Source: an uncultured virus (IMG/VR IMGVR_UViG_3300042466_000764) (lineage: Duplodnaviria > Heunggongvirae > Uroviricota > Caudoviricetes). Taken from it: 64,000 bases of DNA. Within the stretch, counting starts at the first letter, position 1. Each line of letters starts with the position of its first letter. Below the pieces are notes generated by a model, which did not search any database, was not told the origin of the DNA, and saw nothing but the letters and a program-made list of their open reading frames with translations. The stretch is from IMG/VR virus record IMGVR_UViG_3300042466_000764. The stretch is one strand, 5' to 3'. Below, piece after piece: positions 1-64,000 of this stretch. The translations under genes were made by a program, and so were the position numbers.

Positions 1-77
1 TAGAAAGTTATTGGACAATAAGAAAAAGCATAATAGGTAATTAGCATTTTTTGTGATATAATATATTAAGGAGATAT

Positions 78-302
78 ATGACACAAGATTCAAAGAAAAA
101 AAGTTTATATAAGACAGTTAGTTGGCCTATTGTTCACATAGGTTTTGTTGGTACGTTAGTATATTTTTTTGAAAAGGCAATTACTGGTGAAGCACACTGG
201 GAATATGCTGGATCTTTTGCAATAATCTATACAGCATGTGAAATGCTTGGATTTTTCTTACATGAAAGAGCCTGGTCAAGGTTTGGTAAAAAGGTGGCCT
301 AA
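78..302 (+). CDS. small membrane protein (DUF2061-like)
   Basis: Two hydrophobic segments; SLYKTVSW...LHERAW pattern; AAGGAG RBS upstream. Confidence 0.5.
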   Translation: MTQDSKKKSLYKTVSWPIVHIGFVGTLVYFFEKAITGEAHWEYAGSFAIIYTACEMLGFFLHERAWSRFGKKVA

Positions 303-487
303 TGCCCATCTATGAATATATATGTAAAAAATGTCAAACAGAATACGTAAAAGTTCGCTCAATTAGGGAAAACGATCCAGGGTATGATTGTGAAAAATGC
401 AACATATCCCTGGTTCGAAAATATGATTCAGTCGCTAGTGTTTTTAACGGTGATGGTTTTTACTCAACAGATAAAAGAAAAAAATAA
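302..487 (+). CDS. FmdB-family zinc-ribbon protein
   Basis: MPIYEYxCxxC...CxxC...F.G.GFYSTD signature. Confidence 0.85.
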   Translation: MPIYEYICKKCQTEYVKVRSIRENDPGYDCEKCNISLVRKYDSVASVFNGDGFYSTDKRKK

Positions 488-550
488 CATACTAGACAAA
501 GTTCAAGGTATGTGCTAAAATTGGTATAACTACTAAACAAAGGTATAATT

Positions 551-799
551 ATGTTAATGACTAAAACAACTCCAGACGTAAACGAATATCTATTGACATT
601 AAACGATAGATGTGATAGGTGTAATGCACAGGCCTATGTAAAGGCTGTGGGCTTAGATGGAGATCTATTGTTTTGTGCACATCATTATAATAAGATTGTT
701 GATAATGCTGTGGGTTATGATAAAATTATGAAGTTTGCTATTAATATTGTAGACGAAAGAGATAGATTGATTGAGAATAAGTTGAAAGGAAAGGACTAA
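551..799 (+). CDS. hypothetical zinc-binding phage protein
   Basis: DRCDRC...LLFCAHH motif. Confidence 0.6.
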   Translation: MLMTKTTPDVNEYLLTLNDRCDRCNAQAYVKAVGLDGDLLFCAHHYNKIVDNAVGYDKIMKFAINIVDERDRLIENKLKGKD

Positions 800-802
800 A
801 AA

Positions 803-1255
803 ATGCGTACCGTTCAGTTTTTTGGGTTAGACCCAGAAATTAGAAATAAACTTGCAAAAGATTTTTCAGATAAAATGGGTGGATATTTTTGTACAGACAG
901 GGAGTTGCCTACAGCAAGCACAGAATCCCCATATGCTAGATGGCTACGAACAATTGGTACCGTGGCATCAAGAAACAACGTAGACCTGTATGTTCCAAGT
1001 GGATATTTTCCAACAAAAGAGGCAAGAGAACAGTTTAAAGATTCTCCATATGCGTACGATACGTTCACTGTTTGGGTAAACACAATTGATGAACAAGATG
1101 CAGTCGTTCCAATTCCTCCTCAAGGTGCTCCATCTGATTTTAAATGGGAAGCACCATCAGAAGATGAATATGATCTTATGATAACTAAGTCCATTGGCTC
1201 TATTGATAGCATGCTTGTTGAGGTTGTATTACAATACGACAGGTACTTTAGTTAA
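803..1255 (+). CDS. degenerate APS-kinase-like P-loop protein
   Basis: Resembles the N-terminal domain of the next ORF (QFFGL..., VWVNT..., WEAP) but has no Walker A GKT. Confidence 0.4.
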   Translation: MRTVQFFGLDPEIRNKLAKDFSDKMGGYFCTDRELPTASTESPYARWLRTIGTVASRNNVDLYVPSGYFPTKEAREQFKDSPYAYDTFTVWVNTIDEQDAVVPIPPQGAPSDFKWEAPSEDEYDLMITKSIGSIDSMLVEVVLQYDRYFS

Positions 1256-1256
1256 A

Positions 1257-1949
1257 ATGATAATTCAATTTATAGGACTACCTGGATCTGGAGCAACTGA
1301 GATTGCAGATGCTGTAAGAGATAGAATAAATGGTCTACATTTAGACAAAGAAATATTTACTGATTTTTTTTCAGGTTCTAATGAGTTAGTGTACTATCAA
1401 AAACTAGGAACATTGGCAAGAATTTTAGAATCTAAACAAGATAAGCCAGTTATAGTTGATGCCGTTTTTAACATAGAGCAGTACAGAAAAATATTTGGAA
1501 AAGCAGATATAGTGGTTTGGGTAGATACAAAAGAAAACACATCTGCCAGAGCATGGGAAGATCCAGAGTTTTTTCATCATAAGATAGTTAATACTGGCGA
1601 TGAGCACGAAGATGCTCTGCCAACGCGAGCCATAAATGTTATAAGAAAGTTTAGGCTTTTTGATTGGAAAAAAGAAACTACTTTAATGACAGATACTTAT
1701 CAATCATGGAATGAAAAAAATTTAAAACAGTATGTTGATACTTTGCACACAAACCCTCAAGTAGTTATTGGCGTTAAGCATGTTTCTGGAATGACTGAAA
1801 ACGATCCGTTACATTTTGAACAAGTAAGTGAGTTAATTAAAAATAGTATTCCAGATGCTAAAATAATTAAATTACCAAACATTACTAACATAGTTTATAC
1901 CAATAAAAGTAGTTTTGAAGTAGAGAAAATGGGAGACATGTATGATTAA
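1257..1949 (+). CDS. adenylylsulfate-kinase-like protein with C-terminal nucleotidyltransferase-like domain, probably degenerate
   Basis: MIIQFIGLPGSGATE P-loop with Lys replaced by Ala; VVWVDT; ATG 1257 chosen as start. Confidence 0.55.
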   Translation: MIIQFIGLPGSGATEIADAVRDRINGLHLDKEIFTDFFSGSNELVYYQKLGTLARILESKQDKPVIVDAVFNIEQYRKIFGKADIVVWVDTKENTSARAWEDPEFFHHKIVNTGDEHEDALPTRAINVIRKFRLFDWKKETTLMTDTYQSWNEKNLKQYVDTLHTNPQVVIGVKHVSGMTENDPLHFEQVSELIKNSIPDAKIIKLPNITNIVYTNKSSFEVEKMGDMYD

Positions 1950-2592
1950 TAAAAAAACAGCACTCACTATGGTTTGTGCAGCAGTTTTATCTTTAAACAC
2001 TATCTCAGCAAATGCTGTAGATACTAAGTACAAAGATGCCTTAACAGCATTAAACACTCTAAAGGTTGCTGATGAAGTTCGTACAGGATATAAGAGAGAA
2101 CAGTTTAAACATTGGGTTGGAGTAGGCAAAGGTTGTGATTCTAGAAAAGCAGTTATTATTTCAGAAGCAATTATAAAACCAACTGTTGATAAAAAATGTG
2201 CAATTACAGGCGGTAAGTGGTTAAGCATCTACGATAATACTACTGTAACTGAAGCAGGAAAACTTGATGTAGATCATATGGTTCCCTTGGCTGAGTCATG
2301 GGATTCTGGTGCAAGTAAATGGGATGCAAAAAAACGTGAGATGTATGCAAATGATCAAACTGATTTAAGACATTTAATTGCAGTGACTGGAGCATCTAAT
2401 AGATCAAAATCAGATAGAGATCCAGCAGATTGGTTACCAACAAACAAAGCATATGTTTGTGAGTATTTAACTAATTGGGTATCAATTAAAGTTAGATGGT
2501 CATTGTCTGTTGATAAAAAAGAAAAAGATGCAATTACAGCAGGATTAAAACCTTGTAAAAAAACTGCATTTTCCATAACACCAATAAAATAG
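1942..2592 (+). CDS. secreted HNH-family nuclease (DUF1524-like)
   Basis: Signal peptide; DVDHMVPLAESWDSGA...N.SKSD.DP..WLP motif. Confidence 0.85.
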   Translation: MINKKTALTMVCAAVLSLNTISANAVDTKYKDALTALNTLKVADEVRTGYKREQFKHWVGVGKGCDSRKAVIISEAIIKPTVDKKCAITGGKWLSIYDNTTVTEAGKLDVDHMVPLAESWDSGASKWDAKKREMYANDQTDLRHLIAVTGASNRSKSDRDPADWLPTNKAYVCEYLTNWVSIKVRWSLSVDKKEKDAITAGLKPCKKTAFSITPIK

Positions 2593-2602
2593 AAAGTTAA
2601 TA

Positions 2603-2938
2603 ATGAGTGATGACAAAGACGTTATAGCAAATCTTATTTTGCTTGGTGCACTTGAGGTTGCTGGTATTGATATAGACACTGGTGAACCATTGTATAATTT
2701 TACTTCAAAACTACAGGATGTTAGTCCAGATCTTCATAATGAAATGTCTACATATTTTAGTAGAGAGACGATGGCATTGTGGCAACATGGTTTTATAGCA
2801 ATGGATATAACTCAAAAAGATCCAGAGATAAAATTGCTGCCAAAAGCATTTAATAAAAAAGAAGTAGAAAAATTAGAAGAAAATAACAAGTATAGTCTAA
2901 AAGAAATAATAAGAATTGTAATGAAAGATCAGGCGTAA
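2603..2938 (+). CDS. hypothetical protein
   Basis: ORF in a tightly packed operon. Confidence 0.7.
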   Translation: MSDDKDVIANLILLGALEVAGIDIDTGEPLYNFTSKLQDVSPDLHNEMSTYFSRETMALWQHGFIAMDITQKDPEIKLLPKAFNKKEVEKLEENNKYSLKEIIRIVMKDQA

Positions 2939-2941
2939 TAG

Positions 2942-3343
2942 ATGGATTTTTTACTTGGTACTGTAACAACAACGCTTATATTATTTATTTTTCTTGTATT
3001 TTTAATAAATAAAAGAAATAAACGTGAGCCATTTTTTTTAATAAGGTATAGTCAAAGCCACATACACCGTATCCTGTCCCCCCTATTGCCGCAGGTAGAT
3101 CAAATAAGTAAGATTAACAATAAAGACAATCAATCAAGTAAGCACCTAAAAAATACTAACGTTAGGGTGCTCATTGTAGAAGGCAAAGCCTATTGGACTA
3201 AAAATAATGTGTTCTATGTGTCAAATATTGTTGATGGAGATATAGATAAAAACAATGCACAGGTAGTTGACACAATGGGTATGAATAAGGTAGAATTAGA
3301 TAAGATGCTTTTTATCATAGATCAACTTAGAAAGGGTGAATAG
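2942..3343 (+). CDS. hypothetical membrane-anchored protein
   Basis: N-terminal hydrophobic helix. Confidence 0.7.
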   Translation: MDFLLGTVTTTLILFIFLVFLINKRNKREPFFLIRYSQSHIHRILSPLLPQVDQISKINNKDNQSSKHLKNTNVRVLIVEGKAYWTKNNVFYVSNIVDGDIDKNNAQVVDTMGMNKVELDKMLFIIDQLRKGE

Positions 3344-3345
3344 GC

Positions 3346-3696
3346 ATGATAGTTGCAGTTCAAGGCAGCAAAACTTTTGAAGACTATAGTGTATTCATCA
3401 GGGCTATGGGTGTGGCACTAGCATCTTTACCAGAAAATGATGATAAGTTTCACATCTACTCAGCAGGTCCAGCCAAAGTTAATTCTATGGTTTCAGAGTT
3501 TTCAAATTTATCTGAAAGAGGATTAAGAGCAAGGGGTAAAAAAATTAAATTCTTTAAGGTTGCCCCAACATGGCTAAAAGAAAATTTTGATTCAATTGGT
3601 TACTTTGCTTATTTAAGTACACCACAGGATCAACCTTCTGCATTAGTTGCAGAAGCAGAACTTCACAACGTTGAAGTTGGAATATTCCGCTACTAG
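3346..3696 (+). CDS. hypothetical protein (possible SLOG/YspA-like fold)
   Basis: MIVAVQGSKTFEDY resembles SLOG-type N-termini. Confidence 0.45.
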   Translation: MIVAVQGSKTFEDYSVFIRAMGVALASLPENDDKFHIYSAGPAKVNSMVSEFSNLSERGLRARGKKIKFFKVAPTWLKENFDSIGYFAYLSTPQDQPSALVAEAELHNVEVGIFRY

Positions 3697-3708
3697 AGAA
3701 AGAAAACA

Positions 3709-4089
3709 ATGTTACAACACAAGCACATATTAATTAATGCCAAAGTAAAGAATCCATTAAAGACTCCAGAAGATGGCGTTGGGTTTTTAACAAGATTAGT
3801 TTATGCAATACAAATGAAAATTATTAAAGGACCGTTTGCTTCTTATGTTGAAGCAGAAGGAAATCGTGGCTTAACAGCAATAGTAATGATTGAAACATCT
3901 CATATCGCATTTCATATTTGGGATGAAAAAGATCCTGCAATGTTACAATTTGATTTATACACATGTGGAGAATTAGATAAAGATATTATTCTTGAACACA
4001 TAAATAGAGAAATGCAAATAGAATCAATGGACTGGGTTTTGTTTGACAGAGAAGATGGGTTTAAGGCAATTGATAGTGGTGCAAAATGA
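3709..4089 (+). CDS. speD: S-adenosylmethionine decarboxylase-family proenzyme
   Basis: G.TAIVMIETSHIAFHIWDE...QFDLYTCG pyruvoyl self-cleavage motif. Confidence 0.85.
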   Translation: MLQHKHILINAKVKNPLKTPEDGVGFLTRLVYAIQMKIIKGPFASYVEAEGNRGLTAIVMIETSHIAFHIWDEKDPAMLQFDLYTCGELDKDIILEHINREMQIESMDWVLFDREDGFKAIDSGAK

Positions 4090-4295
4090 TAATTGATAAA
4101 CTAGAAACTATGGAATCAATTGTTGCAAATAATAAAAAACTATCTTGGGATGGTTGGGATGTAATAGAACTGACGCAATCAGATAAAGGACGTCTATCTA
4201 CTACTGGTGCTTTTGTAAATGGAGCATGGTATATTAAAAAAATATTTTCACCATCAAGAGATGGTTGGAATATGCCAACTAAATATGTAGGTTAA
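4086..4295 (+). CDS. hypothetical protein
   Basis: ORF coupled to the previous gene. Confidence 0.65.
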   Translation: MIIDKLETMESIVANNKKLSWDGWDVIELTQSDKGRLSTTGAFVNGAWYIKKIFSPSRDGWNMPTKYVG

Positions 4296-4296
4296 T

Positions 4297-4590
4297 ATGA
4301 AAAAACATGAATGGAAAGATAAGGCATCGTGTTATAAATATGATACTAATATTTTTTTTGAAAAATATGAAAATGATTTAATGCTTAGGCCAGCCATAGA
4401 CAAACTATGCTTAGAGTGTCCTGTCATGAAAGAATGTTTTTCTGTTGGTATTACTCAAAAAGAATGGGGAGTTTGGGGCGGTATTTATCTTGAGCAAGGA
4501 GAAATATCTAGAGAGTTTAATAAACACAAAACAAAACCAATCTGGGCAAACATTTGGCAAACACTTACTATGGGATCAGGTAAGACATGA
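4297..4590 (+). CDS. whiB: WhiB-family Fe-S transcription factor
   Basis: W...ASC...FF...CxxCPV..EC...WGVWGG. Confidence 0.92.
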   Translation: MKKHEWKDKASCYKYDTNIFFEKYENDLMLRPAIDKLCLECPVMKECFSVGITQKEWGVWGGIYLEQGEISREFNKHKTKPIWANIWQTLTMGSGKT

Positions 4591-5561
4591 TTTTAAACAA
4601 AGAAGAGTTTTTTGAATTTATAAATAAAGAAAATCTTTTTATTTATAATAACTCAACTTATAAAAACTACAATTTAGGAAATAAAGTTGAAATTGATAAA
4701 CAAATTTCTGAAAATTGTGATGTGCACTATTTTAAAGAAGACACTGTCGCATATTTTAAAATGTCTAATTCTTTTTATCATTTTTATATTGACGAAGTTG
4801 CATTTATATTTAATTTATTTAAAAAAGATCCAACATGTTTATTTTTAATAGAGGTAGATCAAGATCAGTATGAGTCAGGTCATTTAGGACAGCCTTACCT
4901 TAGAGATTTTTTTAATATTTTAAAAGATTTTAAAATAAAATATAAAATTATTTATAATAAAAATAATAAAAAGATTGCAATATTTAGCAAGGCTACCTAT
5001 GTTAGAACAGTCGAACATGGTAAATATAAAATATTAATTGATGATTTAGTAGAAACACTTTCTGCATATATTAATAAAGATGGTTTACCTCCAAATAAAA
5101 AAGTTTATTTGAGTAGATCAATGGTGTTAGAAAGAGATAACTTTTTAGAGATGAACACTCCTAAAAATGGATCTTTGCCATTAAAGTTTAAAACAGACAA
5201 ACGAATTAATGATGAAAGTTTGATAGAAACTTTTTTTAAAGAACATGGTTTTGAAATAGTTTATCCTGAAAAGTTTGAATCTTTATTTGATCAAATAAAT
5301 TTTATGAGTAAGGTTAAATTATTAATATCAGCAAGTGGTTCTGGATTAACTAACTGTGTGCTTATGCAAAAAAATCAAAAAGTTATTGAACTAATGACCA
5401 CTATAGCAACTAACGGAAACGATCAGGTCATGTCTTTTTATCTTGAATTATCTGTTGTTATGAATCATCAATATATAAGCATTCCTCACTCTAGAGATCC
5501 AGAAGAAATTATTAAATCTTTTAAAAATAATAAATATCTTATGGAGTTAATAAGTGAGTAA
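4587..5561 (+). CDS. glycosyltransferase family 61-like
   Basis: KVYLSR...RI.DE...GFEIVYPE...QI.....LI..SGSGLTN. Confidence 0.8.
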   Translation: MILNKEEFFEFINKENLFIYNNSTYKNYNLGNKVEIDKQISENCDVHYFKEDTVAYFKMSNSFYHFYIDEVAFIFNLFKKDPTCLFLIEVDQDQYESGHLGQPYLRDFFNILKDFKIKYKIIYNKNNKKIAIFSKATYVRTVEHGKYKILIDDLVETLSAYINKDGLPPNKKVYLSRSMVLERDNFLEMNTPKNGSLPLKFKTDKRINDESLIETFFKEHGFEIVYPEKFESLFDQINFMSKVKLLISASGSGLTNCVLMQKNQKVIELMTTIATNGNDQVMSFYLELSVVMNHQYISIPHSRDPEEIIKSFKNNKYLMELISE

Positions 5562-6285
5562 GATAAATATAATTATACCCATGTTGGGCTTAGGTCAAAG
5601 ATTTAAAGATCAAACCAATGTTCCAAAACCATTGATACAGGTTGACGAAAAAACACTTATAGAACATGCAATTGAATCTTTAAATATTAAAGGAAGGTAT
5701 ATTTTTATAACAAGAAATTATGACAATCAAGAGTATAATAAAAAACTTACAGATATATTTAACAAACTTTGTACAGATTATGTAGAGATAAGATCAGACA
5801 AAAGCACAAGCGGGCCTACCGAAACATGTTTGCTTGCTCTTGAACATATAGACCAATACAATCCTTTAATTATTACAAATTGTGACCAACTTATGAAATG
5901 GAATTCACAATTGTTTTTAGATGAAATAGCAGATAAAGATCCAGATGCCGCATTGGTTTTACATAAATCAACTAATGAAAAACATAGTTTTGCAAAAATT
6001 AAAAATAATCGTATAATTCAAGTAAAGGAAAAAAAAGCAATTAGTGATGATTGTTTAATGGGAATACATTATTGGAAGTATGGCAAGTTATTTATTGATT
6101 CTGGTAACATGTTGGTTAAAAATTTTAAACAAAATAATATCTTAGAAACATATATATCAGAAACTTATAACTACTTAATTGAAAATCAAATTGATATTCT
6201 TCCATTTTATATTAAAAATGAAGAGTTTATTTGCTTAGGAACACCAGAAGATATTGATATATATAATAAAAGAGAGTTGAGATAA
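5554..6285 (+). CDS. sugar-phosphate nucleotidyltransferase
   Basis: IIPMLGLGQRF...PKPLI; NCDQ; LGTPED. Confidence 0.85.
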   Translation: MSKINIIIPMLGLGQRFKDQTNVPKPLIQVDEKTLIEHAIESLNIKGRYIFITRNYDNQEYNKKLTDIFNKLCTDYVEIRSDKSTSGPTETCLLALEHIDQYNPLIITNCDQLMKWNSQLFLDEIADKDPDAALVLHKSTNEKHSFAKIKNNRIIQVKEKKAISDDCLMGIHYWKYGKLFIDSGNMLVKNFKQNNILETYISETYNYLIENQIDILPFYIKNEEFICLGTPEDIDIYNKRELR

Positions 6286-6292
6286 TAAAAAT

Positions 6293-6622
6293 ATGAAAAC
6301 ATATAAAATAGATGATATGATCCGTGGTTGGTTTATTGGAAATTTTGAACCAAACGCTTTTAAAACATCTGATGTTGAAGTTGGTTTTAGGATACATAAA
6401 AAAGATGAACAGTATGAACTACACTATCAAACAAAAGTTGTTGAAGTTAATTTATTAGTGCATGGCAAAATGATCATGCATGGAAAAGAATTAAACTCTG
6501 GAGACATTTTTATTATTTATCCATATGAAATTTCTGATCAACAATTTTTAGAAGATTGTGAGATTGTTTGTATAAAACTTCCTGGGATTGTAAATGATAA
6601 AATTGTTGTAGAAAAACAATGA
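6293..6622 (+). CDS. cupin-fold protein
   Basis: GWFIGNFEP...GDIFIIYPYE; typical companion of the nucleotidyltransferase. Confidence 0.65.
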   Translation: MKTYKIDDMIRGWFIGNFEPNAFKTSDVEVGFRIHKKDEQYELHYQTKVVEVNLLVHGKMIMHGKELNSGDIFIIYPYEISDQQFLEDCEIVCIKLPGIVNDKIVVEKQ

Positions 6623-7062
6623 TAAAAATATCACACCGTGGTAATCTATATGGACCTGATTTAGATAAAGAAAATACTGTAGATAGTATTTTTAATGCAA
6701 TAAATAAAAATTATGAGGTAGAGATAGATGTTTGGGTTATAGATGGTTTTCTATATTTTGGACACGATATGCCTGAACATAAGGTAGATTTGAAAATTAT
6801 TGATGATATAGGGCTTAACGGTTGGTTTCATTGTAAAAATTTAGAATCTTTGACTTTCTTTAAGGAAAATTTACCAAATTGTAAATTTTTTTGGCATCAA
6901 GCAGATGACTTTACATTAACAAGCAATAATTACATTTGGACATACCCTGAAAAAAATATATTAAAACAATCTATTATTGTTCATTTAGAAAGGCCAACGC
7001 AAGAATACCTTGATAATTTTAATGGATACGGTATCTGTAGCGACTATATTGGATACTTATGA
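6619..7062 (+). CDS. GDPD/PI-PLC-like phosphodiesterase
   Basis: ISHRGN...EN...VEIDVW...GHD...HCKN...GICSD. Confidence 0.75.
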   Translation: MIKISHRGNLYGPDLDKENTVDSIFNAINKNYEVEIDVWVIDGFLYFGHDMPEHKVDLKIIDDIGLNGWFHCKNLESLTFFKENLPNCKFFWHQADDFTLTSNNYIWTYPEKNILKQSIIVHLERPTQEYLDNFNGYGICSDYIGYL

Positions 7063-7083
7063 TATACTTTTATAAGGAAAAAA

Positions 7084-7323
7084 ATGTATACTGACAGTAT
7101 GAAAAGGGCTTTTCGTTCTATTACTGCACCTAAAAACTTTGGTGTGCAGATTATAGATAATGATAATTTTTTGTCTGTTAAACTAGACCCTAAGTCTTTA
7201 GCCAGGCTAGATCATGATGGAAAGATAGCAGCAGTTGAGTATATAATTAAAGTTAAAAAGGCATTAGAGCAAAATGGTGCTATTGTTTTATTGACGAGAG
7301 AGGCTATAAAGGATGCAAAATAG
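7084..7323 (+). CDS. hypothetical protein
   Basis: AAGGA RBS and a TGATATACT promoter upstream. Confidence 0.7.
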   Translation: MYTDSMKRAFRSITAPKNFGVQIIDNDNFLSVKLDPKSLARLDHDGKIAAVEYIIKVKKALEQNGAIVLLTREAIKDAK

Positions 7324-7756
7324 TTGGTTAATCTTTTTATTAATTTTTACTACAGCGTTGTCTATGGTTGCTATATTAAAGGGCATGTGGTTAAAGTTTC
7401 AGTACACTGATGCTTTGAGTAAAATATTTCAAATGCAAATAGATACAACTACAACAAACGCTTTTTTGCTTGATAAATTAAAGCATAGGGATAAAGAAGA
7501 ATCTGTAAAGACAGATGTTCAGGAAGGTTTTATAAACTTTCTTAATCAATCTAGAGAGTCTGCTTTTGAGTATATAGAAAATGTACAAAACACTCTTAGT
7601 AATGTAGTGACAGATTTAAGTCCCATTATAGAGTTTCATGACAAGTATGGTGCTATTTTTGATACTGATACTAGAAATCAGATGCAGGTTGTATCTAAAT
7701 CATTTCATGAGTTAAAGAAGTTAATTCCAGAGGAGGTGGATCTTGATAAGGCTTAA
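7313..7756 (+). CDS. hypothetical membrane protein
   Basis: N-terminal TM helix. Confidence 0.65.
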   Translation: MQNSWLIFLLIFTTALSMVAILKGMWLKFQYTDALSKIFQMQIDTTTTNAFLLDKLKHRDKEESVKTDVQEGFINFLNQSRESAFEYIENVQNTLSNVVTDLSPIIEFHDKYGAIFDTDTRNQMQVVSKSFHELKKLIPEEVDLDKA

Positions 7757-7906
7757 AGACCAAACAGAGGTAGTGTGGAATGCTTTTAAAGTGTGTGAAG
7801 AATATTCATGTAAAGAAGAAGCAACACGAATATTTAATGATTATCCACGAGAATTAAACTTGTGTGATTTACACATGGATCAATTAAAAAGAAAGATGTT
7901 TATATC

Positions 7907-8629
7907 ATGACCAATAGTCAAGAGGTAAACTTTATTCCATCTAGCCAGGATGTAGAGTTTATGACCCCAAGACCACAGTCTGCAAAAAACTATTTGCCAA
8001 AATGGTTTAAGGATATGCCTACTCTTCAACCAACTTTAAGAGGTAATAGGGACGACGGTACAGCAAAGAAATGTCCACCATTCTTAGATGCATTAACTTC
8101 AGGGTATACACAAGAATTAATATGTGATGTTGAAATAATTAATCTTGGTGTTGATCCAAATACAGGTAATGATATTGTAAATTATAAGTGGGCTGGTCCA
8201 ATTAAACCATTGTCTACAAGAGCACAAGACACTGATTCTAGAAGAGTGTTTCCTAACTTTGATGGCTACTATACTAACGAATTTCATTGGATAACTCAGT
8301 GGGAACCTCAGACTCCAGCGGGGTATAGCACATTATACTTTCATCCAGCAAACAGATTAGATCTACCATTTTTAACAATGAATGGTATTATAGACACAGA
8401 CAAATGGTCAGTTAATGGGCCAATACCTTTTATGGTAAAGAAAGGGTTTGAAGGTTTGATACCTGCTGGAACTCCAATATATCAAATGATATTTATTAAA
8501 AGAGAAGATTGGACTTCTCAAGAATTAGAGTATAATGATAAACAATTTAAAAAAATGTCTTACGGTATTAAAAAGGTAATGGAAAATGGATACAAAAAAA
8601 ACTTTTGGTCCAAAAAAAATTACTCATAG
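7907..8629 (+). CDS. conserved phage protein (DUF6065-like beta fold)
   Basis: P.WFK...T.K.CPPFLDA...TP.GYS.L..HP.NR...G.IDTD...IPAGTP..Q. Confidence 0.55.
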   Translation: MTNSQEVNFIPSSQDVEFMTPRPQSAKNYLPKWFKDMPTLQPTLRGNRDDGTAKKCPPFLDALTSGYTQELICDVEIINLGVDPNTGNDIVNYKWAGPIKPLSTRAQDTDSRRVFPNFDGYYTNEFHWITQWEPQTPAGYSTLYFHPANRLDLPFLTMNGIIDTDKWSVNGPIPFMVKKGFEGLIPAGTPIYQMIFIKREDWTSQELEYNDKQFKKMSYGIKKVMENGYKKNFWSKKNYS

Positions 8630-8671
8630 GTTTGAGCATATTAAATGCTCAAAGAAAAAGGAGAAATAAAA

Positions 8672-8914
8672 ATGAATAAAGAACAATTAAAGGCCGCTCT
8701 TGCATCATACGGACGCTCTGTCCTAGGTGCTGGACTAGCATTGTACATGACAGGCGTAACAGATCCAAAAGATCTAGCATATGCTCTATTGGCAGCGATT
8801 GCCCCAGTAGCATTACGTGCAATTAATCCAAGCGATACAGCATTTGGAAGACTTCCAGATGTAGCAGAAGTTGAAAAAGCAGCGAAATCTGCAAAAAAAC
8901 CTGCTAAAAAATAA
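8672..8914 (+). CDS. holin-like small membrane protein
   Basis: Two TM helices and a basic tail; AAGGAG RBS before ATG 8672. Confidence 0.55.
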   Translation: MNKEQLKAALASYGRSVLGAGLALYMTGVTDPKDLAYALLAAIAPVALRAINPSDTAFGRLPDVAEVEKAAKSAKKPAKK

Positions 8915-8926
8915 ACAGGTGTAATT

Positions 8927-8959
8927 AGAGACAGGTGGTTTTAATTAACTGCCTGTCTC
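8927..8959. terminator. bidirectional hairpin between convergent genes
   Basis: GAGACAGGTGGTT-N6-AACTGCCTGTCTC inverted repeat. Confidence 0.65.
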
Positions 8960-9595
8960 ATTAAACAATATACCAACAGCAGTATTTGAATATGGTAAAT
9001 CTTCATAGTTAACATTGTCTTCAATATCAAATCTAAACCAAGATAACATTGTATATCGATTTCCAGATTCTACTCCAGTCACTCCGTGTTTAAACTTTCC
9101 AGGAAACATCACCAAGTCACCAGCACTTGGTTTAATTTTTTTATTAATGTGTGGAAAAAATATTTCTCCACCAACATAGTCTTCATTTAAATAGCATATT
9201 GCTGCTAAGTTATATCTATAATAGCCATTATGCATTGCTGGATTGCCATCTGGTCCTTCACAATCAGCATGAACTGGAAGAGGAGAGTTTTGTTCTAAAT
9301 CCCAATTTACCAAATGAGTTGGAATTAGCACGTTTTCATCAAATTTAACATCATACTTATCTGTATAGTTTTTACATATTAAACTATATATATCTTTTTC
9401 TGATTTTTTTAGTATATTGAGGACATCTTGGTTATCTATATCTAATCTGTCTATAGGACCTTTAGTTTTATATTCTTTAATCCAGTTTGTTATATAGTCA
9501 AGTTTATCCTTAGTCAAAAAATTAGGGACAACAACAACCCTATCTTCAGAATATCCTATTTTGTCAAATTGCTCTACATATTTGTCATATATCAT
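8945..9595 (-). CDS. 2OG-Fe(II) oxygenase (prolyl-4-hydroxylase-like)
   Basis: HAD...YLNEDYVGGE..F...HGV..V.SG.RY. Confidence 0.9.
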   Translation of the reverse strand: MIYDKYVEQFDKIGYSEDRVVVVPNFLTKDKLDYITNWIKEYKTKGPIDRLDIDNQDVLNILKKSEKDIYSLICKNYTDKYDVKFDENVLIPTHLVNWDLEQNSPLPVHADCEGPDGNPAMHNGYYRYNLAAICYLNEDYVGGEIFFPHINKKIKPSAGDLVMFPGKFKHGVTGVESGNRYTMLSWFRFDIEDNVNYEDLPYSNTAVGILFNETGS

Positions 9596-9635
9596 TAAAC
9601 AAGTATATCACTAAGAGGGTGGTACAATAGTAGAC

Positions 9636-10202
9636 ATGAAAGGTGAGCCAATGGATTCAGAAGATGTAAACAAACAAGCACCATGTTGGGATGGGTATGT
9701 ACAACGTGGTATGAAACCAGGAGCAAATGGTAAACCAGTTCCTAATTGTGTACCTGCAGCAAAAGCAGATGATCTTTGGGAAGATGATGACACAGTTGTT
9801 TATGAAACAGATAACTTATCAAAAGCAGAAGGTTACTCACCACCAGCAGGAGTAAGATCAGCAGCACGTAGAGCAATTAAATACAAAGAAAATGGTAAAG
9901 CAAAAGGTGCTGGTACATCAGTTGGTTGGACTCGTGCAGGTCAACTTGCTAGAGGAGAGTCAATATCTTTAAGCACAGTTAAACGTATGTACTCTTATTT
10001 TTCAAGACACGAAGTAGATAAAAAAGGTAAAGACTTTAATAATGCAACAGATCCTTCTAACGGAAAGATTATGTGGTTAGCATGGGGTGGAGATGCTGGT
10101 TTTGCATGGTCAAGAGGAATAGTTAATCGTGAAAAAGATAAAGCATTATTTGCTGATTTTGGAAAAGATTACACTAAATCAAATAGAATAATCTTGTCAT
10201 GA
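9636..10202 (+). CDS. conserved phage protein
   Basis: CWDGY..GMK...VPNCVP motif plus GT.VGW.RA.QLA...RM.SYFSRH...WGGDAG domain. Confidence 0.6.
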   Translation: MKGEPMDSEDVNKQAPCWDGYVQRGMKPGANGKPVPNCVPAAKADDLWEDDDTVVYETDNLSKAEGYSPPAGVRSAARRAIKYKENGKAKGAGTSVGWTRAGQLARGESISLSTVKRMYSYFSRHEVDKKGKDFNNATDPSNGKIMWLAWGGDAGFAWSRGIVNREKDKALFADFGKDYTKSNRIILS

Positions 10203-10441
10203 ACATATTTTATTTTTGGCATTCATTGGTTATTGGTTTATTAATGATATCCTCATTTTTTTGGGGCAGATCTTATCAGAAAGAAAAAATCAATGAGCAA
10301 TAACAGATTAAGAAAAAACAGAAAGAAAAAATACGCACACAATCAAATTCAAATAAAAGATGGTTGGATTGTTCGTGTCAGAAAAGATGGAACAATTAGA
10401 GAAAAGTTTTCAAGATACGTTGCTAACCACAAAAAAGAAAG

Positions 10442-10945
10442 TTAAACTATTTCAGTATTTCCATGAGTTAAAATTTGTCTCATTGTATTAAACACTTCTG
10501 ATTCTTGCAGAGCATTTTCAAAAAATTTTAAATCATTTAAAAATACAATGCCATGTCCTATTTCATACATTAAAGGTATATTATTATTTTTAGTATAATT
10601 TATAACATATGATAAATACTTAGCAGAATAGTCTTGACCCATAGCACTAAGAATTAAAAAATCTCTACCCTTAAAACTATATGAAGATACTATAATATTA
10701 GAATATTCTGGCTTCATCCATATTGGAACATCATCATACTTTAACCACATACATTTATATGTTTTACACGGATCGTTTGGTCTATCTTTATATATGCCAC
10801 ATTTTTTTTCAGTTAAATTTAAAAAATGACAAGGCTTTCCATTACCATATATGTGACCAAAAATATCTCCACCAACACTAGTTGTTCCATCACAACATTT
10901 TGTACACGTTCCACATTGTTTGGCCATTACCAACCACCACCACAA
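10442..10945 (-). CDS. YkgJ/FliB-like Cys-cluster protein
   Basis: CGTCTKCC...PC.FL...C.IY..RP..PC..Y.C. Confidence 0.75.
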   Translation of the reverse strand: MWWWLVMAKQCGTCTKCCDGTTSVGGDIFGHIYGNGKPCHFLNLTEKKCGIYKDRPNDPCKTYKCMWLKYDDVPIWMKPEYSNIIVSSYSFKGRDFLILSAMGQDYSAKYLSYVINYTKNNNIPLMYEIGHGIVFLNDLKFFENALQESEVFNTMRQILTHGNTEIV

Positions 10946-11160
10946 ATTTCTTTATAATGATGTTTTGTTGTCTTTCTGATAGTTTTTTTAGTAGGAGCGT
11001 ACATATCTGTAAAACAAGATGGGCATTGATAATACCATTCTTTACTAAAATAATCATATATAAAACCTTTAAGACTTTTATTTTTGTTCATCACAAATTC
11101 TTCAAAAGGATACAACACGTCATTTGGAAACATATATCTAGTATACCAGTCAGTAGTCAA
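10927..11160 (-). CDS. small zinc-binding protein
   Basis: CPSC...HY...C. Confidence 0.55.
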   Translation of the reverse strand: MTTDWYTRYMFPNDVLYPFEEFVMNKNKSLKGFIYDYFSKEWYYQCPSCFTDMYAPTKKTIRKTTKHHYKEICGGGW

Positions 11161-11168
11161 AAAGTAAA

Positions 11169-11194
11169 GAGCAGTTTCCAGACATGCTCAGGTC
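11169..11194 (-). ncRNA. H-type pseudoknot motif, copy 1
   Basis: GACCTGAGCATGTCTGGAAACTGCTC; covaries with three other copies. Confidence 0.65.
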
Positions 11195-11222
11195 CCTCTA
11201 GTTAATATAAATAACTATGAGT

Positions 11223-11636
11223 CTATTTTACCTTAATTTGTTTAGGTCTTTTATCTTCTGGTACGATTCTTTCAATCTTAACAGATAATAATCCGTCAAC
11301 CAATTCAGCATTAGTTACTTCCATATATTCACCCAATGCAAAAATGCGGGTAAATTTACGAGAACTGATTCCCTTATGGACAGTTTGAGAACCGTCAGTG
11401 CTGTCTTTCTTTTCACCTTTAATGATGAGTGAGCCGTTATCTACAGTTACCTCAATATCATCTTTGGCAAAGCCAGCAAGGGCGATATCTACCTGATATG
11501 TATCTTCGTCAATTTTAATTAGATCATATGGTGGATATCCTGTGCTGTTTGTTTGTACCTTTTTGAAACGCTCTAACTCACGGTTAAAGCCAACAAAAAA
11601 AGGATCTTGAAAAAGATCCAACATAGATGTTACCAT
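11223..11636 (-). CDS. small heat-shock protein (Hsp20/IbpA family)
   Basis: YPPYDLIK...IALAGF...HKGISSRKF.R.F.L...A.L.DGLL. Confidence 0.95.
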   Translation of the reverse strand: MVTSMLDLFQDPFFVGFNRELERFKKVQTNSTGYPPYDLIKIDEDTYQVDIALAGFAKDDIEVTVDNGSLIIKGEKKDSTDGSQTVHKGISSRKFTRIFALGEYMEVTNAELVDGLLSVKIERIVPEDKRPKQIKVK

Positions 11637-11691
11637 TTATTTCTCCTTTTCAGCGAGTTATTTTTGTCCCTCCTAAGAGCAGACAATATAA

Positions 11692-12336
11692 TTATATCAT
11701 ATCGCTATCTGACATTAACATGTCTCTAATGCCTTCAGGAGTCCCACAATCTATATACTCTCCATCTATTACACAGGTAGAGTGGGAAAACTTATCTATA
11801 AGGGTTGGCAAGCATATACCAGGATGAGATGTGTTTGGATCTAAACTATTGATTGCATCTTTAGAAAGTTTCATTGCACCCCATACAAAAGGATAATCAC
11901 ACATAGGGTTTTTATCAGACATGTTTATAATTTTGTTATCTTTAATATTTACTTGACCTACTCGACCACGAAGGTTTGTAGGACATTTCCATAATGCAAC
12001 TCCAATATCATCATTAATTTTTGATAATTCTTTATATGGGTTTTCTCCTTTATAAAATGTATCAGGCATGCCAATAATACTATCTGAAGTTCCCAATACT
12101 TTTACTGCATGGTTCATTGTAGATGACTCTAGTTCTATCAACTCTATGTTGGGACATAATGTTTCTATTAACCTAAACCAATCTTTGGTTGTACAAATTT
12201 TTATACTATCAACATGATCACGCATCATTCTTACATGTCTTTGTATAAGGGTTTCATTATTCATTGTTGGTATTGCAAATTTAGGTATTCCTTTTAATCT
12301 TTCTGCTTTTCCAGATGCTGGTAATATACCTATCAT
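11692..12336 (-). CDS. sugar nucleotidyltransferase
   Basis: GILPASGKAERL.GIPKF; GMPDT; YIDCGTP. Confidence 0.8.
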   Translation of the reverse strand: MIGILPASGKAERLKGIPKFAIPTMNNETLIQRHVRMMRDHVDSIKICTTKDWFRLIETLCPNIELIELESSTMNHAVKVLGTSDSIIGMPDTFYKGENPYKELSKINDDIGVALWKCPTNLRGRVGQVNIKDNKIINMSDKNPMCDYPFVWGAMKLSKDAINSLDPNTSHPGICLPTLIDKFSHSTCVIDGEYIDCGTPEGIRDMLMSDSDMI

Positions 12337-12965
12337 ATATTTAATTCCTGTCTTAGTTTAATTATCTTGTTCCATTCATCTTCTCCAGCAGATGCACCCA
12401 AAGAACTATCACTAACATTCGACAATACTGTAATTTCTCCCCAATGTTTTACTTTTATATTTTCTTTGTAAGCCAACAAAAAGAAGGCCCAATCAGCAAG
12501 AATATAGTCTGGAAAACCTTTAACTTTTTTCCATAAAGATTTTTTAAATGGACTGGTATGACAAACTCTGTGATCTTCCATTTTTTTTGTTAGTGAACTC
12601 CAGTCTCCAATGTGAACGTCACCTTTGGTAGTTCTTCTTGATGTCAAGACTACATCTATATCTTTTTCTACAAAATTAACAAAATCTAAAGCGTTAGGAA
12701 GCATCATGTCATCAAGTGGGCACTGAATTATCCAATCTGAGTTGGCTTGTTCTATAGCCGCATTTAACATTTTAGAATATGATCTTTCATAACATTTTAC
12801 TAATTTAACATCTAAATTCTCTACTCCAGTATCATCATCTGGATGGTATGCAATTATTATTTCGTCTGGTTTAATCTTAAGAGACTGAACGTGATCGTAC
12901 CAAGATGGCACAAAGTGCTTATACTTGTTGCCCCAAGCAATTGATATTACGGCTACCTTATTCAC
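12333..12965 (-). CDS. glycosyltransferase family 2-like
   Basis: N.AIE.A..DWI...LDD; DW.F motif. Confidence 0.7.
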   Translation of the reverse strand: MNKVAVISIAWGNKYKHFVPSWYDHVQSLKIKPDEIIIAYHPDDDTGVENLDVKLVKCYERSYSKMLNAAIEQANSDWIIQCPLDDMMLPNALDFVNFVEKDIDVVLTSRRTTKGDVHIGDWSSLTKKMEDHRVCHTSPFKKSLWKKVKGFPDYILADWAFFLLAYKENIKVKHWGEITVLSNVSDSSLGASAGEDEWNKIIKLRQELNI

Positions 12966-13024
12966 AAAAATCCTTTATCCCATTGTATCACGAGTGCTAT
13001 AATAGTATTAATAGAAAAGGATAT

Positions 13025-13630
13025 ATGGACTTTCGTAATGAAAATAAAAGATTTGATTATATACATTCATCTAAACTAACTAAGGCAAGACTGTTTGCTG
13101 ATAGATTTGATGATAATGTTTTATCTATTTTACCAAATGAAGGCTCTTATTTAGAACTAGGAGCAGGTGGTGGAGACTATTCTAAATGGTTGCTAGATAG
13201 AAAAAAATTTAATGTTTCATATTTGTTAGATTTTTTTAATGAGCCATGTGCTAGATACGGTAGGTGGACTGCAGAAAATCATGAACAATATGTAAAAAAC
13301 TTGCTTAAAGATAAAAATGTTATGACCGTGGCTGGCAACATAGATAGCACAATAAAAACATTAGATCAAAAATTTGATTACATATATGTTGATGCTGCTC
13401 ATGATTATGAATCAGTATATAGTTATTTAGTTGAGTCTAATAAGATAATTAATGATGGTGGAGTAATAGGAATTAACGATTATACATTTTGGGGATGGTT
13501 TGAGCAACAAGAATATGAGTGTGTAGAGGCTGTAAATAAATTTTTAAACACTCATTCAGATTGGTCTGTTGTTGGTTATGCCCTGGGATATTGCGGGTAT
13601 TCTGACATATACATAAAAAAAGATGCATGA
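13025..13630 (+). CDS. class I SAM methyltransferase (Methyltransf_24-like)
   Basis: LELGAGGGDYS; FDYIYVDAAHDYE; GG.I..NDY; start moved to the ATG after an AAAGGA RBS. Confidence 0.85.
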   Translation: MDFRNENKRFDYIHSSKLTKARLFADRFDDNVLSILPNEGSYLELGAGGGDYSKWLLDRKKFNVSYLLDFFNEPCARYGRWTAENHEQYVKNLLKDKNVMTVAGNIDSTIKTLDQKFDYIYVDAAHDYESVYSYLVESNKIINDGGVIGINDYTFWGWFEQQEYECVEAVNKFLNTHSDWSVVGYALGYCGYSDIYIKKDA

Positions 13631-13660
13631 TATAATTAATACTAAGAGAAAGGTGTAAGG

Positions 13661-14377
13661 TTGGATCCCATTAAATTGGCTAATGCCAAATTAAATATAA
13701 CACAAAGTCGTAAAGGCAATAACTTTCAACACGAACAACCAGCACCAGGAATACACATATATAACGAGGTTTGGCCAGAAGGACTAGACTATATTAAAAA
13801 ACTTGATGAAGATGGCAGTTTTATTAGAGAAGATTATATTCATGATTCAGAAGGAAATCAGATCCCCAAAGAGGTTGGTAAAAAAGGTGTAAGTACTTGG
13901 ATTACCTTTGAAGAACCTGAAAAAGATTTAGAACTATGCAAGGTTTTTGAAGAAGTTATTGATTCATATTTGTGGCACTATGATCTAGACCCACAAAGTA
14001 GGGAATACTGGAGAATAAGTAAATACACTGAAGGTGATTATTTTGGTATGCATCCAGATGATTCATACGGAACACCAAGAACTGTTGCAATGGTATATTA
14101 TCCAAACGATGATTATGCTGGTGGAGAATTAGAATTTATAAACTTTGGAATAAAAATTAAACCAAAAGCAAGACAATTATTTATGTTTCCAGCATCATAC
14201 ATATATGAACATAAAATACATGACATAGGTTCAGGTAATCCAAGATATACAATAGTAGCATTTTTCTCTAACATAACCCAAAGAGAGTTAGATACAAGAT
14301 TAGAAAAAATACCTTTTCCATATAAAGCAAACTTGCAATACATAAAAGATCTTAACAAAGACTATCACACTAAATGA
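13661..14377 (+). CDS. 2OG-Fe(II) oxygenase
   Basis: HPDD...Y.NDDYAGGEL.F...FPASYIYEH...RY. Confidence 0.9.
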   Translation: MDPIKLANAKLNITQSRKGNNFQHEQPAPGIHIYNEVWPEGLDYIKKLDEDGSFIREDYIHDSEGNQIPKEVGKKGVSTWITFEEPEKDLELCKVFEEVIDSYLWHYDLDPQSREYWRISKYTEGDYFGMHPDDSYGTPRTVAMVYYPNDDYAGGELEFINFGIKIKPKARQLFMFPASYIYEHKIHDIGSGNPRYTIVAFFSNITQRELDTRLEKIPFPYKANLQYIKDLNKDYHTK

Positions 14378-14982
14378 ACTCTTTTGTAGATGTTTTAGGT
14401 AATGATATAAGTTTAATTAAAACTAAAGAAAACTTTATGGATGTTGACGACTATAACATTATGTTAAAGTTTTTAGATTGGGTATCAGCAGCACAACCAC
14501 AAGATGGTCAACATATTCAAGAAGAAATAGATAAAGTTATTACTCCAGAGATTATTGAAATACAAAATAAATACAATAAAAAAATAATTGAGACAGCAAC
14601 AGAACTATATGGTATGGAATTTGTTGATGATAATACCCATATGCTTGCTGCAACAATAGCAACCCCAGGAGCAATTACTCCTGTTCATACTGATATTATT
14701 GAAGGACTTGACAGGCAGAAGCCAAAAGAAGAAGAGTTACATGATTGGAAAAATGCTTGGGATGGATACTTGTCCTGTAATATATATATTAATGATGATT
14801 ATTCTGGTGGTCAAGTATATTTCCCTGAAAGAAATTATGAATTTAAACCAAAGGCCAACTCTTTAGTTATGTGGGCTGGTAACAAAAACTTTATTCATGG
14901 TGTTAAAGATCCAATAGATGGTAATAGATACAATGTTTATAGATCAATAAAGTTTAAAGATTTTGATAAGTATACTATCTAG
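14374..14982 (+). CDS. 2OG-Fe(II) oxygenase
   Basis: HTD...NDDYSGG..YF...HGV...RY; paralog of 17205..17843. Confidence 0.88.
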   Translation: MNSFVDVLGNDISLIKTKENFMDVDDYNIMLKFLDWVSAAQPQDGQHIQEEIDKVITPEIIEIQNKYNKKIIETATELYGMEFVDDNTHMLAATIATPGAITPVHTDIIEGLDRQKPKEEELHDWKNAWDGYLSCNIYINDDYSGGQVYFPERNYEFKPKANSLVMWAGNKNFIHGVKDPIDGNRYNVYRSIKFKDFDKYTI

Positions 14983-15688
14983 TAACAAAATCACTAATTA
15001 CAAGCATTATCTTAGGATATTCTTTTAAGTGTTTAAGTTTTTCACTATTTAAAATATCCTCTACATACTCAGTAACAAACATTTCTTCATTTGTGGTCAT
15101 GTCAATACAGAGTGTAACTTTTTTAGTTTTACCATTAGTAAATTTAAACTTTTCATCTAATAACTTTAAGACACCGTCTAGTTTATAATGCCATATTGGT
15201 ATTACTAAAGGAGTATCTTGATCTTTAAAGTATTCAATAGTTTTTTCTGGATATTCCATATTACAAGATATAAAACAATCTCCATTAGTTATTCCACTTG
15301 CAACAAACGCTGTGGCAAAAGCACTTGGTCCAGGATATACTGTGTAAAGTAAATTATTTTCTATGCATGCTTGGATAAATTGAGGTCCAGGATCTGCCAT
15401 TCCTATTTGACCTTCTCCAGCAACTAATAGAACTGTTCTTCCTTCTTTTATAAAATCAATGCATTCTTTTATTTGATATTCGTCTGCAAACATTGTGTTA
15501 GTGCTTTTTAATATTCTTATATCACATTCGCCTGCCTGAATTTTGTAAAAATCTAATATAGCATATAAATTGTCTGGCATGTAATCAGTGTATATAATTT
15601 GACTATCACGAAGAGCATCAATCATTCTTTGACTTAAATCTTGGTTGTGACCTATAGGCATTGAGCCTACAATTAATTTGCCAGACAT
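14975..15688 (-). CDS. RsmI-like tetrapyrrole-methylase-family SAM methyltransferase
   Basis: GKL.V..MPIG..DLS.R; G...DPG; PGPSA...A. Confidence 0.75.
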   Translation of the reverse strand: MSGKLIVGSMPIGHNQDLSQRMIDALRDSQIIYTDYMPDNLYAILDFYKIQAGECDIRILKSTNTMFADEYQIKECIDFIKEGRTVLLVAGEGQIGMADPGPQFIQACIENNLLYTVYPGPSAFATAFVASGITNGDCFISCNMEYPEKTIEYFKDQDTPLVIPIWHYKLDGVLKLLDEKFKFTNGKTKKVTLCIDMTTNEEMFVTEYVEDILNSEKLKHLKEYPKIMLVISDFVTR

Positions 15689-15703
15689 TTTATCATTCCT
15701 TTT

Positions 15704-16093
15704 CTATTTATCTAATATTACTTGTGGATCTAAATCTTTACCAGCAGACCAACGAATATTGTCTCTCATTTCAAAATGTAAGTGTGGACCAGAAGAGTTT
15801 CCTGTGTTTCCACTTAATCCTATTTGTTGTCCTTTAGTTACTTTATCTCCTGCTTTTACATCTAGTTTAGAAAGATGTGCATAGATTACCCATCCGCCTT
15901 CAACTTTTTGTACTGCTTGAGTTCCATATGATTTTCCCCAGTTTGCTGGTTCAATTTTTCCATCTGCAACTGCAATTACTGGTGTACCTGTCTTAACTGC
16001 AAAGTCGACCCCAGTATGATACCCTTTTGACCACATCTTGCCTAACTTTTTGTAAGCGGTAGTAATCTTTCCATCTTTGATTGGTAATCCCAT
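15704..16093 (-). CDS. M23 peptidase (probable endolysin component)
   Basis: HTGVDF...YAHLS...GNTGNSSGPHLHFE. Confidence 0.95.
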   Translation of the reverse strand: MGLPIKDGKITTAYKKLGKMWSKGYHTGVDFAVKTGTPVIAVADGKIEPANWGKSYGTQAVQKVEGGWVIYAHLSKLDVKAGDKVTKGQQIGLSGNTGNSSGPHLHFEMRDNIRWSAGKDLDPQVILDK

Positions 16094-16479
16094 TATAATA
16101 TCATTCCTTTGAATTGTCTTATTTCAGAAACAATGTCTGTTGATCCATTGTGATAAACCATACACGAAATTGGTGTGCTTGGATTAGCATTAAAGTACCA
16201 TGAAAGTGTAAACTGTACAGATTCAATGTCGGCAGGAATAGCGTATGTATTTGTTCCAGTGGTATCGTTTTTACCTTTATAGTCTCTTGAGTAATTCATT
16301 TTTACATATGTTGGTCTACCTGTTTTAGGTAGAGTCAAGTGTAGTTGTGCTTCCCAAAAGCATTTACCTTCTTGCGTTGGAACAATTGCATCTTTTCCAT
16401 TAAGAACCATAGGCTGCCATTTTTTAGGCTTAAATGATTGCTTTACCTTGTCATCTTTTTCTTGAATATACATTCCCAT
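16093..16479 (-). CDS. hypothetical protein coupled to the M23 gene
   Basis: Stop codon overlaps the M23 start. Confidence 0.65.
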   Translation of the reverse strand: MGMYIQEKDDKVKQSFKPKKWQPMVLNGKDAIVPTQEGKCFWEAQLHLTLPKTGRPTYVKMNYSRDYKGKNDTTGTNTYAIPADIESVQFTLSWYFNANPSTPISCMVYHNGSTDIVSEIRQFKGMIL

Positions 16480-16530
16480 TTATTGTCTCTTCCTGGATAG
16501 CGTACTATCCAATACAATTATATCCTAGTT

Positions 16531-16824
16531 TTACCATTTAAAATTACAGCATTGGCATTCATGCGTAAACTGTAATTCTTGGTATAGTTCTGGATTAATA
16601 CATCTGTTGCAGAAATAGGAGATATCTAGTTTGTTTGTTTCTCCTGAGTTCGGATCACTTTGGTATGCTACATTTTCAGTAACTACTGTTGAGCCTTTGT
16701 CTGCTGATTGTTTTACGTGCCAAACATAGTTTCCAAAATCTCTGATTACAAAGTCTCTTCTTGTTTGACCATCATTGTTTTCATACCATTCGCTGATATG
16801 TGCTACTCCTTGTTCAAATGACAT
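16531..16824 (-). CDS. hypothetical Cys-rich protein
   Basis: CNRC...C.CC; AAAGG RBS. Confidence 0.6.
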   Translation of the reverse strand: MSFEQGVAHISEWYENNDGQTRRDFVIRDFGNYVWHVKQSADKGSTVVTENVAYQSDPNSGETNKLDISYFCNRCINPELYQELQFTHECQCCNFKW

Positions 16825-16877
16825 AGAGTACCTTTCTCTTAGGATTTAAGTATACCATAGTGCGATATAATCTATAT

Positions 16878-17210
16878 ATGCATAGAGGTCCAGCCCTTTT
16901 ATATTTGATTTACCACGAAAAATTCGGGGCATTTAAGGTAGGAATAAACGACATAGGTAATACTAGATACCCTACCCATAGATCAAATGGTTGGAAAATA
17001 GTCGAGTATTGGTATTTTGATAGCATAACGATAGCACGTAAGGTAGAAAGAATAGTCTTATCTAAGATGAAGAGTAAAACAAAAAGTGAAGGTTTTGTAA
17101 GTAAAGAGGATATGCCTCAAGGTGGCTATACTGAAACTTTTGATGCTGATAAAATAACATCAAGAGGGGTTAAGATTATTATTAATAGAGTTATTAAAAA
17201 TTTATTATAA
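16878..17210 (+). CDS. GIY-YIG/T5orf172-like protein
   Basis: LYLI...FKVGI...R...H...E..V...GYTETF; leaderless ATG 16878. Confidence 0.6.
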   Translation: MHRGPALLYLIYHEKFGAFKVGINDIGNTRYPTHRSNGWKIVEYWYFDSITIARKVERIVLSKMKSKTKSEGFVSKEDMPQGGYTETFDADKITSRGVKIIINRVIKNLL

Positions 17211-17843
17211 ATCTTTTTGCTTAGGATTATATTTATCATACTCTGCAAATTTCATAAAAATACCATACACATATCTGCTGGTTATTTTTGTTTTCTTAAT
17301 ACCATGAATAAAATATTTGTTGCCAGGCCACATAATTAGTGAGTTTGCTTTAGGTTTGATTGTTAGGTATTCTCTTTCAGGAAAATATATTTGCCCTCCA
17401 CTATAATCATCATTTAAGTATAGGTTGCATGCCAAATATCCATCCCAAGCATCTCTCCAGTTTAAATAGACTGGTTCTTTAAATCCAGGCTCCTGAAATC
17501 CAGGAGAATCTTCTATGATGTCCACATGTGCATCTGTAAAAGAGTTTACTTTATGAATATTTAATCCAAAGTTAAACGTTTCTTTTAAAAAGTCTTGTTT
17601 ATATACTTCTTTGGCAACATCAAATATTTTATTATTTAACTTTTCACCAAACTTTCTAAAATCACTTAACGAAGCATCATCTAAATGATTATTAGCGGCA
17701 ACATGTAATTGACTTCCACTAAATCTTGATTCTGCTTTTTTAGCAACTTCTATTAAATATTCAAGATCTTCTTTATCTAAAAAATCATATACATATTTTA
17801 TGTTCTCTATATCATCGCCTAAAATATCAATAAAACTAGACAT
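17205..17843 (-). CDS. 2OG-Fe(II) oxygenase
   Basis: HVD...AWDGYLACNLYLNDDYSGG...HGI...RY. Confidence 0.88.
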   Translation of the reverse strand: MSSFIDILGDDIENIKYVYDFLDKEDLEYLIEVAKKAESRFSGSQLHVAANNHLDDASLSDFRKFGEKLNNKIFDVAKEVYKQDFLKETFNFGLNIHKVNSFTDAHVDIIEDSPGFQEPGFKEPVYLNWRDAWDGYLACNLYLNDDYSGGQIYFPEREYLTIKPKANSLIMWPGNKYFIHGIKKTKITSRYVYGIFMKFAEYDKYNPKQKDL

Positions 17844-18066
17844 TATCCCTACCCTCTATCTGTTCGTTTTTATAAGAATCCCAATATGGTATGTTGTTCT
17901 TGTCATAATCAGATCCTAGTTTATTTAAGATATCATCATTTTCTTTTACATATCTTTTAATATATGATGCAAAGTCTTCATCTGCCATGTCTTTGGTCAC
18001 CCTGTTTTGACGTAGATAGTCTTGTATTTCTTCAGGAGTCATGTCTGGTCTATGCCACGCTATCAT
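17836..18066 (-). CDS. hypothetical protein
   Basis: ORF in a minus-strand operon. Confidence 0.55.
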   Translation of the reverse strand: MIAWHRPDMTPEEIQDYLRQNRVTKDMADEDFASYIKRYVKENDDILNKLGSDYDKNNIPYWDSYKNEQIEGRDNV

Positions 18067-18337
18067 TTTTTGCTTCTTCCAAATATTTTTTAAATAGTTC
18101 TAATAGTTTTATTGTATGCTTGTCATAATCTAGTTCTATAGCACTATTGTTTGCATCAATTTTATGTATCTTTACGGTTTGTCCTACTTCTAATAATATG
18201 TTTTTGATATCTTTTTCTAAACTCATTTATTTACACACCAAATTTTAAAATCACCATAGTTATATGCATCTGGAATAGTTTGATGTTTTTCCCAAAATAT
18301 ATCATAAGTGTTGTCAGTTAATTCTTCTTTACATTTC

Positions 18338-18535
18338 TCACATGTAATCATCTTCTGCTCCTGGTAAATCTAGTGGAGTTGGTGCTGTTAATAGTGTTCC
18401 GCATACAGCACACTCAGCATCGCCTAAGAAATATAAATCAATTTCATATGTTTCAGGATCAAACTTAACAGTTAGTTTAAGCAATGTTGATGCACAACTT
18501 GGACATTGTGGAGTTGGTATACCTCTAGCATCCAT
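18338..18535 (-). CDS. small zinc-finger protein
   Basis: CPSC...CAVCG.LLTAPTP. Confidence 0.65.
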   Translation of the reverse strand: MDARGIPTPQCPSCASTLLKLTVKFDPETYEIDLYFLGDAECAVCGTLLTAPTPLDLPGAEDDYM

Positions 18536-19386
18536 TATATATGTGCCCTTTGTGGATTATTTCCCTCAACAACAATCGTCATTTGCAACATCCATTCAGG
18601 AGTTTGTCTAGGTCTGTTGTAGCCATTTTGTAATAACCAAGATATTACTTCTTTTATTGTTCCTCTAACTATGTTTTGATCATTTTTTGTCATATTAAAA
18701 CATACTGCTATCTTTCTTTCTTCACCAATAACGTCAGACAGATTTGTTAGATTTTCAATAAGATGATTATCTAGATCAAAATATATGTGTGTCTTGTTAT
18801 CATTTAGCATTTGATTAAATATTAATTGACGCTTTGAAGTATCATGTGGCATTGATCCTATAAATGTAAAGTCCCAAGCATTTAGTCCAGAAACGTTTAA
18901 TGCTGTCACTGGGGCATCAGGTCCAGGAAAGATAGAAACTGGTATGTTACGTTCAATTGCACCTTTAACTATAAAATCACAAGGATCCATAATAAGTGGC
19001 ATACCTTGATCAGCAATCATTACTGCATTTAAACCAAGTTCAATCTCATCATAAAGCCATTGTAAATTTTCAATGCCTTCATCTTCTTTATCAGAAAAGT
19101 CTTTATAGGGGCAGACAACACCTTTAGGTGTTATTCCTAAAGTAGTACACAATTTTTCAAAACTATCTGCATGTTCACAAACAATATAGTTTGCAGTTAA
19201 AATAGCATCTAAAACTCTGGGGGTAATGTCAAAAGGATTACCAATTTCAGTACCAAGCAATACTAATCTACCTTGCTTTCTACCTTGCTCTTCATGTCTT
19301 AAAGTAAATCCGCAAATGATGCACTTGGTATAAGTTAACATGTCGTACATGTCGTGTTTAACACATGCTACAAAGTCAGACATCAT
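18535..19386 (-). CDS. rsmI: RsmI-like 16S rRNA methyltransferase with N-terminal Cys/His extension
   Basis: GRLVLLGTEIGN..DITPR....L; DQGMPLIMDP; PGPDA..TAL..SG; ..TK......RGT. Confidence 0.8.
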   Translation of the reverse strand: MMSDFVACVKHDMYDMLTYTKCIICGFTLRHEEQGRKQGRLVLLGTEIGNPFDITPRVLDAILTANYIVCEHADSFEKLCTTLGITPKGVVCPYKDFSDKEDEGIENLQWLYDEIELGLNAVMIADQGMPLIMDPCDFIVKGAIERNIPVSIFPGPDAPVTALNVSGLNAWDFTFIGSMPHDTSKRQLIFNQMLNDNKTHIYFDLDNHLIENLTNLSDVIGEERKIAVCFNMTKNDQNIVRGTIKEVISWLLQNGYNRPRQTPEWMLQMTIVVEGNNPQRAHI

Positions 19387-19863
19387 TCATCATCCTGTAT
19401 TAAATAATCTATATATGCTTGCATAGAACAAATAAGGGCATCTGTTGACTGCATATAACTCTTCATGGCAGGGCTTAGTTGTTCGTTTTTTAAATCTTTT
19501 TCAGCCAAACGCATTGTTTCTATAAGTTCGTATGTCTCATTCATCGATTTCTCCATAAAATCTCTCTACATCTATTATCTCATACTTTCCTTCTTTAGCA
19601 TAAAACTCTGCTTCAAAGTCTGAGAACTCTGGCATTATCTTTTATTTGCTCTAAATAATATAAAGGAAAACAAAATACCTGTGGATATACCCATCATATA
19701 GTAAAATAGAATCCATTCGTAAGGTTCTTTCATCTGTATCTCCCACATTTCTTACATAGTTTATGCCAGTATACGTGCTTTCCAGCGGGGCATCCAGCAA
19801 AAGACGGATCATAATGCCACATATATAATACAAAGCCTACTATTAAAGATATAAGCCTTTTCA

Positions 19864-20085
19864 TTAAATATCACCTTCAAACATTTGTTGTCGTTTATGT
19901 TTAGATTCTTTTTTTATTTTTTTGGCATTTATTGGTTTGACGTTATTTTTAATAATTTTTTTGGTTCCGTCTGGTTTAATTACAGTAACGTCACTAGCCA
20001 TTGCGGCCCACTTCATTTCCTGTCGTGCATTAATTAGGTCCCAATCCGCTTTTGAATAGGACAACCTATGTGTTTTATCTGTCAT
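19864..20085 (-). CDS. hypothetical basic protein
   Basis: ORF with an upstream minus-strand TTGACA promoter. Confidence 0.55.
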   Translation of the reverse strand: MTDKTHRLSYSKADWDLINARQEMKWAAMASDVTVIKPDGTKKIIKNNVKPINAKKIKKESKHKRQQMFEGDI

Positions 20086-20416
20086 GTATCTAGCATATCA
20101 TATGTGCGACGGTTTGTCAAAGTTTGGCGAAAAAAAACAATATATTATCTCATGCGGTATAATGTATTGTATATAATATAGGCTTAGGGGCAAATATGGA
20201 AGTACTTTGGTTTTTTGTTGGATTAATTGTAGGACTAGCATTAGATTTTGTTTTAGTTCTACATATGCTTAAACCGTTAAAAAAAGAAATGTCTTATTTA
20301 AAAAATAAATTATATCAAGGCGTAGAGTTCGGCGAAAAGTAGAAGTATTATACCTACCTATGCTGCTTTCGCAGCAATAACGGTAAGATTATTCTCTCTG
20401 CTGGTATAATTGACAA

Positions 20417-21100
20417 ATGACTGATTTAAAGGTTTGGCTAACAATTCCTAGTGGGACAAGACGTCAATATTTAGAAGATATTATTAAAGACAGCCAGTTG
20501 CCATTAGATCAGATTGTTATTGTCCACACAGTTGAATCAGAGCCAATAGAAGGTGTTCGTAATGTTTGGGATTTAGATCCCCCTAATATCCATAGATGGT
20601 GGAACACAGGCATAGATATAGCCAGAGCAAATGGTGGGGAATATATCGCGGTATTAAACGATGACCTTATATTAAAGGATAATCCTATTAACAAGATAGT
20701 GCAAGGCATGAAAGAAGAAGGTGCAGTATTGGGTTATCCATATCCACATAGTGGCAATGGGGCTACCAAGTCAGCAGGATACTGTTGGGTGCTTGATTTA
20801 TCTTCTGGATTAAGGACAGATGAAACTTATAGGTGGTACTTTGGAGACGATGATCTATTGCTTCAAGTTTTAGGTTTGGGAAAGGCTGTGTATGTTCCAG
20901 CAGAAGTAGTGCATCTGCATGGTGTAGTAGGTACAGCACAGAGCAAATATTTGCAACAGTTAACAGTATTAGATAAAAAATATTTTATAGAAAAGTGGAC
21001 CAAAAGGTTTGTTAGAACAAATAATAAAGGTGTAATAGCAGACACTCCACAAAATAGTCTGTTGATTAAACTTGGTCTTAATAAAGGTTTGGCACATTAA
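20417..21100 (+). CDS. glycosyltransferase (GT-A fold)
   Basis: WN.G...YIAVLNDD...WYFGDDDL. Confidence 0.75.
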   Translation: MTDLKVWLTIPSGTRRQYLEDIIKDSQLPLDQIVIVHTVESEPIEGVRNVWDLDPPNIHRWWNTGIDIARANGGEYIAVLNDDLILKDNPINKIVQGMKEEGAVLGYPYPHSGNGATKSAGYCWVLDLSSGLRTDETYRWYFGDDDLLLQVLGLGKAVYVPAEVVHLHGVVGTAQSKYLQQLTVLDKKYFIEKWTKRFVRTNNKGVIADTPQNSLLIKLGLNKGLAH

Positions 21101-21102
21101 TA

Positions 21103-21660
21103 ATGGCTCATCACTCACAGTTTGTATTTTTTAAAGAAGTAAAAACATTATTCCCTAATCATTTTGTTAACACGTCTGTGGTAGAAATGGGTTCATTAAA
21201 TATCAATGGTAGTGTCAGAAGATTGTTTGATAACCCCAACAACTATGTTGGTATAGACCTTGGTGAAGGTAAAGATGTGGATGTGGTTTGTAGGGGTGAG
21301 GAGTATGATGCCCCAGATGAGTCTTTTGATGTGGCTATTAGTGCTGAATGTTTTGAACATAATCCTCAGTGGGCTGAGACCTTTGAGAACATGTATAGGT
21401 TGACCAAGAAAGGTGGTTTGGTGACCTTTACTTGTGCTTCTACTGGTAGACCTGAGCATGGTACTTCTAGAACTAAGAACTCTGATTCACCGTTTACTGA
21501 TGATTATTATAGGAACCTTACAGAGGAACACTTCAGACCATTGGTTGATAAACTTAGTTTTTATGGTGTTTATTTTGAGTATTATCGTCCTACTCGTGAT
21601 CTATATTTTTGGGGAATAAAGCGGGGTATATCAAAAGATACTCCACAACCCCTAGTATAA
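21103..21660 (+). CDS. class I SAM methyltransferase
   Basis: VEMGSLNINGS...GIDL..GKDVD...FD..IS.ECFEHNP. Confidence 0.85.
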   Translation: MAHHSQFVFFKEVKTLFPNHFVNTSVVEMGSLNINGSVRRLFDNPNNYVGIDLGEGKDVDVVCRGEEYDAPDESFDVAISAECFEHNPQWAETFENMYRLTKKGGLVTFTCASTGRPEHGTSRTKNSDSPFTDDYYRNLTEEHFRPLVDKLSFYGVYFEYYRPTRDLYFWGIKRGISKDTPQPLV

Positions 21661-22662
21661 CAAACCCTTATAGTAACAAACCTTTGTTTTGGGTAAAGGA
21701 TTCGAACCTGTATTGTCTGTTTCGGGGACAGATGTCCGACCATTAGACGAACCCAAATCTATATCCATTATACACCCTATATCCCACATACGAGGTTTGG
21801 TATACCCTGCAAAAATTAAGAATTAGGGTTTGGTATAGACTTATTCAAATAATCAATGATCTCTTTGGCTAACTCCAAAGCCTTATCTTTCTTATGCTTA
21901 CCCATCAAATGAGGAGTAATAATTCTAGCAATTTCTTCTTCCTGAGACATACTTAATACTATTATACACCAAAAAATGTTGTCTATATCTAGTGTAAAGG
22001 GTACTAGATGTGGTGGTTTGGTAGAAAATATATGTTACTGATTATATAACTAGATAGGGTTAAAGTGGAGTATTGTGGAGGGCTATGGGTAAGGGGGCGA
22101 GATTTTATGGCGGGATCGTAATGTCTGCCCAAAAAAATACACATACAAACCTTCACACCTAACAAACCTTCATATCCTTGTGTCCTGCCAAACCTTTATA
22201 TCCCCCATATCAGGGCATATTATATACCAGATGTGATGGTTTGTCAATAGAAAAAATTAAAAAAAATAAAGAAAAAGAATCAAAAGATAATCAAATGTTT
22301 TAAAAAAATAAGAAAACCAGGAGAAAAGGTTTGTTATTTATAATAGGGTTATTATGCTATGTTTTTCTTGGGCCCGCCCGATTTTTTGCGGGGATCGTAA
22401 TAAGTCGGGGTAAATTTAAAAGATGTCAAACCAATCATATGGGTAACAACAACAAAGGTATTCCAAACCTTATCTTCTGCTGCCTTTGCATCTCTAGGGT
22501 TAAACCTAAAGTATGAATCCCAATGATGTCCCATATACTTATTATACTCCAATGTTAGGATACAAAGGTTTGGGAGACAAAGGTTTGGTATCGTAATAAC
22601 ATTCAGGGGGGAAGGGAGAGTGGCGTTCTTAATGTCTTTAAGATATAAAGGTTTGCTCGGGC
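21661..22662. repeat. cluster of CAAACC(TT)/(AA)GGTTTG motifs in largely non-coding DNA
   Basis: 14 copies counted by eye, both orientations. Confidence 0.7.
21687..21757 (-). tRNA. tRNA-Arg(CCG), atypical
   Basis: Cloverleaf TTTGGGT/ACCCAAA, D GTCT/GGAC, anticodon arm TCTGT-CCCCGAA-ACAGA, T-loop TTCGAAT; C33 and a T-stem mismatch; no CCA. Confidence 0.7.
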
Positions 22663-23013
22663 TTACTTGCCTAATTGTCTAAACAATATCCACAGCACAG
22701 TAACCAACATGCCAAAGTATCCTAGTGTAAACCAGGCAAGCGTTTGATCAAAGTCAAGGTTCATCAGTCATGCCATCCTGGTGGTGGTGGAACTTCATCT
22801 TTACCCATTTGTCTCCAGGCACCATAAGTGTATCCTATTAGAAACACTGCCACAGTGTAGACGATTCCCATTGCTAAGTAGTCTCCCCAATATAACATTA
22901 CCAGTTCCTCCTGTTGATATGCTTACCTTTGTTTGTGTAGTCTAAGATCGTTACCGTCGCGGCAAAGAGAATAAGACATCCTGCTATTACTGCAAGAATA
23001 GTATTTAGTAAGG

Positions 23014-23319
23014 TCATGATGATACCCTACTGAATGCTTCAATAATTTTTAATGCACGATCAAGATGGCACTGCTCCACATCAAAATCCCAATACTCCAT
23101 AGACTGGTCGTGTACATATCTTTGTACATCCATCCATGCTGTTTCACCATAGAATATTTTTTGTGGTGCCTTGTTACCATACCTTGATTCCTGTACACGA
23201 AAGTAAGCATACGGTTCATCGTTAGTACCTAATACAACTATACTGTGTTTACCCTCAGAATCAGTCTTACTGTATATCTCATTCCAGGTGTAGTCTTTAA
23301 TGCTTGGTCTCTTAGACAT
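23014..23319 (-). CDS. hypothetical protein
   Basis: Early-region ORF, coupled start/stop. Confidence 0.6.
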   Translation of the reverse strand: MSKRPSIKDYTWNEIYSKTDSEGKHSIVVLGTNDEPYAYFRVQESRYGNKAPQKIFYGETAWMDVQRYVHDQSMEYWDFDVEQCHLDRALKIIEAFSRVSS

Positions 23320-23612
23320 TATTCGTGTAACTCATCTCTTAATTCAAATAAGTCATCTAGGCCATCAACTTCTACATCTGATGAATCTAACTCCATTGCT
23401 TCGCATAACAAATCAAAAGTTTCGTTGATATAAGTTTCTGCAATAGGTGTTGAAGCAACTATGTTAGAGTTAATCATGAAAGCAAGTGGTAACCCTAAAT
23501 CATTGTACTCAAAAAACTCAGCAAACTCTGGGTCACCTTTAAAATCATTCCATAAATCATGCAAAACAATGCATCTATTTTCATATGGTGTTTTATATTC
23601 TGTCATCGTCAT
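23319..23612 (-). CDS. hypothetical acidic protein
   Basis: F..F.EYNDLGLPLA motif; coupled ORF. Confidence 0.65.
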   Translation of the reverse strand: MTMTEYKTPYENRCIVLHDLWNDFKGDPEFAEFFEYNDLGLPLAFMINSNIVASTPIAETYINETFDLLCEAMELDSSDVEVDGLDDLFELRDELHE

Positions 23613-23838
23613 TCTCCGTTTCCCAATCGTTATCTGATTCTACACCATGAGCATAGTGCTGGTCAAGGTGGTCTAGTTGTTGTTCCATATATTCAGTTAT
23701 TTCTGTCATGCGTTCTTGTATCTGCATTGGCTGTTGCAAAGCAATATAACTGCCAATCATTTTTAGGTTAAGTCGCATATCAGATAATAAACTACTTATC
23801 TTTGTTGCGACTTTCTCCTCTATCGTTAGTTTTTTCAT
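23593..23838 (-). CDS. hypothetical protein
   Basis: AAAGGA RBS and a TTGACT...TACCAT promoter upstream. Confidence 0.65.
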   Translation of the reverse strand: MKKLTIEEKVATKISSLLSDMRLNLKMIGSYIALQQPMQIQERMTEITEYMEQQLDHLDQHYAHGVESDNDWETENDDDRI

Positions 23839-23958
23839 AGTTGTCCTTTAATGGTATCAGTTTTTGGTTGTGGAGTCAAGTTACCCAGACCTGACCCCAC
23901 GGATTCAATAATCGCAGGGGAAAAGGTCCCACGATCATTCTCATATAAAACTATCCTA

Positions 23959-24450
23959 TTAGTCTCTGTCTGGGTCCAAGCAGACTACAATATCTAGCAT
24001 GTCATCATATGGCACCTCAGTGATAAAGTATCCTATTCTATTTACCATGGCCCAACCGTTAATGATAATGGTTTCCCCATCTTCACCATCGACTAGTGTC
24101 CAGATCTTGTTAGGATTCTCTGCTCCTGCTGCAGCCACGCTGTCATACTCAGCACCGTAGGTTTCAAACATTAGACCTCCAGAGCCATCGTTAAATGAAG
24201 CATTCTCATCTAAATGATTCTTAATTGGTTTAAAGTGGTGCTCCCACTCTTCCATAGTAAGCATCACTAATCCATAGTTAGGTGAGTCTGGATTAATATC
24301 TGGATCTAGGCAACTACATAGTTCGTTACCACAGAAGTCACAACCGTCTAAGAAACTACACTCATCACATGGTTCTATGACAGTATCACTCATTGCCATC
24401 ATCCTCGTAAACAAAGTGAACTGTGCATTCGTCCATTGCACCATCTGCAT
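23959..24450 (-). CDS. hypothetical protein (true start probably near 24393)
   Basis: Cys-rich N-terminus; FETYG.E...IWTL.DG...GW..VNRIGYFITE. Confidence 0.65.
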   Translation of the reverse strand: MQMVQWTNAQFTLFTRMMAMSDTVIEPCDECSFLDGCDFCGNELCSCLDPDINPDSPNYGLVMLTMEEWEHHFKPIKNHLDENASFNDGSGGLMFETYGAEYDSVAAAGAENPNKIWTLVDGEDGETIIINGWAMVNRIGYFITEVPYDDMLDIVVCLDPDRD

Positions 24451-24634
24451 ATTGAATATGTTCTAAGTAATTCATATCCATATGGTCTTGAAGTGCTTGC
24501 TCTAATGCGTCAGTGTCTTCAAAGTCAGTCATGTCTTCAAACTCTGGATAAATATCCTGAATCTCTTCAGCAGACAAAACTACAGTAGACCACATCTGAA
24601 CGTTTAGTTCTACACTATCTATATACTTAGCCAT
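24386..24634 (-). CDS. hypothetical acidic protein
   Basis: Coupled ORF. Confidence 0.6.
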   Translation of the reverse strand: MAKYIDSVELNVQMWSTVVLSAEEIQDIYPEFEDMTDFEDTDALEQALQDHMDMNYLEHIQYADGAMDECTVHFVYEDDGNE

Positions 24635-24896
24635 TTGTTCTCTTCTCCCAATTTAGTCTGTGCCATTGAATATCATACAGCAAGTTAGACACTTCCACAA
24701 GTGCGTCCATTCTTGCACACATGACATCCAATTCTTCTTTTGTCCAAGTAGGCAAATCCATTTGCCATGATAGGTCAGCAAGAAGAATCTTTAATCTACC
24801 TGATAGTATTTCATCAGTAGGTATATTGTATTTAAAGAATGCGTGTAACTGTGCAATATCTTTATCTTGTGTTTCTTCTACCATGCTGGTGTCCAA
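24627..24896 (-). CDS. hypothetical protein
   Basis: Coupled ORF. Confidence 0.55.
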   Translation of the reverse strand: MDTSMVEETQDKDIAQLHAFFKYNIPTDEILSGRLKILLADLSWQMDLPTWTKEELDVMCARMDALVEVSNLLYDIQWHRLNWEKRTNG

Positions 24897-25150
24897 CCAC
24901 TAGGAGGTTCTGGAGTTGTCTTGCCATTGTAAGCGTCTTGCATTGCTTTGTAAGTAGTTTCATTTACTTGAGGTGCGTCTAAGTCAATTGGAATCCAATG
25001 ACTGTCTACTTCACCCTCTACTATCTTACAACCCTCTGGCATAGGCTCTTCACCTGAACTCCAATAGGCGTCATAGGCTTTCTCTGCTGTTTCTAAATCA
25101 GGTGCAACGATATGGTACCAAGTACCTGATAATACATCAAACGTTGGCAT
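24878..25150 (-). CDS. hypothetical protein
   Basis: Coupled ORF. Confidence 0.6.
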   Translation of the reverse strand: MPTFDVLSGTWYHIVAPDLETAEKAYDAYWSSGEEPMPEGCKIVEGEVDSHWIPIDLDAPQVNETTYKAMQDAYNGKTTPEPPSGWTPAW

Positions 25151-25383
25151 TAGGAACCTACCTTACTTGTTTGATTATTTAATTGATTATAGTCATTAAC
25201 TACTATTTCTGAAATATCCATAATGCTTTTAATATATCCTTTATAAAATTCTTGCTTTAACAATCTCTCAAAATCACCTTGCATATCTCCAGTAACAACT
25301 GCTTGACTATCTAGTTTTTGTAAATCAGTACTGGTTTTATCTATAATTTTTTGCAACTTGGCTATTATAGTTTGATGAGACAT
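25150..25383 (-). CDS. hypothetical protein
   Basis: AAGGA RBS. Confidence 0.6.
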   Translation of the reverse strand: MSHQTIIAKLQKIIDKTSTDLQKLDSQAVVTGDMQGDFERLLKQEFYKGYIKSIMDISEIVVNDYNQLNNQTSKVGS

Positions 25384-25814
25384 TTTATTCCTTTTCCATA
25401 ATCATATAGGCTAGTACTTCTAGACTATTACAATTAACACAATCACAGTTTACTATGTGACCCTCTACGTTGTCAAGCATATTTGTAAGTATTTTTTCAA
25501 TGGGGGTATCTAGATCAAAATCCATAGTGACCCTCTCTAACATAATAAGAATAAGCCTGAGCAAATCTATTCCATTGTCTCACATTGTCACAGTTATTAC
25601 AATAGAACAAACCTGGAACATCTGAACATTCCCAATTACATTCTTGACATTTTGTCATGTTACTCCTTTTCCTAATATCAGTCTAGCATTTTGGGAGGGG
25701 TTTGTCAACGTTACGTAATCAAATTTACAAATGATATTTTTAGCCGAGGGGGATCCATTAACTTTTACGTAATGATCTTTTAAAATGATATTTTTGCTCG
25801 GGCGTTTTTCTTTG

Positions 25815-25888
25815 CGACTCTGAACGGACTTGAACCGTCGACCTCCACCGTGACAGGGTGGCGTTCTAACCAACTGAACTACAGAGCC
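25815..25888 (-). tRNA. tRNA-Asp(GTC)
   Basis: GGCTCTGTAGTTCAGTTGGTTAGAACGCCACCCTGTCACGGTGGAGGTCGACGGTTCAAGTCCGTTCAGAGTCG forms a canonical cloverleaf. Confidence 0.95.
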
Positions 25889-25892
25889 AGGT

Positions 25893-25920
25893 GGACAGTT
25901 TCCTCAGACATGTCCAGGTC
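25893..25920 (-). ncRNA. H-type pseudoknot motif, copy 2 (4 nt upstream of tRNA-Asp)
   Basis: GACCTGGACATGTCTGAGGAAACTGTCC. Confidence 0.65.
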
Positions 25921-25946
25921 AGTTGTCTTTTATTGACAATTTTTAA

Positions 25947-26963
25947 CTATGCAATTTGCATTACATCTTGCACAACTTTTAGCAAACGATTCTTTTCTGC
26001 GTTGATAGCAGGGTCAAATCCACTTGCACCAATTAGCATGTTCTCTGTGTTTTCACCACGAGCAGAACGATACCAATCTAGTCTTTCTGTCAGGGCATTG
26101 AAAGCACCCCAAGCAGTACCAGCAATCATGTTATTGAACTCGCCAGTATAAATGTCATTGAGTGAATCTATTTTATTAGTCCACTTAGTAACACTTGCCT
26201 TTTTATCCAATTCTGGTTTTGGATAAGCAGTTAGCAAAATATCGTTAAATTGTTTTGCTGTAACTTCTTGAGCAATCATAGCATGAGCCATTGTATCAAA
26301 TGCGTCCATGTATTTATTTGCAAGACCTAGAGTCTCTCTTGCAATTTGCACTTTACCATTAGCAGTTTGAGTGTGACGAATCTTGAATGATTGTTTGATA
26401 CCATTCTTTTTGCGAATACCACCTAGTGCAAGGTTTAGTGTGTTAGCACACACAACACGCACAGGAGTAATGCTCGCTTGAATCGCTACTGAACCATCAT
26501 GGCTTGTGTTGATTAGTAAGTAAGTCTTTACTTTATCTGCCACGCCATTAGGGTCTAAGATAGTTTCACGCTCTAATGCTAATGAGCCAAATACTACACG
26601 ACCACCACGAATTGAACCAGCAGTTTCCCAACGTCCACCACCATCAAGAATGTTATCACCAAATGAGAATAAGTCCTCATTTTGTAGTGGAACATATCTT
26701 TCACCAACTACGCCTAGCACGTCTGTCTGGGTTTGGTTAGTAGGGTTTGTTCTAACCACATAAGAATAATTCTTATCACAACTTAAGTGATTAGGGATAT
26801 TCATTTCTTCTAGTCTAACATTCCAGTTATCTAGGTTTGCTGCTTGCAACATTTCTGTTGTGTTTTTTTCTTCTGTGAATACAGTACCTAGTCCATGCCA
26901 TGCTGGTTCACGGAATGAAGCGAATGACGCTGTGCCATTTTGTTCTTCTAGTTCATGTGCCAT
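25947..26963 (-). CDS. DUF932-family phage/plasmid protein
   Basis: MAHEL...REPAWHGLG...Y.PLQN...ETAGS..GG...SHDGS...TPVRVVCANTL...HT. Confidence 0.9.
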   Translation of the reverse strand: MAHELEEQNGTASFASFREPAWHGLGTVFTEEKNTTEMLQAANLDNWNVRLEEMNIPNHLSCDKNYSYVVRTNPTNQTQTDVLGVVGERYVPLQNEDLFSFGDNILDGGGRWETAGSIRGGRVVFGSLALERETILDPNGVADKVKTYLLINTSHDGSVAIQASITPVRVVCANTLNLALGGIRKKNGIKQSFKIRHTQTANGKVQIARETLGLANKYMDAFDTMAHAMIAQEVTAKQFNDILLTAYPKPELDKKASVTKWTNKIDSLNDIYTGEFNNMIAGTAWGAFNALTERLDWYRSARGENTENMLIGASGFDPAINAEKNRLLKVVQDVMQIA

Positions 26964-26994
26964 TTATATCTCCTTATTTTGTTTGATTAACTTA

Positions 26995-27082
26995 ACTATA
27001 GCATTTTGCTCTGACAATGTCAACTAGGGGGGGGTCCTGGGTGTCATCGTAAATTAACAGGTTATCCACAGGCTGCTCGGGC
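26995..27082 (-). promoter_or_regulatory. tripartite element plus TGTCAG-N10-TATAGT promoter, containing a DnaA box
   Basis: GCTCGGGC 27075, TTATCCACA 27062, CGTAA 27048, G8 27027, CTGACA 27011. Confidence 0.7.
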
Positions 27083-27087
27083 GTGAG

Positions 27088-27115
27088 GGCCAGTTTTAAA
27101 ACGTGGCCAGGTTTT
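27088..27115 (-). ncRNA. H-type pseudoknot motif, copy 3
   Basis: AAAACCTGGCCACGTTTTAAAACTGGCC. Confidence 0.65.
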
Positions 27116-27237
27116 TTGATATCCCCTATCAAATCGATCGACGGTACCGCTGAATTCTAAGATCCTCGCTGCTTTGGATGAGGGTTGGAACCTAGGTGAT
27201 TACACAGTTCAAACCAACCCCCACCACATCTAATTAA

Positions 27238-27420
27238 CTAAGCAGTCACTTTAACTGTTAGCAATCTGTATTCGTTGAATGGTGTACGAATAGCAACACG
27301 AGTTAAGTCAGGACGAATAGGAGTAATTTTTTCAATTTGTCCAACTACGCCTGCTTTGTTGCTTGTGTACCAATCGCCTATCTTGTACATTCTTGCTTTT
27401 GGTTTTGTTGCTTTTTTCAT
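27238..27420 (-). CDS. small SH3/KOW-like protein
   Basis: YKIGD...G.I..I pattern shared with 28528..28695; start after AAAGGAAAAG. Confidence 0.55.
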   Translation of the reverse strand: MKKATKPKARMYKIGDWYTSNKAGVVGQIEKITPIRPDLTRVAIRTPFNEYRLLTVKVTA

Positions 27421-27449
27421 TCTTTTCCTTTTGTTGTAGGGGTATTGCA

Positions 27450-27890
27450 TTACCAACTAGACTGATACTTAAGTTCCCAGTCTGCTGGTACATCTTTTAG
27501 TATTGACTCAAGTTGGTCAATAGTGTCTTGAATATCTGAAAAATAGTATTCGTTATATTCATAGTTACCAAAGAAAAAACCCTCTTGTACAGGTAGCAAG
27601 TCTTTAGCACTATCTTTATCTAACATTATTATTTTGCAAGTATCTAACAATAACTGTAGTTGGTCTCGTGACACATAGTACTCTTCGCAGTTGTCTACTC
27701 CACCTTGAACATGCTTTACGAACCATGCGTGAATCTGGTTTGCTTTTCTCCAGTAGGCTACCTGCACTTCTAGCGTTGCAAAATCTTTAACGGCAAAAGG
27801 TGCTTCTTGAACTAGTTTGTTAAATAGTTCAGGCTTAGCATATTGTCTAGCAGTAAACTGTCTAGCATTCAAGTACATATCTAATCCCAT
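27450..27890 (-). CDS. conserved phage hypothetical protein
   Basis: MGLDMYL...YWRKANQIH.WF...LLP..EGFFFG...Y.SSW. Confidence 0.75.
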   Translation of the reverse strand: MGLDMYLNARQFTARQYAKPELFNKLVQEAPFAVKDFATLEVQVAYWRKANQIHAWFVKHVQGGVDNCEEYYVSRDQLQLLLDTCKIIMLDKDSAKDLLPVQEGFFFGNYEYNEYYFSDIQDTIDQLESILKDVPADWELKYQSSW

Positions 27891-27917
27891 TTATTTTCCT
27901 TAAGTAGTAGGGTGTGT

Positions 27918-27944
27918 GAGCAGTTTATCAACATGCTCAGGTTG
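27918..27944 (-). ncRNA. H-type pseudoknot motif, copy 4
   Basis: CAACCTGAGCATGTTGATAAACTGCTC. Confidence 0.65.
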
Positions 27945-27999
27945 TCTTGGCTACCAAGTGTATGGAACTAATATCCATGTATTTGGTTCTTGCCAAAAT

Positions 28000-28455
28000 C
28001 TATAAGTAGCGACTCACAGATTGGTAGGTAGAGGTTGAAACTACTTCCTCATCTGACATGCTAAGAACACGAATTGCATTTTGTATTTCTGCAAGTCTGT
28101 CCTCAAAACCACCAATATAGTTGCGACCATATCCTTGTGATTGGAAAGGATTTTTTGGTGCTTCTGGTTCTGCTGGTAGTTTGTCTTTAGGGATTTCAAC
28201 TTCAACATCAACTCTGATATTGTCGTCATTGTGCCAAGCATTTCTAACACAAATAGTCTTTTGCTTATCTTTTACTGAGTCAAGATGAGCATAGGCAATC
28301 TGGGCTACTTTGTTTTTCCAATCACTATAATCTGACTCATGCTTACTTACCAATAAGTCATAGTTCATTTGTGCATTTTGCATTTCTTGAACTTTTACTT
28401 CTAATGCTTTGATAACCTTAGTTCTGGCTACCTTTACATTTATTGCTTTTGCCAT
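28000..28455 (-). CDS. hypothetical protein
   Basis: Start after the AAAGGAAAAG RBS. Confidence 0.7.
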   Translation of the reverse strand: MAKAINVKVARTKVIKALEVKVQEMQNAQMNYDLLVSKHESDYSDWKNKVAQIAYAHLDSVKDKQKTICVRNAWHNDDNIRVDVEVEIPKDKLPAEPEAPKNPFQSQGYGRNYIGGFEDRLAEIQNAIRVLSMSDEEVVSTSTYQSVSRYL

Positions 28456-28527
28456 TTTTCTTTTCCTTTGTTTTGTAGGGGGATACTGATAATGAAAGGG
28501 GACAGGGTTGCCCCCTCTCAATTTTAT

Positions 28528-28695
28528 TTATTTCTTTGCTGTCCAAGTAGTATATCGTGTTTGACCATTAACATCAAGTTTTACACGAATATTGCCATTT
28601 GGTTGTGGAATTAACTCTGTGATAATTCCTTCTGCTTTTGACTTTTGTGTAACGAACTTGTCGCCCACCTTAAAATCTGCAACTGCTACTGACAT
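28528..28695 (-). CDS. small SH3/KOW-like protein (not in the ORF track)
   Basis: MSVAVADFKVGDKFVTQKSKAEGIITELIPQPNGNIRVKLDVNGQTRYTTWTAKK with an AAGGAG RBS. Confidence 0.7.
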   Translation of the reverse strand: MSVAVADFKVGDKFVTQKSKAEGIITELIPQPNGNIRVKLDVNGQTRYTTWTAKK

Positions 28696-28773
28696 ATTTT
28701 CTCCTTAATTGTTGTTGTATCTAATACTAACATTTTTATCTGACATTTGCAAGTGATATTTTGATATTTTTTT

Positions 28774-28789
28774 TGTGATACATCTCACA
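28774..28789. promoter_or_regulatory. CRP/GlxR-type box
   Basis: TGTGA-TACATC-TCACA, a perfect consensus match upstream of a minus-strand promoter. Confidence 0.65.
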
Positions 28790-28915
28790 CAGGGGGGGGT
28801 TGACAAGCACCTTAATAATGTGATAGGATACGCCTTTGCTGCTCGGGCAGCCCTTTAGCAGATCACTGAATTAAGAATAACCAAAACAATAAGAATGCAA
28901 AAAAATAAATTGGTC

Positions 28916-29638
28916 TCATTTTTTAGTTGCACTAAACAAAATATTATTCCTTCCAACTACACATTGACTACATTTTACACATGCAGAGCCACCCTTGTCA
29001 ATAAGAGGAATTTTTTTATTATTCTCAGGACATGGAACACCCTTTGCATTAACTAAGTTAAGTAGTTGTTCCTTACCCATTGCGAATGTATCTGCAAGAT
29101 ATGCTAATTTAATTCCATGCTCAACGGATAATACTTTAGCATTATCTGTATTTTCACTATCTGTAGAATAATATAAACTTAGATTAGGTAAGTCTTTAAG
29201 AATTAAGGCTGCAGACTTTACTCTTGTATATACCCAAAATTTTATGTCAGGTTGTTCCTCAATAACTGAACGCCATGCGTGTGTGTATTCCTCATTGAAG
29301 AAATCGCCATCCCAGTGAATACGAAATAACATTTCAGCATTACGCTTAACACAATCTTTTTTAAAATCTGCTACCATGTCTGACAATAAATCAAACATGG
29401 TTATTCTGTCAGCGTCTTTTAGTAATTCCCAATTATGCAATAGATTAGCCTTGACTGCCTTGTATAATTTTTCTAGTTTTCCTGCATAACATACTTTCTC
29501 ACATATGGATGTAGCACTAGGGCATGAATAATTTTTTCCTGCAGGTAGACCAAATGTATTTTGAATTAAACTACCATTACCAGCATTATTAACTAGGTTA
29601 GTAACTTTTCTATCGTGTGAGCGTTTTAACTTATTCAT
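28916..29638 (-). CDS. GP88-family protein
   Basis: FGLPAG..SCP....C...CYA...FRIHWDGDF...FWVYTR...NLSLY.S.D. Confidence 0.8.
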   Translation of the reverse strand: MNKLKRSHDRKVTNLVNNAGNGSLIQNTFGLPAGKNYSCPSATSICEKVCYAGKLEKLYKAVKANLLHNWELLKDADRITMFDLLSDMVADFKKDCVKRNAEMLFRIHWDGDFFNEEYTHAWRSVIEEQPDIKFWVYTRVKSAALILKDLPNLSLYYSTDSENTDNAKVLSVEHGIKLAYLADTFAMGKEQLLNLVNAKGVPCPENNKKIPLIDKGGSACVKCSQCVVGRNNILFSATKK

Positions 29639-29870
29639 TTTCTTTTCCTTTGTGTTTATTTTTTCTTGAATACTTTTTTTTATTAGGCATAGGGGTACTA
29701 GCACCAGACCTACGCAATTCTTGAATACGCCTAATCTGCTCTTTAGGTTTTTGGAAATAATTGAACATAGAATAAATATATCATATTAGACTGACAGGGT
29801 CAAGCAGGGGGGGGTAGTGTGTCGTACGTAAAGCCTGTGGATAAGTTGTGGATGGCTCGGGCGTGGATCC

Positions 29871-30122
29871 TCAGTCGTTGCCAACAAAAACAAATAAATC
29901 AAATTTAGTTTCATTATCTGTTTCAATAAAATCTTGTTCACCAAATTCATTTAGTGTTTTTATCTTGTAACCTGTTTCAGTATCTTCTACTGACACAATC
30001 GTTAGTAAATCATTTTCTACTTTGATTATGTCATTAGGCATAAGTTGGTCAGGGTATAAAATATCAGCGTGTATGAGTTCCATGCTTTTTATTTTAGCAG
30101 ACATTTTATAACTCCTTATCAT
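29871..30122 (-). CDS. hypothetical protein
   Basis: Early-region ORF. Confidence 0.55.
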   Translation of the reverse strand: MIRSYKMSAKIKSMELIHADILYPDQLMPNDIIKVENDLLTIVSVEDTETGYKIKTLNEFGEQDFIETDNETKFDLFVFVGND

Positions 30123-30182
30123 ATCTATTAAGATATATAGTTAACACATACAATGCTATACCAATGAGGACTATTTTAAGCA

Positions 30183-30449
30183 TTAGTCGTTCCCCCATTT
30201 GGTAGTTGCTAGTTCAATTAGTGTCTGGTTTTCTATATCGTTTAAGAATAGCATTTGCAGGTTGATTAGGAAATTATGTCTGGCTTCCCTGTTATCTGCT
30301 AGTTGTGCCCACATTTCATCAGACTCAACAAACTTTCTCAATGTATTAACTATAAAGGTTTTTTCCTCTGCTAGTTCATCTATTAAGTCTTGTGTTATAT
30401 CTTTATCAAATACTTCATCAACCATTTTATGTATTGGTTTTTTAGGCAT
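30183..30449 (-). CDS. hypothetical protein
   Basis: Early-region ORF. Confidence 0.55.
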   Translation of the reverse strand: MPKKPIHKMVDEVFDKDITQDLIDELAEEKTFIVNTLRKFVESDEMWAQLADNREARHNFLINLQMLFLNDIENQTLIELATTKWGND

Positions 30450-30592
30450 TTGTCACCAACTCTTGATACTTGAAACAAACTTCAATCGCTTCTTCTGGTG
30501 AATTAACTTTATTTATTTCTTCGCTAAAGGCGTCTTCTAGTTTAGAATTTCCTTTTAGTATTGTATAAGTCTCTGCCATTAGAAATCTTGGG

Positions 30593-30820
30593 TCAGACAT
30601 TTGCTTTCTCCTTTTCTAGTTTTGTTAGTGCGTTTAAGTGCATTGTCATCTTACTACAATGCTCTGACAATCGCAATAGTTGTTCTTTTGTGCTTTCAGA
30701 TAATTCAGCAAAATAGGCTGTTTCATCTAAACAACTTTGTGCTACTAGTATTTTGTCTCTTGCTGTTTCTAAGTGTGCTAACCATTGTGGCTTCATTGTT
30801 CTCCCTCGCAAGGTGGACAC
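30593..30820 (-). CDS. hypothetical protein
   Basis: Early-region ORF. Confidence 0.5.
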   Translation of the reverse strand: MSTLRGRTMKPQWLAHLETARDKILVAQSCLDETAYFAELSESTKEQLLRLSEHCSKMTMHLNALTKLEKEKANV

Positions 30821-30899
30821 AATACGCTGTTGTCAGGATAAATATGTCCTCCGTCTTCGTCATAGTTTATCTTAGTTTTACAAATATCGCAAGTAGCCA

Positions 30900-31109
30900 T
30901 TAGTTAGTTACCCAACCCTCTTGTCTTTTGATATTATGATTATTCAATAAATTTGTTAATTTTTCAATATCAACACCAAAGTCCCACCAAAACCCACACC
31001 ATTGACAAGAGAAACTATTTACATATTGATGAAAGATAATTTCACCTTTATGATTACACTTAGGGCAATCGTTATCTTCTGAATATGTATTCATTAGTCT
31101 GTCACCCAA
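30900..31109 (-). CDS. small zinc-ribbon protein
   Basis: CPKC...CQWCG. Confidence 0.6.
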   Translation of the reverse strand: MGDRLMNTYSEDNDCPKCNHKGEIIFHQYVNSFSCQWCGFWWDFGVDIEKLTNLLNNHNIKRQEGWVTN

Positions 31110-31339
31110 CCCTCTTGTTCTAGTTGTTCTCTTTTAAGTAAGTGAGACTCTGCTAATTTTCTAGCCAAGTCCCATGCACCATCACAACGCCAACTTTTTA
31201 TCATTTCGCCGTCAAGGATTACACTAGCATAAGAGCCGTCTTTACTTTCCATAGTCCACAAATTAACATCATAGAATTTTTGCATGTCGCCAAATTGTGT
31301 TGTCTCTCCTGCCCACCATAGTTGTGTTGAATTAGACAC
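31094..31339 (-). CDS. hypothetical protein
   Basis: GAAAGGA RBS. Confidence 0.6.
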   Translation of the reverse strand: MSNSTQLWWAGETTQFGDMQKFYDVNLWTMESKDGSYASVILDGEMIKSWRCDGAWDLARKLAESHLLKREQLEQEGWVTD

Positions 31340-32024
31340 TTTGGTATTCCTTTCTATTTTCTATTTCGCTTATCTTATCATAGTAGGCAGGGTGTTCTTT
31401 TCTTGACCAACACACCTCACACACTACTTGAAAGAATTTTTTATCGTTATTGCATATTTCGCATTTTGACCAATTAGCCATTTATTTTCTCCTTTTCCAA
31501 TTCATAGTCTAGTCCACATGACAGACATAGAAACCAATCTTTATCTATATTGCGTGCCACATTATATTCATCACAGAATAAACACTTGATACCTTTCATG
31601 CCATAACCTTATCCATAGCACAATCATAGCAAAGGGCATATTTGTTATCATGCACAGGGGTATTCATAGGAATTTCTGTTTCACATCTCCAACATACTAA
31701 ACTCATTATTTATTCCAACCTCTCATTTTAATTAACTTATCTAATTGTTCAATAGTCACTACTGCTTTTAGTGTACCAAGTAATGCATAGTCAGCCATTA
31801 TGCTGTCATTGTATTCTGCATTTAATTCGCTATGAATTAAATCTATTTTGTCATACTTATCCATTTATTTATTTCCTTTCATTTCTGAAATCATTGCTAA
31901 TGTAATTTCTAATCTTACAATATCAGAAGCCTCTGACATTTCTGTAACGGACACGCCGTCATTATCTATATCTACTATTTCTATAAAACCCATTTTTATA
32001 TCCTAACTTTTATCTTATGCTTTC

Positions 32025-32148
32025 AGCCTATCACAGGGGTCTGACAAATTGTGGGAGGGGGGGTCGGCGTGTCGTACGTAAATAAACAAAATGTCCGATT
32101 TTGCCCGAGCGTGTCGAGTGGCTTTTTGTCAGGGGTATGTGATAAAGT
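32025..32148. promoter_or_regulatory. divergent promoter pair (TGTCAG-N10-TANNNT on both strands)
   Basis: Minus strand: CTGACA 32041 with -10 at 32025; plus strand: TGTCAG 32127 with TAAAGT 32143; the gene orientation switches here. Confidence 0.75.
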
Positions 32149-32178
32149 AAAATTAACTACAAACAAAGGAAATAAAAA

Positions 32179-32373
32179 ATGATGACTAGACAACACTTTG
32201 AAAAAGTTGCTTCTTTACTAAAAGAATTTAAGGATGAAATTCCTCAAACTACTTTTGAAGAAATCGTTATGGAATTTGGCGATTTATTTTTAGCAGAAAA
32301 TGAAAGATTCAATGACGCTAAATTTCAAGAGGCTTGTGGAATTACCTGGCCAACTTTTGTTAGATTAAATTAA
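32179..32373 (+). CDS. hypothetical protein
   Basis: AAAGGA RBS; MTR.HF..VA...F..EN.RF...F..AC. Confidence 0.7.
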   Translation: MMTRQHFEKVASLLKEFKDEIPQTTFEEIVMEFGDLFLAENERFNDAKFQEACGITWPTFVRLN

Positions 32374-32459
32374 TCTGCCTTGCCCCCTGAGAGGGGGGTA
32401 CTTAAAGTCGTACGTAAAGGGTACGCTATGATCAGCGAGGGCTCGGGCGAATTCACAGG

Positions 32460-32514
32460 TTATCCACAGGTGTGTATAACTTTATTCACATTACGGCGTG
32501 TTGCCTGTTGATAA
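32460..32514. promoter_or_regulatory. cluster of DnaA-box-like nonamers
   Basis: TTATCCACA 32460, TGTGTATAA 32471, TTATTCACA 32482, TGTTGATAA 32506. Confidence 0.65.
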
Positions 32515-32524
32515 CCCTAAATTA

Positions 32525-32557
32525 GTTCATCTAAAGTTAACCTGGCGTTCATCTAAA
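32525..32557 (+). promoter_or_regulatory. PHO-box-like triple 11-bp direct repeat
   Basis: GTTCATC 32525, GTTAACC 32536, GTTCATC 32547. Confidence 0.55.
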
Positions 32558-32881
32558 AAGGCCAAAATTGTCAGACCCCCCATATATAGTTATATATATA
32601 AGATAAAAGATTTACTAGAAAGGTAAATGAAAATGAAAGTATACGCAATACTAAGATATTACGAGGGTGTAGATACAGATAGTGTCTATCTAAATAGAGC
32701 AGACGCTCAAAAAGTACTAGATACTCTAGATACTAACGATTTTACAATTGAAGAAATTGAGGTGAAATAATGAGAGGATATGTTGAGGCCTACGAGGTCT
32801 ACGAGGCTAGTCTTCCAGAGGGTGTTGAACCTGATGAAGATTACTTTTACAAAATCTTTAGAGGCGAATAGCCCCTATAGT

Positions 32882-33104
32882 CTCTAGGTGAGCCTAGGCA
32901 AATAAGGTCGCAAGACATGAGCCCTAGCAAATAAACTAGAGACAATGTGACTAAGGTCACAAAAACTCAATAGGATAAAACGGACATTAGATAGCGAAAA
33001 TGTCAGACCCCCCCTATATGATAGAGATATAACTAAATAGAGTGCAAGGGTATGAGCCTAGCAAATAAACCTCCTCAAGAGGGTGAGCCTAGCAAATAAG
33101 ACCC
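32882..33104 (+). repeat. two twin TGAGCCTAGCAAATAA elements
   Basis: Units at 32889, 32918, 33053 and 33084; each pair flanks an inner hairpin and is closed by an outer stem. Confidence 0.7.
32946..32961. promoter_or_regulatory. CRP/GlxR-type box
   Basis: TGTGA-CTAAGG-TCACA, upstream of the promoter at 33001. Confidence 0.65.
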
Positions 33105-33454
33105 CCAAGAATTAAATTAAATAAAATCTTGAAAGGATTAAAATATGAATAAAATAAATACTCAAATTGTAGATATAACTTTCCTATGCGTAGGATGTGA
33201 AACCTCTGTAACTAAGATGTGTCACACAGACAATCTATGCAAGATGATGTTTCTATGCTTAGATTGTCATCTAACTAGATTAAACGAATTAAAGAAAGGA
33301 TTATTAGTTAAATGAAATCAATATCCATTACTAGCAAATTAAATGACGGCTTAGATGTGCCGTTCATTTACGAAACGCACTCTATTCAACACGCATTAGA
33401 GATTATATTAAACACCATAGAATTAGGTGCTGAGATAAGTGAGGTAGTTATCAA

Positions 33455-33733
33455 ATGAAACTAACACAACGAGGCAAGAATATACAACTAGTGTTATACA
33501 CAATAGTATTCACGATACTAGCCATAGGTGTATGGCATAAGTATTTCAACAACAATAATTGCGTAGATAAATACACAGCAGAAGTGCTGTCAAATGTTTT
33601 TCTATATGGCGAGGGTATTGAAGTAGACAGAGCAATCACGGCCATATACAACAATGGTGGGTGGGAAGAATATGACACCAATGGTGAAGTGTCTGTAGTA
33701 TTCCCATGCTTAGCCAATGAGGGTTTGGTTTAG
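33455..33733 (+). CDS. hypothetical membrane-anchored protein
   Basis: GAGG RBS; MKLTQRG followed by a TM helix. Confidence 0.6.
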   Translation: MKLTQRGKNIQLVLYTIVFTILAIGVWHKYFNNNNCVDKYTAEVLSNVFLYGEGIEVDRAITAIYNNGGWEEYDTNGEVSVVFPCLANEGLV

Positions 33734-33770
33734 TTTTTGGTGTGTGTAGTGAAGTTGTTTTGATGGTGTG

Positions 33771-33805
33771 TAGTGAGTGCTCTAAAAAAGTGCTCACTAT
33801 ATTTT
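33771..33805 (+). terminator. intrinsic terminator ending the rightward early unit
   Basis: TAGTGAGTGC...GTGCTCACTA followed by a T-rich tail. Confidence 0.55.
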
Positions 33806-33986
33806 GTTAAATTATTTTTTTAGATCGTGCATCATACATCTGAACAAAATATTCAGATTTTAGTAAAAATGGTTTTATAATATATATACACGGCTCTATC
33901 AAGGGACATGATCTCTGAGAATCGTAAGCCCCCATCATCTGCTTAAAGCGTGGTGGGGGTTCTAAAAGATAAGGTATACTTGACCT

Positions 33987-34550
33987 ATGATTAATTTTGA
34001 CGAGACGGTAGCCAGGGCTATCAAAGATGTTCAGACTACAGTTAAAGATGGTACTAGAACCGAAGGATCTATTGATGGGGTTCTTACAAATAAGCCAATA
34101 AATCATGTTGATCATAGAGGAAGACTTTTTGAAATTTGGAACGGTACTGAAGACTTTTGGAAAGATCCAGTTGTATACGCATACATGTTTTCTATTGCAC
34201 ATAACACATCAAAAGGTTGGGGACTTCATTTAGAGAAAAAAGATAGATACACTTTAATTAGTGGTGAGTGCATAACAATTTTGTATGATCCAAGATTAGA
34301 TTCTCCAACATACGGAATGATTCAGAAAGTTACATTAACTCCTCAAGGTATAAGACAATTAGTAATTCCAACTGGCGTGTGGCATATGAATGTTAATATT
34401 TCTACAGATGAAACATTTTTAATTAATCATCCAACACAGGTTTATCATCATGAAGCACCAGATAGATATTTGTTAGATTGGAATACTAAAGATATTCCTT
34501 TTGATGTTTCTAGTGTGTTTCCTAAAAACTATGCATCCTCTTGTAAATAA
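33987..34550 (+). CDS. rmlC: dTDP-4-dehydrorhamnose 3,5-epimerase-like cupin
   Basis: DHRG.L.E...KGW.LH...D.R.DSPTYG...IP.GVWH. Confidence 0.75.
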   Translation: MINFDETVARAIKDVQTTVKDGTRTEGSIDGVLTNKPINHVDHRGRLFEIWNGTEDFWKDPVVYAYMFSIAHNTSKGWGLHLEKKDRYTLISGECITILYDPRLDSPTYGMIQKVTLTPQGIRQLVIPTGVWHMNVNISTDETFLINHPTQVYHHEAPDRYLLDWNTKDIPFDVSSVFPKNYASSCK

Positions 34551-35343
34551 AGATGTTCTGGTTATAGTACCAACTCATTCTAGAGATCATACTTTTAGTT
34601 ATACTATAGATAGCATATTAAATCAGTCATATAAAAATTTTAACTTAGCAATCACTGGAGATGGTGTCAGTGAGGATTATAAAAAAATTATTCAGAAAAT
34701 AGTTGATTCAGATGATAGGGTTTTTTTCTATGATAATAAGAAGACTAAACTTACTGGTAAAACTGGCGAGGTACATAGAAATAAACCAATAGAAGATTTT
34801 AACCCTAAGTATATAACGTATTGTGGGGATGATGATTTGTTAATTCCTAATCATATAGAAAAGATGCTTGAGGAGATACAGGGTTATGATTTTGTTAATC
34901 CTGTTCCATATATGGTTAAACAAAAGGATACTAAAGCAGAGTATCTTGGTAGATTTTTAGATAACGAGGTTGACGCAATGTATTTTAAGGCTTATAATTT
35001 TGTATCACTTACTGGAGTTATGCACAATAAAAGAATATTTGATAGAGTGGGTGGTTGGACGGCTGCCCCTAATGCGTTGGGTACTGATCATAATATGTGG
35101 CTTAAGTTTGTGAAGGTAAAAGATTTTAAGGCAAAGGGTTCAAGGTTTTCTACCACTATCAAGATTAATCGTTCTGGTATTAAGAAACAACATAAGATAA
35201 CGTTAGATGATGAGTTAGAGTTTATTAAAGAATGGTCTGAGGCTATTAAAGATAAAGGTTTTGTAGAAAAATGGAACGCGTATATGGATCAAGTTATAGT
35301 TAACAAAAAGGCTAACCCAACAGTTTACGACATAAAGCAATAA
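34501..35343 (+). CDS. glycosyltransferase family 2 (start may be ATG 34531)
   Basis: VIVPT......IDSILNQSY.NF...DG...YCGDDD. Confidence 0.85.
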   Translation: MMFLVCFLKTMHPLVNKDVLVIVPTHSRDHTFSYTIDSILNQSYKNFNLAITGDGVSEDYKKIIQKIVDSDDRVFFYDNKKTKLTGKTGEVHRNKPIEDFNPKYITYCGDDDLLIPNHIEKMLEEIQGYDFVNPVPYMVKQKDTKAEYLGRFLDNEVDAMYFKAYNFVSLTGVMHNKRIFDRVGGWTAAPNALGTDHNMWLKFVKVKDFKAKGSRFSTTIKINRSGIKKQHKITLDDELEFIKEWSEAIKDKGFVEKWNAYMDQVIVNKKANPTVYDIKQ

Positions 35344-35484
35344 AGGTGTATACTATAGGCATGGCTGATTATTTATATAATGAGTTTTTTGAGACTGTTA
35401 GTTGTGATTGCTGTGTGTACGATACTGACTGTGTAGGTCAACTTAAATTATGGGAAGATAATCAAGAAAAACCAAATTAAACTT

Positions 35485-36243
35485 TTATTGACAACCGTCT
35501 ACTTCGTATTGTTTCTTTAAAGTTTTTTCAAATACATCTTTGTATCTCATGTTAGCAAAATATCCACATAAGTTTTCTTGAGTAGCGAACCATTCTTTAT
35601 CTAATGGATTTTTTTCATCAGCAATTCTTTGAGATGATACTAAGAATATATCGTAGTAGTCTCCATCTTTAAAGTTTGAGTCTGGTCTAAAGTGTACGTG
35701 ATGTGATCCTGAGAACCATACAGCATCGTTAACATCAGTTTCGTATAGTGTGTCTTCTACGTAAAAATCCCAATCAACTGTTTTGTTTAGTTGAATTGTG
35801 TTTGTTACGTGCATTCTGTCGTGATGTTTGTCGCAATGTGGCATTAGACTTGGCATTCCAGCCTCGTTGGTGTATCTTGCAAAGAATACTCCTGGGTCAC
35901 GAACTGGTTCACCCATTAGTGTTTCCATTCTAGATTTAATTTTATTTTTAATTGCTTCAGGGTATCTAACTTTTCCTTCTTCATCTTCATTTAAAATATA
36001 AAATCCGTTATTAGAAATCTTAAGGAAGAAAGCCCACTTGTCTCCTGCTTCGTCTAATCCTCTTTGCATGGTTTTTACAACAACGTCATAGATTTGACCA
36101 TATTCTTCAGCAGTAAAAAAACTTGGTTCTAAATAATGATCTGGTTTGGCAGGTTCAATGTGATGTGCCTTCCATTTTGGTTCTAATGGTTCTTTTGCTA
36201 TCTCTGTTACTTTTGACATATTTATCCTATTCCTCTGTTCCAT
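35485..36243 (-). CDS. 2OG-Fe(II) oxygenase-like
   Basis: RY....P.L.PHCD...W..YVE...F.GS...H.RP; paralog of the next two ORFs. Confidence 0.7.
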   Translation of the reverse strand: MEQRNRINMSKVTEIAKEPLEPKWKAHHIEPAKPDHYLEPSFFTAEEYGQIYDVVVKTMQRGLDEAGDKWAFFLKISNNGFYILNEDEEGKVRYPEAIKNKIKSRMETLMGEPVRDPGVFFARYTNEAGMPSLMPHCDKHHDRMHVTNTIQLNKTVDWDFYVEDTLYETDVNDAVWFSGSHHVHFRPDSNFKDGDYYDIFLVSSQRIADEKNPLDKEWFATQENLCGYFANMRYKDVFEKTLKKQYEVDGCQ

Positions 36244-36874
36244 TATAGTTCATTTTTTTATTGTATGTTTCTATATCGTATAATTTTTCCCATTGTAGGC
36301 ACCATTGTCCGTTTCTTTCATCCATAATTTCTTTGTGTTTTTTGGTAAGCGTTAGGTTTTCTTCGGTGTCTTCTTCAAATTGACACACCATAATATCATA
36401 GTAGTCGTCTTCTTTAAATTCAACGTCTGGTCTCCAATGGACTTGGTGGGATCCTGAGAATAACACTGCATCATTTTTGCGGGGTATAAATTTCTCACCC
36501 TCAACATATATATCCCAATCAAAGGTACTATCTAACACTATAGCAAGAGAGAACCTAGCATCGGTTAAGCCTCTATCATAATGTGGCATAAGTAAAGGTT
36601 TGTGACCTGACTGTAAAGAGTATCTGGCGTAGTGAGTTAAAACTTCTTTTGTTTTTATTCCTAAATCTGTCCCTATTTTTTTCCACAAAACGTTTTTAAT
36701 TGTTTCGTTAAGGAAAAGCGAAGTTGAGGTGTATCCTAATTCGTCGATAACTCTAACATATTCTGGTCTTTTATTAAACACTGCTACTTGGTTATAAAGG
36801 TTTGCGTATTCCTCTTCAGTGAAAAGGTTTGTGATTAATTTTGGTTTAAAGTTTTGGTAAGCCGTCAGACTCAT
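36227..36874 (-). CDS. 2OG-Fe(II) oxygenase-like
   Basis: PHYD...FSGSHQVHWRP. Confidence 0.7.
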   Translation of the reverse strand: MSLTAYQNFKPKLITNLFTEEEYANLYNQVAVFNKRPEYVRVIDELGYTSTSLFLNETIKNVLWKKIGTDLGIKTKEVLTHYARYSLQSGHKPLLMPHYDRGLTDARFSLAIVLDSTFDWDIYVEGEKFIPRKNDAVLFSGSHQVHWRPDVEFKEDDYYDIMVCQFEEDTEENLTLTKKHKEIMDERNGQWCLQWEKLYDIETYNKKMNYNGTEE

Positions 36875-37493
36875 ATTTTCTCCACCAATCTGTACTTGCT
36901 TCTGCTCTGTTAGAAACCATCATTTCCCAATGTTTGTCATCATTCAACATTAATGGAGGATCGTTAGCAAATTGGCAAAGAAGAAAATCGTAATGATCTT
37001 CAGGAGCAAATTCTATTTTTGGTCTCCAATGTATTTGGTGTGTTCCAGCGAACAACAATGCTTGGTTTGGTTCAATTTCAAATTCTTCATCTTCAACAAT
37101 GATGTTCCATTTAAGTGATGTACTTAAAATAATAGTTAATGTGATCAATCCAAAATTTTCTATCATATCAAAGTGTGGTTTTAAAGTTGGTGGATGTCCA
37201 GTTTTCCAAGTGTAACGATTAAATATAAAAGAACATTTTTCTGGATCTGTTTGTTCTATTTTGTAATGCTTGTTGATTTGGTTTATCATAACTTCCAGTA
37301 AAGGTTCTTTGACATAAACATTTTCAGCAAGATAACCCATAGGTTCATTTACTTGTACTTTACTAAATGGACTTTTTCTGCTTTCCTCAATTGTTTTATA
37401 CACATCTTCATATTCTGATGGCGTAAAAAAATCGGGTATAACAACTGGCTTCAAATCAAAATAAGGCTTATCTTTATCTGGCCACTTAATCAT
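36846..37493 (-). CDS. 2OG-Fe(II) oxygenase-like
   Basis: PHFD...FAGTHQIHWRP. Confidence 0.7.
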   Translation of the reverse strand: MIKWPDKDKPYFDLKPVVIPDFFTPSEYEDVYKTIEESRKSPFSKVQVNEPMGYLAENVYVKEPLLEVMINQINKHYKIEQTDPEKCSFIFNRYTWKTGHPPTLKPHFDMIENFGLITLTIILSTSLKWNIIVEDEEFEIEPNQALLFAGTHQIHWRPKIEFAPEDHYDFLLCQFANDPPLMLNDDKHWEMMVSNRAEASTDWWRKYESDGLPKL

Positions 37494-37679
37494 TTAACTA
37501 ATCACACCAGTATCTTTTAACGTATCATATAACAAACCATTCATAAACTTTAATTGTTCAGCCCCTTGTTCAATGAACTGTTCCATTTCTTGGCTAGACA
37601 TGGCACCAGCATCCACAAGGCTTCTGTTATATTTGTTAACAGTGTCACACATTAGTTGTACTGCTTCATCTCTGTACAT
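37494..37679 (-). CDS. hypothetical protein
   Basis: GAAAGG RBS. Confidence 0.65.
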   Translation of the reverse strand: MYRDEAVQLMCDTVNKYNRSLVDAGAMSSQEMEQFIEQGAEQLKFMNGLLYDTLKDTGVIS

Positions 37680-37859
37680 ACATATACCCTTTCTCGGTTA
37701 TAACACTATTATAGCCTATACTGTAGAAAATAACCAGGAATTTGACATGAGGGCGTGTGTCATGCAGGGTTTGTCAATGTTAGGGTTTGTTACTTCTATT
37801 TGTCGGGCGATCGAACTACCGTTCAAAAAAATGTAAAACACTGTTATAATTTTACTACA

Positions 37860-38081
37860 ATGGAATTAAAAATGGCTGCCGAAGTTATCGTGAGTATTCT
37901 ATCCATATTCGGATCTATCGCTTTAGGTGTTAGATGGTTAGTAAAACATTACCTAAGCGAACTTCGTCCGAACTCAGGATCATCCATCAAAGATCAAGTA
38001 AACCGCTTAGAACAAAAGGTAGAAATCATCTATGACATCATATTGTCGAACTCTGAAAAACCTTCTAAGCGTAAAAAATAA
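37860..38081 (+). CDS. small membrane protein
   Basis: TM helix then YL.EL.PN.GSS.KD.V.RLE. Confidence 0.65.
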   Translation: MELKMAAEVIVSILSIFGSIALGVRWLVKHYLSELRPNSGSSIKDQVNRLEQKVEIIYDIILSNSEKPSKRKK

Positions 38082-38302
38082 TTTCGACCTATATATAATA
38101 TATCTTTATATATAATATATATAAGATATCTAAGGTATTAGGATATTCTTTTTTCTTTATATATATTAATTATACACATTGTTTTCCTGGTCTAATATAA
38201 ATTCCCTCACAAACCTTAAAAACCAATTATAACGATTTGGTGAATTCTTTATTAACAACTTATCCACAAACCTTCTATATACCTGGCATGATATAATTTT
38301 AT

Positions 38303-38356
38303 GTCTGACACCTGAGTAAATCTCGATACCCACCGTTTCTTGGGTGTTGGACTTTT
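38303..38356 (+). ncRNA. candidate small RNA (14-bp stem with G-U pairs and a U tail)
   Basis: Starts about 6 nt after TGATATAAT; GTCTGACACCTGAG/CTTGGGTGTTGGAC then TTTT. Confidence 0.5.
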
Positions 38357-38384
38357 AATTTTAATAAAATGATATAATGCTAAT

Positions 38385-38759
38385 ATGTGTACAACCGTAG
38401 AAAAATTTGGATCTGACCCCGCCACCCTTAAATGGCAAATAATTCGTGGAGACTCTTCTCTGATAAGAATTGACTTTTTACAAAACGATGAAACAACACA
38501 TTACGACACAACAGGATGGACTTACCTTGCCTCCGCATATGACCCTAAAACCGATATAATCGACCCTCTAACGGTCGTTTCAGGCTCAGGGTATGTTCAG
38601 GTAAAGGTAGACCCAAGTTTGAGTGCATTTTGGGGCTCTACGTACCGTTCTAGCGTTGCAGAACTTATGTTTGATTTAGAAGTAACTATCGACGACACAG
38701 TTTGGACACCAGTTATAGGAACCATCACGGTTCTTGGTGACATTAGTGGTACCTTATAA
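38385..38759 (+). CDS. virion protein (BppU/Ig-like), paralog 1
   Basis: RGD...FDLEV...WT...GTITV..D shared with 39625 and 43950. Confidence 0.55.
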   Translation: MCTTVEKFGSDPATLKWQIIRGDSSLIRIDFLQNDETTHYDTTGWTYLASAYDPKTDIIDPLTVVSGSGYVQVKVDPSLSAFWGSTYRSSVAELMFDLEVTIDDTVWTPVIGTITVLGDISGTL

Positions 38760-38869
38760 TGCCAGTCATAAAAATTTCAAATGTTAAAAATGATTTACCG
38801 TCCGTTATAAAAATAACAGACTCAACAGGCTCAGAAAAAATCGTAAAGATAACAAAATAAGGAGACGCT

Positions 38870-39598
38870 ATGGCCATTTCACGCAGCATGGGTTTTCCTA
38901 TACAAGAAAAACAAAAAATTAATGCAGTTGATCAGGAAGCCCCACAACTACAATTTTTACCAGTCCCAGGACCTCAAGGTGTACCAGGACCTCAAGGTGC
39001 AATGGGTCCACAAGGAATACAAGGTCCTAAAGGTGACAAAGGTGACAAAGGTGATGCTGGAGCAGATGGAAAAAATGGCAAGAATGGTATAAACGGTAAA
39101 AATGGAGAAAGTTATTTTCCAGTTTACAAACAACAACCAGGTTGGGCCAGTTACGAAGATACATCTTCTAAAATTTTTAGCATAGACCCATCTAGAGGTG
39201 AAAACGGATGGCACGATTTATACATTGACAAAAAAGGCATATCAAAAAACCAATCATTCCTACCATTAAACTGCAACACCCTTTACAACGAACAATCCAG
39301 AGTACTAACATTTAGAAGTTTAGAAATAGGATCAACTGTTAGACTTACCTATAACTTTTCACTTGAAACCTTTGTTAACAATACTGAATTTTGGTTTGCT
39401 ACCGTATACCCTGAAATTGACAAATCAGTTCTAACAATGGTTGGATCATTTAAATACCAAGGAATCTTTGACCTAACAGTTGACCAAACAATACACATAG
39501 AAAATAAAGAAATGTGGTTTAACTTCTGCAGACCATATGCAAAATCAGATCATTTAACAAACCTAATACTAAAAAAAATATATGTATCAGTTTCATAG
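38870..39598 (+). CDS. collagen-repeat virion protein
   Basis: GPQGVPGPQGAMGPQGIQGPKGDKGDKGDAGADGKNGKNG. Confidence 0.85.
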   Translation: MAISRSMGFPIQEKQKINAVDQEAPQLQFLPVPGPQGVPGPQGAMGPQGIQGPKGDKGDKGDAGADGKNGKNGINGKNGESYFPVYKQQPGWASYEDTSSKIFSIDPSRGENGWHDLYIDKKGISKNQSFLPLNCNTLYNEQSRVLTFRSLEIGSTVRLTYNFSLETFVNNTEFWFATVYPEIDKSVLTMVGSFKYQGIFDLTVDQTIHIENKEMWFNFCRPYAKSDHLTNLILKKIYVSVS

Positions 39599-39624
39599 CA
39601 TGATATAATGAACTAGGAGGGTTT

Positions 39625-39978
39625 ATGGCATTTCCAGGCACATACAACATTAATTATTACAAGGGTGACCGTTATGAATTTGTTATATACCCTAAAGACG
39701 CTGCAGGCGACGTTTTTGATTTAGATGGATATAATTCTGCTTTTTCTATAGCATCTTCAACTGGACCAGATCCAGAGGAAGGCCCATTTGCAGCAAGTGC
39801 GGTCATTAACAACGCTAAAGATAGAGTTACTTGTGTAATATTACCAGAAGTGGGTAAAGATAATCTAGATGCAGGAACCATATACTATTACGATGTTCAA
39901 ATATCAAGTGGAACAGATGTAGTTTACACACTTCTAAAAGGAACAATCACTGTAACAGCAGATGTAACTGGTGCATAA
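39625..39978 (+). CDS. virion protein (BppU/Ig-like), paralog 2
   Basis: KGD...YYYDVQI...TLLKGTITV..DVT. Confidence 0.55.
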   Translation: MAFPGTYNINYYKGDRYEFVIYPKDAAGDVFDLDGYNSAFSIASSTGPDPEEGPFAASAVINNAKDRVTCVILPEVGKDNLDAGTIYYYDVQISSGTDVVYTLLKGTITVTADVTGA

Positions 39979-40562
39979 TGGCTGACGTAGTATTAACCAC
40001 CGACGAACTGTTAGTATTAAGCGGACCAAGTAGTATAAACGTAGAAGTTGACTTTGGACCTGAAGGTGAACGTGGAAGTTTATTTTATGTTTCAGTAGGC
40101 AATCCAAATACAGCACTTGTTGGCCAAACCCCAAAAGCAAAAGACCTTTGTGTTAATGTTTTAAAAACAGATAACGAATATTCATATGTTTATCAGTACA
40201 ATTCTGATGGTGGTCCTGGATTTCAATGGTACCCAATAATTAAACTAAACCCACTTCAATACAATAAAATAATGACTGGAACATTTGTTGATGGATCTAA
40301 AGTTTTTAATATTCCTGTAAATTATATTGTTGACGAAGAAACATCTCAAACCTTAACTAGTGCAAATTTTAATATCACTTACAGTATTCCAAACGAAAAC
40401 CCAATAGCATCTTCTATAGAAATAGGCTCTTTTACAAACGATCCAGGAACTGGAATACAGGTAATTCCAGTAACAGTTAATGCTATTGAGTATGCTAGTT
40501 CTACCTGGCAAGATTTAACTGGCGTAAAAACAGTTCATTTTGTAATATCTATCGTGGTATAA
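39978..40562 (+). CDS. virion structural protein
   Basis: DFGP.G.RGS motif; context. Confidence 0.55.
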   Translation: MADVVLTTDELLVLSGPSSINVEVDFGPEGERGSLFYVSVGNPNTALVGQTPKAKDLCVNVLKTDNEYSYVYQYNSDGGPGFQWYPIIKLNPLQYNKIMTGTFVDGSKVFNIPVNYIVDEETSQTLTSANFNITYSIPNENPIASSIEIGSFTNDPGTGIQVIPVTVNAIEYASSTWQDLTGVKTVHFVISIVV

Positions 40563-40580
40563 TGAGGAAGGTGATGAACA

Positions 40581-41027
40581 ATGGCTGATGTTAGCATAGG
40601 AAATATATATTCCACTAAAGTTCCAGGTTATGAAGATGCCGCAGATATTCAGTCTGCCCTAAGAACATACCATTACGGCTCAAGCACATATGACGAAACA
40701 AATGCCAATACAGCAGCACTAGTTAACCCATCAATTGCCTATCATTTACAAAATATTCAAAACTCAATAACTGTATTACAAAATTTAGGAACAGGTTCAG
40801 TTGTTCAGTCCACACAACCAGATGCAAATGCTCTTGCAGAAGGTTTACTTTGGTTAGATATTGACTCAACACCAGGAACTACACCAGTAAACCCAACAGC
40901 AATTTACACAGCAATAGAACCAGCAACACCAACAGATGGAACTCTTTGGGTTGTAAAAGGATCTAGTCCACTTGAAATGAAAATTTATAATTCAGCAACT
41001 TCTGATTGGGATACAATAGGTGAATAA
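40581..41027 (+). CDS. tail-associated protein
   Basis: P..P..G.LW repeats typical of fibre proteins. Confidence 0.55.
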   Translation: MADVSIGNIYSTKVPGYEDAADIQSALRTYHYGSSTYDETNANTAALVNPSIAYHLQNIQNSITVLQNLGTGSVVQSTQPDANALAEGLLWLDIDSTPGTTPVNPTAIYTAIEPATPTDGTLWVVKGSSPLEMKIYNSATSDWDTIGE

Positions 41028-41124
41028 TGACTGATAACATAATTTTAAAAGAAATAGCAATTGCAAAACTAGTTGCATTAGGTTTAACAGAAGAAGAACT
41101 TAAAGCAATAGGGATTGGTGCATA

Positions 41125-41775
41125 ATGCCATCATTAAATACTACTGGTAAAACAGCATACGTATATGATCAAGGTACAGATACTTTTTATGCAATTGGTG
41201 CAAACACAAACACTGCCGCAAATTATGTTTGGTCTGGAACACAAGAATTTCAAAACAATGTTACATTTTCAGATACTAATGCAGTAATTACTGCTAAGGC
41301 TGGAGTAAATAACTTTTTAAATCCTGCAGCAAGAGATGCAGCATTAACCTCACCAGTAAGAGGAACAGTTTGTTTTGTTAGACAAACCTCTGGTGCCGTA
41401 GCAATTAATGATTTACAATTTTACAACGGAACAAATTGGATATCTTACGGTGGTTTAGTTACCTTTAATAAACAGGCTGGTAGCGGAACACAAAATTATG
41501 ATTTAACATTAAATGATATTGGTCAAAGTATAACTTTTGATTCCACAGGAGCATGGACAGTAACTATTCCACCCAATTCAAGTATTGCCTTTCCAATAGG
41601 ATCAGAAATAGATGTTTTTAGAATGAACACTGGATCTGTTACATTTGTTGCAGGTGCAGGAGTTACTTTAAATAGTAAAAATACAAATAAAGCAATTGCA
41701 GCAAGGTACTCAGGTGCATCCTTGTTTAAGTTTGATACAAATACCTGGCTTCTAGTCGGCGACTTGATCGCATAG
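41125..41775 (+). CDS. short tail fibre with conserved C-terminal domain
   Basis: TIPPNSSIAFPIGS.I...G.VT...GVTL...LFK..TNTW...GDL, shared with 47897..49729. Confidence 0.7.
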   Translation: MPSLNTTGKTAYVYDQGTDTFYAIGANTNTAANYVWSGTQEFQNNVTFSDTNAVITAKAGVNNFLNPAARDAALTSPVRGTVCFVRQTSGAVAINDLQFYNGTNWISYGGLVTFNKQAGSGTQNYDLTLNDIGQSITFDSTGAWTVTIPPNSSIAFPIGSEIDVFRMNTGSVTFVAGAGVTLNSKNTNKAIAARYSGASLFKFDTNTWLLVGDLIA

Positions 41776-41784
41776 GGGTTTGCT

Positions 41785-42681
41785 ATGGCATTATTTGGAA
41801 AACTAGTTAAATACGTTGTAGCAAAAGGAATGAAACTACTTCCTAATTTTATTGGAAGAACAAGTGCACAAGCCCAAACAGATGTTGTATCAGAAGGATT
41901 TACTTTAGGAAACGTAATTACTTCAGTTTCTGGAGAACCAACAGAACTTGCAAATGATGGAAAAGTTGTTGGACAAACTCCTGCAGTAACAACACCAGCA
42001 GACTATGAAACCCCAGTTGATTTAACAGTTAGACAATTTACATTTACACCATTTGGGGTGTTTGGATTTTCTCCATTTCAAGTATTTGGATTTTCTCCTT
42101 TTAACGTATTTGGGTTTTCCCCCTTTAACGTATTTGGTTTTTCACCATTTAGAGTATTTGGATTTTCACCAACCTATTTTGGTGGTCTTTGTATAGATCA
42201 AGAAACACCAGTTTTAACTAAAGAGGGATATGCATTAGCCAAAGACATAGTTGTTGGAGATATTTTAATAACTAAAACATTTAAAGATATTCCAATAACA
42301 AATCATGATGGTTTAAGACTATGGTCATCTGAAAATAATAAAGAATACACTACAGTAGAGTCTGTGGTAAATAATATAAAAGAAAGTGAAGTATCTGATA
42401 CAGTTTTAGTTAATGGAGACAAGTATAAGAGATTTTCTACACAAGAAGATATTCTTGTTGTTAGAGAAAATAAACTAATGTTTGTTATTTCTTCACAATT
42501 AAAATCTGGAGATTTAATAGTAAAAAATCCAGAAGAGTCATTGATTGATGGACCTTTATATCAAGTTCGCTCTATAGAAATAGTCAAAGAAGATAGAAAA
42601 GTTTATGATTTTATGAGAGAACCATTTGGCTTGATTGTAGCAGATTCTTTACTTGTATATAATGCTTATCCAGTAGATTAA
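41785..42681 (+). CDS. PASTA-like domain + (VFGFSPFx)5 repeats + Hint/intein-like domain
   Basis: LPNFIG...AQ.....GF..G...G.VV.Q.P (PASTA-like); CIDQETPVLT...VYD...LLVYN (Hint). Confidence 0.75.
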   Translation: MALFGKLVKYVVAKGMKLLPNFIGRTSAQAQTDVVSEGFTLGNVITSVSGEPTELANDGKVVGQTPAVTTPADYETPVDLTVRQFTFTPFGVFGFSPFQVFGFSPFNVFGFSPFNVFGFSPFRVFGFSPTYFGGLCIDQETPVLTKEGYALAKDIVVGDILITKTFKDIPITNHDGLRLWSSENNKEYTTVESVVNNIKESEVSDTVLVNGDKYKRFSTQEDILVVRENKLMFVISSQLKSGDLIVKNPEESLIDGPLYQVRSIEIVKEDRKVYDFMREPFGLIVADSLLVYNAYPVD

Positions 42682-43253
42682 TCTTTAGGAAACTGATACA
42701 TAAATTCTCTAGTTTTTGAAGTTATGCCTTTCCAAGGTCCCCAATTATTTCCACCATCACTCATAATATAAGCAACTTGACAGTTAATTGATGGGTTTAA
42801 AAGTTGACTAGTGTAGTCTAAGTTATATTTTTCTTTTCTATCAGCATTAAGGTCACCAATCATATTTATTTGAAATAGTCCGTATGATTTGTCTCCAGTG
42901 CTTCTGTTGCCGTTAAAAGCCAAGGCGTTGCCCATTGATTCTTTTTTAGCAATAGCCCAAGCCTCTACCAGGTGTTTATTTTCAAAACCACAAGCAGACA
43001 GCAAAGTTTTTAGTTCAATATCAGTAAGTTGTCCTTTATCCTGATATTCAGCAAGAATTCTTACATTGTCTCTAGATGGTTTATCTAGATGATCTGGCCT
43101 AGAAAGCAAAAAAACCGCCTCAGCGGTAAATGTTGCATATTTATCGTTTTTCAGGTTAGTTTCAACACCTTGAGCATTAGAAATATTCAAGAATACTGAA
43201 GACAATCCAAGACTTGCGAGCAATCCTATTAAAAATTTTTTATCTTTTTTCAT
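42678..43253 (-). CDS. lysozyme-like lytic transglycosylase with signal peptide
   Basis: AIAKKES.G...SYGLFQIN...L.NP..N...A......W.PW. Confidence 0.85.
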   Translation of the reverse strand: MKKDKKFLIGLLASLGLSSVFLNISNAQGVETNLKNDKYATFTAEAVFLLSRPDHLDKPSRDNVRILAEYQDKGQLTDIELKTLLSACGFENKHLVEAWAIAKKESMGNALAFNGNRSTGDKSYGLFQINMIGDLNADRKEKYNLDYTSQLLNPSINCQVAYIMSDGGNNWGPWKGITSKTREFMYQFPKD

Positions 43254-43391
43254 AGTTCTCTCCTAAGAAAACATGACACCCTTGGTAGGTGTCATATATC
43301 AAGTATAACATCTATTTGCCAGCAAGTCAAATCAAAAATGTCATATTAGTAAGATAATACAAAAAATTATTTAAAATGATATAATATTTGT

Positions 43392-43919
43392 ATGGCAACA
43401 GGTCAATCAAGCATATATAACTTACCATACCCACAAGTTGATGATAGCGTAAACGTACATGGAGATATTCAATCTTTAGCAACTTCACTAGATAATACAC
43501 TCGCTGGACTTGGCTTATCTTACATGAAATTAGATGTAATTAATACATCTGGAGCATCAATTGCAGCAGGATCTCCTGTATTTATTAATGGTCATAATTC
43601 AGGACAAGATTTAACAACAGTAGGAAAAGCAATTCCTACAACAACATCACCAATATTAGGATTATTAAAATCTACAACAGCAAATAATGCACAAGGAATA
43701 TGTGTAGTCTCTGGAGTATTACCAGATGTTAATACATCTGAATTTGTTGCAGGTGATATTTTATACGTAAAGACTGGTGGAGGATTAACAAACGTTAGAC
43801 CAGTAGGTGGTGCAGGTGCTGTAGCAGTTTGTGCTTACGCAGATGCATCTAATGGAGTTCTTGTAGTTACCGCCAAAGGTAACGGTACTTGGGGAGCATT
43901 AAAGAACGGTCTTTCATAA
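43392..43919 (+). CDS. virion/tail protein
   Basis: LPYP...D..NVHGDIQSLA; beta-rich composition. Confidence 0.55.
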   Translation: MATGQSSIYNLPYPQVDDSVNVHGDIQSLATSLDNTLAGLGLSYMKLDVINTSGASIAAGSPVFINGHNSGQDLTTVGKAIPTTTSPILGLLKSTTANNAQGICVVSGVLPDVNTSEFVAGDILYVKTGGGLTNVRPVGGAGAVAVCAYADASNGVLVVTAKGNGTWGALKNGLS

Positions 43920-43949
43920 TTATTTATCCAAACATGATATAATTACAAT

Positions 43950-44357
43950 ATGGCCATTCTCAGAAACTCATCTCAAGATTTATACAACGTAGGTGCTAAA
44001 CCCCCAACCGTTAAATGGACAGTAGTTCGTGGTGACACCTCAGCATTTAAAGTTTATGTGACAGACGATGAACAGTCCCCTTTAGTTATAGCAGATTGGA
44101 ACATTGCTATGAAAATTAAAAGACCAAACCTTGCTAAAGATCTTGGAGTTATTACAGATAATGCAAATACAGTTATGCTTTTGACTCCAGCAGCAGATGC
44201 AGATGATTTGGCTGGAGAGTTTACAGTTAAACTTGCAGCAGAAGAATCACACAATCTTCAAACAGGAGATATTTTTGATATCGAGTTATCTACATCAGAA
44301 ATTGTTTGGACAGTTGCACAAGGCAGTCTAATTATCCTTGAAGATGTAACTGACTAA
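43950..44357 (+). CDS. virion protein (BppU/Ig-like), paralog 3
   Basis: RGDT...FDIEL...WTV.QG....EDVT. Confidence 0.55.
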   Translation: MAILRNSSQDLYNVGAKPPTVKWTVVRGDTSAFKVYVTDDEQSPLVIADWNIAMKIKRPNLAKDLGVITDNANTVMLLTPAADADDLAGEFTVKLAAEESHNLQTGDIFDIELSTSEIVWTVAQGSLIILEDVTD

Positions 44358-44581
44358 TGGCAACAGCAATTATTGTTGATGACAATAAACAAAAATTAAG
44401 ACGTATTGAAACCTCAGACTATTACCAAACCAAAATATCCTACAAACCTAGCACGGTAGAAATAAATTACACCTTACCTTTTAGAATAAGATTTACAACA
44501 ATAACAGTAGAAGGGTATGGTCCAGGTAATGTGCCCCCAATTCCTTTACAGGTTATTGGCTATAGCAACTATATACTGTAG
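44357..44581 (+). CDS. hypothetical protein
   Basis: Coupled ORF. Confidence 0.6.
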   Translation: MATAIIVDDNKQKLRRIETSDYYQTKISYKPSTVEINYTLPFRIRFTTITVEGYGPGNVPPIPLQVIGYSNYIL

Positions 44582-44590
44582 AATAGACAT

Positions 44591-45322
44591 ATGGCTAAAA
44601 AAGAAAAACCTAGCATATTTATAGCAACCCCAATGTACGGTGGGGTTTGTCATGGATACTTTATGAAAAGTATTATGGGACTAGTAATGAAACTAACCTA
44701 CAAAGGATACAAAGTAACCTTTAACGACTTGTACAACGAATCTTTAATTAACAGAGCCAGAAACACCCTTACAGAACTATTCTTAAGATCTGATGCTGAC
44801 TACCTATTGTTTATTGATGGTGACGAAGGTTTTAACGCTGATGGTGTTATAGATATGATTGATACAGATTTAGATATTATTGGGGCTGCCGTGCCAATGA
44901 AAGCAATTAACTGGGCTAACGTAGAAAAAGCAGCAGAATTAAAAAAACCTGATTTAAAAAGGTTTGGATCTTATGTAAACATAAACTTTGTTGATAGACA
45001 AGACTTGCATAAGGTAGCAGATAATCCTAAAAAACCATTAGAGGTAAAAAACATAGGAACTGGTTTGCTGTTAATTAAACGTAATGTTTTTGAAACAATG
45101 AAAGAGCATGTTGGAAAATATAAAAGTGATCAACTAGATTTGGGTGGTATTAAAAAAGGTGAATACATTTATGATTTTTGGAAAACACAGGTAGACCCAG
45201 AAGAAGAAAGACTTTTGTCAGAAGACTACTACTTCTGTACACTATGGCGTAAACTTGGTGGTTCTGTGTATGTAGCACCACATGTTAAAGTAGTGCACGT
45301 AGGAACCTACATATTCGTTTAA
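44591..45322 (+). CDS. glycosyltransferase-like protein (GT-A)
   Basis: IATPMYGG...ESLI.RARN...LFIDGD...GTG.LLIKR.VF...LSEDY.FC..WR..GG...HVG. Confidence 0.8.
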   Translation: MAKKEKPSIFIATPMYGGVCHGYFMKSIMGLVMKLTYKGYKVTFNDLYNESLINRARNTLTELFLRSDADYLLFIDGDEGFNADGVIDMIDTDLDIIGAAVPMKAINWANVEKAAELKKPDLKRFGSYVNINFVDRQDLHKVADNPKKPLEVKNIGTGLLLIKRNVFETMKEHVGKYKSDQLDLGGIKKGEYIYDFWKTQVDPEEERLLSEDYYFCTLWRKLGGSVYVAPHVKVVHVGTYIFV

Positions 45323-45360
45323 TTTATAAAAAGTTATAAAAATAATGTTATAATTTAGGC

Positions 45361-45807
45361 ATGGCACAACAATCAATTTCAACAGTAAAATCACGTTATG
45401 AGACTGGCGATAGGCCATCTCAGCAAGACTATGAAGATTTAATTGACACTACCGCGTCCCAAGCAACACGCCTTGGCACCTTCGGTAATAACGACAACAC
45501 TATTTCTGAAATTGAAAACACTACAATATTAGATAGTCATAATGCAACAGAATGGAGAATGGTTAAGTATATCATTTCCATCTCTAAAACAACAGCAGGA
45601 GATAACCTCTTCTACGCAACAGAATTGACCATATTAAATGACACGGAAGATAGTTCCGTTTCCGAATATGGGACAATAGACAACGATGGGAATATTGGAA
45701 CCATAAGCGTCTCAAGGGCTGGAAATACAGTGGCTTTAACAATCACTCCAGACCCAGTAATAAAGCCAGTCACTGTGCGTTACGCACGCATGGGACTTAA
45801 GGCATAA
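45361..45807 (+). CDS. virion protein
   Basis: K..YETGDRP.Q.DY.DLID; C-terminal domain similar to that of 45819. Confidence 0.6.
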   Translation: MAQQSISTVKSRYETGDRPSQQDYEDLIDTTASQATRLGTFGNNDNTISEIENTTILDSHNATEWRMVKYIISISKTTAGDNLFYATELTILNDTEDSSVSEYGTIDNDGNIGTISVSRAGNTVALTITPDPVIKPVTVRYARMGLKA

Positions 45808-45818
45808 GGAGATAAAAA

Positions 45819-47351
45819 ATGGCAACAGTAACAAAAAATTTCAAGATTAAACATGGTTTAGTCGTTGAAGGAACAACAGGTACAATTAACAACTTTGACA
45901 TCTTGACAAAAAGTACAGATGATCAAAACTACATTATAGACCTGGTTGGTGGAGACGCTTCATCAAACGCAGTAGCAAACACACTAGTACTTCGTGATGC
46001 AAATGCAAACTTTCTTGCAAATACAATCACAGCAGACTTAGTTGGAGATGTAACTGGTCAAGTATCAGACATTTCTAATCATGATTCTGATGATGTAGCA
46101 GAAGGTACAACAAACCTTTACTTTACAAACCAAAGAGCAACAGATGCAACTGCAGCATCCTATGATGCTATAGGCTCAGCAGCAAATGCTTATTCAAATG
46201 CAACTGCTTACACAGACCTAGAAGTAGGTAATGCAATTGCTGACTTAGAAGACTATGCAGATTTTGCAGCAGGAAATGCTTTAGCAAATGCAAACTCATA
46301 CACTGACAACGCAATTTCTAATGCAGTCTCTGACTTAGAAGAATACACTGACTTTGCAGTAGGCAATGCAGTGGCTGACTTAGAAGATTATGCAGACTTT
46401 GCAGTAGGTAATGCAATTGCTGATTTAACAAACAATGCACCAGCGTTATTAGATACACTTAACGAAATCGCAGAAGCAATTGGTGACGATGCAAACTTTG
46501 TTGGAACAATAACCAACTTAGTTGCAGAAAAACAAAATGCTTTGATTGCAGGAACTGACATTGAGATTACAGGAAACACAATTAACTTTACTGGAAGTTA
46601 TGATGTTTCAGGATCAGCAGATACTGCTTATTCAAATGCAGTTACTTATATTGATCTAGAAATAGGAAATGCATATGCAGACCTAGAAGACTATGCAGAT
46701 TTTGCAGCAGGAAATGCTTTAGCAAATGCAAATTCTTACACAGACAATGCAATTAATCTTTTGTCAACAACTGATATCGAAGAAGGAACAAACGAATACT
46801 TCACAGATACAAGGGCTAAAGAGTCAGCAGCAAGTTTGTTAACAATGGCAACTCTAACAAATATCTCAATCACAGGTAACTCATCTGGATTGGTAATTAC
46901 AGCAGAAAATGGTGTAGGAGATTCTAACACAGATGCTTTGGTTGAAGGTTCAACAAACCTTTACTTCACAGATCAACGTGCAGTAGATGCTCTTGAAGCA
47001 GTAATACCTAATTTCACTGAAATTGATATTAACACAGTTGCTAGACAAGTTGCAGCAACAGTAAATGCTCCAACAGCAAGCACAGTTACAGCAATTGACT
47101 GGGCATTAGCAGAATATCGCTCAGCCGAATTCTTGGTAAAAGTTGCTTACGGTGCACACACAGAAGTTTCAAAAGTTATCTTAACTCTTGATACTTCAAA
47201 CAACATCGCAATCACAGAATACGCAATTGTAGGAACAAACGGATCCGCATCCACAATTTCTGCAGACGTAAACGGAACAGATGTAAGACTAAGAGTAGCA
47301 ACAGCCAATAACAACTCAGATGTAACAGTTGTTGGTACATTGTTAGTCTAG
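45819..47351 (+). CDS. tail fibre protein with helical repeats
   Basis: EG.TNLYFT..RA repeats; DLEDYADFAAGNA repeats; AP..LDTL.EIA.AI.DD. Confidence 0.8.
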   Translation: MATVTKNFKIKHGLVVEGTTGTINNFDILTKSTDDQNYIIDLVGGDASSNAVANTLVLRDANANFLANTITADLVGDVTGQVSDISNHDSDDVAEGTTNLYFTNQRATDATAASYDAIGSAANAYSNATAYTDLEVGNAIADLEDYADFAAGNALANANSYTDNAISNAVSDLEEYTDFAVGNAVADLEDYADFAVGNAIADLTNNAPALLDTLNEIAEAIGDDANFVGTITNLVAEKQNALIAGTDIEITGNTINFTGSYDVSGSADTAYSNAVTYIDLEIGNAYADLEDYADFAAGNALANANSYTDNAINLLSTTDIEEGTNEYFTDTRAKESAASLLTMATLTNISITGNSSGLVITAENGVGDSNTDALVEGSTNLYFTDQRAVDALEAVIPNFTEIDINTVARQVAATVNAPTASTVTAIDWALAEYRSAEFLVKVAYGAHTEVSKVILTLDTSNNIAITEYAIVGTNGSASTISADVNGTDVRLRVATANNNSDVTVVGTLLV

Positions 47352-47373
47352 TAAAAAAATTAGGGGGCAGTAA

Positions 47374-47826
47374 ATGACTACAAGTCTAAAAGATTTTAAA
47401 GTCAAGAATGGATTAGTCGTAACTAACGGCGGTTCATTTGGAAACGCGGTAGCAGTAGGAGAACCTACATTAGGAACTCACGCTACTACTAAAGATTACG
47501 TAGATTCTGTAACTGGTACACCAGTATCAAATACTGCCCCTCTTTCCCCAGACAATGGGGATATGTGGTTTGATACCACAGTAGAAAGATTAAAAGTTTA
47601 TTATGAAACTGACTGGTTTACAATTGCAACAAGCAATGATGTACAAAATATTCCAGATCACATTCATGATACAGCAATTGATGGTAACGGAAGAATTGTT
47701 ACAGTATTCTGGGATGCTGAACAATATGATGATCCACAAATTTCTACATTAAGTGGTGGAACACCATTTTCAAATTCATGGGCAGCAGTATTTGATGGTG
47801 GAAATCCAGACAGTGAATTTAATTAA
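47374..47826 (+). CDS. tail-associated protein
   Basis: KDFKVKNGL N-terminus as in 45819; HATTKDYVD; P..GD.WFD. Confidence 0.65.
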   Translation: MTTSLKDFKVKNGLVVTNGGSFGNAVAVGEPTLGTHATTKDYVDSVTGTPVSNTAPLSPDNGDMWFDTTVERLKVYYETDWFTIATSNDVQNIPDHIHDTAIDGNGRIVTVFWDAEQYDDPQISTLSGGTPFSNSWAAVFDGGNPDSEFN

Positions 47827-47896
47827 AACATTTTAAAAAAAACTGTTATAATTAAAACAAAATCAAAAGTAGGTAAGACCTACACAGGGAGATACA

Positions 47897-49729
47897 ATGG
47901 CAACAAGGATGCTACAACGTAGAGGAACTGCTACACAGTGGGCTAACGCTAACCCTACTCTGGGTTCTGGAGAAATTGGTTTTGAAACCGACACAGGACA
48001 ATTTAAAATAGGTGACAACTCTACAGCATGGGATGATTTGCCATACTTTAAAAATATAGAAGATCTAGGCGGAAACCTAGACGATTACATTTTATTAGAA
48101 CAAAAAGGTGCAGCAAACGGTGTTGCCACATTAGATGGAAGCAATTTAATACCTACAGCACAGATACCTAGTGGTATTGCTAGAACTGCAGATTACGTTG
48201 CATTAACACAAAAAGGTGCAGCAAACGGTGTTGCTACACTTGACGGAAGCAACTTAATTCCTTTAACACAAATTTCAAACAGCATTGCTAGATCTTCAGA
48301 TGTAAGTAACTCAATTTCAAACGCAATTGCAACCCTTGTAGGAACAGCACCAGAAGCATTAAATACTTTACAAGAAATTGCTAATGCAATTAATGATGAT
48401 CAAACTTATTTCTTCACCGTTGCCAATAACATAAATAACGCTTTAGATGCTGCTAACGAATATACAGATAACAGCATAAGCAATTTATCAGCAGACGTTA
48501 CAGAACAAATAGAATTATTAGCAAACAATACTGCAAATAATCTTGCAAACGCAGTTCAATCTTTACAATATGAAATTGGAAATGCTCAATCAGCAGCAGA
48601 AGATTATGCAAATGGTTTAGTAGATCAAGAAATATTAGATAGAGATACAGCAATTGAAGCAGAATCGTTTATATTAGGAAACACAATAGCAAACGCAATT
48701 ACAGATTTAGAAGAATACACAGATAATGCAATTTCAGATCATAATCTAGAAACATTAAATGTGCACGGTATATCAAATACAGCAACACTAGTTACTCTCA
48801 CACAGTTAGAAAATCATGAATCTGATACATCAAACGTACACGGTATCACAAATACCTTGGCAGTAGTTCTTACAGATGATGCAAGACTTTCTGATGCAAG
48901 AACACCACTTGATAACTCTGTTACAAATAACTCTATATCAGGAACAATCAATCAAGATAAAATCACAAACCTTGTAACAACACTAGGAAATCTAGCATCC
49001 CTTTCAGGAGCAGCCTTTACTGGTAACGTTTCAACAACTGGTAATTTAACAGTAGACGGAGATTTCACTGTAAGTGGATCTAACGTTCTTGTATCTGCAA
49101 CACAAATTCAAATCGAAGATACTTTACTACAACTTGGTCACACAAATGCTAACAACGTAACAGATCTAGGTTTGGTGGTTTCTTATAATGATGGAACACA
49201 AAAACATGCTGGTATCGTCAAAGACGTTACAGATAGCAAATGGAAATTGTTTGATGGTGTTACATCAGAACCTGGAACAACAGTTAACTTTGGACAAGGT
49301 TCACTAGATGTCTTGGCACTTTTGACACTTGAGGCAAACTCAATCACTGCAACATCAGATATCACTGCAAACGGAATCGTATTTGCAGACGGTACACAAA
49401 GATTAGAAGGTGTACCTTCACGGACACCTATTGTTCAAAAAACAGAAAGTTATACTTTGTCAGCATTGGCTGAAAGAGACAACTTGATAGAAATGAACAA
49501 TGCTTATGCAACAACACTAACTATTCCTCTTAACTCAGCAGTAGCCTTCCCAGTTGGAACATCAATTGATATTCTTCAAACTGGTGTAGGTCAAGTAACA
49601 ATTGCAGGAGACGCAGGGGTAACAGTAGATGCTACACCAGGTCTTAAATTACGCACACGGTGGTCATCATGCACTCTGTTTAAGAGAGCAACTAACACCT
49701 GGGTCGTATACGGCGATTTAAGTGCCTAA
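47897..49729 (+). CDS. long tail fibre (Mtd/hyaluronidase-type N-terminus, conserved C-terminal domain)
   Basis: QRRGTA.QW...NP.L..GEIGFETDT..FKIGD; two KGAANGVATLD repeats; C-terminus shared with 41125. Confidence 0.85.
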   Translation: MATRMLQRRGTATQWANANPTLGSGEIGFETDTGQFKIGDNSTAWDDLPYFKNIEDLGGNLDDYILLEQKGAANGVATLDGSNLIPTAQIPSGIARTADYVALTQKGAANGVATLDGSNLIPLTQISNSIARSSDVSNSISNAIATLVGTAPEALNTLQEIANAINDDQTYFFTVANNINNALDAANEYTDNSISNLSADVTEQIELLANNTANNLANAVQSLQYEIGNAQSAAEDYANGLVDQEILDRDTAIEAESFILGNTIANAITDLEEYTDNAISDHNLETLNVHGISNTATLVTLTQLENHESDTSNVHGITNTLAVVLTDDARLSDARTPLDNSVTNNSISGTINQDKITNLVTTLGNLASLSGAAFTGNVSTTGNLTVDGDFTVSGSNVLVSATQIQIEDTLLQLGHTNANNVTDLGLVVSYNDGTQKHAGIVKDVTDSKWKLFDGVTSEPGTTVNFGQGSLDVLALLTLEANSITATSDITANGIVFADGTQRLEGVPSRTPIVQKTESYTLSALAERDNLIEMNNAYATTLTIPLNSAVAFPVGTSIDILQTGVGQVTIAGDAGVTVDATPGLKLRTRWSSCTLFKRATNTWVVYGDLSA

Positions 49730-49760
49730 CGGTTTGATATAATAAGACTAGGGAGAGAAC

Positions 49761-51008
49761 ATGGCAATAGGTAAAAGAGCAGGTAAAAAGTCACAACAGG
49801 CTAATGACTTTTTAGAACCACAACAACCAACAATTACTTCAGCAACTAACGTTGGTACAGGTCGGGCTTTTAATAATGGTGCAGTTGATGTAGCATTTAC
49901 ACTACCAGCAAATTCTCCAGCAGCAACAGGTTTTACAGTGACTTCAAGTCCTGGATCTCTTACAGCAACAGGTGCAACTTCTCCGTTGCGGGTTACAGGA
50001 TTATCATCAGATACAAGTTATACTTTTACAGTTGTTGCAACTAATGCATCAGGTAACTCGATTGCTTCAGCAGCATCAAGTTCAGTAACTGTTACAACAG
50101 TACCTGCAACACCTGCAGCACCAAGTGCATCATCACCAAACGCTAATCAAGATGTAATTTCATGGAGTGCACCAGCAAACGGTGGATCAGCAATTACAAA
50201 TTATTACTGGGAATCAACCGACGGTAAAAATGGAAATACTGGAACAGGAACCAGTGCATCACTAGGACAAGAAGCAGGAACAGCACAACAGTACAAAGTT
50301 CGGGCAACTAATGCTAACGGAAACTCAGAATTTTCTGCACTATCAAATTCAGTAACAACTACATTTTCTTTCGTACCTTTTGGTGTGTTTGGTTTCTCAC
50401 CTTTCTCAGTATTTGGTTTCTCACCTTTTAACGTGTTTGGTTTCTCCCCATTTAGAGTGTTTGGTTTCTCACCATTTAGAGTTTTTGGTTTCTCACCAAC
50501 ATACTTCTGTATAGATGAAGATGCACCAGTTCTTACAAAAACTGGAAATAAAAAAGCAAAAGATATTAAAGTTGGAGACACCTTAATAACAAAAACATTT
50601 GATCAATTACCAGTAGGACATTTTGCAGAAGTTATTATGTGGATGGGTATGGGCGGACTTACTAATTATAGAGATATTGAGTCAACAGTCACAGAAATAG
50701 TTCCAAGTGTGGTAGAAGAAACAGTTATTATTAATAATAATCCAGACATGAGATTTTCAACTATGGAAGATATTCTTACAGTTAAAAAAAATGTGTATAA
50801 GTTTATTCCTTCAAGAGAAATTAAACCTGGAGATACCTTAGTAACAAAAGACTCTTTAATGGTAGTAGAAAATGTTGAAACAGTTAATGAAACTAGAACA
50901 GTATACATGTTTTCTAGAGATCCACTTGGCTTAGTTGTAGCAGGAAACCTGTTATGCTATAGTTCTTATGCTCTTACACAAGACTATTTAGGTTTACCTA
51001 CAACCTAA
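49761..51008 (+). CDS. 2x FN3 + (VFGFSPFx)5 repeats + Hint/intein-like domain
   Basis: FN3 motifs (VTGL....YTF.V.A.N..G; W.APANGGSAIT.Y); CIDEDAPVLT...VY.F...GNLLCY. Confidence 0.8.
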   Translation: MAIGKRAGKKSQQANDFLEPQQPTITSATNVGTGRAFNNGAVDVAFTLPANSPAATGFTVTSSPGSLTATGATSPLRVTGLSSDTSYTFTVVATNASGNSIASAASSSVTVTTVPATPAAPSASSPNANQDVISWSAPANGGSAITNYYWESTDGKNGNTGTGTSASLGQEAGTAQQYKVRATNANGNSEFSALSNSVTTTFSFVPFGVFGFSPFSVFGFSPFNVFGFSPFRVFGFSPFRVFGFSPTYFCIDEDAPVLTKTGNKKAKDIKVGDTLITKTFDQLPVGHFAEVIMWMGMGGLTNYRDIESTVTEIVPSVVEETVIINNNPDMRFSTMEDILTVKKNVYKFIPSREIKPGDTLVTKDSLMVVENVETVNETRTVYMFSRDPLGLVVAGNLLCYSSYALTQDYLGLPTT

Positions 51009-51050
51009 TCGTTCCTATGATACAATAGTTATAAATAGATAGGAAAAATA

Positions 51051-51716
51051 ATGCAACAAGGTCCACCACCAGAACTACGTGGTATTCAGCAATCAACAAA
51101 ACCACATAAGTTTTTTGAAAGACATTTAAATAATGATTTAGATTTACTTGCAAATGAATTAATTGATAGATATCAAATGATTGAAAAGGTAGAATTAGAT
51201 GGCATTACGCCAGTAAACTCTAAAGACTTTTGGCAAGAGTCAGGCAGTGTTTCTACTGTAAAGTGGAGAGAATATAATGTATTTCAATTTCATATTGAAG
51301 GTATCTATGAGTTATATAAAAATATTCAAGATATGACTAAAGAGGCTTGCGAATATTACGAAATAGATTTTGAGAAAAAACAGTTTATGCTTCAAGGATG
51401 GTTTAATATTAATTATACCAAAAAAGGAAAGTTAAATTGGCATGATCACGGACACACAGGTGCCCCAGATAACTTTCATGGTTACTACTGTGTAAAAGCA
51501 GAACCTTCAACAACTTACTACAGAGTGTTTGGTAAAGATATTGAAAATAAAAATATAGATAACCGTGCTATATTTTCAGAAATGGGTCATCCACACGCTC
51601 AAGGCGATTGGGATTGGGAAGGTCCAAGAATAACCGTTGCATACGACGTTATGACACTAAAAGATTTAAAACATGTAGGTAAAGAACACGAACAACACTG
51701 GATTCCATTGATATGA
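51051..51716 (+). CDS. 2OG-Fe(II) oxygenase-like
   Basis: QGWFN...WHDH...FHGYY.V.AEPS.TYY...HPH...PRIT.AYD. Confidence 0.7.
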   Translation: MQQGPPPELRGIQQSTKPHKFFERHLNNDLDLLANELIDRYQMIEKVELDGITPVNSKDFWQESGSVSTVKWREYNVFQFHIEGIYELYKNIQDMTKEACEYYEIDFEKKQFMLQGWFNINYTKKGKLNWHDHGHTGAPDNFHGYYCVKAEPSTTYYRVFGKDIENKNIDNRAIFSEMGHPHAQGDWDWEGPRITVAYDVMTLKDLKHVGKEHEQHWIPLI

Positions 51717-52342
51717 TGAATCAAAAACCACAACATAAGTTTTTTGAAAAATATTTGCAAAACGATCTACCAGGATTAACAAAATATCTTTTAAGAGTTG
51801 AAAAAGATTTATTTGATGGGGTATATCCCAAAGTAACAAAAGAATTTGCAGCCACTGTTCCTGGAGTTCACCATTTAGGCACAAGGTTTAATGTTTTTCA
51901 ATGCTATAATCCAGCAATACATAATATTTTTTCTGCAATACGTGAATTAACAATAGAAGCATGTGATTATTATGGTATTGATTACAAAAAACAACACTAC
52001 ATGGTTCAGGGATGGTTTAATACAGATGCAATGGCAGAGCCACCGCTTAATGAGGATACACATTATCACGATCATTTGGGTGGTACTGGTGCTCCTAATT
52101 TTCATGGATATTATTCTATAGATGCAGAACCATCAGTTACATACTATAAAATTGGTGGACATGATGCAACACCAATTGAAAACGTTAATAAAAACAATAG
52201 AGTGATCTTGTCTGAAACTGGACACCCACATGGTATTGGTGCTTGGCCTTTTGATAAACCAAGAATTACTCTTGCCTATGACGTTTCTCCTTTTATGTAT
52301 ATGAGTGGTGACGAACTTCAACACTGGGTTCCGCTACCGTGA
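51713..52342 (+). CDS. 2OG-Fe(II) oxygenase-like, tandem paralog
   Basis: Same motifs as 51051. Confidence 0.7.
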   Translation: MMNQKPQHKFFEKYLQNDLPGLTKYLLRVEKDLFDGVYPKVTKEFAATVPGVHHLGTRFNVFQCYNPAIHNIFSAIRELTIEACDYYGIDYKKQHYMVQGWFNTDAMAEPPLNEDTHYHDHLGGTGAPNFHGYYSIDAEPSVTYYKIGGHDATPIENVNKNNRVILSETGHPHGIGAWPFDKPRITLAYDVSPFMYMSGDELQHWVPLP

Positions 52343-52557
52343 ATAAGTTGATCTGTTTTGTTATTGGACATAAATTAAGTTCAACTACATGTCCTTATAC
52401 TAAAAACACATACACGTTATGTGAACGTTGTAGTCCAAAACAACATACAGCAATGTCATTTCACTAACGCACAAATAAAATAAAAGTAGTGTTTTTAATT
52501 TTAATAAACTCTGCTATACTTAGTACTTATTCAATTTCATTTAATTAGGAGAAATCA

Positions 52558-54588
52558 ATGTCAGACTTTTTTAGTTTTAAACTTCCAGAGGATTTTGTAA
52601 CAAAATACACAACCATGGATAGTCCATTTGGATTTAACGATGCTGGAAACAACTCATTAGGTGAAATTACTTTTATAAGAACCTATTCCCGCGTCAAAGA
52701 AGATGGAACTAAAGAAAGATGGCACGAAGTTTGTAAGCGTGTAATCGAAGGCATGTATTCAGTACAAAAGAATCATGCAAAAGAAAATAGACTACCTTGG
52801 AATGACTATAAGGCTCAAAAGTCTGCTCAAGAAGCATTTGATCGTATGTTCAATCTTAAATGGACACCACCAGGTCGTGGTATGTGGGCTTTTGGAACCC
52901 CCATGACAATGGAAAAAAGGAACTCTGCAGCCCTTCAAAACTGTGCCATGGTATCTACTAAGGATCTTGATAGAAACGACCCAGGGGCACTGTTTGCGTG
53001 GGTTATGGACGCTCTCATGCTTGGTATTGGGGTTGGATTTGATACCGTTGGACAAGATAAAGAATTTTCAATATATGCACCATCAGAAGTTGATTCAATT
53101 TATGAAATTCCAGACACTAGAGAAGGTTGGGTAGAGTCTGTTAGATTATTATTAAACTCATACCTAAGAACAGGTCAAGCAAAACAAAAATTTAATTATG
53201 ATTTAATAAGACCTTTTGGTTCTCCAATTAAAGGATTTGGCGGGGTAGCGTCAGGACCAGAACCATTAATTAAATTACATAATCAAATTGATAAAGTAAT
53301 TGGTGGAAGAATTGGTGAAAAACTTGATGCCAGAGCAATAGTAGATATAATTAACTTAATTGGAACATGTGTGGTTTCAGGAAATGTTCGTAGATCAGCA
53401 ACTTTAGCACTAGGTTCTGCTGGAGATAAAGACTTTATTAATTTAAAAAATCCAGAGGTTTTTCCAGAAAGAAATTCATTTGATTTAAATAATCCAGGTT
53501 GGGCTTGGATGTCTAATAACTCTATTTCAGCAACAGTTGGAACTAAGTATGAAGACTATGTAGATTTAATAGTTAATAATGGAGAACCAGGTTTTATTTG
53601 GTTAGATGTTGCTAGAAATTACGGTAGATTGAAAGATCCAGCAGATGGAAAAGACTATAGAGTAATGGGATTTAACCCATGTGCTGAACAACCATTAGAG
53701 TCATATGAGTTGTGTACATTGGTTGAGGTTCATTTAAATAGACATGAAAATAAAGAAGATTTCTTAAGAACTTTAAAGTTTGCATATCTTTATGGTAAGA
53801 CGGTAACTCTTGTTCCAACACATTGGCAACAAACAAATGGAATTATGCAACGCAATAGAAGAATTGGAACATCGCTTACAGGCATTGCTTCCTTTTCAGA
53901 CAAACATGGTTTGCCTATAGTTCGTGAATGGATGGATGAGGGATATTTAAATATTAAAAAATATGATCATCAATATTCAGAATGGCTTTGTGTTCGTGAA
54001 TCAATAAGAGTCACAACAGTAAAACCATCAGGTAGCGTAAGTATTCTTTCTGGTGCAACTCCAGGAGTTCACTGGGGTCCAGGTGGAAAGTTCTTTATGA
54101 GAGCAATTAGATTTGGTGAATCTGATCCTATGATTCATTTGTTTAAGGCTGCTGGATATAAAATAGAAGATGATGTTGTATCTGCAAATACAAAAGTTGT
54201 ATATTTTCCAATTGCTTCAGAACATGAAAGAGCAGAAAAAGATGTTAGTCTTTTTGAAAAAATTGCACTTGCTGCAACTGCTCAAAAATATTGGTCTGAC
54301 AATGGGGTGTCTGTAACCCTTTCATTTGATAAAGAGACAGAGTCTAAGCATGTTGCTCCAGCACTACACATGTACGAAGGACAATTAAAGGCTGTATCGT
54401 TTTTGCCAATGGGAAACACGGTATATCCACAACAACCTTATACAGAAATTACAGAGGAAGAGTATAATAGTTATGTGGGACAGATTGCTAAAATCAACTG
54501 GGACGCTATCTATGATGGAGTAGAGAATCTAGAAGCACAGGGTGAGGCATACTGCACTACAGATGTATGTGAAATAAAGGTAGGTTAA
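52558..54588 (+). CDS. nrdJ: class II (B12-dependent) ribonucleotide reductase
   Basis: PPGRG.W; NC; GNVRRSA; NPCAEQ.L...ELC.L; TTVKPSG; C-terminal C..D.C. Confidence 0.93.
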   Translation: MSDFFSFKLPEDFVTKYTTMDSPFGFNDAGNNSLGEITFIRTYSRVKEDGTKERWHEVCKRVIEGMYSVQKNHAKENRLPWNDYKAQKSAQEAFDRMFNLKWTPPGRGMWAFGTPMTMEKRNSAALQNCAMVSTKDLDRNDPGALFAWVMDALMLGIGVGFDTVGQDKEFSIYAPSEVDSIYEIPDTREGWVESVRLLLNSYLRTGQAKQKFNYDLIRPFGSPIKGFGGVASGPEPLIKLHNQIDKVIGGRIGEKLDARAIVDIINLIGTCVVSGNVRRSATLALGSAGDKDFINLKNPEVFPERNSFDLNNPGWAWMSNNSISATVGTKYEDYVDLIVNNGEPGFIWLDVARNYGRLKDPADGKDYRVMGFNPCAEQPLESYELCTLVEVHLNRHENKEDFLRTLKFAYLYGKTVTLVPTHWQQTNGIMQRNRRIGTSLTGIASFSDKHGLPIVREWMDEGYLNIKKYDHQYSEWLCVRESIRVTTVKPSGSVSILSGATPGVHWGPGGKFFMRAIRFGESDPMIHLFKAAGYKIEDDVVSANTKVVYFPIASEHERAEKDVSLFEKIALAATAQKYWSDNGVSVTLSFDKETESKHVAPALHMYEGQLKAVSFLPMGNTVYPQQPYTEITEEEYNSYVGQIAKINWDAIYDGVENLEAQGEAYCTTDVCEIKVG

Positions 54589-54590
54589 GT

Positions 54591-55121
54591 ATGGAAGATT
54601 TAAAGTCTCAAATTAAGTACATTAAAGGATTCATGGATCCTCAAGAAGCAGGTTTGGTAGCAGATTATGCAAAAAAACATTCTGAACTATTTTCTAACTA
54701 TGGTAACGAAGAACAAGAGTTTACCGTTCACACCTATCATGAAATAGAAGGTTTGGATAGCGACTTACTGGATACAATTCAAGAAACTGCGTTAATGGTT
54801 TATTCTTTTGTTTTAAATAACTACCAATCTAAGTTTGATCACTTTATTGATGAAAAAACTCATATAGCAAAATTTGTTGAAGGAAAAGGTATGCACGAGC
54901 ATTTTGATGCTTCAAGACCAAATGATATAGCAACTTTAATTTATTTAAACAATGACTATGAAGGAGGAGACATTTACTTTCCAAAATATGAAATGTCTTT
55001 TAAGCCAGAGCCTGGAGATTTGTTATGTTTTCCAGATAATCCAGATTTTGTTCATGGTGTTAAGCCAATAATTAAGGGAACAAGGTTTACATTACCTCGT
55101 TGGTTTACACGTATTGTGTGA
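54591..55121 (+). CDS. 2OG-Fe(II) oxygenase
   Basis: HFD...YLNNDYEGG.IYF...HGV..I.KG.RF. Confidence 0.9.
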   Translation: MEDLKSQIKYIKGFMDPQEAGLVADYAKKHSELFSNYGNEEQEFTVHTYHEIEGLDSDLLDTIQETALMVYSFVLNNYQSKFDHFIDEKTHIAKFVEGKGMHEHFDASRPNDIATLIYLNNDYEGGDIYFPKYEMSFKPEPGDLLCFPDNPDFVHGVKPIIKGTRFTLPRWFTRIV

Positions 55122-55142
55122 TAAAATAGACTAGGAGAACCT

Positions 55143-58100
55143 ATGTCTAACCCATCAAATCTTTATGCAGAAAAAATTTTTTCAGAGCATCCAGTAGCAT
55201 TGTGGGCATTAGACGATAAATCAGACTATGTAATGTTGTTAAACAATACAGATAAAGATATTAGTCTTTGGGACATAACTAATGGCACTATTTCAGAAGA
55301 AACAAGTTTGCCAACTCAACCATTTATTTCTGAATCATTATATAAAATGGTTGGTGTACCCTCAACAACATTAGACAAAGTTGCTACATTAACTAGCAAT
55401 AATGTTATAAATTTTTTAGATTTTAACTCAGATTTAGATACCTTTGTTTTATCTTGTTATTTTTATTCAAACAGTTTACACTTAAAATCTGTGGCGATAG
55501 GTTTTAAATATACAGATGTAAGTACTAGCGAATCTGTAGAAGTTTTAAAAAACGTACCAATATCAGTAAGTGGAAAATGGTTTTTACTATCAGAAACATT
55601 TAAAAAAATAAACCAAAATACAACAATGCAAGTGGTAATTAAGATAGGATATTCAGCAAGTTTAAGCGGTAGCGAAGAGTACGAGTTTTTGCTTAATGGA
55701 TTATCTTTGGGTCAATGGTCTGAAGAGTTTAATAATTATTCTATGGGTTCAGAAATAGTTTCTATACCAACCGATATATCAATAGAGTCATCAGATGGAA
55801 TTATTGCAAAATCATATGGATCTGACATAAATTATGGATATTATTTAGCAAATAATAATAAGATATATGCACAAAACTTTGGGGTACCGTTAGTTTATGG
55901 TGCATCAAATGTTACTAAACTATATCCTAATATAAATGAAGACGAAACAGCAAAGCCATCTATAATTTTTCCAGGTTTTGGATTCTTAAACGAGTTTGGC
56001 AGGTATAGTACATATACCGTAGAAATGTGGTTAAGGTTTGGGGTTGACACCTTAGAAAGTAAAAGAATATTTGGACCAATTAACTCTAATGATGGTTTGT
56101 ACGTTGATGATTGCTTTTTAACATTAGTTATTGGAAATCAATTTAAATCAATATATGTTGGTGAATGGTCAAGACCAATGTTAGTTCAAATAGTTTATTC
56201 TGAAAGCAAAGTATTTTTATTTTTAAATGGAGAAAAAGTTATTGATATTGACATAGATAATTCAACGATAACATTGTTACCTAAGTTAGATGAGTCTGAT
56301 AAGGATCAAGATTGGTTAGGGTTCTATTGCTATACAGATATATATCCATTTGAATTAGATTGTTTTGCAATATATCCTTACGTTGTTCCAGAAATAATTG
56401 CAAAAAAGAGATGGGTTTATGGACAAGCAGTTAAATCTTCTGAGTCAATAGATTCTGCATATAGCGGAAAGTCAGCATTTATAGATTATTCATTTTCTAA
56501 TTATGGAACAAACTATGATTATCCTAATATTGGAAAATGGCAACAAGGAAAGATAGATAACCTAAATGTAACAAGTAGTTATTTAAGTAATCCAGATTAT
56601 AGTTTGCCAAATATAAATGTTGAAAATATTAATGACTGGTATGAAGAATTGTATACCCTACAAGACGAAGACTATCCATTTGTAACCTTCGCAGATCAAA
56701 ACGGCTCCTTTGTATTTGAAAATCTTAATATTTTAAATAATGATATTAAATCTTTTCATGGAATATTTAAAACAGCATCTTTGTTAAACTCAACTCTTGT
56801 TATGATTAAAAATAAAAATAACTCAGATTTCTTTAAAATATATACAACAGATAGTGGAGATATATTTTATAAAATTAATGTGTCTGGAACAGAAACAACT
56901 TTACATCAAACCCAATATGTGGTAGATCAATACTTAGAAATTGGTGTTGACCTAGAAAAAATAACATCACACTTTGGAAAAAATATTGCCACTTTCTTTG
57001 GCAATAAGAATGCTTTAAAGTTAATACTTTTAAATAATGATAGCAATGACTCTTGCTTTAGTCAAAAAATGTATAGATTTGGATTTTCAACAAAAAATAA
57101 TCACAAGTTATTTTCTACGCATTTTGAGAATAATGGAATACTTGAAGATAATGGCAACATTAATGCTCATATGTTTAACGATTTAGCAAGTTATACATTA
57201 ATGCCATCGGTTAGGTATGGCAAGTATTATTTGGATATAGGTGTTTCTGGATACTGGGAAGACTATGTGCCATTAAAGTATTTTGCAAAGTATATAACAA
57301 ACTCATCTGGTAAAAAAGAGTATGGTTTAGATTATATTCAATATAACATCAATTTTCCTTCACCTTCTATCTTTAAACCAGTAGAAGACGCTGGTGGATG
57401 GACATATGGTAACCTAAATGCACTATTTGCAGCACCTTTGCAACAAACATATGAGGTGTTAGATAACTCTCTTTTTACAGGATATAATAATTATGATGAT
57501 TTACAATATAACAGATCAGATTTAAGTTACGAATACGACTCTGTAAATTCTTTAGTAAAGTCCTATGTGTCTTTTCAGTTTACAACTACTGGATTAAATA
57601 AAAAGTTTGAGTCTTTTACTACTGTTGCACCAGCACTAAAGAGTGGTATTTTAAATCTTGATAACTATCCAGATTGGCAAAACACAATATTTTTAGTACA
57701 AAACGATACTATTATTTACCCACCATCTTCAGTAAAATTTGAAGATCTAGCAATATCAGTTCATTTAGATTTTTCTGTAAAGTCAACTATTAATAGAAAG
57801 ATAAAGATTAAGAATCTAGAACTATCATCTAGGTCTTTAGACGAGGATGCTTCTACACCCATTAATACCAAGTCTGGCACTAAGTTATACCCATATATTA
57901 AAAATGGAATATATAACGATTATAAAGGCAAAAATCCAATTAGTATTTATAAAAAATCTAATCCGTATCTACATTTAACCAGGTACTCTGGAATCAAATT
58001 AAAAGGTGATTTTAACTCTTATCAAAATAGAGGCATTAGTATGCTAATAAATGAAAACAAAGACTCTTTATTTTCTGTATCTACCATTCAACTTGCAATT

Positions 58101-58742
58101 AAAAATGATACCAGTAACTTTACATACACGCCAGTTCAAATATTTCAAGTAAATACATCAAACTCTTCTATTAATTTTTATATTGTGGCAAATGGCGATT
58201 CTGGACAAAGAGCAAAAATATACGCGATAGATTCAAAAACTGGTCAATTACAAAATGGCATATCATACTATTTAAATGGACTGCTAGTTGCTAATCCAGT
58301 AATTGACAATAAAAACTGGTATTTTTTAAGCATATCTTTTGCAAACGCTTTAACATTTAACTCATTTACTGGATCTATAAGTTTAAACGGTCCATTGGTC
58401 TATAATCACATATCGTATTATAAGTTAACTGGTTTGCAACAAAAACAATCGTCTATTACTAGAATTTGGGATGAGGTAAAGCAGCAGTATGTGCTTGGAG
58501 CAGAGGAACCATTTGATTTTGATTGGGATTTTTGGAACCAGGGATATTTGTGGTTTGGTGTATTAATTAAGACATCTTCTTCAGATTTTGGAGATACTTC
58601 TTCAAATATTTACAAAACATACATGGGAACTAACAAAATTATTGTTGGAAATGATGGAGAAAGACAGTTGTTGGCACAAAGTTACGATAATCCTATTCAT
58701 ATTGGTTCTTCGTGGCAACAATATATCCTCAATCCAACATAA
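55143..58742 (+). CDS. large virion protein (LamG/ConA-like segments)
   Basis: Y...I.SEHP.A.W.LD; YTVEMW; lies just upstream of the portal gene. Confidence 0.55.
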   Translation: MSNPSNLYAEKIFSEHPVALWALDDKSDYVMLLNNTDKDISLWDITNGTISEETSLPTQPFISESLYKMVGVPSTTLDKVATLTSNNVINFLDFNSDLDTFVLSCYFYSNSLHLKSVAIGFKYTDVSTSESVEVLKNVPISVSGKWFLLSETFKKINQNTTMQVVIKIGYSASLSGSEEYEFLLNGLSLGQWSEEFNNYSMGSEIVSIPTDISIESSDGIIAKSYGSDINYGYYLANNNKIYAQNFGVPLVYGASNVTKLYPNINEDETAKPSIIFPGFGFLNEFGRYSTYTVEMWLRFGVDTLESKRIFGPINSNDGLYVDDCFLTLVIGNQFKSIYVGEWSRPMLVQIVYSESKVFLFLNGEKVIDIDIDNSTITLLPKLDESDKDQDWLGFYCYTDIYPFELDCFAIYPYVVPEIIAKKRWVYGQAVKSSESIDSAYSGKSAFIDYSFSNYGTNYDYPNIGKWQQGKIDNLNVTSSYLSNPDYSLPNINVENINDWYEELYTLQDEDYPFVTFADQNGSFVFENLNILNNDIKSFHGIFKTASLLNSTLVMIKNKNNSDFFKIYTTDSGDIFYKINVSGTETTLHQTQYVVDQYLEIGVDLEKITSHFGKNIATFFGNKNALKLILLNNDSNDSCFSQKMYRFGFSTKNNHKLFSTHFENNGILEDNGNINAHMFNDLASYTLMPSVRYGKYYLDIGVSGYWEDYVPLKYFAKYITNSSGKKEYGLDYIQYNINFPSPSIFKPVEDAGGWTYGNLNALFAAPLQQTYEVLDNSLFTGYNNYDDLQYNRSDLSYEYDSVNSLVKSYVSFQFTTTGLNKKFESFTTVAPALKSGILNLDNYPDWQNTIFLVQNDTIIYPPSSVKFEDLAISVHLDFSVKSTINRKIKIKNLELSSRSLDEDASTPINTKSGTKLYPYIKNGIYNDYKGKNPISIYKKSNPYLHLTRYSGIKLKGDFNSYQNRGISMLINENKDSLFSVSTIQLAIKNDTSNFTYTPVQIFQVNTSNSSINFYIVANGDSGQRAKIYAIDSKTGQLQNGISYYLNGLLVANPVIDNKNWYFLSISFANALTFNSFTGSISLNGPLVYNHISYYKLTGLQQKQSSITRIWDEVKQQYVLGAEEPFDFDWDFWNQGYLWFGVLIKTSSSDFGDTSSNIYKTYMGTNKIIVGNDGERQLLAQSYDNPIHIGSSWQQYILNPT

Positions 58743-58754
58743 TATGGTATACTA

Positions 58755-59156
58755 ATGGTTATGAATAATCAAAATCCAAACAAAAAAAGAAAACCTCGTA
58801 TGAAAGGCCAAATTGGCGACTCTAAAATAACCTTTATTGAAAAGAACTATGATTGGGGCGTTTATGTTTGGAAAAGAGCCAATGGTAAGTGGTTCACTGA
58901 TGGAGAGGGTAATATTTTAAATATACCAGCCGTAAAACACGATATTGCCGCTTTAGCCGAAATAAAAAAGACAGCAGCATATTATGGAGAACCAGATGGA
59001 GAGGCTGTATTTTTTCCAGGTATGGGAAGAGTATCAGACGAAGAGTATTCCGAACAAGTAGATAGAATGAAAGCGGGATTAATCCCTAACCTTAATGATC
59101 TTGGTGCAGTAGCAGCAGCCAAAGCAACAATTGCAAAATATGGCGATGAAGAATAA
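58755..59156 (+). CDS. conserved protein upstream of portal
   Basis: Coupled to the portal start. Confidence 0.65.
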   Translation: MVMNNQNPNKKRKPRMKGQIGDSKITFIEKNYDWGVYVWKRANGKWFTDGEGNILNIPAVKHDIAALAEIKKTAAYYGEPDGEAVFFPGMGRVSDEEYSEQVDRMKAGLIPNLNDLGAVAAAKATIAKYGDEE

Positions 59157-60751
59157 TGAGTGAAGAATTTAACTATGTTATTGGTGCTAGGATAGACGAA
59201 AACGAACAAGCAGTTAATGCATTTGCTGGTTCAGACCCATTTAGCAAAAACTGGGAAGAGTTAAAAAACTATTCTGGTTTGGATAATAACTTTAAACGTC
59301 GTGCAGCAAGAATGTCCAAGGCTCTAGTAGATACAACCCAACAATCTTATATTGACAGATCAATTGCAGTTCCACAAGGTATTGATGGTGCTCGCTCTAA
59401 TCAGATAAATCCTGGTAACGTATTTAGAAATGGTTATGGACTATTTGACGTAATCACACCACCATGGAATGTTTATGAACTTGCCAACTACTATGACACA
59501 TCCTTTGCAAACCATGCAGCCATTGATGCTAAGGTTGAAAATATTGTAGGTTTGGGATATGATTTTGATATATCAAAAAGAACAATGCTCAAATTAGAGA
59601 ATTCCTCAAATGACGAATCAGTAAGTCGTGCAAGAAACAGAATTGAAAGAGCAAAAGTAGAGTTACGTGATTGGCTAGAAAGTTTAAACGCAGATGACTC
59701 TTTTACCACAACAATGGAAAAGATATACACAGATGTTCAAGCAATTGGTAATGGATACATGGAAATTGGTAGAACCACTCGTGGTGAAATTGGATACGTT
59801 GGTCATATTCCAGCAACCACAATGCGTTGTCGCAGACTAAGAGATGGATACGTACAGGTTATTGCAAACAAGGTAGTTTACTTTAGAAACTTTGGTGCTA
59901 CAAATTCAAACCCAGTAACTGAAGATCGTAGACCAAACGAAATTATTCATTTTAAACAATACTCACCATTAAACACATTCTATGGTGTTCCAGACATTAT
60001 TTCAGCAATATCATCTCTACACGGTGATCAACTGGCTTCACAATACAATATTGACTACTTTGGTAACAAGGCAGTTCCAAGATACGTAGTAACTATGAAG
60101 GGTGCCAAACTATCTGCAGACGCAGAAGACAAGATGTTTAGATTTTTACAAACTGGATTAAAGGGTCAAAACCATAGAACTTTGTACATACCTCTTCCTG
60201 GAGATACAGAAAATAACAAGGTAGAGTTTAAGATGGAACCTATTGAATCTGGGGTACAAGAGGGATCATTTAAGGAATATAGAAAACAAAACCGTGATGA
60301 CATCTTGGTGGCACATCAAGTACCGCTTTCAAAACTAGGTGGATCAGACTCAGGGGCAATTGCAGCAGCATTGGCTCAAGATAGAACATTTAAAGAGCAG
60401 GTAGCCAGACCAGCACAGGCTCAACTAGAAAAACAAATTAATAAGATCATACGCGAGAAACAAGACGTACTAGAGTTTAAGTTTAATGAACTTACTTTGA
60501 CAGATGAAATAGCACAATCACAAATTCTTGAAAGATATGTAAAAACACAGATTATGATGCCTAATGAGGCAAGAGTGGCACTGGGTCTTCCACAAAGAGA
60601 CGGTGGAGACGAACCATTTGTAGCCAAACCAGAGACTATGAATAATGATGCCAATCGTGCAAGAGATGGCGAAAGACTTAATAATCAGTCCGATGGATCT
60701 GCAACTGTAAGTGGTAGAAATCCAAAGGGCGAGGGTAGATCTTCAACCTAG
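59156..60751 (+). CDS. portal protein
   Basis: GNGY.E..R...G.....H.P...EIIHF...YGVP...YF.N.AVP...PNEAR..LG. Confidence 0.92.
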   Translation: MSEEFNYVIGARIDENEQAVNAFAGSDPFSKNWEELKNYSGLDNNFKRRAARMSKALVDTTQQSYIDRSIAVPQGIDGARSNQINPGNVFRNGYGLFDVITPPWNVYELANYYDTSFANHAAIDAKVENIVGLGYDFDISKRTMLKLENSSNDESVSRARNRIERAKVELRDWLESLNADDSFTTTMEKIYTDVQAIGNGYMEIGRTTRGEIGYVGHIPATTMRCRRLRDGYVQVIANKVVYFRNFGATNSNPVTEDRRPNEIIHFKQYSPLNTFYGVPDIISAISSLHGDQLASQYNIDYFGNKAVPRYVVTMKGAKLSADAEDKMFRFLQTGLKGQNHRTLYIPLPGDTENNKVEFKMEPIESGVQEGSFKEYRKQNRDDILVAHQVPLSKLGGSDSGAIAAALAQDRTFKEQVARPAQAQLEKQINKIIREKQDVLEFKFNELTLTDEIAQSQILERYVKTQIMMPNEARVALGLPQRDGGDEPFVAKPETMNNDANRARDGERLNNQSDGSATVSGRNPKGEGRSST

Positions 60752-60800
60752 TTACACTGTTTATAACATGTTTATAACTTGTGTATAAAAGGGCTCTATA

Positions 60801-62129
60801 ATGTATAGTACGATGTCTATATTAAAAGCCCAATGGAATACAGAAGGCGAGAATGTCCGCCTTTCTATGCCTTTTAGTAAGGTTGATAAACAACGCCGCA
60901 TTGTTTCAGGCTTTGCCTCATTAGATAACTTAGATCGTCAAATGGACATTGTAACTACAGAAGCCAGCATGAAGGCATTTGAAAACTTTCGAGGTAACAT
61001 AAGAGAAATGCATCAACCATTAGCAGTAGGCAAAATGGTTTCATTTAAGCAAGACAAATATTTTGATTCAGAGTCAAAGAAGTTTTATAACGGTGTTTTC
61101 GTTTCCGCTTATGTCTCTAAAGGTGCTCAAAGCACATGGGAAAAGGTTTTGGATGGCACACTAACAGGTTTTTCTATTGGTGGAAAAATGAACAAATGGG
61201 ACGACGCTTTTGATGAGAAGTTAGATTCTCAAATTAGAATTATTAAAGATTATGATCTTGTTGAGTTAAGTCTTGTAGACTCTCCAGCAAATGAATTTGC
61301 AAACATTATGTCTGTTGAAAAAGTAGACGGAGTTGCAGTAATTAAAGGTGATAATACAACCTTAGAAAATGTTTTTTGGGATTCAGAAACTGGAATTGTT
61401 ATGGTTTCAGAAAATGAAAAAGAAATCAGTCCAACAACTGGCAATGAAATGAAAAATATAGGATTCGTTGAAAAAACGGATAATGAAAAAATCAATATGA
61501 TAAAGTTCTTAGTCGATAGTGCTAAAGGCATTACCACTTCTAAGATTACCAAGGAGGTAAGTCCTATGACAGAAACAACAGAAGTAGTAGCAGAGATTGT
61601 TGAAAAATCTGATATTGCAGTTGAAAATGTTGAGGTTGCTCCAGAGGCAGATGCCGTAGTTGATGCTCCTGTTACAGAAGTTGTTGCAGAAGATGCACCA
61701 GCAGCGGAAACAGTTGTGGAAGCAGAAAAAGCAGACACAGTTGAAGCAGTAGCAGAAGTTATTGAAGAAGTTGCTACAGAAGTATCTAAAGCAGACGATG
61801 TTATTGTTGAGGCAGTAACAGAAGTTAAGAATACTCTTACATCAGCCTTTAGCGATCTACTTGCAACAGTAAAGTCTTTACAGACAGAAGTTGCAGATTT
61901 AAACAAACAAGTTGCTGACACAAAGTCACAAATTGTTAATACACAAAATGCACTAGTTGAAACAAACGGTGCAGTTAACGAGTTTGGAAAGAGAATGGAA
62001 TCAGTAGAATCTGATACCGCTTTCCGAAAGTCTGGCGATCTCGGCGAGGTCGTACAGTTACAACCAGTAATGGTTGAGAAATCCCTATGGGGCGGACGTT
62101 TCCTCAAAACAGCCGATCTATTCAGATAG
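60801..62129 (+). CDS. prohead protease with fused acidic scaffold domain
   Basis: RIVSGFAS....D.Q.D...REMH...G.LTGFSIGG...ELSLVDSPAN; acidic coiled-coil C-terminal half. Confidence 0.88.
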   Translation: MYSTMSILKAQWNTEGENVRLSMPFSKVDKQRRIVSGFASLDNLDRQMDIVTTEASMKAFENFRGNIREMHQPLAVGKMVSFKQDKYFDSESKKFYNGVFVSAYVSKGAQSTWEKVLDGTLTGFSIGGKMNKWDDAFDEKLDSQIRIIKDYDLVELSLVDSPANEFANIMSVEKVDGVAVIKGDNTTLENVFWDSETGIVMVSENEKEISPTTGNEMKNIGFVEKTDNEKINMIKFLVDSAKGITTSKITKEVSPMTETTEVVAEIVEKSDIAVENVEVAPEADAVVDAPVTEVVAEDAPAAETVVEAEKADTVEAVAEVIEEVATEVSKADDVIVEAVTEVKNTLTSAFSDLLATVKSLQTEVADLNKQVADTKSQIVNTQNALVETNGAVNEFGKRMESVESDTAFRKSGDLGEVVQLQPVMVEKSLWGGRFLKTADLFR

Positions 62130-62153
62130 AAAAATCACGTGGAGGTGAAATAT

Positions 62154-63299
62154 ATGTCGGAAGAAATAATTAAAAATCAGCCAGGAACATCAGGCGATCT
62201 AGGTGGAACAGCACCTGGAACAGCCCAAGCACAAGGTGCATTCGCATCTGGTTCTGATGCTGGTGAAAACGTAGCAGGCAACTATGCAAACGGTGGTGTT
62301 TTAGGTAACATCGCAGAAGCATCATTTGGCTCTACATCAGGAGTTAACGCAGTAAATCCTTCAGGTGATACTGGAAGCGGTATCTTACGCCCTGAACAAG
62401 CACGTCGTTTTATAGACTATGTGTGGGACGCAACTGTATTGGCTAAAGATGGTCGCAGAGTGACCATGAAAGCAAACACAATGGAACTTGAAAAAGTTAA
62501 CGTTGGAGAACGTGTAATCCGTGCAGCCTCACAAGGCTTAGGCGAATACACAAACGCTGGTGCAACATTCTCAAAAGTTGAATTAACTACAAAGAAAATT
62601 CGCTTAGACTGGGAAGTATCATCAGAAGCACTTGAAGACAATATTGAAGGTGCAGCATTGGAAGATCATATCGTAAGATTGATGACCAACGCATTCGGTA
62701 ATGATATCGAAGACCTTGCAATTAACGGAACAGGAACAGGTTCAAATGCTTTCACTAGCATCATGAACGGTTTCGTAAATCAAGTAACAGCGAACACTTC
62801 AGCAGCACACGAGTCAGTAGCCAACGTAGTATCAAATGCTTGGACAACAAACACACTGCAAGATATAATTCTTGCAATGCCACGTAAGTACCGTGCACTT
62901 AAGAATAATCTTAAGTTCTACGCAGGTACAGACGTTTTCCAAGGTATTGTTAAAAACAATGGTACTCTTGCCGATGCAATTGCCGAAGCCTTTGTAAATA
63001 AAGGTCCAGGTACAGAAGCAAATCGTCAAGCATACCTTGATGGTAACGCACAAACATTCGGAGGAGCACGTACAACACGTGTACTCGGAATTGATGTTCA
63101 AGAAGTTCCTTACTACCCTGCAGGATATGTCGATTTGACATTCCCTGCTAACCGTGTATGGGGTTTCCAACGCGACATCACAGTTAACCGCGAATACAGA
63201 CCAAAGAAAGATACTGTAGAATATACAGTTTTCGTTCGTTTCGGTATTCAATGGGAAGAACTAGATGCAGTCGCTTATGCGGATGCAGCAGGCGAATAG
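62154..63299 (+). CDS. major capsid protein (HK97 fold)
   Basis: GGAGG RBS; G.L.PEQA..FI...L...K.RL.WE.S.E.LEDNIEG...D.EDLAING. Confidence 0.92.
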   Translation: MSEEIIKNQPGTSGDLGGTAPGTAQAQGAFASGSDAGENVAGNYANGGVLGNIAEASFGSTSGVNAVNPSGDTGSGILRPEQARRFIDYVWDATVLAKDGRRVTMKANTMELEKVNVGERVIRAASQGLGEYTNAGATFSKVELTTKKIRLDWEVSSEALEDNIEGAALEDHIVRLMTNAFGNDIEDLAINGTGTGSNAFTSIMNGFVNQVTANTSAAHESVANVVSNAWTTNTLQDIILAMPRKYRALKNNLKFYAGTDVFQGIVKNNGTLADAIAEAFVNKGPGTEANRQAYLDGNAQTFGGARTTRVLGIDVQEVPYYPAGYVDLTFPANRVWGFQRDITVNREYRPKKDTVEYTVFVRFGIQWEELDAVAYADAAGE

Positions 63300-63320
63300 C
63301 CTAATCTGTAATACAATTTT

Positions 63321-63353
63321 AAGGGGAGTAGGATTAATTTCTTACTCCCTTTA
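63321..63353 (+). terminator. intrinsic terminator after the capsid gene
   Basis: AAGGGGAGTAGGA...TCTTACTCCCTTT hairpin. Confidence 0.7.
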
Positions 63354-63392
63354 ATATTTAATTAAATGATATAATACTACAAGGAGGAATAT

Positions 63393-63833
63393 ATGTCAGA
63401 ATTAGACAAAGATTTAAATCTACAAACACCAGAAACAGTTGAAGAAAATACTATTCAAGACGCAGTTGTTGAAGATATTGTAGAAGAAGTTATAGAAGAA
63501 ATCCAACCAGCATTGTTAGCCCCAGGCGAAGCATTAATTCCAGAAGATAAAAAACAAGCAGTTCAAGACCTTGTTGAAGGACTTGCTCCATTATCAACTG
63601 GTGCCATTGGTGTTGGAAAACAACCAAGAACTAAAAAAGAAAAACCTGCTGAACCTAAACAAGGTAAAGAAAAAGTTGCAATTAAGTCAACTAAGAACGT
63701 ATCCTGGATGGGTGTAGGCCAAGTAAAAGTTGGTATCAACTACGTATCCGCAGAGGAAGCAAAAGAATGGTCAACACGTAATCACATTACAGTTTTGAAA
63801 CCAGAAGACGTTGCAAGGGAATACGGCTTATAA
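63393..63833 (+). CDS. hypothetical virion-associated protein
   Basis: AAGGAGG RBS and its own promoter. Confidence 0.65.
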   Translation: MSELDKDLNLQTPETVEENTIQDAVVEDIVEEVIEEIQPALLAPGEALIPEDKKQAVQDLVEGLAPLSTGAIGVGKQPRTKKEKPAEPKQGKEKVAIKSTKNVSWMGVGQVKVGINYVSAEEAKEWSTRNHITVLKPEDVAREYGL

Positions 63834-63836
63834 ACA

Positions 63837-64000
63837 ATGGAAGCATTAAGGGTTCCACCATACCCACTAACACTAAAGTTTGATGTCCCAACAAGTGGAG
63901 ATATCTACACTCTTAGATTACAGGATTTGGTGGAACACTTTGTTGAAGAATCAAATATAACTTCAGCAAACTTACAAATAACATATGTAATACCATTATC
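63837..64000 (+). CDS. partial CDS, probably a head-completion protein
   Basis: MEALRVPPYPL... runs off the end of the window. Confidence 0.5.
   Translation, partial: MEALRVPPYPLTLKFDVPTSGDIYTLRLQDLVEHFVEESNITSANLQITYVIPL

Follow-up and report, generated by a model that had tools for sequence, protein, structure and literature searches.

The locus examined here raises the question of what a repeat-bearing protein with a C-terminal Hint domain is doing directly behind a phage fibre gene, and of why the same arrangement should be found twice in one virus. The window, a stretch of 64,000 nucleotides from an uncultured virus of the Caudoviricetes (IMG/VR record IMGVR_UViG_3300042466_000764), had been read from its sequence as holding one gene pair in two places, and the four open reading frames (ORFs) do exist, all on the (+) strand. 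In pair 1, the short fibre protein A1 (41125..41775, 216 aa) is followed by the partner protein B1 (41785..42681, 298 aa); in pair 2, the long fibre protein A2 (47897..49729, 610 aa) is followed by the partner B2 (49761..51008, 415 aa). Our own Hint and knob profiles matched solely these two pairs within the window. The reading that we prefer, to which we give a probability of about 0.45, is that the locus may be a duplicated phage receptor-binding cassette, with a fibre-accessory partner that carries a self-removing Hint cap. Deposited phages gave no match in megablast and tblastn searches with the region, B1 and B2; both partner proteins are present as identical copies in G001.

B1 starts 9 nt behind the A1 stop codon in the same frame, and B2 starts 31 nt behind that of A2, with GGAGA 5 nt upstream of its ATG. 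Joining of A1 and B1 by readthrough of a single in-frame TAG was given little weight, since pair 2 lies in different frames and the gaps are mixed among relatives. Two paralogues directly after B2 (51051-52342) were rejected as dedicated helpers because relatives of them lie within 2 kb downstream of just 3 of the 80 distinct Hint partners. Genes for 2OG-Fe(II) oxygenases cluster downstream of these cassettes.

The two fibres had been described as different proteins with a common end domain, and BLASTP agrees: the similarity of A1 and A2 is confined to ~95 aa at the C-terminus (39 of 96 residues identical, 41%; E 4e-17). In A1 this domain (aa ~121-216, 41485..41772) runs exactly up to the stop codon, and the PHROG tail and structural families match the C-terminal part only. 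A2 begins with a Pfam Mtd_N domain (aa 8-40, E 5.9e-12), has an internal 108-nt duplication and ends in the same domain (aa ~516-610, 49442..49726; knob HMM match at aa 518-610, E 3.1e-38). The A1 alignment comprised about 19 homologues of ~203-217 aa, and in the AF2 model of the A1 knob pLDDT was above 84 in each 10-residue block from aa 121 on. Structural comparison by VIA aligned this model to the C-terminal knob of Pa223 gp52 (aa 198-293; Z 13.8, rmsd 1.9, 96 aligned) and to T4 gp10-like domains (Z 8-10; T4 gp10 itself, aa 48-149, Z 8.2). As modelled, the shared fibre end is a TNF-like/gp10-like beta-sandwich knob, with a trimeric-knob fold predicted from the structural match. The capsid spike gp52 of Pa223 is described as a trimer with a TNF-fold knob at its distal end (10.1101/2025.06.11.659172). 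It should be noted that gp52 and the T4 gp10-like domains (CBA120 TSP4, KP1 baseplate) resemble the A1 knob in fold at a sequence identity of just 14-23%, and that none of them is reported with a repeat/Hint partner, unlike the knobs of A1 and A2. In the surveyed loci, no more than 3 residues separate the end of any of the 92 knob matches from the stop codon. The domain had been taken for the tip of a fibre and partner system; its link to the partner is borne out below, but it is a general phage fibre knob that is also present without any repeat/Hint partner, for example in Gordonia phages.

The partners, in turn, have different heads on a common remainder, as the sequence-only reading had it: the array and the C-terminal domain of B1 and B2 are identical at 114 of 212 positions (E 2e-71), and their N-terminal parts are unalignable. 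The B1 head (aa 19-82, 41839..42030) is PASTA-like (PF03793, E 5.2e-5), a marginal match of 23.6 bits against the Pfam cut-off of 23.2; among its relatives, 11 of 51 family members match PASTA, with a best E of 2e-15. The B2 head (49761..50363) consists of a conserved N-terminal peptide and two FN3 domains (Pfam fn3, E 1.2e-8). B2 has 1693 homologues at E≤1e-5, nearly all of them unnamed and carrying no label beyond 'hypothetical' or 'Fibronectin type III'. Each partner then has five VFGFSPFx octapeptides, arranged as FTFTPFG-[VFGFSPFx]x4-VFGFSPTYFGGL in B1 (42037..42189) and as FSFVPFG-[VFGFSPFx]x4-VFGFSPTYF in B2 (50364..50507). TRF found a 24-nt period in both, with 5.4 copies in B1 (42042-42171) and 5.1 in B2 (50375-50497). 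Over the 49 aligned codons, the two arrays agree at 21, have synonymous differences at 23 and encode different residues at 5. Thus, the arrays are under purifying selection and have been kept at the protein level, rather than being a recent DNA duplication. In the PDB, full-length B1 matched nothing but a viral spike protein; these matches ran through the repeats and were discarded as low-complexity chance.

The C-terminal domain of the partners (B1, aa 136-298, 163 aa, 42190..42678; B2, aa 250-415, 166 aa, 50508..51005) had been guessed to be a Hint domain. Structure and profile searches confirm the guess, though Pfam misses the window copies, finding no Hint family in the whole proteins or in the domain alone. 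The AF2 model of the B1 domain (pLDDT 94.5) aligned in VIA to Tetrahymena BIL2 (6y75; Z 16.6, rmsd 2.2, 136 aligned), C. thermocellum BIL (2lwy; Z 16.5, rmsd 1.8, 129 aligned) and Hedgehog-C (1at0; Z 15.4). In total, 83 chains were at Z≥8, model residue 1 aligning to chain residue 1, and Foldseek gave 49 matches at E≤1e-3, with Hint entries throughout among the matches listed. The window domain alone, searched with phmmer against the PDB, had two inteins on top, both weak (E 0.085 and 0.23); the family profile found C. thermocellum BIL at E 4.7e-7 and the Pho RadA intein at E 1.2e-6, our Hint HMM matched B2 (E 2e-49), and Pfam Intein_splicing matched 28 of 51 family members. The domain is, on the model, a genuine Hint fold, and it is under purifying selection (dN/dS 0.24-0.29 against three orthologues).

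We then surveyed how knob genes and partners are paired across phages, many of the surveyed loci stemming from related phages and hence being non-independent. Seen from the Hint side, a knob-ending ORF stands directly before 55 of 68 distinct partners with at least 600 bp of upstream DNA (35 of 41 clusters at 70% identity), the gap being -31 to 34 nt. On the knob side, the sample took the best 80 out of at least 594 matches, which places it close to the A2 knob. All 74 knob genes in it have a same-strand ORF next, which carries a Phe/Pro-rich array or a Hint domain in 71 cases; in the remaining three, the next ORF lies 225-255 nt further on and is short, Pro-rich and Cys-bearing. The earlier expectation that the knob gene is followed by a repeat-Hint gene thus held for the repeats, but the Hint itself is present in just 25 of these 74 (best 80 of at least 594 matches), which makes it a swappable cap rather than a core part. 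Most of the partners without it (49 of 74) finish with a Cys-rich tail or with next to nothing, so that its role appears to be dispensable. In P0029 and P0081, the knob, repeat arrays and Hint are fused in a single chain. These data support a more than random association of the shared fibre end with a repeat-bearing partner, and the layout is common in uncultured phages.

On the basis of these observations, each copy of the cassette would provide a fibre ending in a TNF-like/gp10-like knob and then a co-transcribed partner, in which an exchangeable binding head (PASTA or 2xFN3) is carried on a stalk of Phe/Pro-rich repeats and the Hint forms the C-terminal part. The partner would be a fibre accessory of the virion, acting at its own fibre's knob and contributing an additional or alternative head for binding; such a contact is predicted from gene order and the fusions. 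A complex prediction of three A1 knobs and one B1, run without controls, gave scores of 0.02, 0.34 and 0.00. The Hint would be a self-removing cap: an N-S acyl shift, with Cys1 attacking the peptide bond in front of it, would give a thioester, and hydrolysis of this thioester would then free the Hint and leave the repeat array as a free C-terminal end.

Whether the window copies could do so depends on their catalytic positions. Cys1 is the first residue of the domain in B1 and B2, as it is in 63 of 63 locus ORFs and in all 53 library representatives having an aligned residue there. In the family profile alignment, S83 corresponds to the Thr of block B and position 86 to its His (TPSH of the Pho RadA intein), and both window copies have S-x-x-E (S83-x-x-E86 in B1) in place of T-x-x-H. 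Inteins, Hedgehog and BIL2 all employ the block-B His. In BIL2, it is described as the proton exchanger of the first step (PMC8616854). The window copies also have YN (B1, ending ...VYN-AYPVD) or YS (B2, ending ...CYS-SYALTQDYLGLPTT) in place of the terminal His-Asn. In the wider family, block-B Ser/Thr is kept in 85 of 85 sequences and the His position holds H in 43, E in 25 and Q in 18 (n=86); at the end, H is found in 75 of 89 and N in 83 of 89, and HN in 63 of 87 representatives. With the block-B His changed to Glu and the His-Asn to YN or YS, the window copies might no longer cleave; the domain would then be retained as the folded C-terminal end of a partner that stays intact, serving as a cap, a knob or a surface for binding. 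The drift of the last two positions within the S-x-x-E group (YN 4, NN 3, YH 3, YG 2, HN 2, YS 1) is in line with this, as is the Cys-rich mini-tail, incapable of self-cleavage, that other phages have at the same position. However, a dead site hardly explains why Cys1, S83 and E86 are among the 16 of 161 columns that are invariant in the 15 S-x-x-E sequences (mean identity 44%). In addition, E or Q stands at the His position with Cys1 and HN intact elsewhere (TxxE/HN, n=8; SxxQ/HN, n=17), which looks like a stable variant and not decay. We consider loss of cleavage unlikely; for the window copies, which have S-x-x-E with YN or YS, self-processing is plausible and self-cleavage an inference. 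Of the modular self-processing adhesin proposed earlier, the modular two-gene fibre cassette stands, and self-processing is weakened by the absence of these two canonical features from the window copies. A canonical intein was rejected: the Hint is followed by 0-28 residues across the family (7 in B1, ~14 in B2), hence there is no C-extein with a +1 Cys/Ser/Thr, and there is no continuing host protein and no terminal HN.

Several known systems resemble parts of the cassette. The Hint domain of Hedgehog joins its product to cholesterol. Hedgehog/Hog proteins (1at0), which belong to a different kingdom, are laid out along similar lines to the B proteins, with an extracellular head and then a C-terminal Hint with Cys first, and the cleavage proposed here at this Cys would be that of Hedgehog; B1 and B2 end 7-14 residues past the Hint and so have no sterol-recognition region, and no lipid transfer is implied. 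Peptidase_S74 domains are self-cleaving C-terminal intramolecular chaperones of phage tailspikes and fibres. They do the job proposed for the Hint cap, that of a C-terminal domain removing itself, by an unrelated fold and chemistry, and B1 and B2 have no Pfam match to Peptidase_S74. The adhesins of the T-even gp38 type have Gly-rich motifs. The suggested likeness to gp37/gp38 holds for gene position only: neither B1 nor B2 matches such adhesins in Pfam or PHROG, and their repeats are Phe/Pro-rich. A canonical family member has a single match among deposited phage records (26% identity, E 2e-6), namely BN7874_136 of phage NCTB (LT598654), annotated as 'putative phage tail protein, contains intein domain'. 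As in the family, its Hint is C-terminal on a fibre-like protein; unlike B1 and B2, it has a collagen-like (G-X-Y) body, a Gly run before Cys1 and no Phe/Pro array, and the protein upstream, judged by eye, has no evident GDLxA knob end. Term searches of papers naming phage NCTB found no intein or Hint discussion for tail proteins.

Among bacterial intein-like domains, the A-type BIL of C. thermocellum (2lwy) shares with the partner family the Hint fold and N-terminal Cys and, with most of the family, a C-terminal His-Asn without a nucleophile behind it. A-type BIL domains are described as occurring in variable, non-conserved proteins and as expected to cleave, not splice (PMC7765530), a context that fits the variable heads and mosaic recombination here. 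Unlike them, the family Hint is viral, always terminal, always after a Phe/Pro array and tied to a fibre-knob gene, and the window copies lack His-Asn and the block-B His. The best structural match to the B1 Hint is BIL2 of Tetrahymena BUBL (6y75/6tmm), which is described as transferring its N-terminal flank to lysine without ATP (PMC8616854). BIL2 has ubiquitin-like flanks and H69; in the window copies, Glu takes the place of this His and the short tails have no lysine.

That BIL2, among the closest structures, forms a Lys isopeptide (PMC8616854) lends some appeal to a Hint that acts as a ligase, with a nucleophile on a second molecule (for example a knob lysine or a host envelope component) resolving its Cys1 thioester. 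The knob alignment does have a near-invariant Lys (K202 of A1), and the strict gene pairing and the existence of fusions would also suit a ligase. On the other hand, the Hint-less partners (49 of 74, from the best 80 of at least 594 matches) are encoded at the same place next to the knob gene, which precludes covalent joining as a general feature, and the fused proteins already hold knob and repeat array in one chain. We regard a ligase as very unlikely. Its outcome, a repeat tail covalently joined by analogy with Hedgehog-cholesterol and Tetrahymena BIL2-lysine, seems just as improbable, and ligation of the array to a partner, an option of the sequence-only reading, is not supported. It would be similarly far-fetched to see the Hint as a single-use, ATP-free ligase in the virion that staples the repeat tail to Lys202 or a host-envelope nucleophile on contact, with the Cys-rich sister tails as an alternative lock and the Pro-rich repeats as possible 2OG-Fe(II) oxygenase substrates. 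Finally, the B proteins are very unlikely to be non-structural assembly chaperones or transient caps absent from the virion, like Tfa or the 'chaperone caps' of Alteromonas phage: their genes do lie directly downstream of a fibre gene, as those of tail-fibre chaperones are described to do (PMC10579305), but FN3/PASTA heads on long repeat stalks are adhesin-like, the fused forms put repeats and Hint on the fibre itself, and neither B1 nor B2 matches any Pfam or PHROG chaperone family.

The Hint-capped fibre-partner layout is apparently undescribed so far, as our literature searches returned no paper on such partners and their results concerned terminase inteins or polymorphic toxins. Hint domains are known from inteins, Hedgehog processors, BIL domains and pre-toxin releasers. 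A Hint that caps a fibre-associated adhesin throughout a large viral family would, if true, be a new biological use of Hint chemistry, and a small Hint that naturally lacks the canonical His would be of interest for engineering self-cleaving protein tags. For the phages themselves, the cassette would point to an unstudied fibre design, in which a fibre with a terminal knob is combined with a partner whose heads and end modules can be swapped; such cassettes probably determine the host range of these uncultured phages.

Both copies of the gene pair proposed by the sequence-only reading were recovered as four ORFs: fibre gene A1 (41125-41775, 216 aa) with partner gene B1 (41785-42681, 298 aa), and fibre gene A2 (47897-49729, 610 aa) with partner gene B2 (49761-51008, 415 aa). 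As had been claimed, the upstream genes differ except for a common end, in that the alignment of A1 with A2 is confined to the final 96 residues of each (41% identity, E 4e-17); the N-terminus of A2 is an Mtd_N-type fibre start. The partners indeed join different heads to the same repeat array and C-terminal domain (54% of 212 residues, E 2e-71): the head of B1 is a PASTA domain, marginal in Pfam (23.6 bits against a cut-off of 23.2), that of B2 consists of two FN3 domains, and the two heads gave no alignment to each other. The gap is 9 nt between A1 and B1 and 31 nt, containing GGAGA, between A2 and B2, and a terminator scan listed no terminator-like site inside either gap. Both partner genes are also present on one contig (G001:C276; loci L001, L002) of a prokaryote genome bin (2.6 Mb, 280 contigs), where the two ORFs are letter-identical to those of the window and the B1 Hint domain is 100% identical; this contig might be a prophage, derive from a phage-infected cell or reflect faulty binning.

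The window comes from a large uncultured phage genome, has a GC content of 28-41%, and encodes portal, head protease and major capsid proteins at 59-63 kb; its other genes include a ribonucleotide reductase of class II type and numerous 2OG-Fe(II) oxygenases. Its 38-51 kb region is a run of fibre-like genes, including a collagen-repeat fibre protein (38870-39598; collagen-repeat match E 1.4e-9) and a fibre of 510 aa whose gene has tandem repeats of 45 nt (45819-47351); A2 itself contains an internal duplication of 108 nt (48100-48301). Scattered between the fibre genes are two small phrog_1084 paralogues (function unassigned; 39625-39978 and 43950-44357, + strand), which the ORF at 38385-38759 resembles by eye. 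A 243-aa ORF (44591-45322, + strand), matching phrog_1574 and, weakly and under the cut-off, the mannosyltransferase family Anp1 (E 1.1e-4), may be a glycosyltransferase. In the middle of the block, the opposite strand encodes a 191-aa protein (42678-43253, - strand) whose gene shares 4 nt with the end of B1; its N-terminus resembles a signal peptide, and it contains a lysozyme-like domain of the SLT_3/SLT type (E 2.1e-14).

The common end of A1 and A2 is, according to its structural model, a knob fold. The A1 model was confident from about residue 121 onward only, and this part matched the knob at the C-terminus of gp52, the capsid spike of Pa223 (Z 13.8, rmsd 1.9, 96 residues), which the available text of its description presents as a homotrimer with a TNF-fold knob at the distal end (10.1101/2025.06.11.659172). 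Matches were also found to T4 gp10-like domains (KP1 baseplate, CBA120 TSP4 and T4 gp10) and the T4 gp9 middle domain (Z 7.8-10). Among the knob positions that hardly vary are K202, W208 and G212-D213-L214 (A1 numbering). In cultured phages the knob is the C-terminal end of 'minor tail proteins', with 268 records (223 Gordonia, 15 Ruegeria, 8 Brevundimonas and others). In Baddon, one of the Gordonia phages, the gene after the knob protein is not a repeat partner.

The proposal that the fibre tip is followed by repeat-Hint genes held when viewed from the Hint side, but only in part from the knob side. Among 84 distinct Hint proteins (E<=1e-10), 68 had at least 600 bp upstream, and a knob-ending ORF lay directly upstream in 55 of these (gaps -31 to 34 nt) and in 35 of 41 clusters at 70% identity, although the loci come from related phages and such counts are non-independent events. 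Of the 13 exceptions (L026/27, L028-30, L035, L051, L093, L095, L109, L118, L124 and L126), L109 and L118 have the knob gene one ORF farther upstream. Conversely, 88 of the 92 knob-ending ORFs in these loci directly precede the Hint gene, and no internal knob match occurred among them. The knob-side sample comprised the best 80 of at least 594 relatives and was thus near the knob of A2; in all 74 with at least 1200 bp downstream the next ORF was on the same strand, but just 25 encoded a Hint domain. Forty-six Hint-less partners had strong Phe/Pro arrays, by a composition threshold below which 17 Hint partners fell: 34 bear a 12-43-aa tail with at least four Cys, 11 come to an end within 12 residues after the array, and the last one carries an acidic tail of 21 aa. 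Three further partners, 225-255 nt downstream, were short ORFs rich in Pro and containing Cys. In several Hint-less partners (L131, L140, L146, L156 and others), Cys-packed tails (4-12 Cys in 12-43 residues) directly follow very long FFPP-type arrays.

Genes of the 2OG-FeII_Oxy_3 type were frequent just 3' of partner genes (loci L003-L206), with 137 at 0-4 kb downstream and none upstream; they numbered 1.42 per 10 kb in the locus DNA and 0.78 in the window (8945-9595, 13661-14377, 14374-14982, 17205-17843 and 54591-55121). This clustering could reflect synteny of related phages, or it could be a link to the Pro-rich repeats. Directly behind B2 are two paralogous ORFs (51051-51716 and 51713-52342, + strand) that had no Pfam or PHROG match and by eye show His-rich motifs as in small 2OG-Fe(II) oxygenases; of 80 distinct Hint partners, only 3 had a relative of these ORFs in the 2 kb downstream.

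The arrays repeat every 24 nt, 5.4 times in B1 and 5.1 times in B2. Because 23 of the 28 differences over 49 aligned codons were synonymous and 5 residue-changing, the octapeptide V-F-G-F-S-P-F-x is, judged by its codons, maintained by protein-level selection rather than through gene conversion or a recent duplication; dN/dS of the B1 array against the L012 orthologue was 0.03 at dS 0.70. The head of B1 differs from the same orthologue by a dS of 0.07, versus 0.63-0.70 for repeats and Hint, and against L015 the head is 91% and the Hint 39% identical. These unequal divergences indicate that heads and end modules are swapped by recombination.

Pfam and PHROGs gave no Hint match in the window copies. 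However the C-terminal domains do model as Hint. Searched exhaustively with HMMER (E<=1e-3), the 163-aa domain yielded 93 cluster representatives, with C-terminal matches in all those listed; 51 of the 93 went into an AF2 model, whose pLDDT was 94.5. Foldseek returned 49 matches (E<=1e-3), each one listed being Hedgehog-C, an intein or a bacterial intein-like (BIL) domain, the latter as defined in the available text of PMC7765530. VIA matched Tetrahymena BIL2 (Z 16.6), the C. thermocellum BIL (Z 16.5, rmsd 1.8 over 129 residues) and Hedgehog (Z 15.4), superposing residue 1 of the model on residue 1 of the chain. By sequence, the family profile matched the C. thermocellum BIL (E 4.7e-7) as well as inteins of archaea (E 1.2e-6 and 2e-6), and 28 of 51 members matched Pfam Intein_splicing. 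An intein was ruled out, since just 0-28 residues, often one Lys, follow the domain.

In 89 distinct ORFs from the fetched loci, position 1 was Cys in all 63 with a residue there, the block-B Thr position was Ser in 56 and Thr in 29 of 85, the block-B His position was His in 43, Glu in 25 and Gln in 18 of 86, the penultimate residue was His in 75, Tyr in 11 and Asn in 3, and the last was Asn in 83. The 93 representatives agreed (Cys in 53 of 53 aligned at position 1, with nothing aligned in the other 40; block-B position H 26, E 33, Q 30, G 1; terminal HN in 63 of 87). B1 (C / S-x-x-E / Y-N) and B2 (C / S-x-x-E / Y-S) are of the divergent kind. Because Cys1, Ser83 and Glu86 are among the 16 of 161 columns invariant in the S-x-x-E group (15 sequences, mean identity 44%), and Hint dN/dS was 0.24-0.29 against three orthologues, this site looks like a maintained variant and not decay; Hint activity without the block-B His is putative.

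We favour, with a probability of roughly 45%, a receptor-binding cassette of fibre and partner, in which the Hint cap would remove itself from the partner and the repeat array would then form the C-terminal end; cleavage, binding and virion location of the partners are putative. A non-cleaving end domain is rather unlikely. Thioester-mediated ligation, by analogy with Hedgehog or BIL2 (PMC8616854), seems improbable, and so does a partner acting as a non-virion chaperone (compare the available text of PMC10579305).

Literature searches turned up no account of fibre partners that carry a Hint domain. The 1693 homologues of B2 (E<=1e-5, among 8000 candidates scored) are named 'hypothetical protein' or 'Fibronectin type III' and nothing else, and B1 and B2 had no match in deposited phage genomes. 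In the GenBank record of Phage NCTB, one gene is labelled 'putative phage tail protein, contains intein domain'; its product is collagen-like with the Hint at its C-terminus. A term search in the available text of two papers naming this phage found no intein or Hint in its tail proteins, one treating inteins in other phages' genes only and the other terminases only. Beside this protein (locus L207) are intein-domain genes at 5480-5941 and 7092-10475, including a 153-aa stand-alone 'intein domain protein', whose sequence ends in ...VHNKVD, and another annotated as 'large intein domain protein'; several genes in the tail region of this phage carry a Hint.

Two library proteins, P0029 (916 aa) and P0081 (745 aa), combine an internal knob (aa 136-226 and 136-232, respectively) with a C-terminal Hint and are, from their domain order, fusions of fibre and partner genes. 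In P0081 the Phe/Pro arrays start about 10 residues past the knob; in P0029 a long linker and Cys-containing regions follow the knob, and the arrays stand just ahead of the Hint. In pair 2 of the window the frames differ, and gap lengths are mixed among relatives. A1 and B1 are in frame with each other, with one TAG and three codons between them (41773-41787), and readthrough of the A1 TAG would yield a fusion resembling P0029 and P0081.
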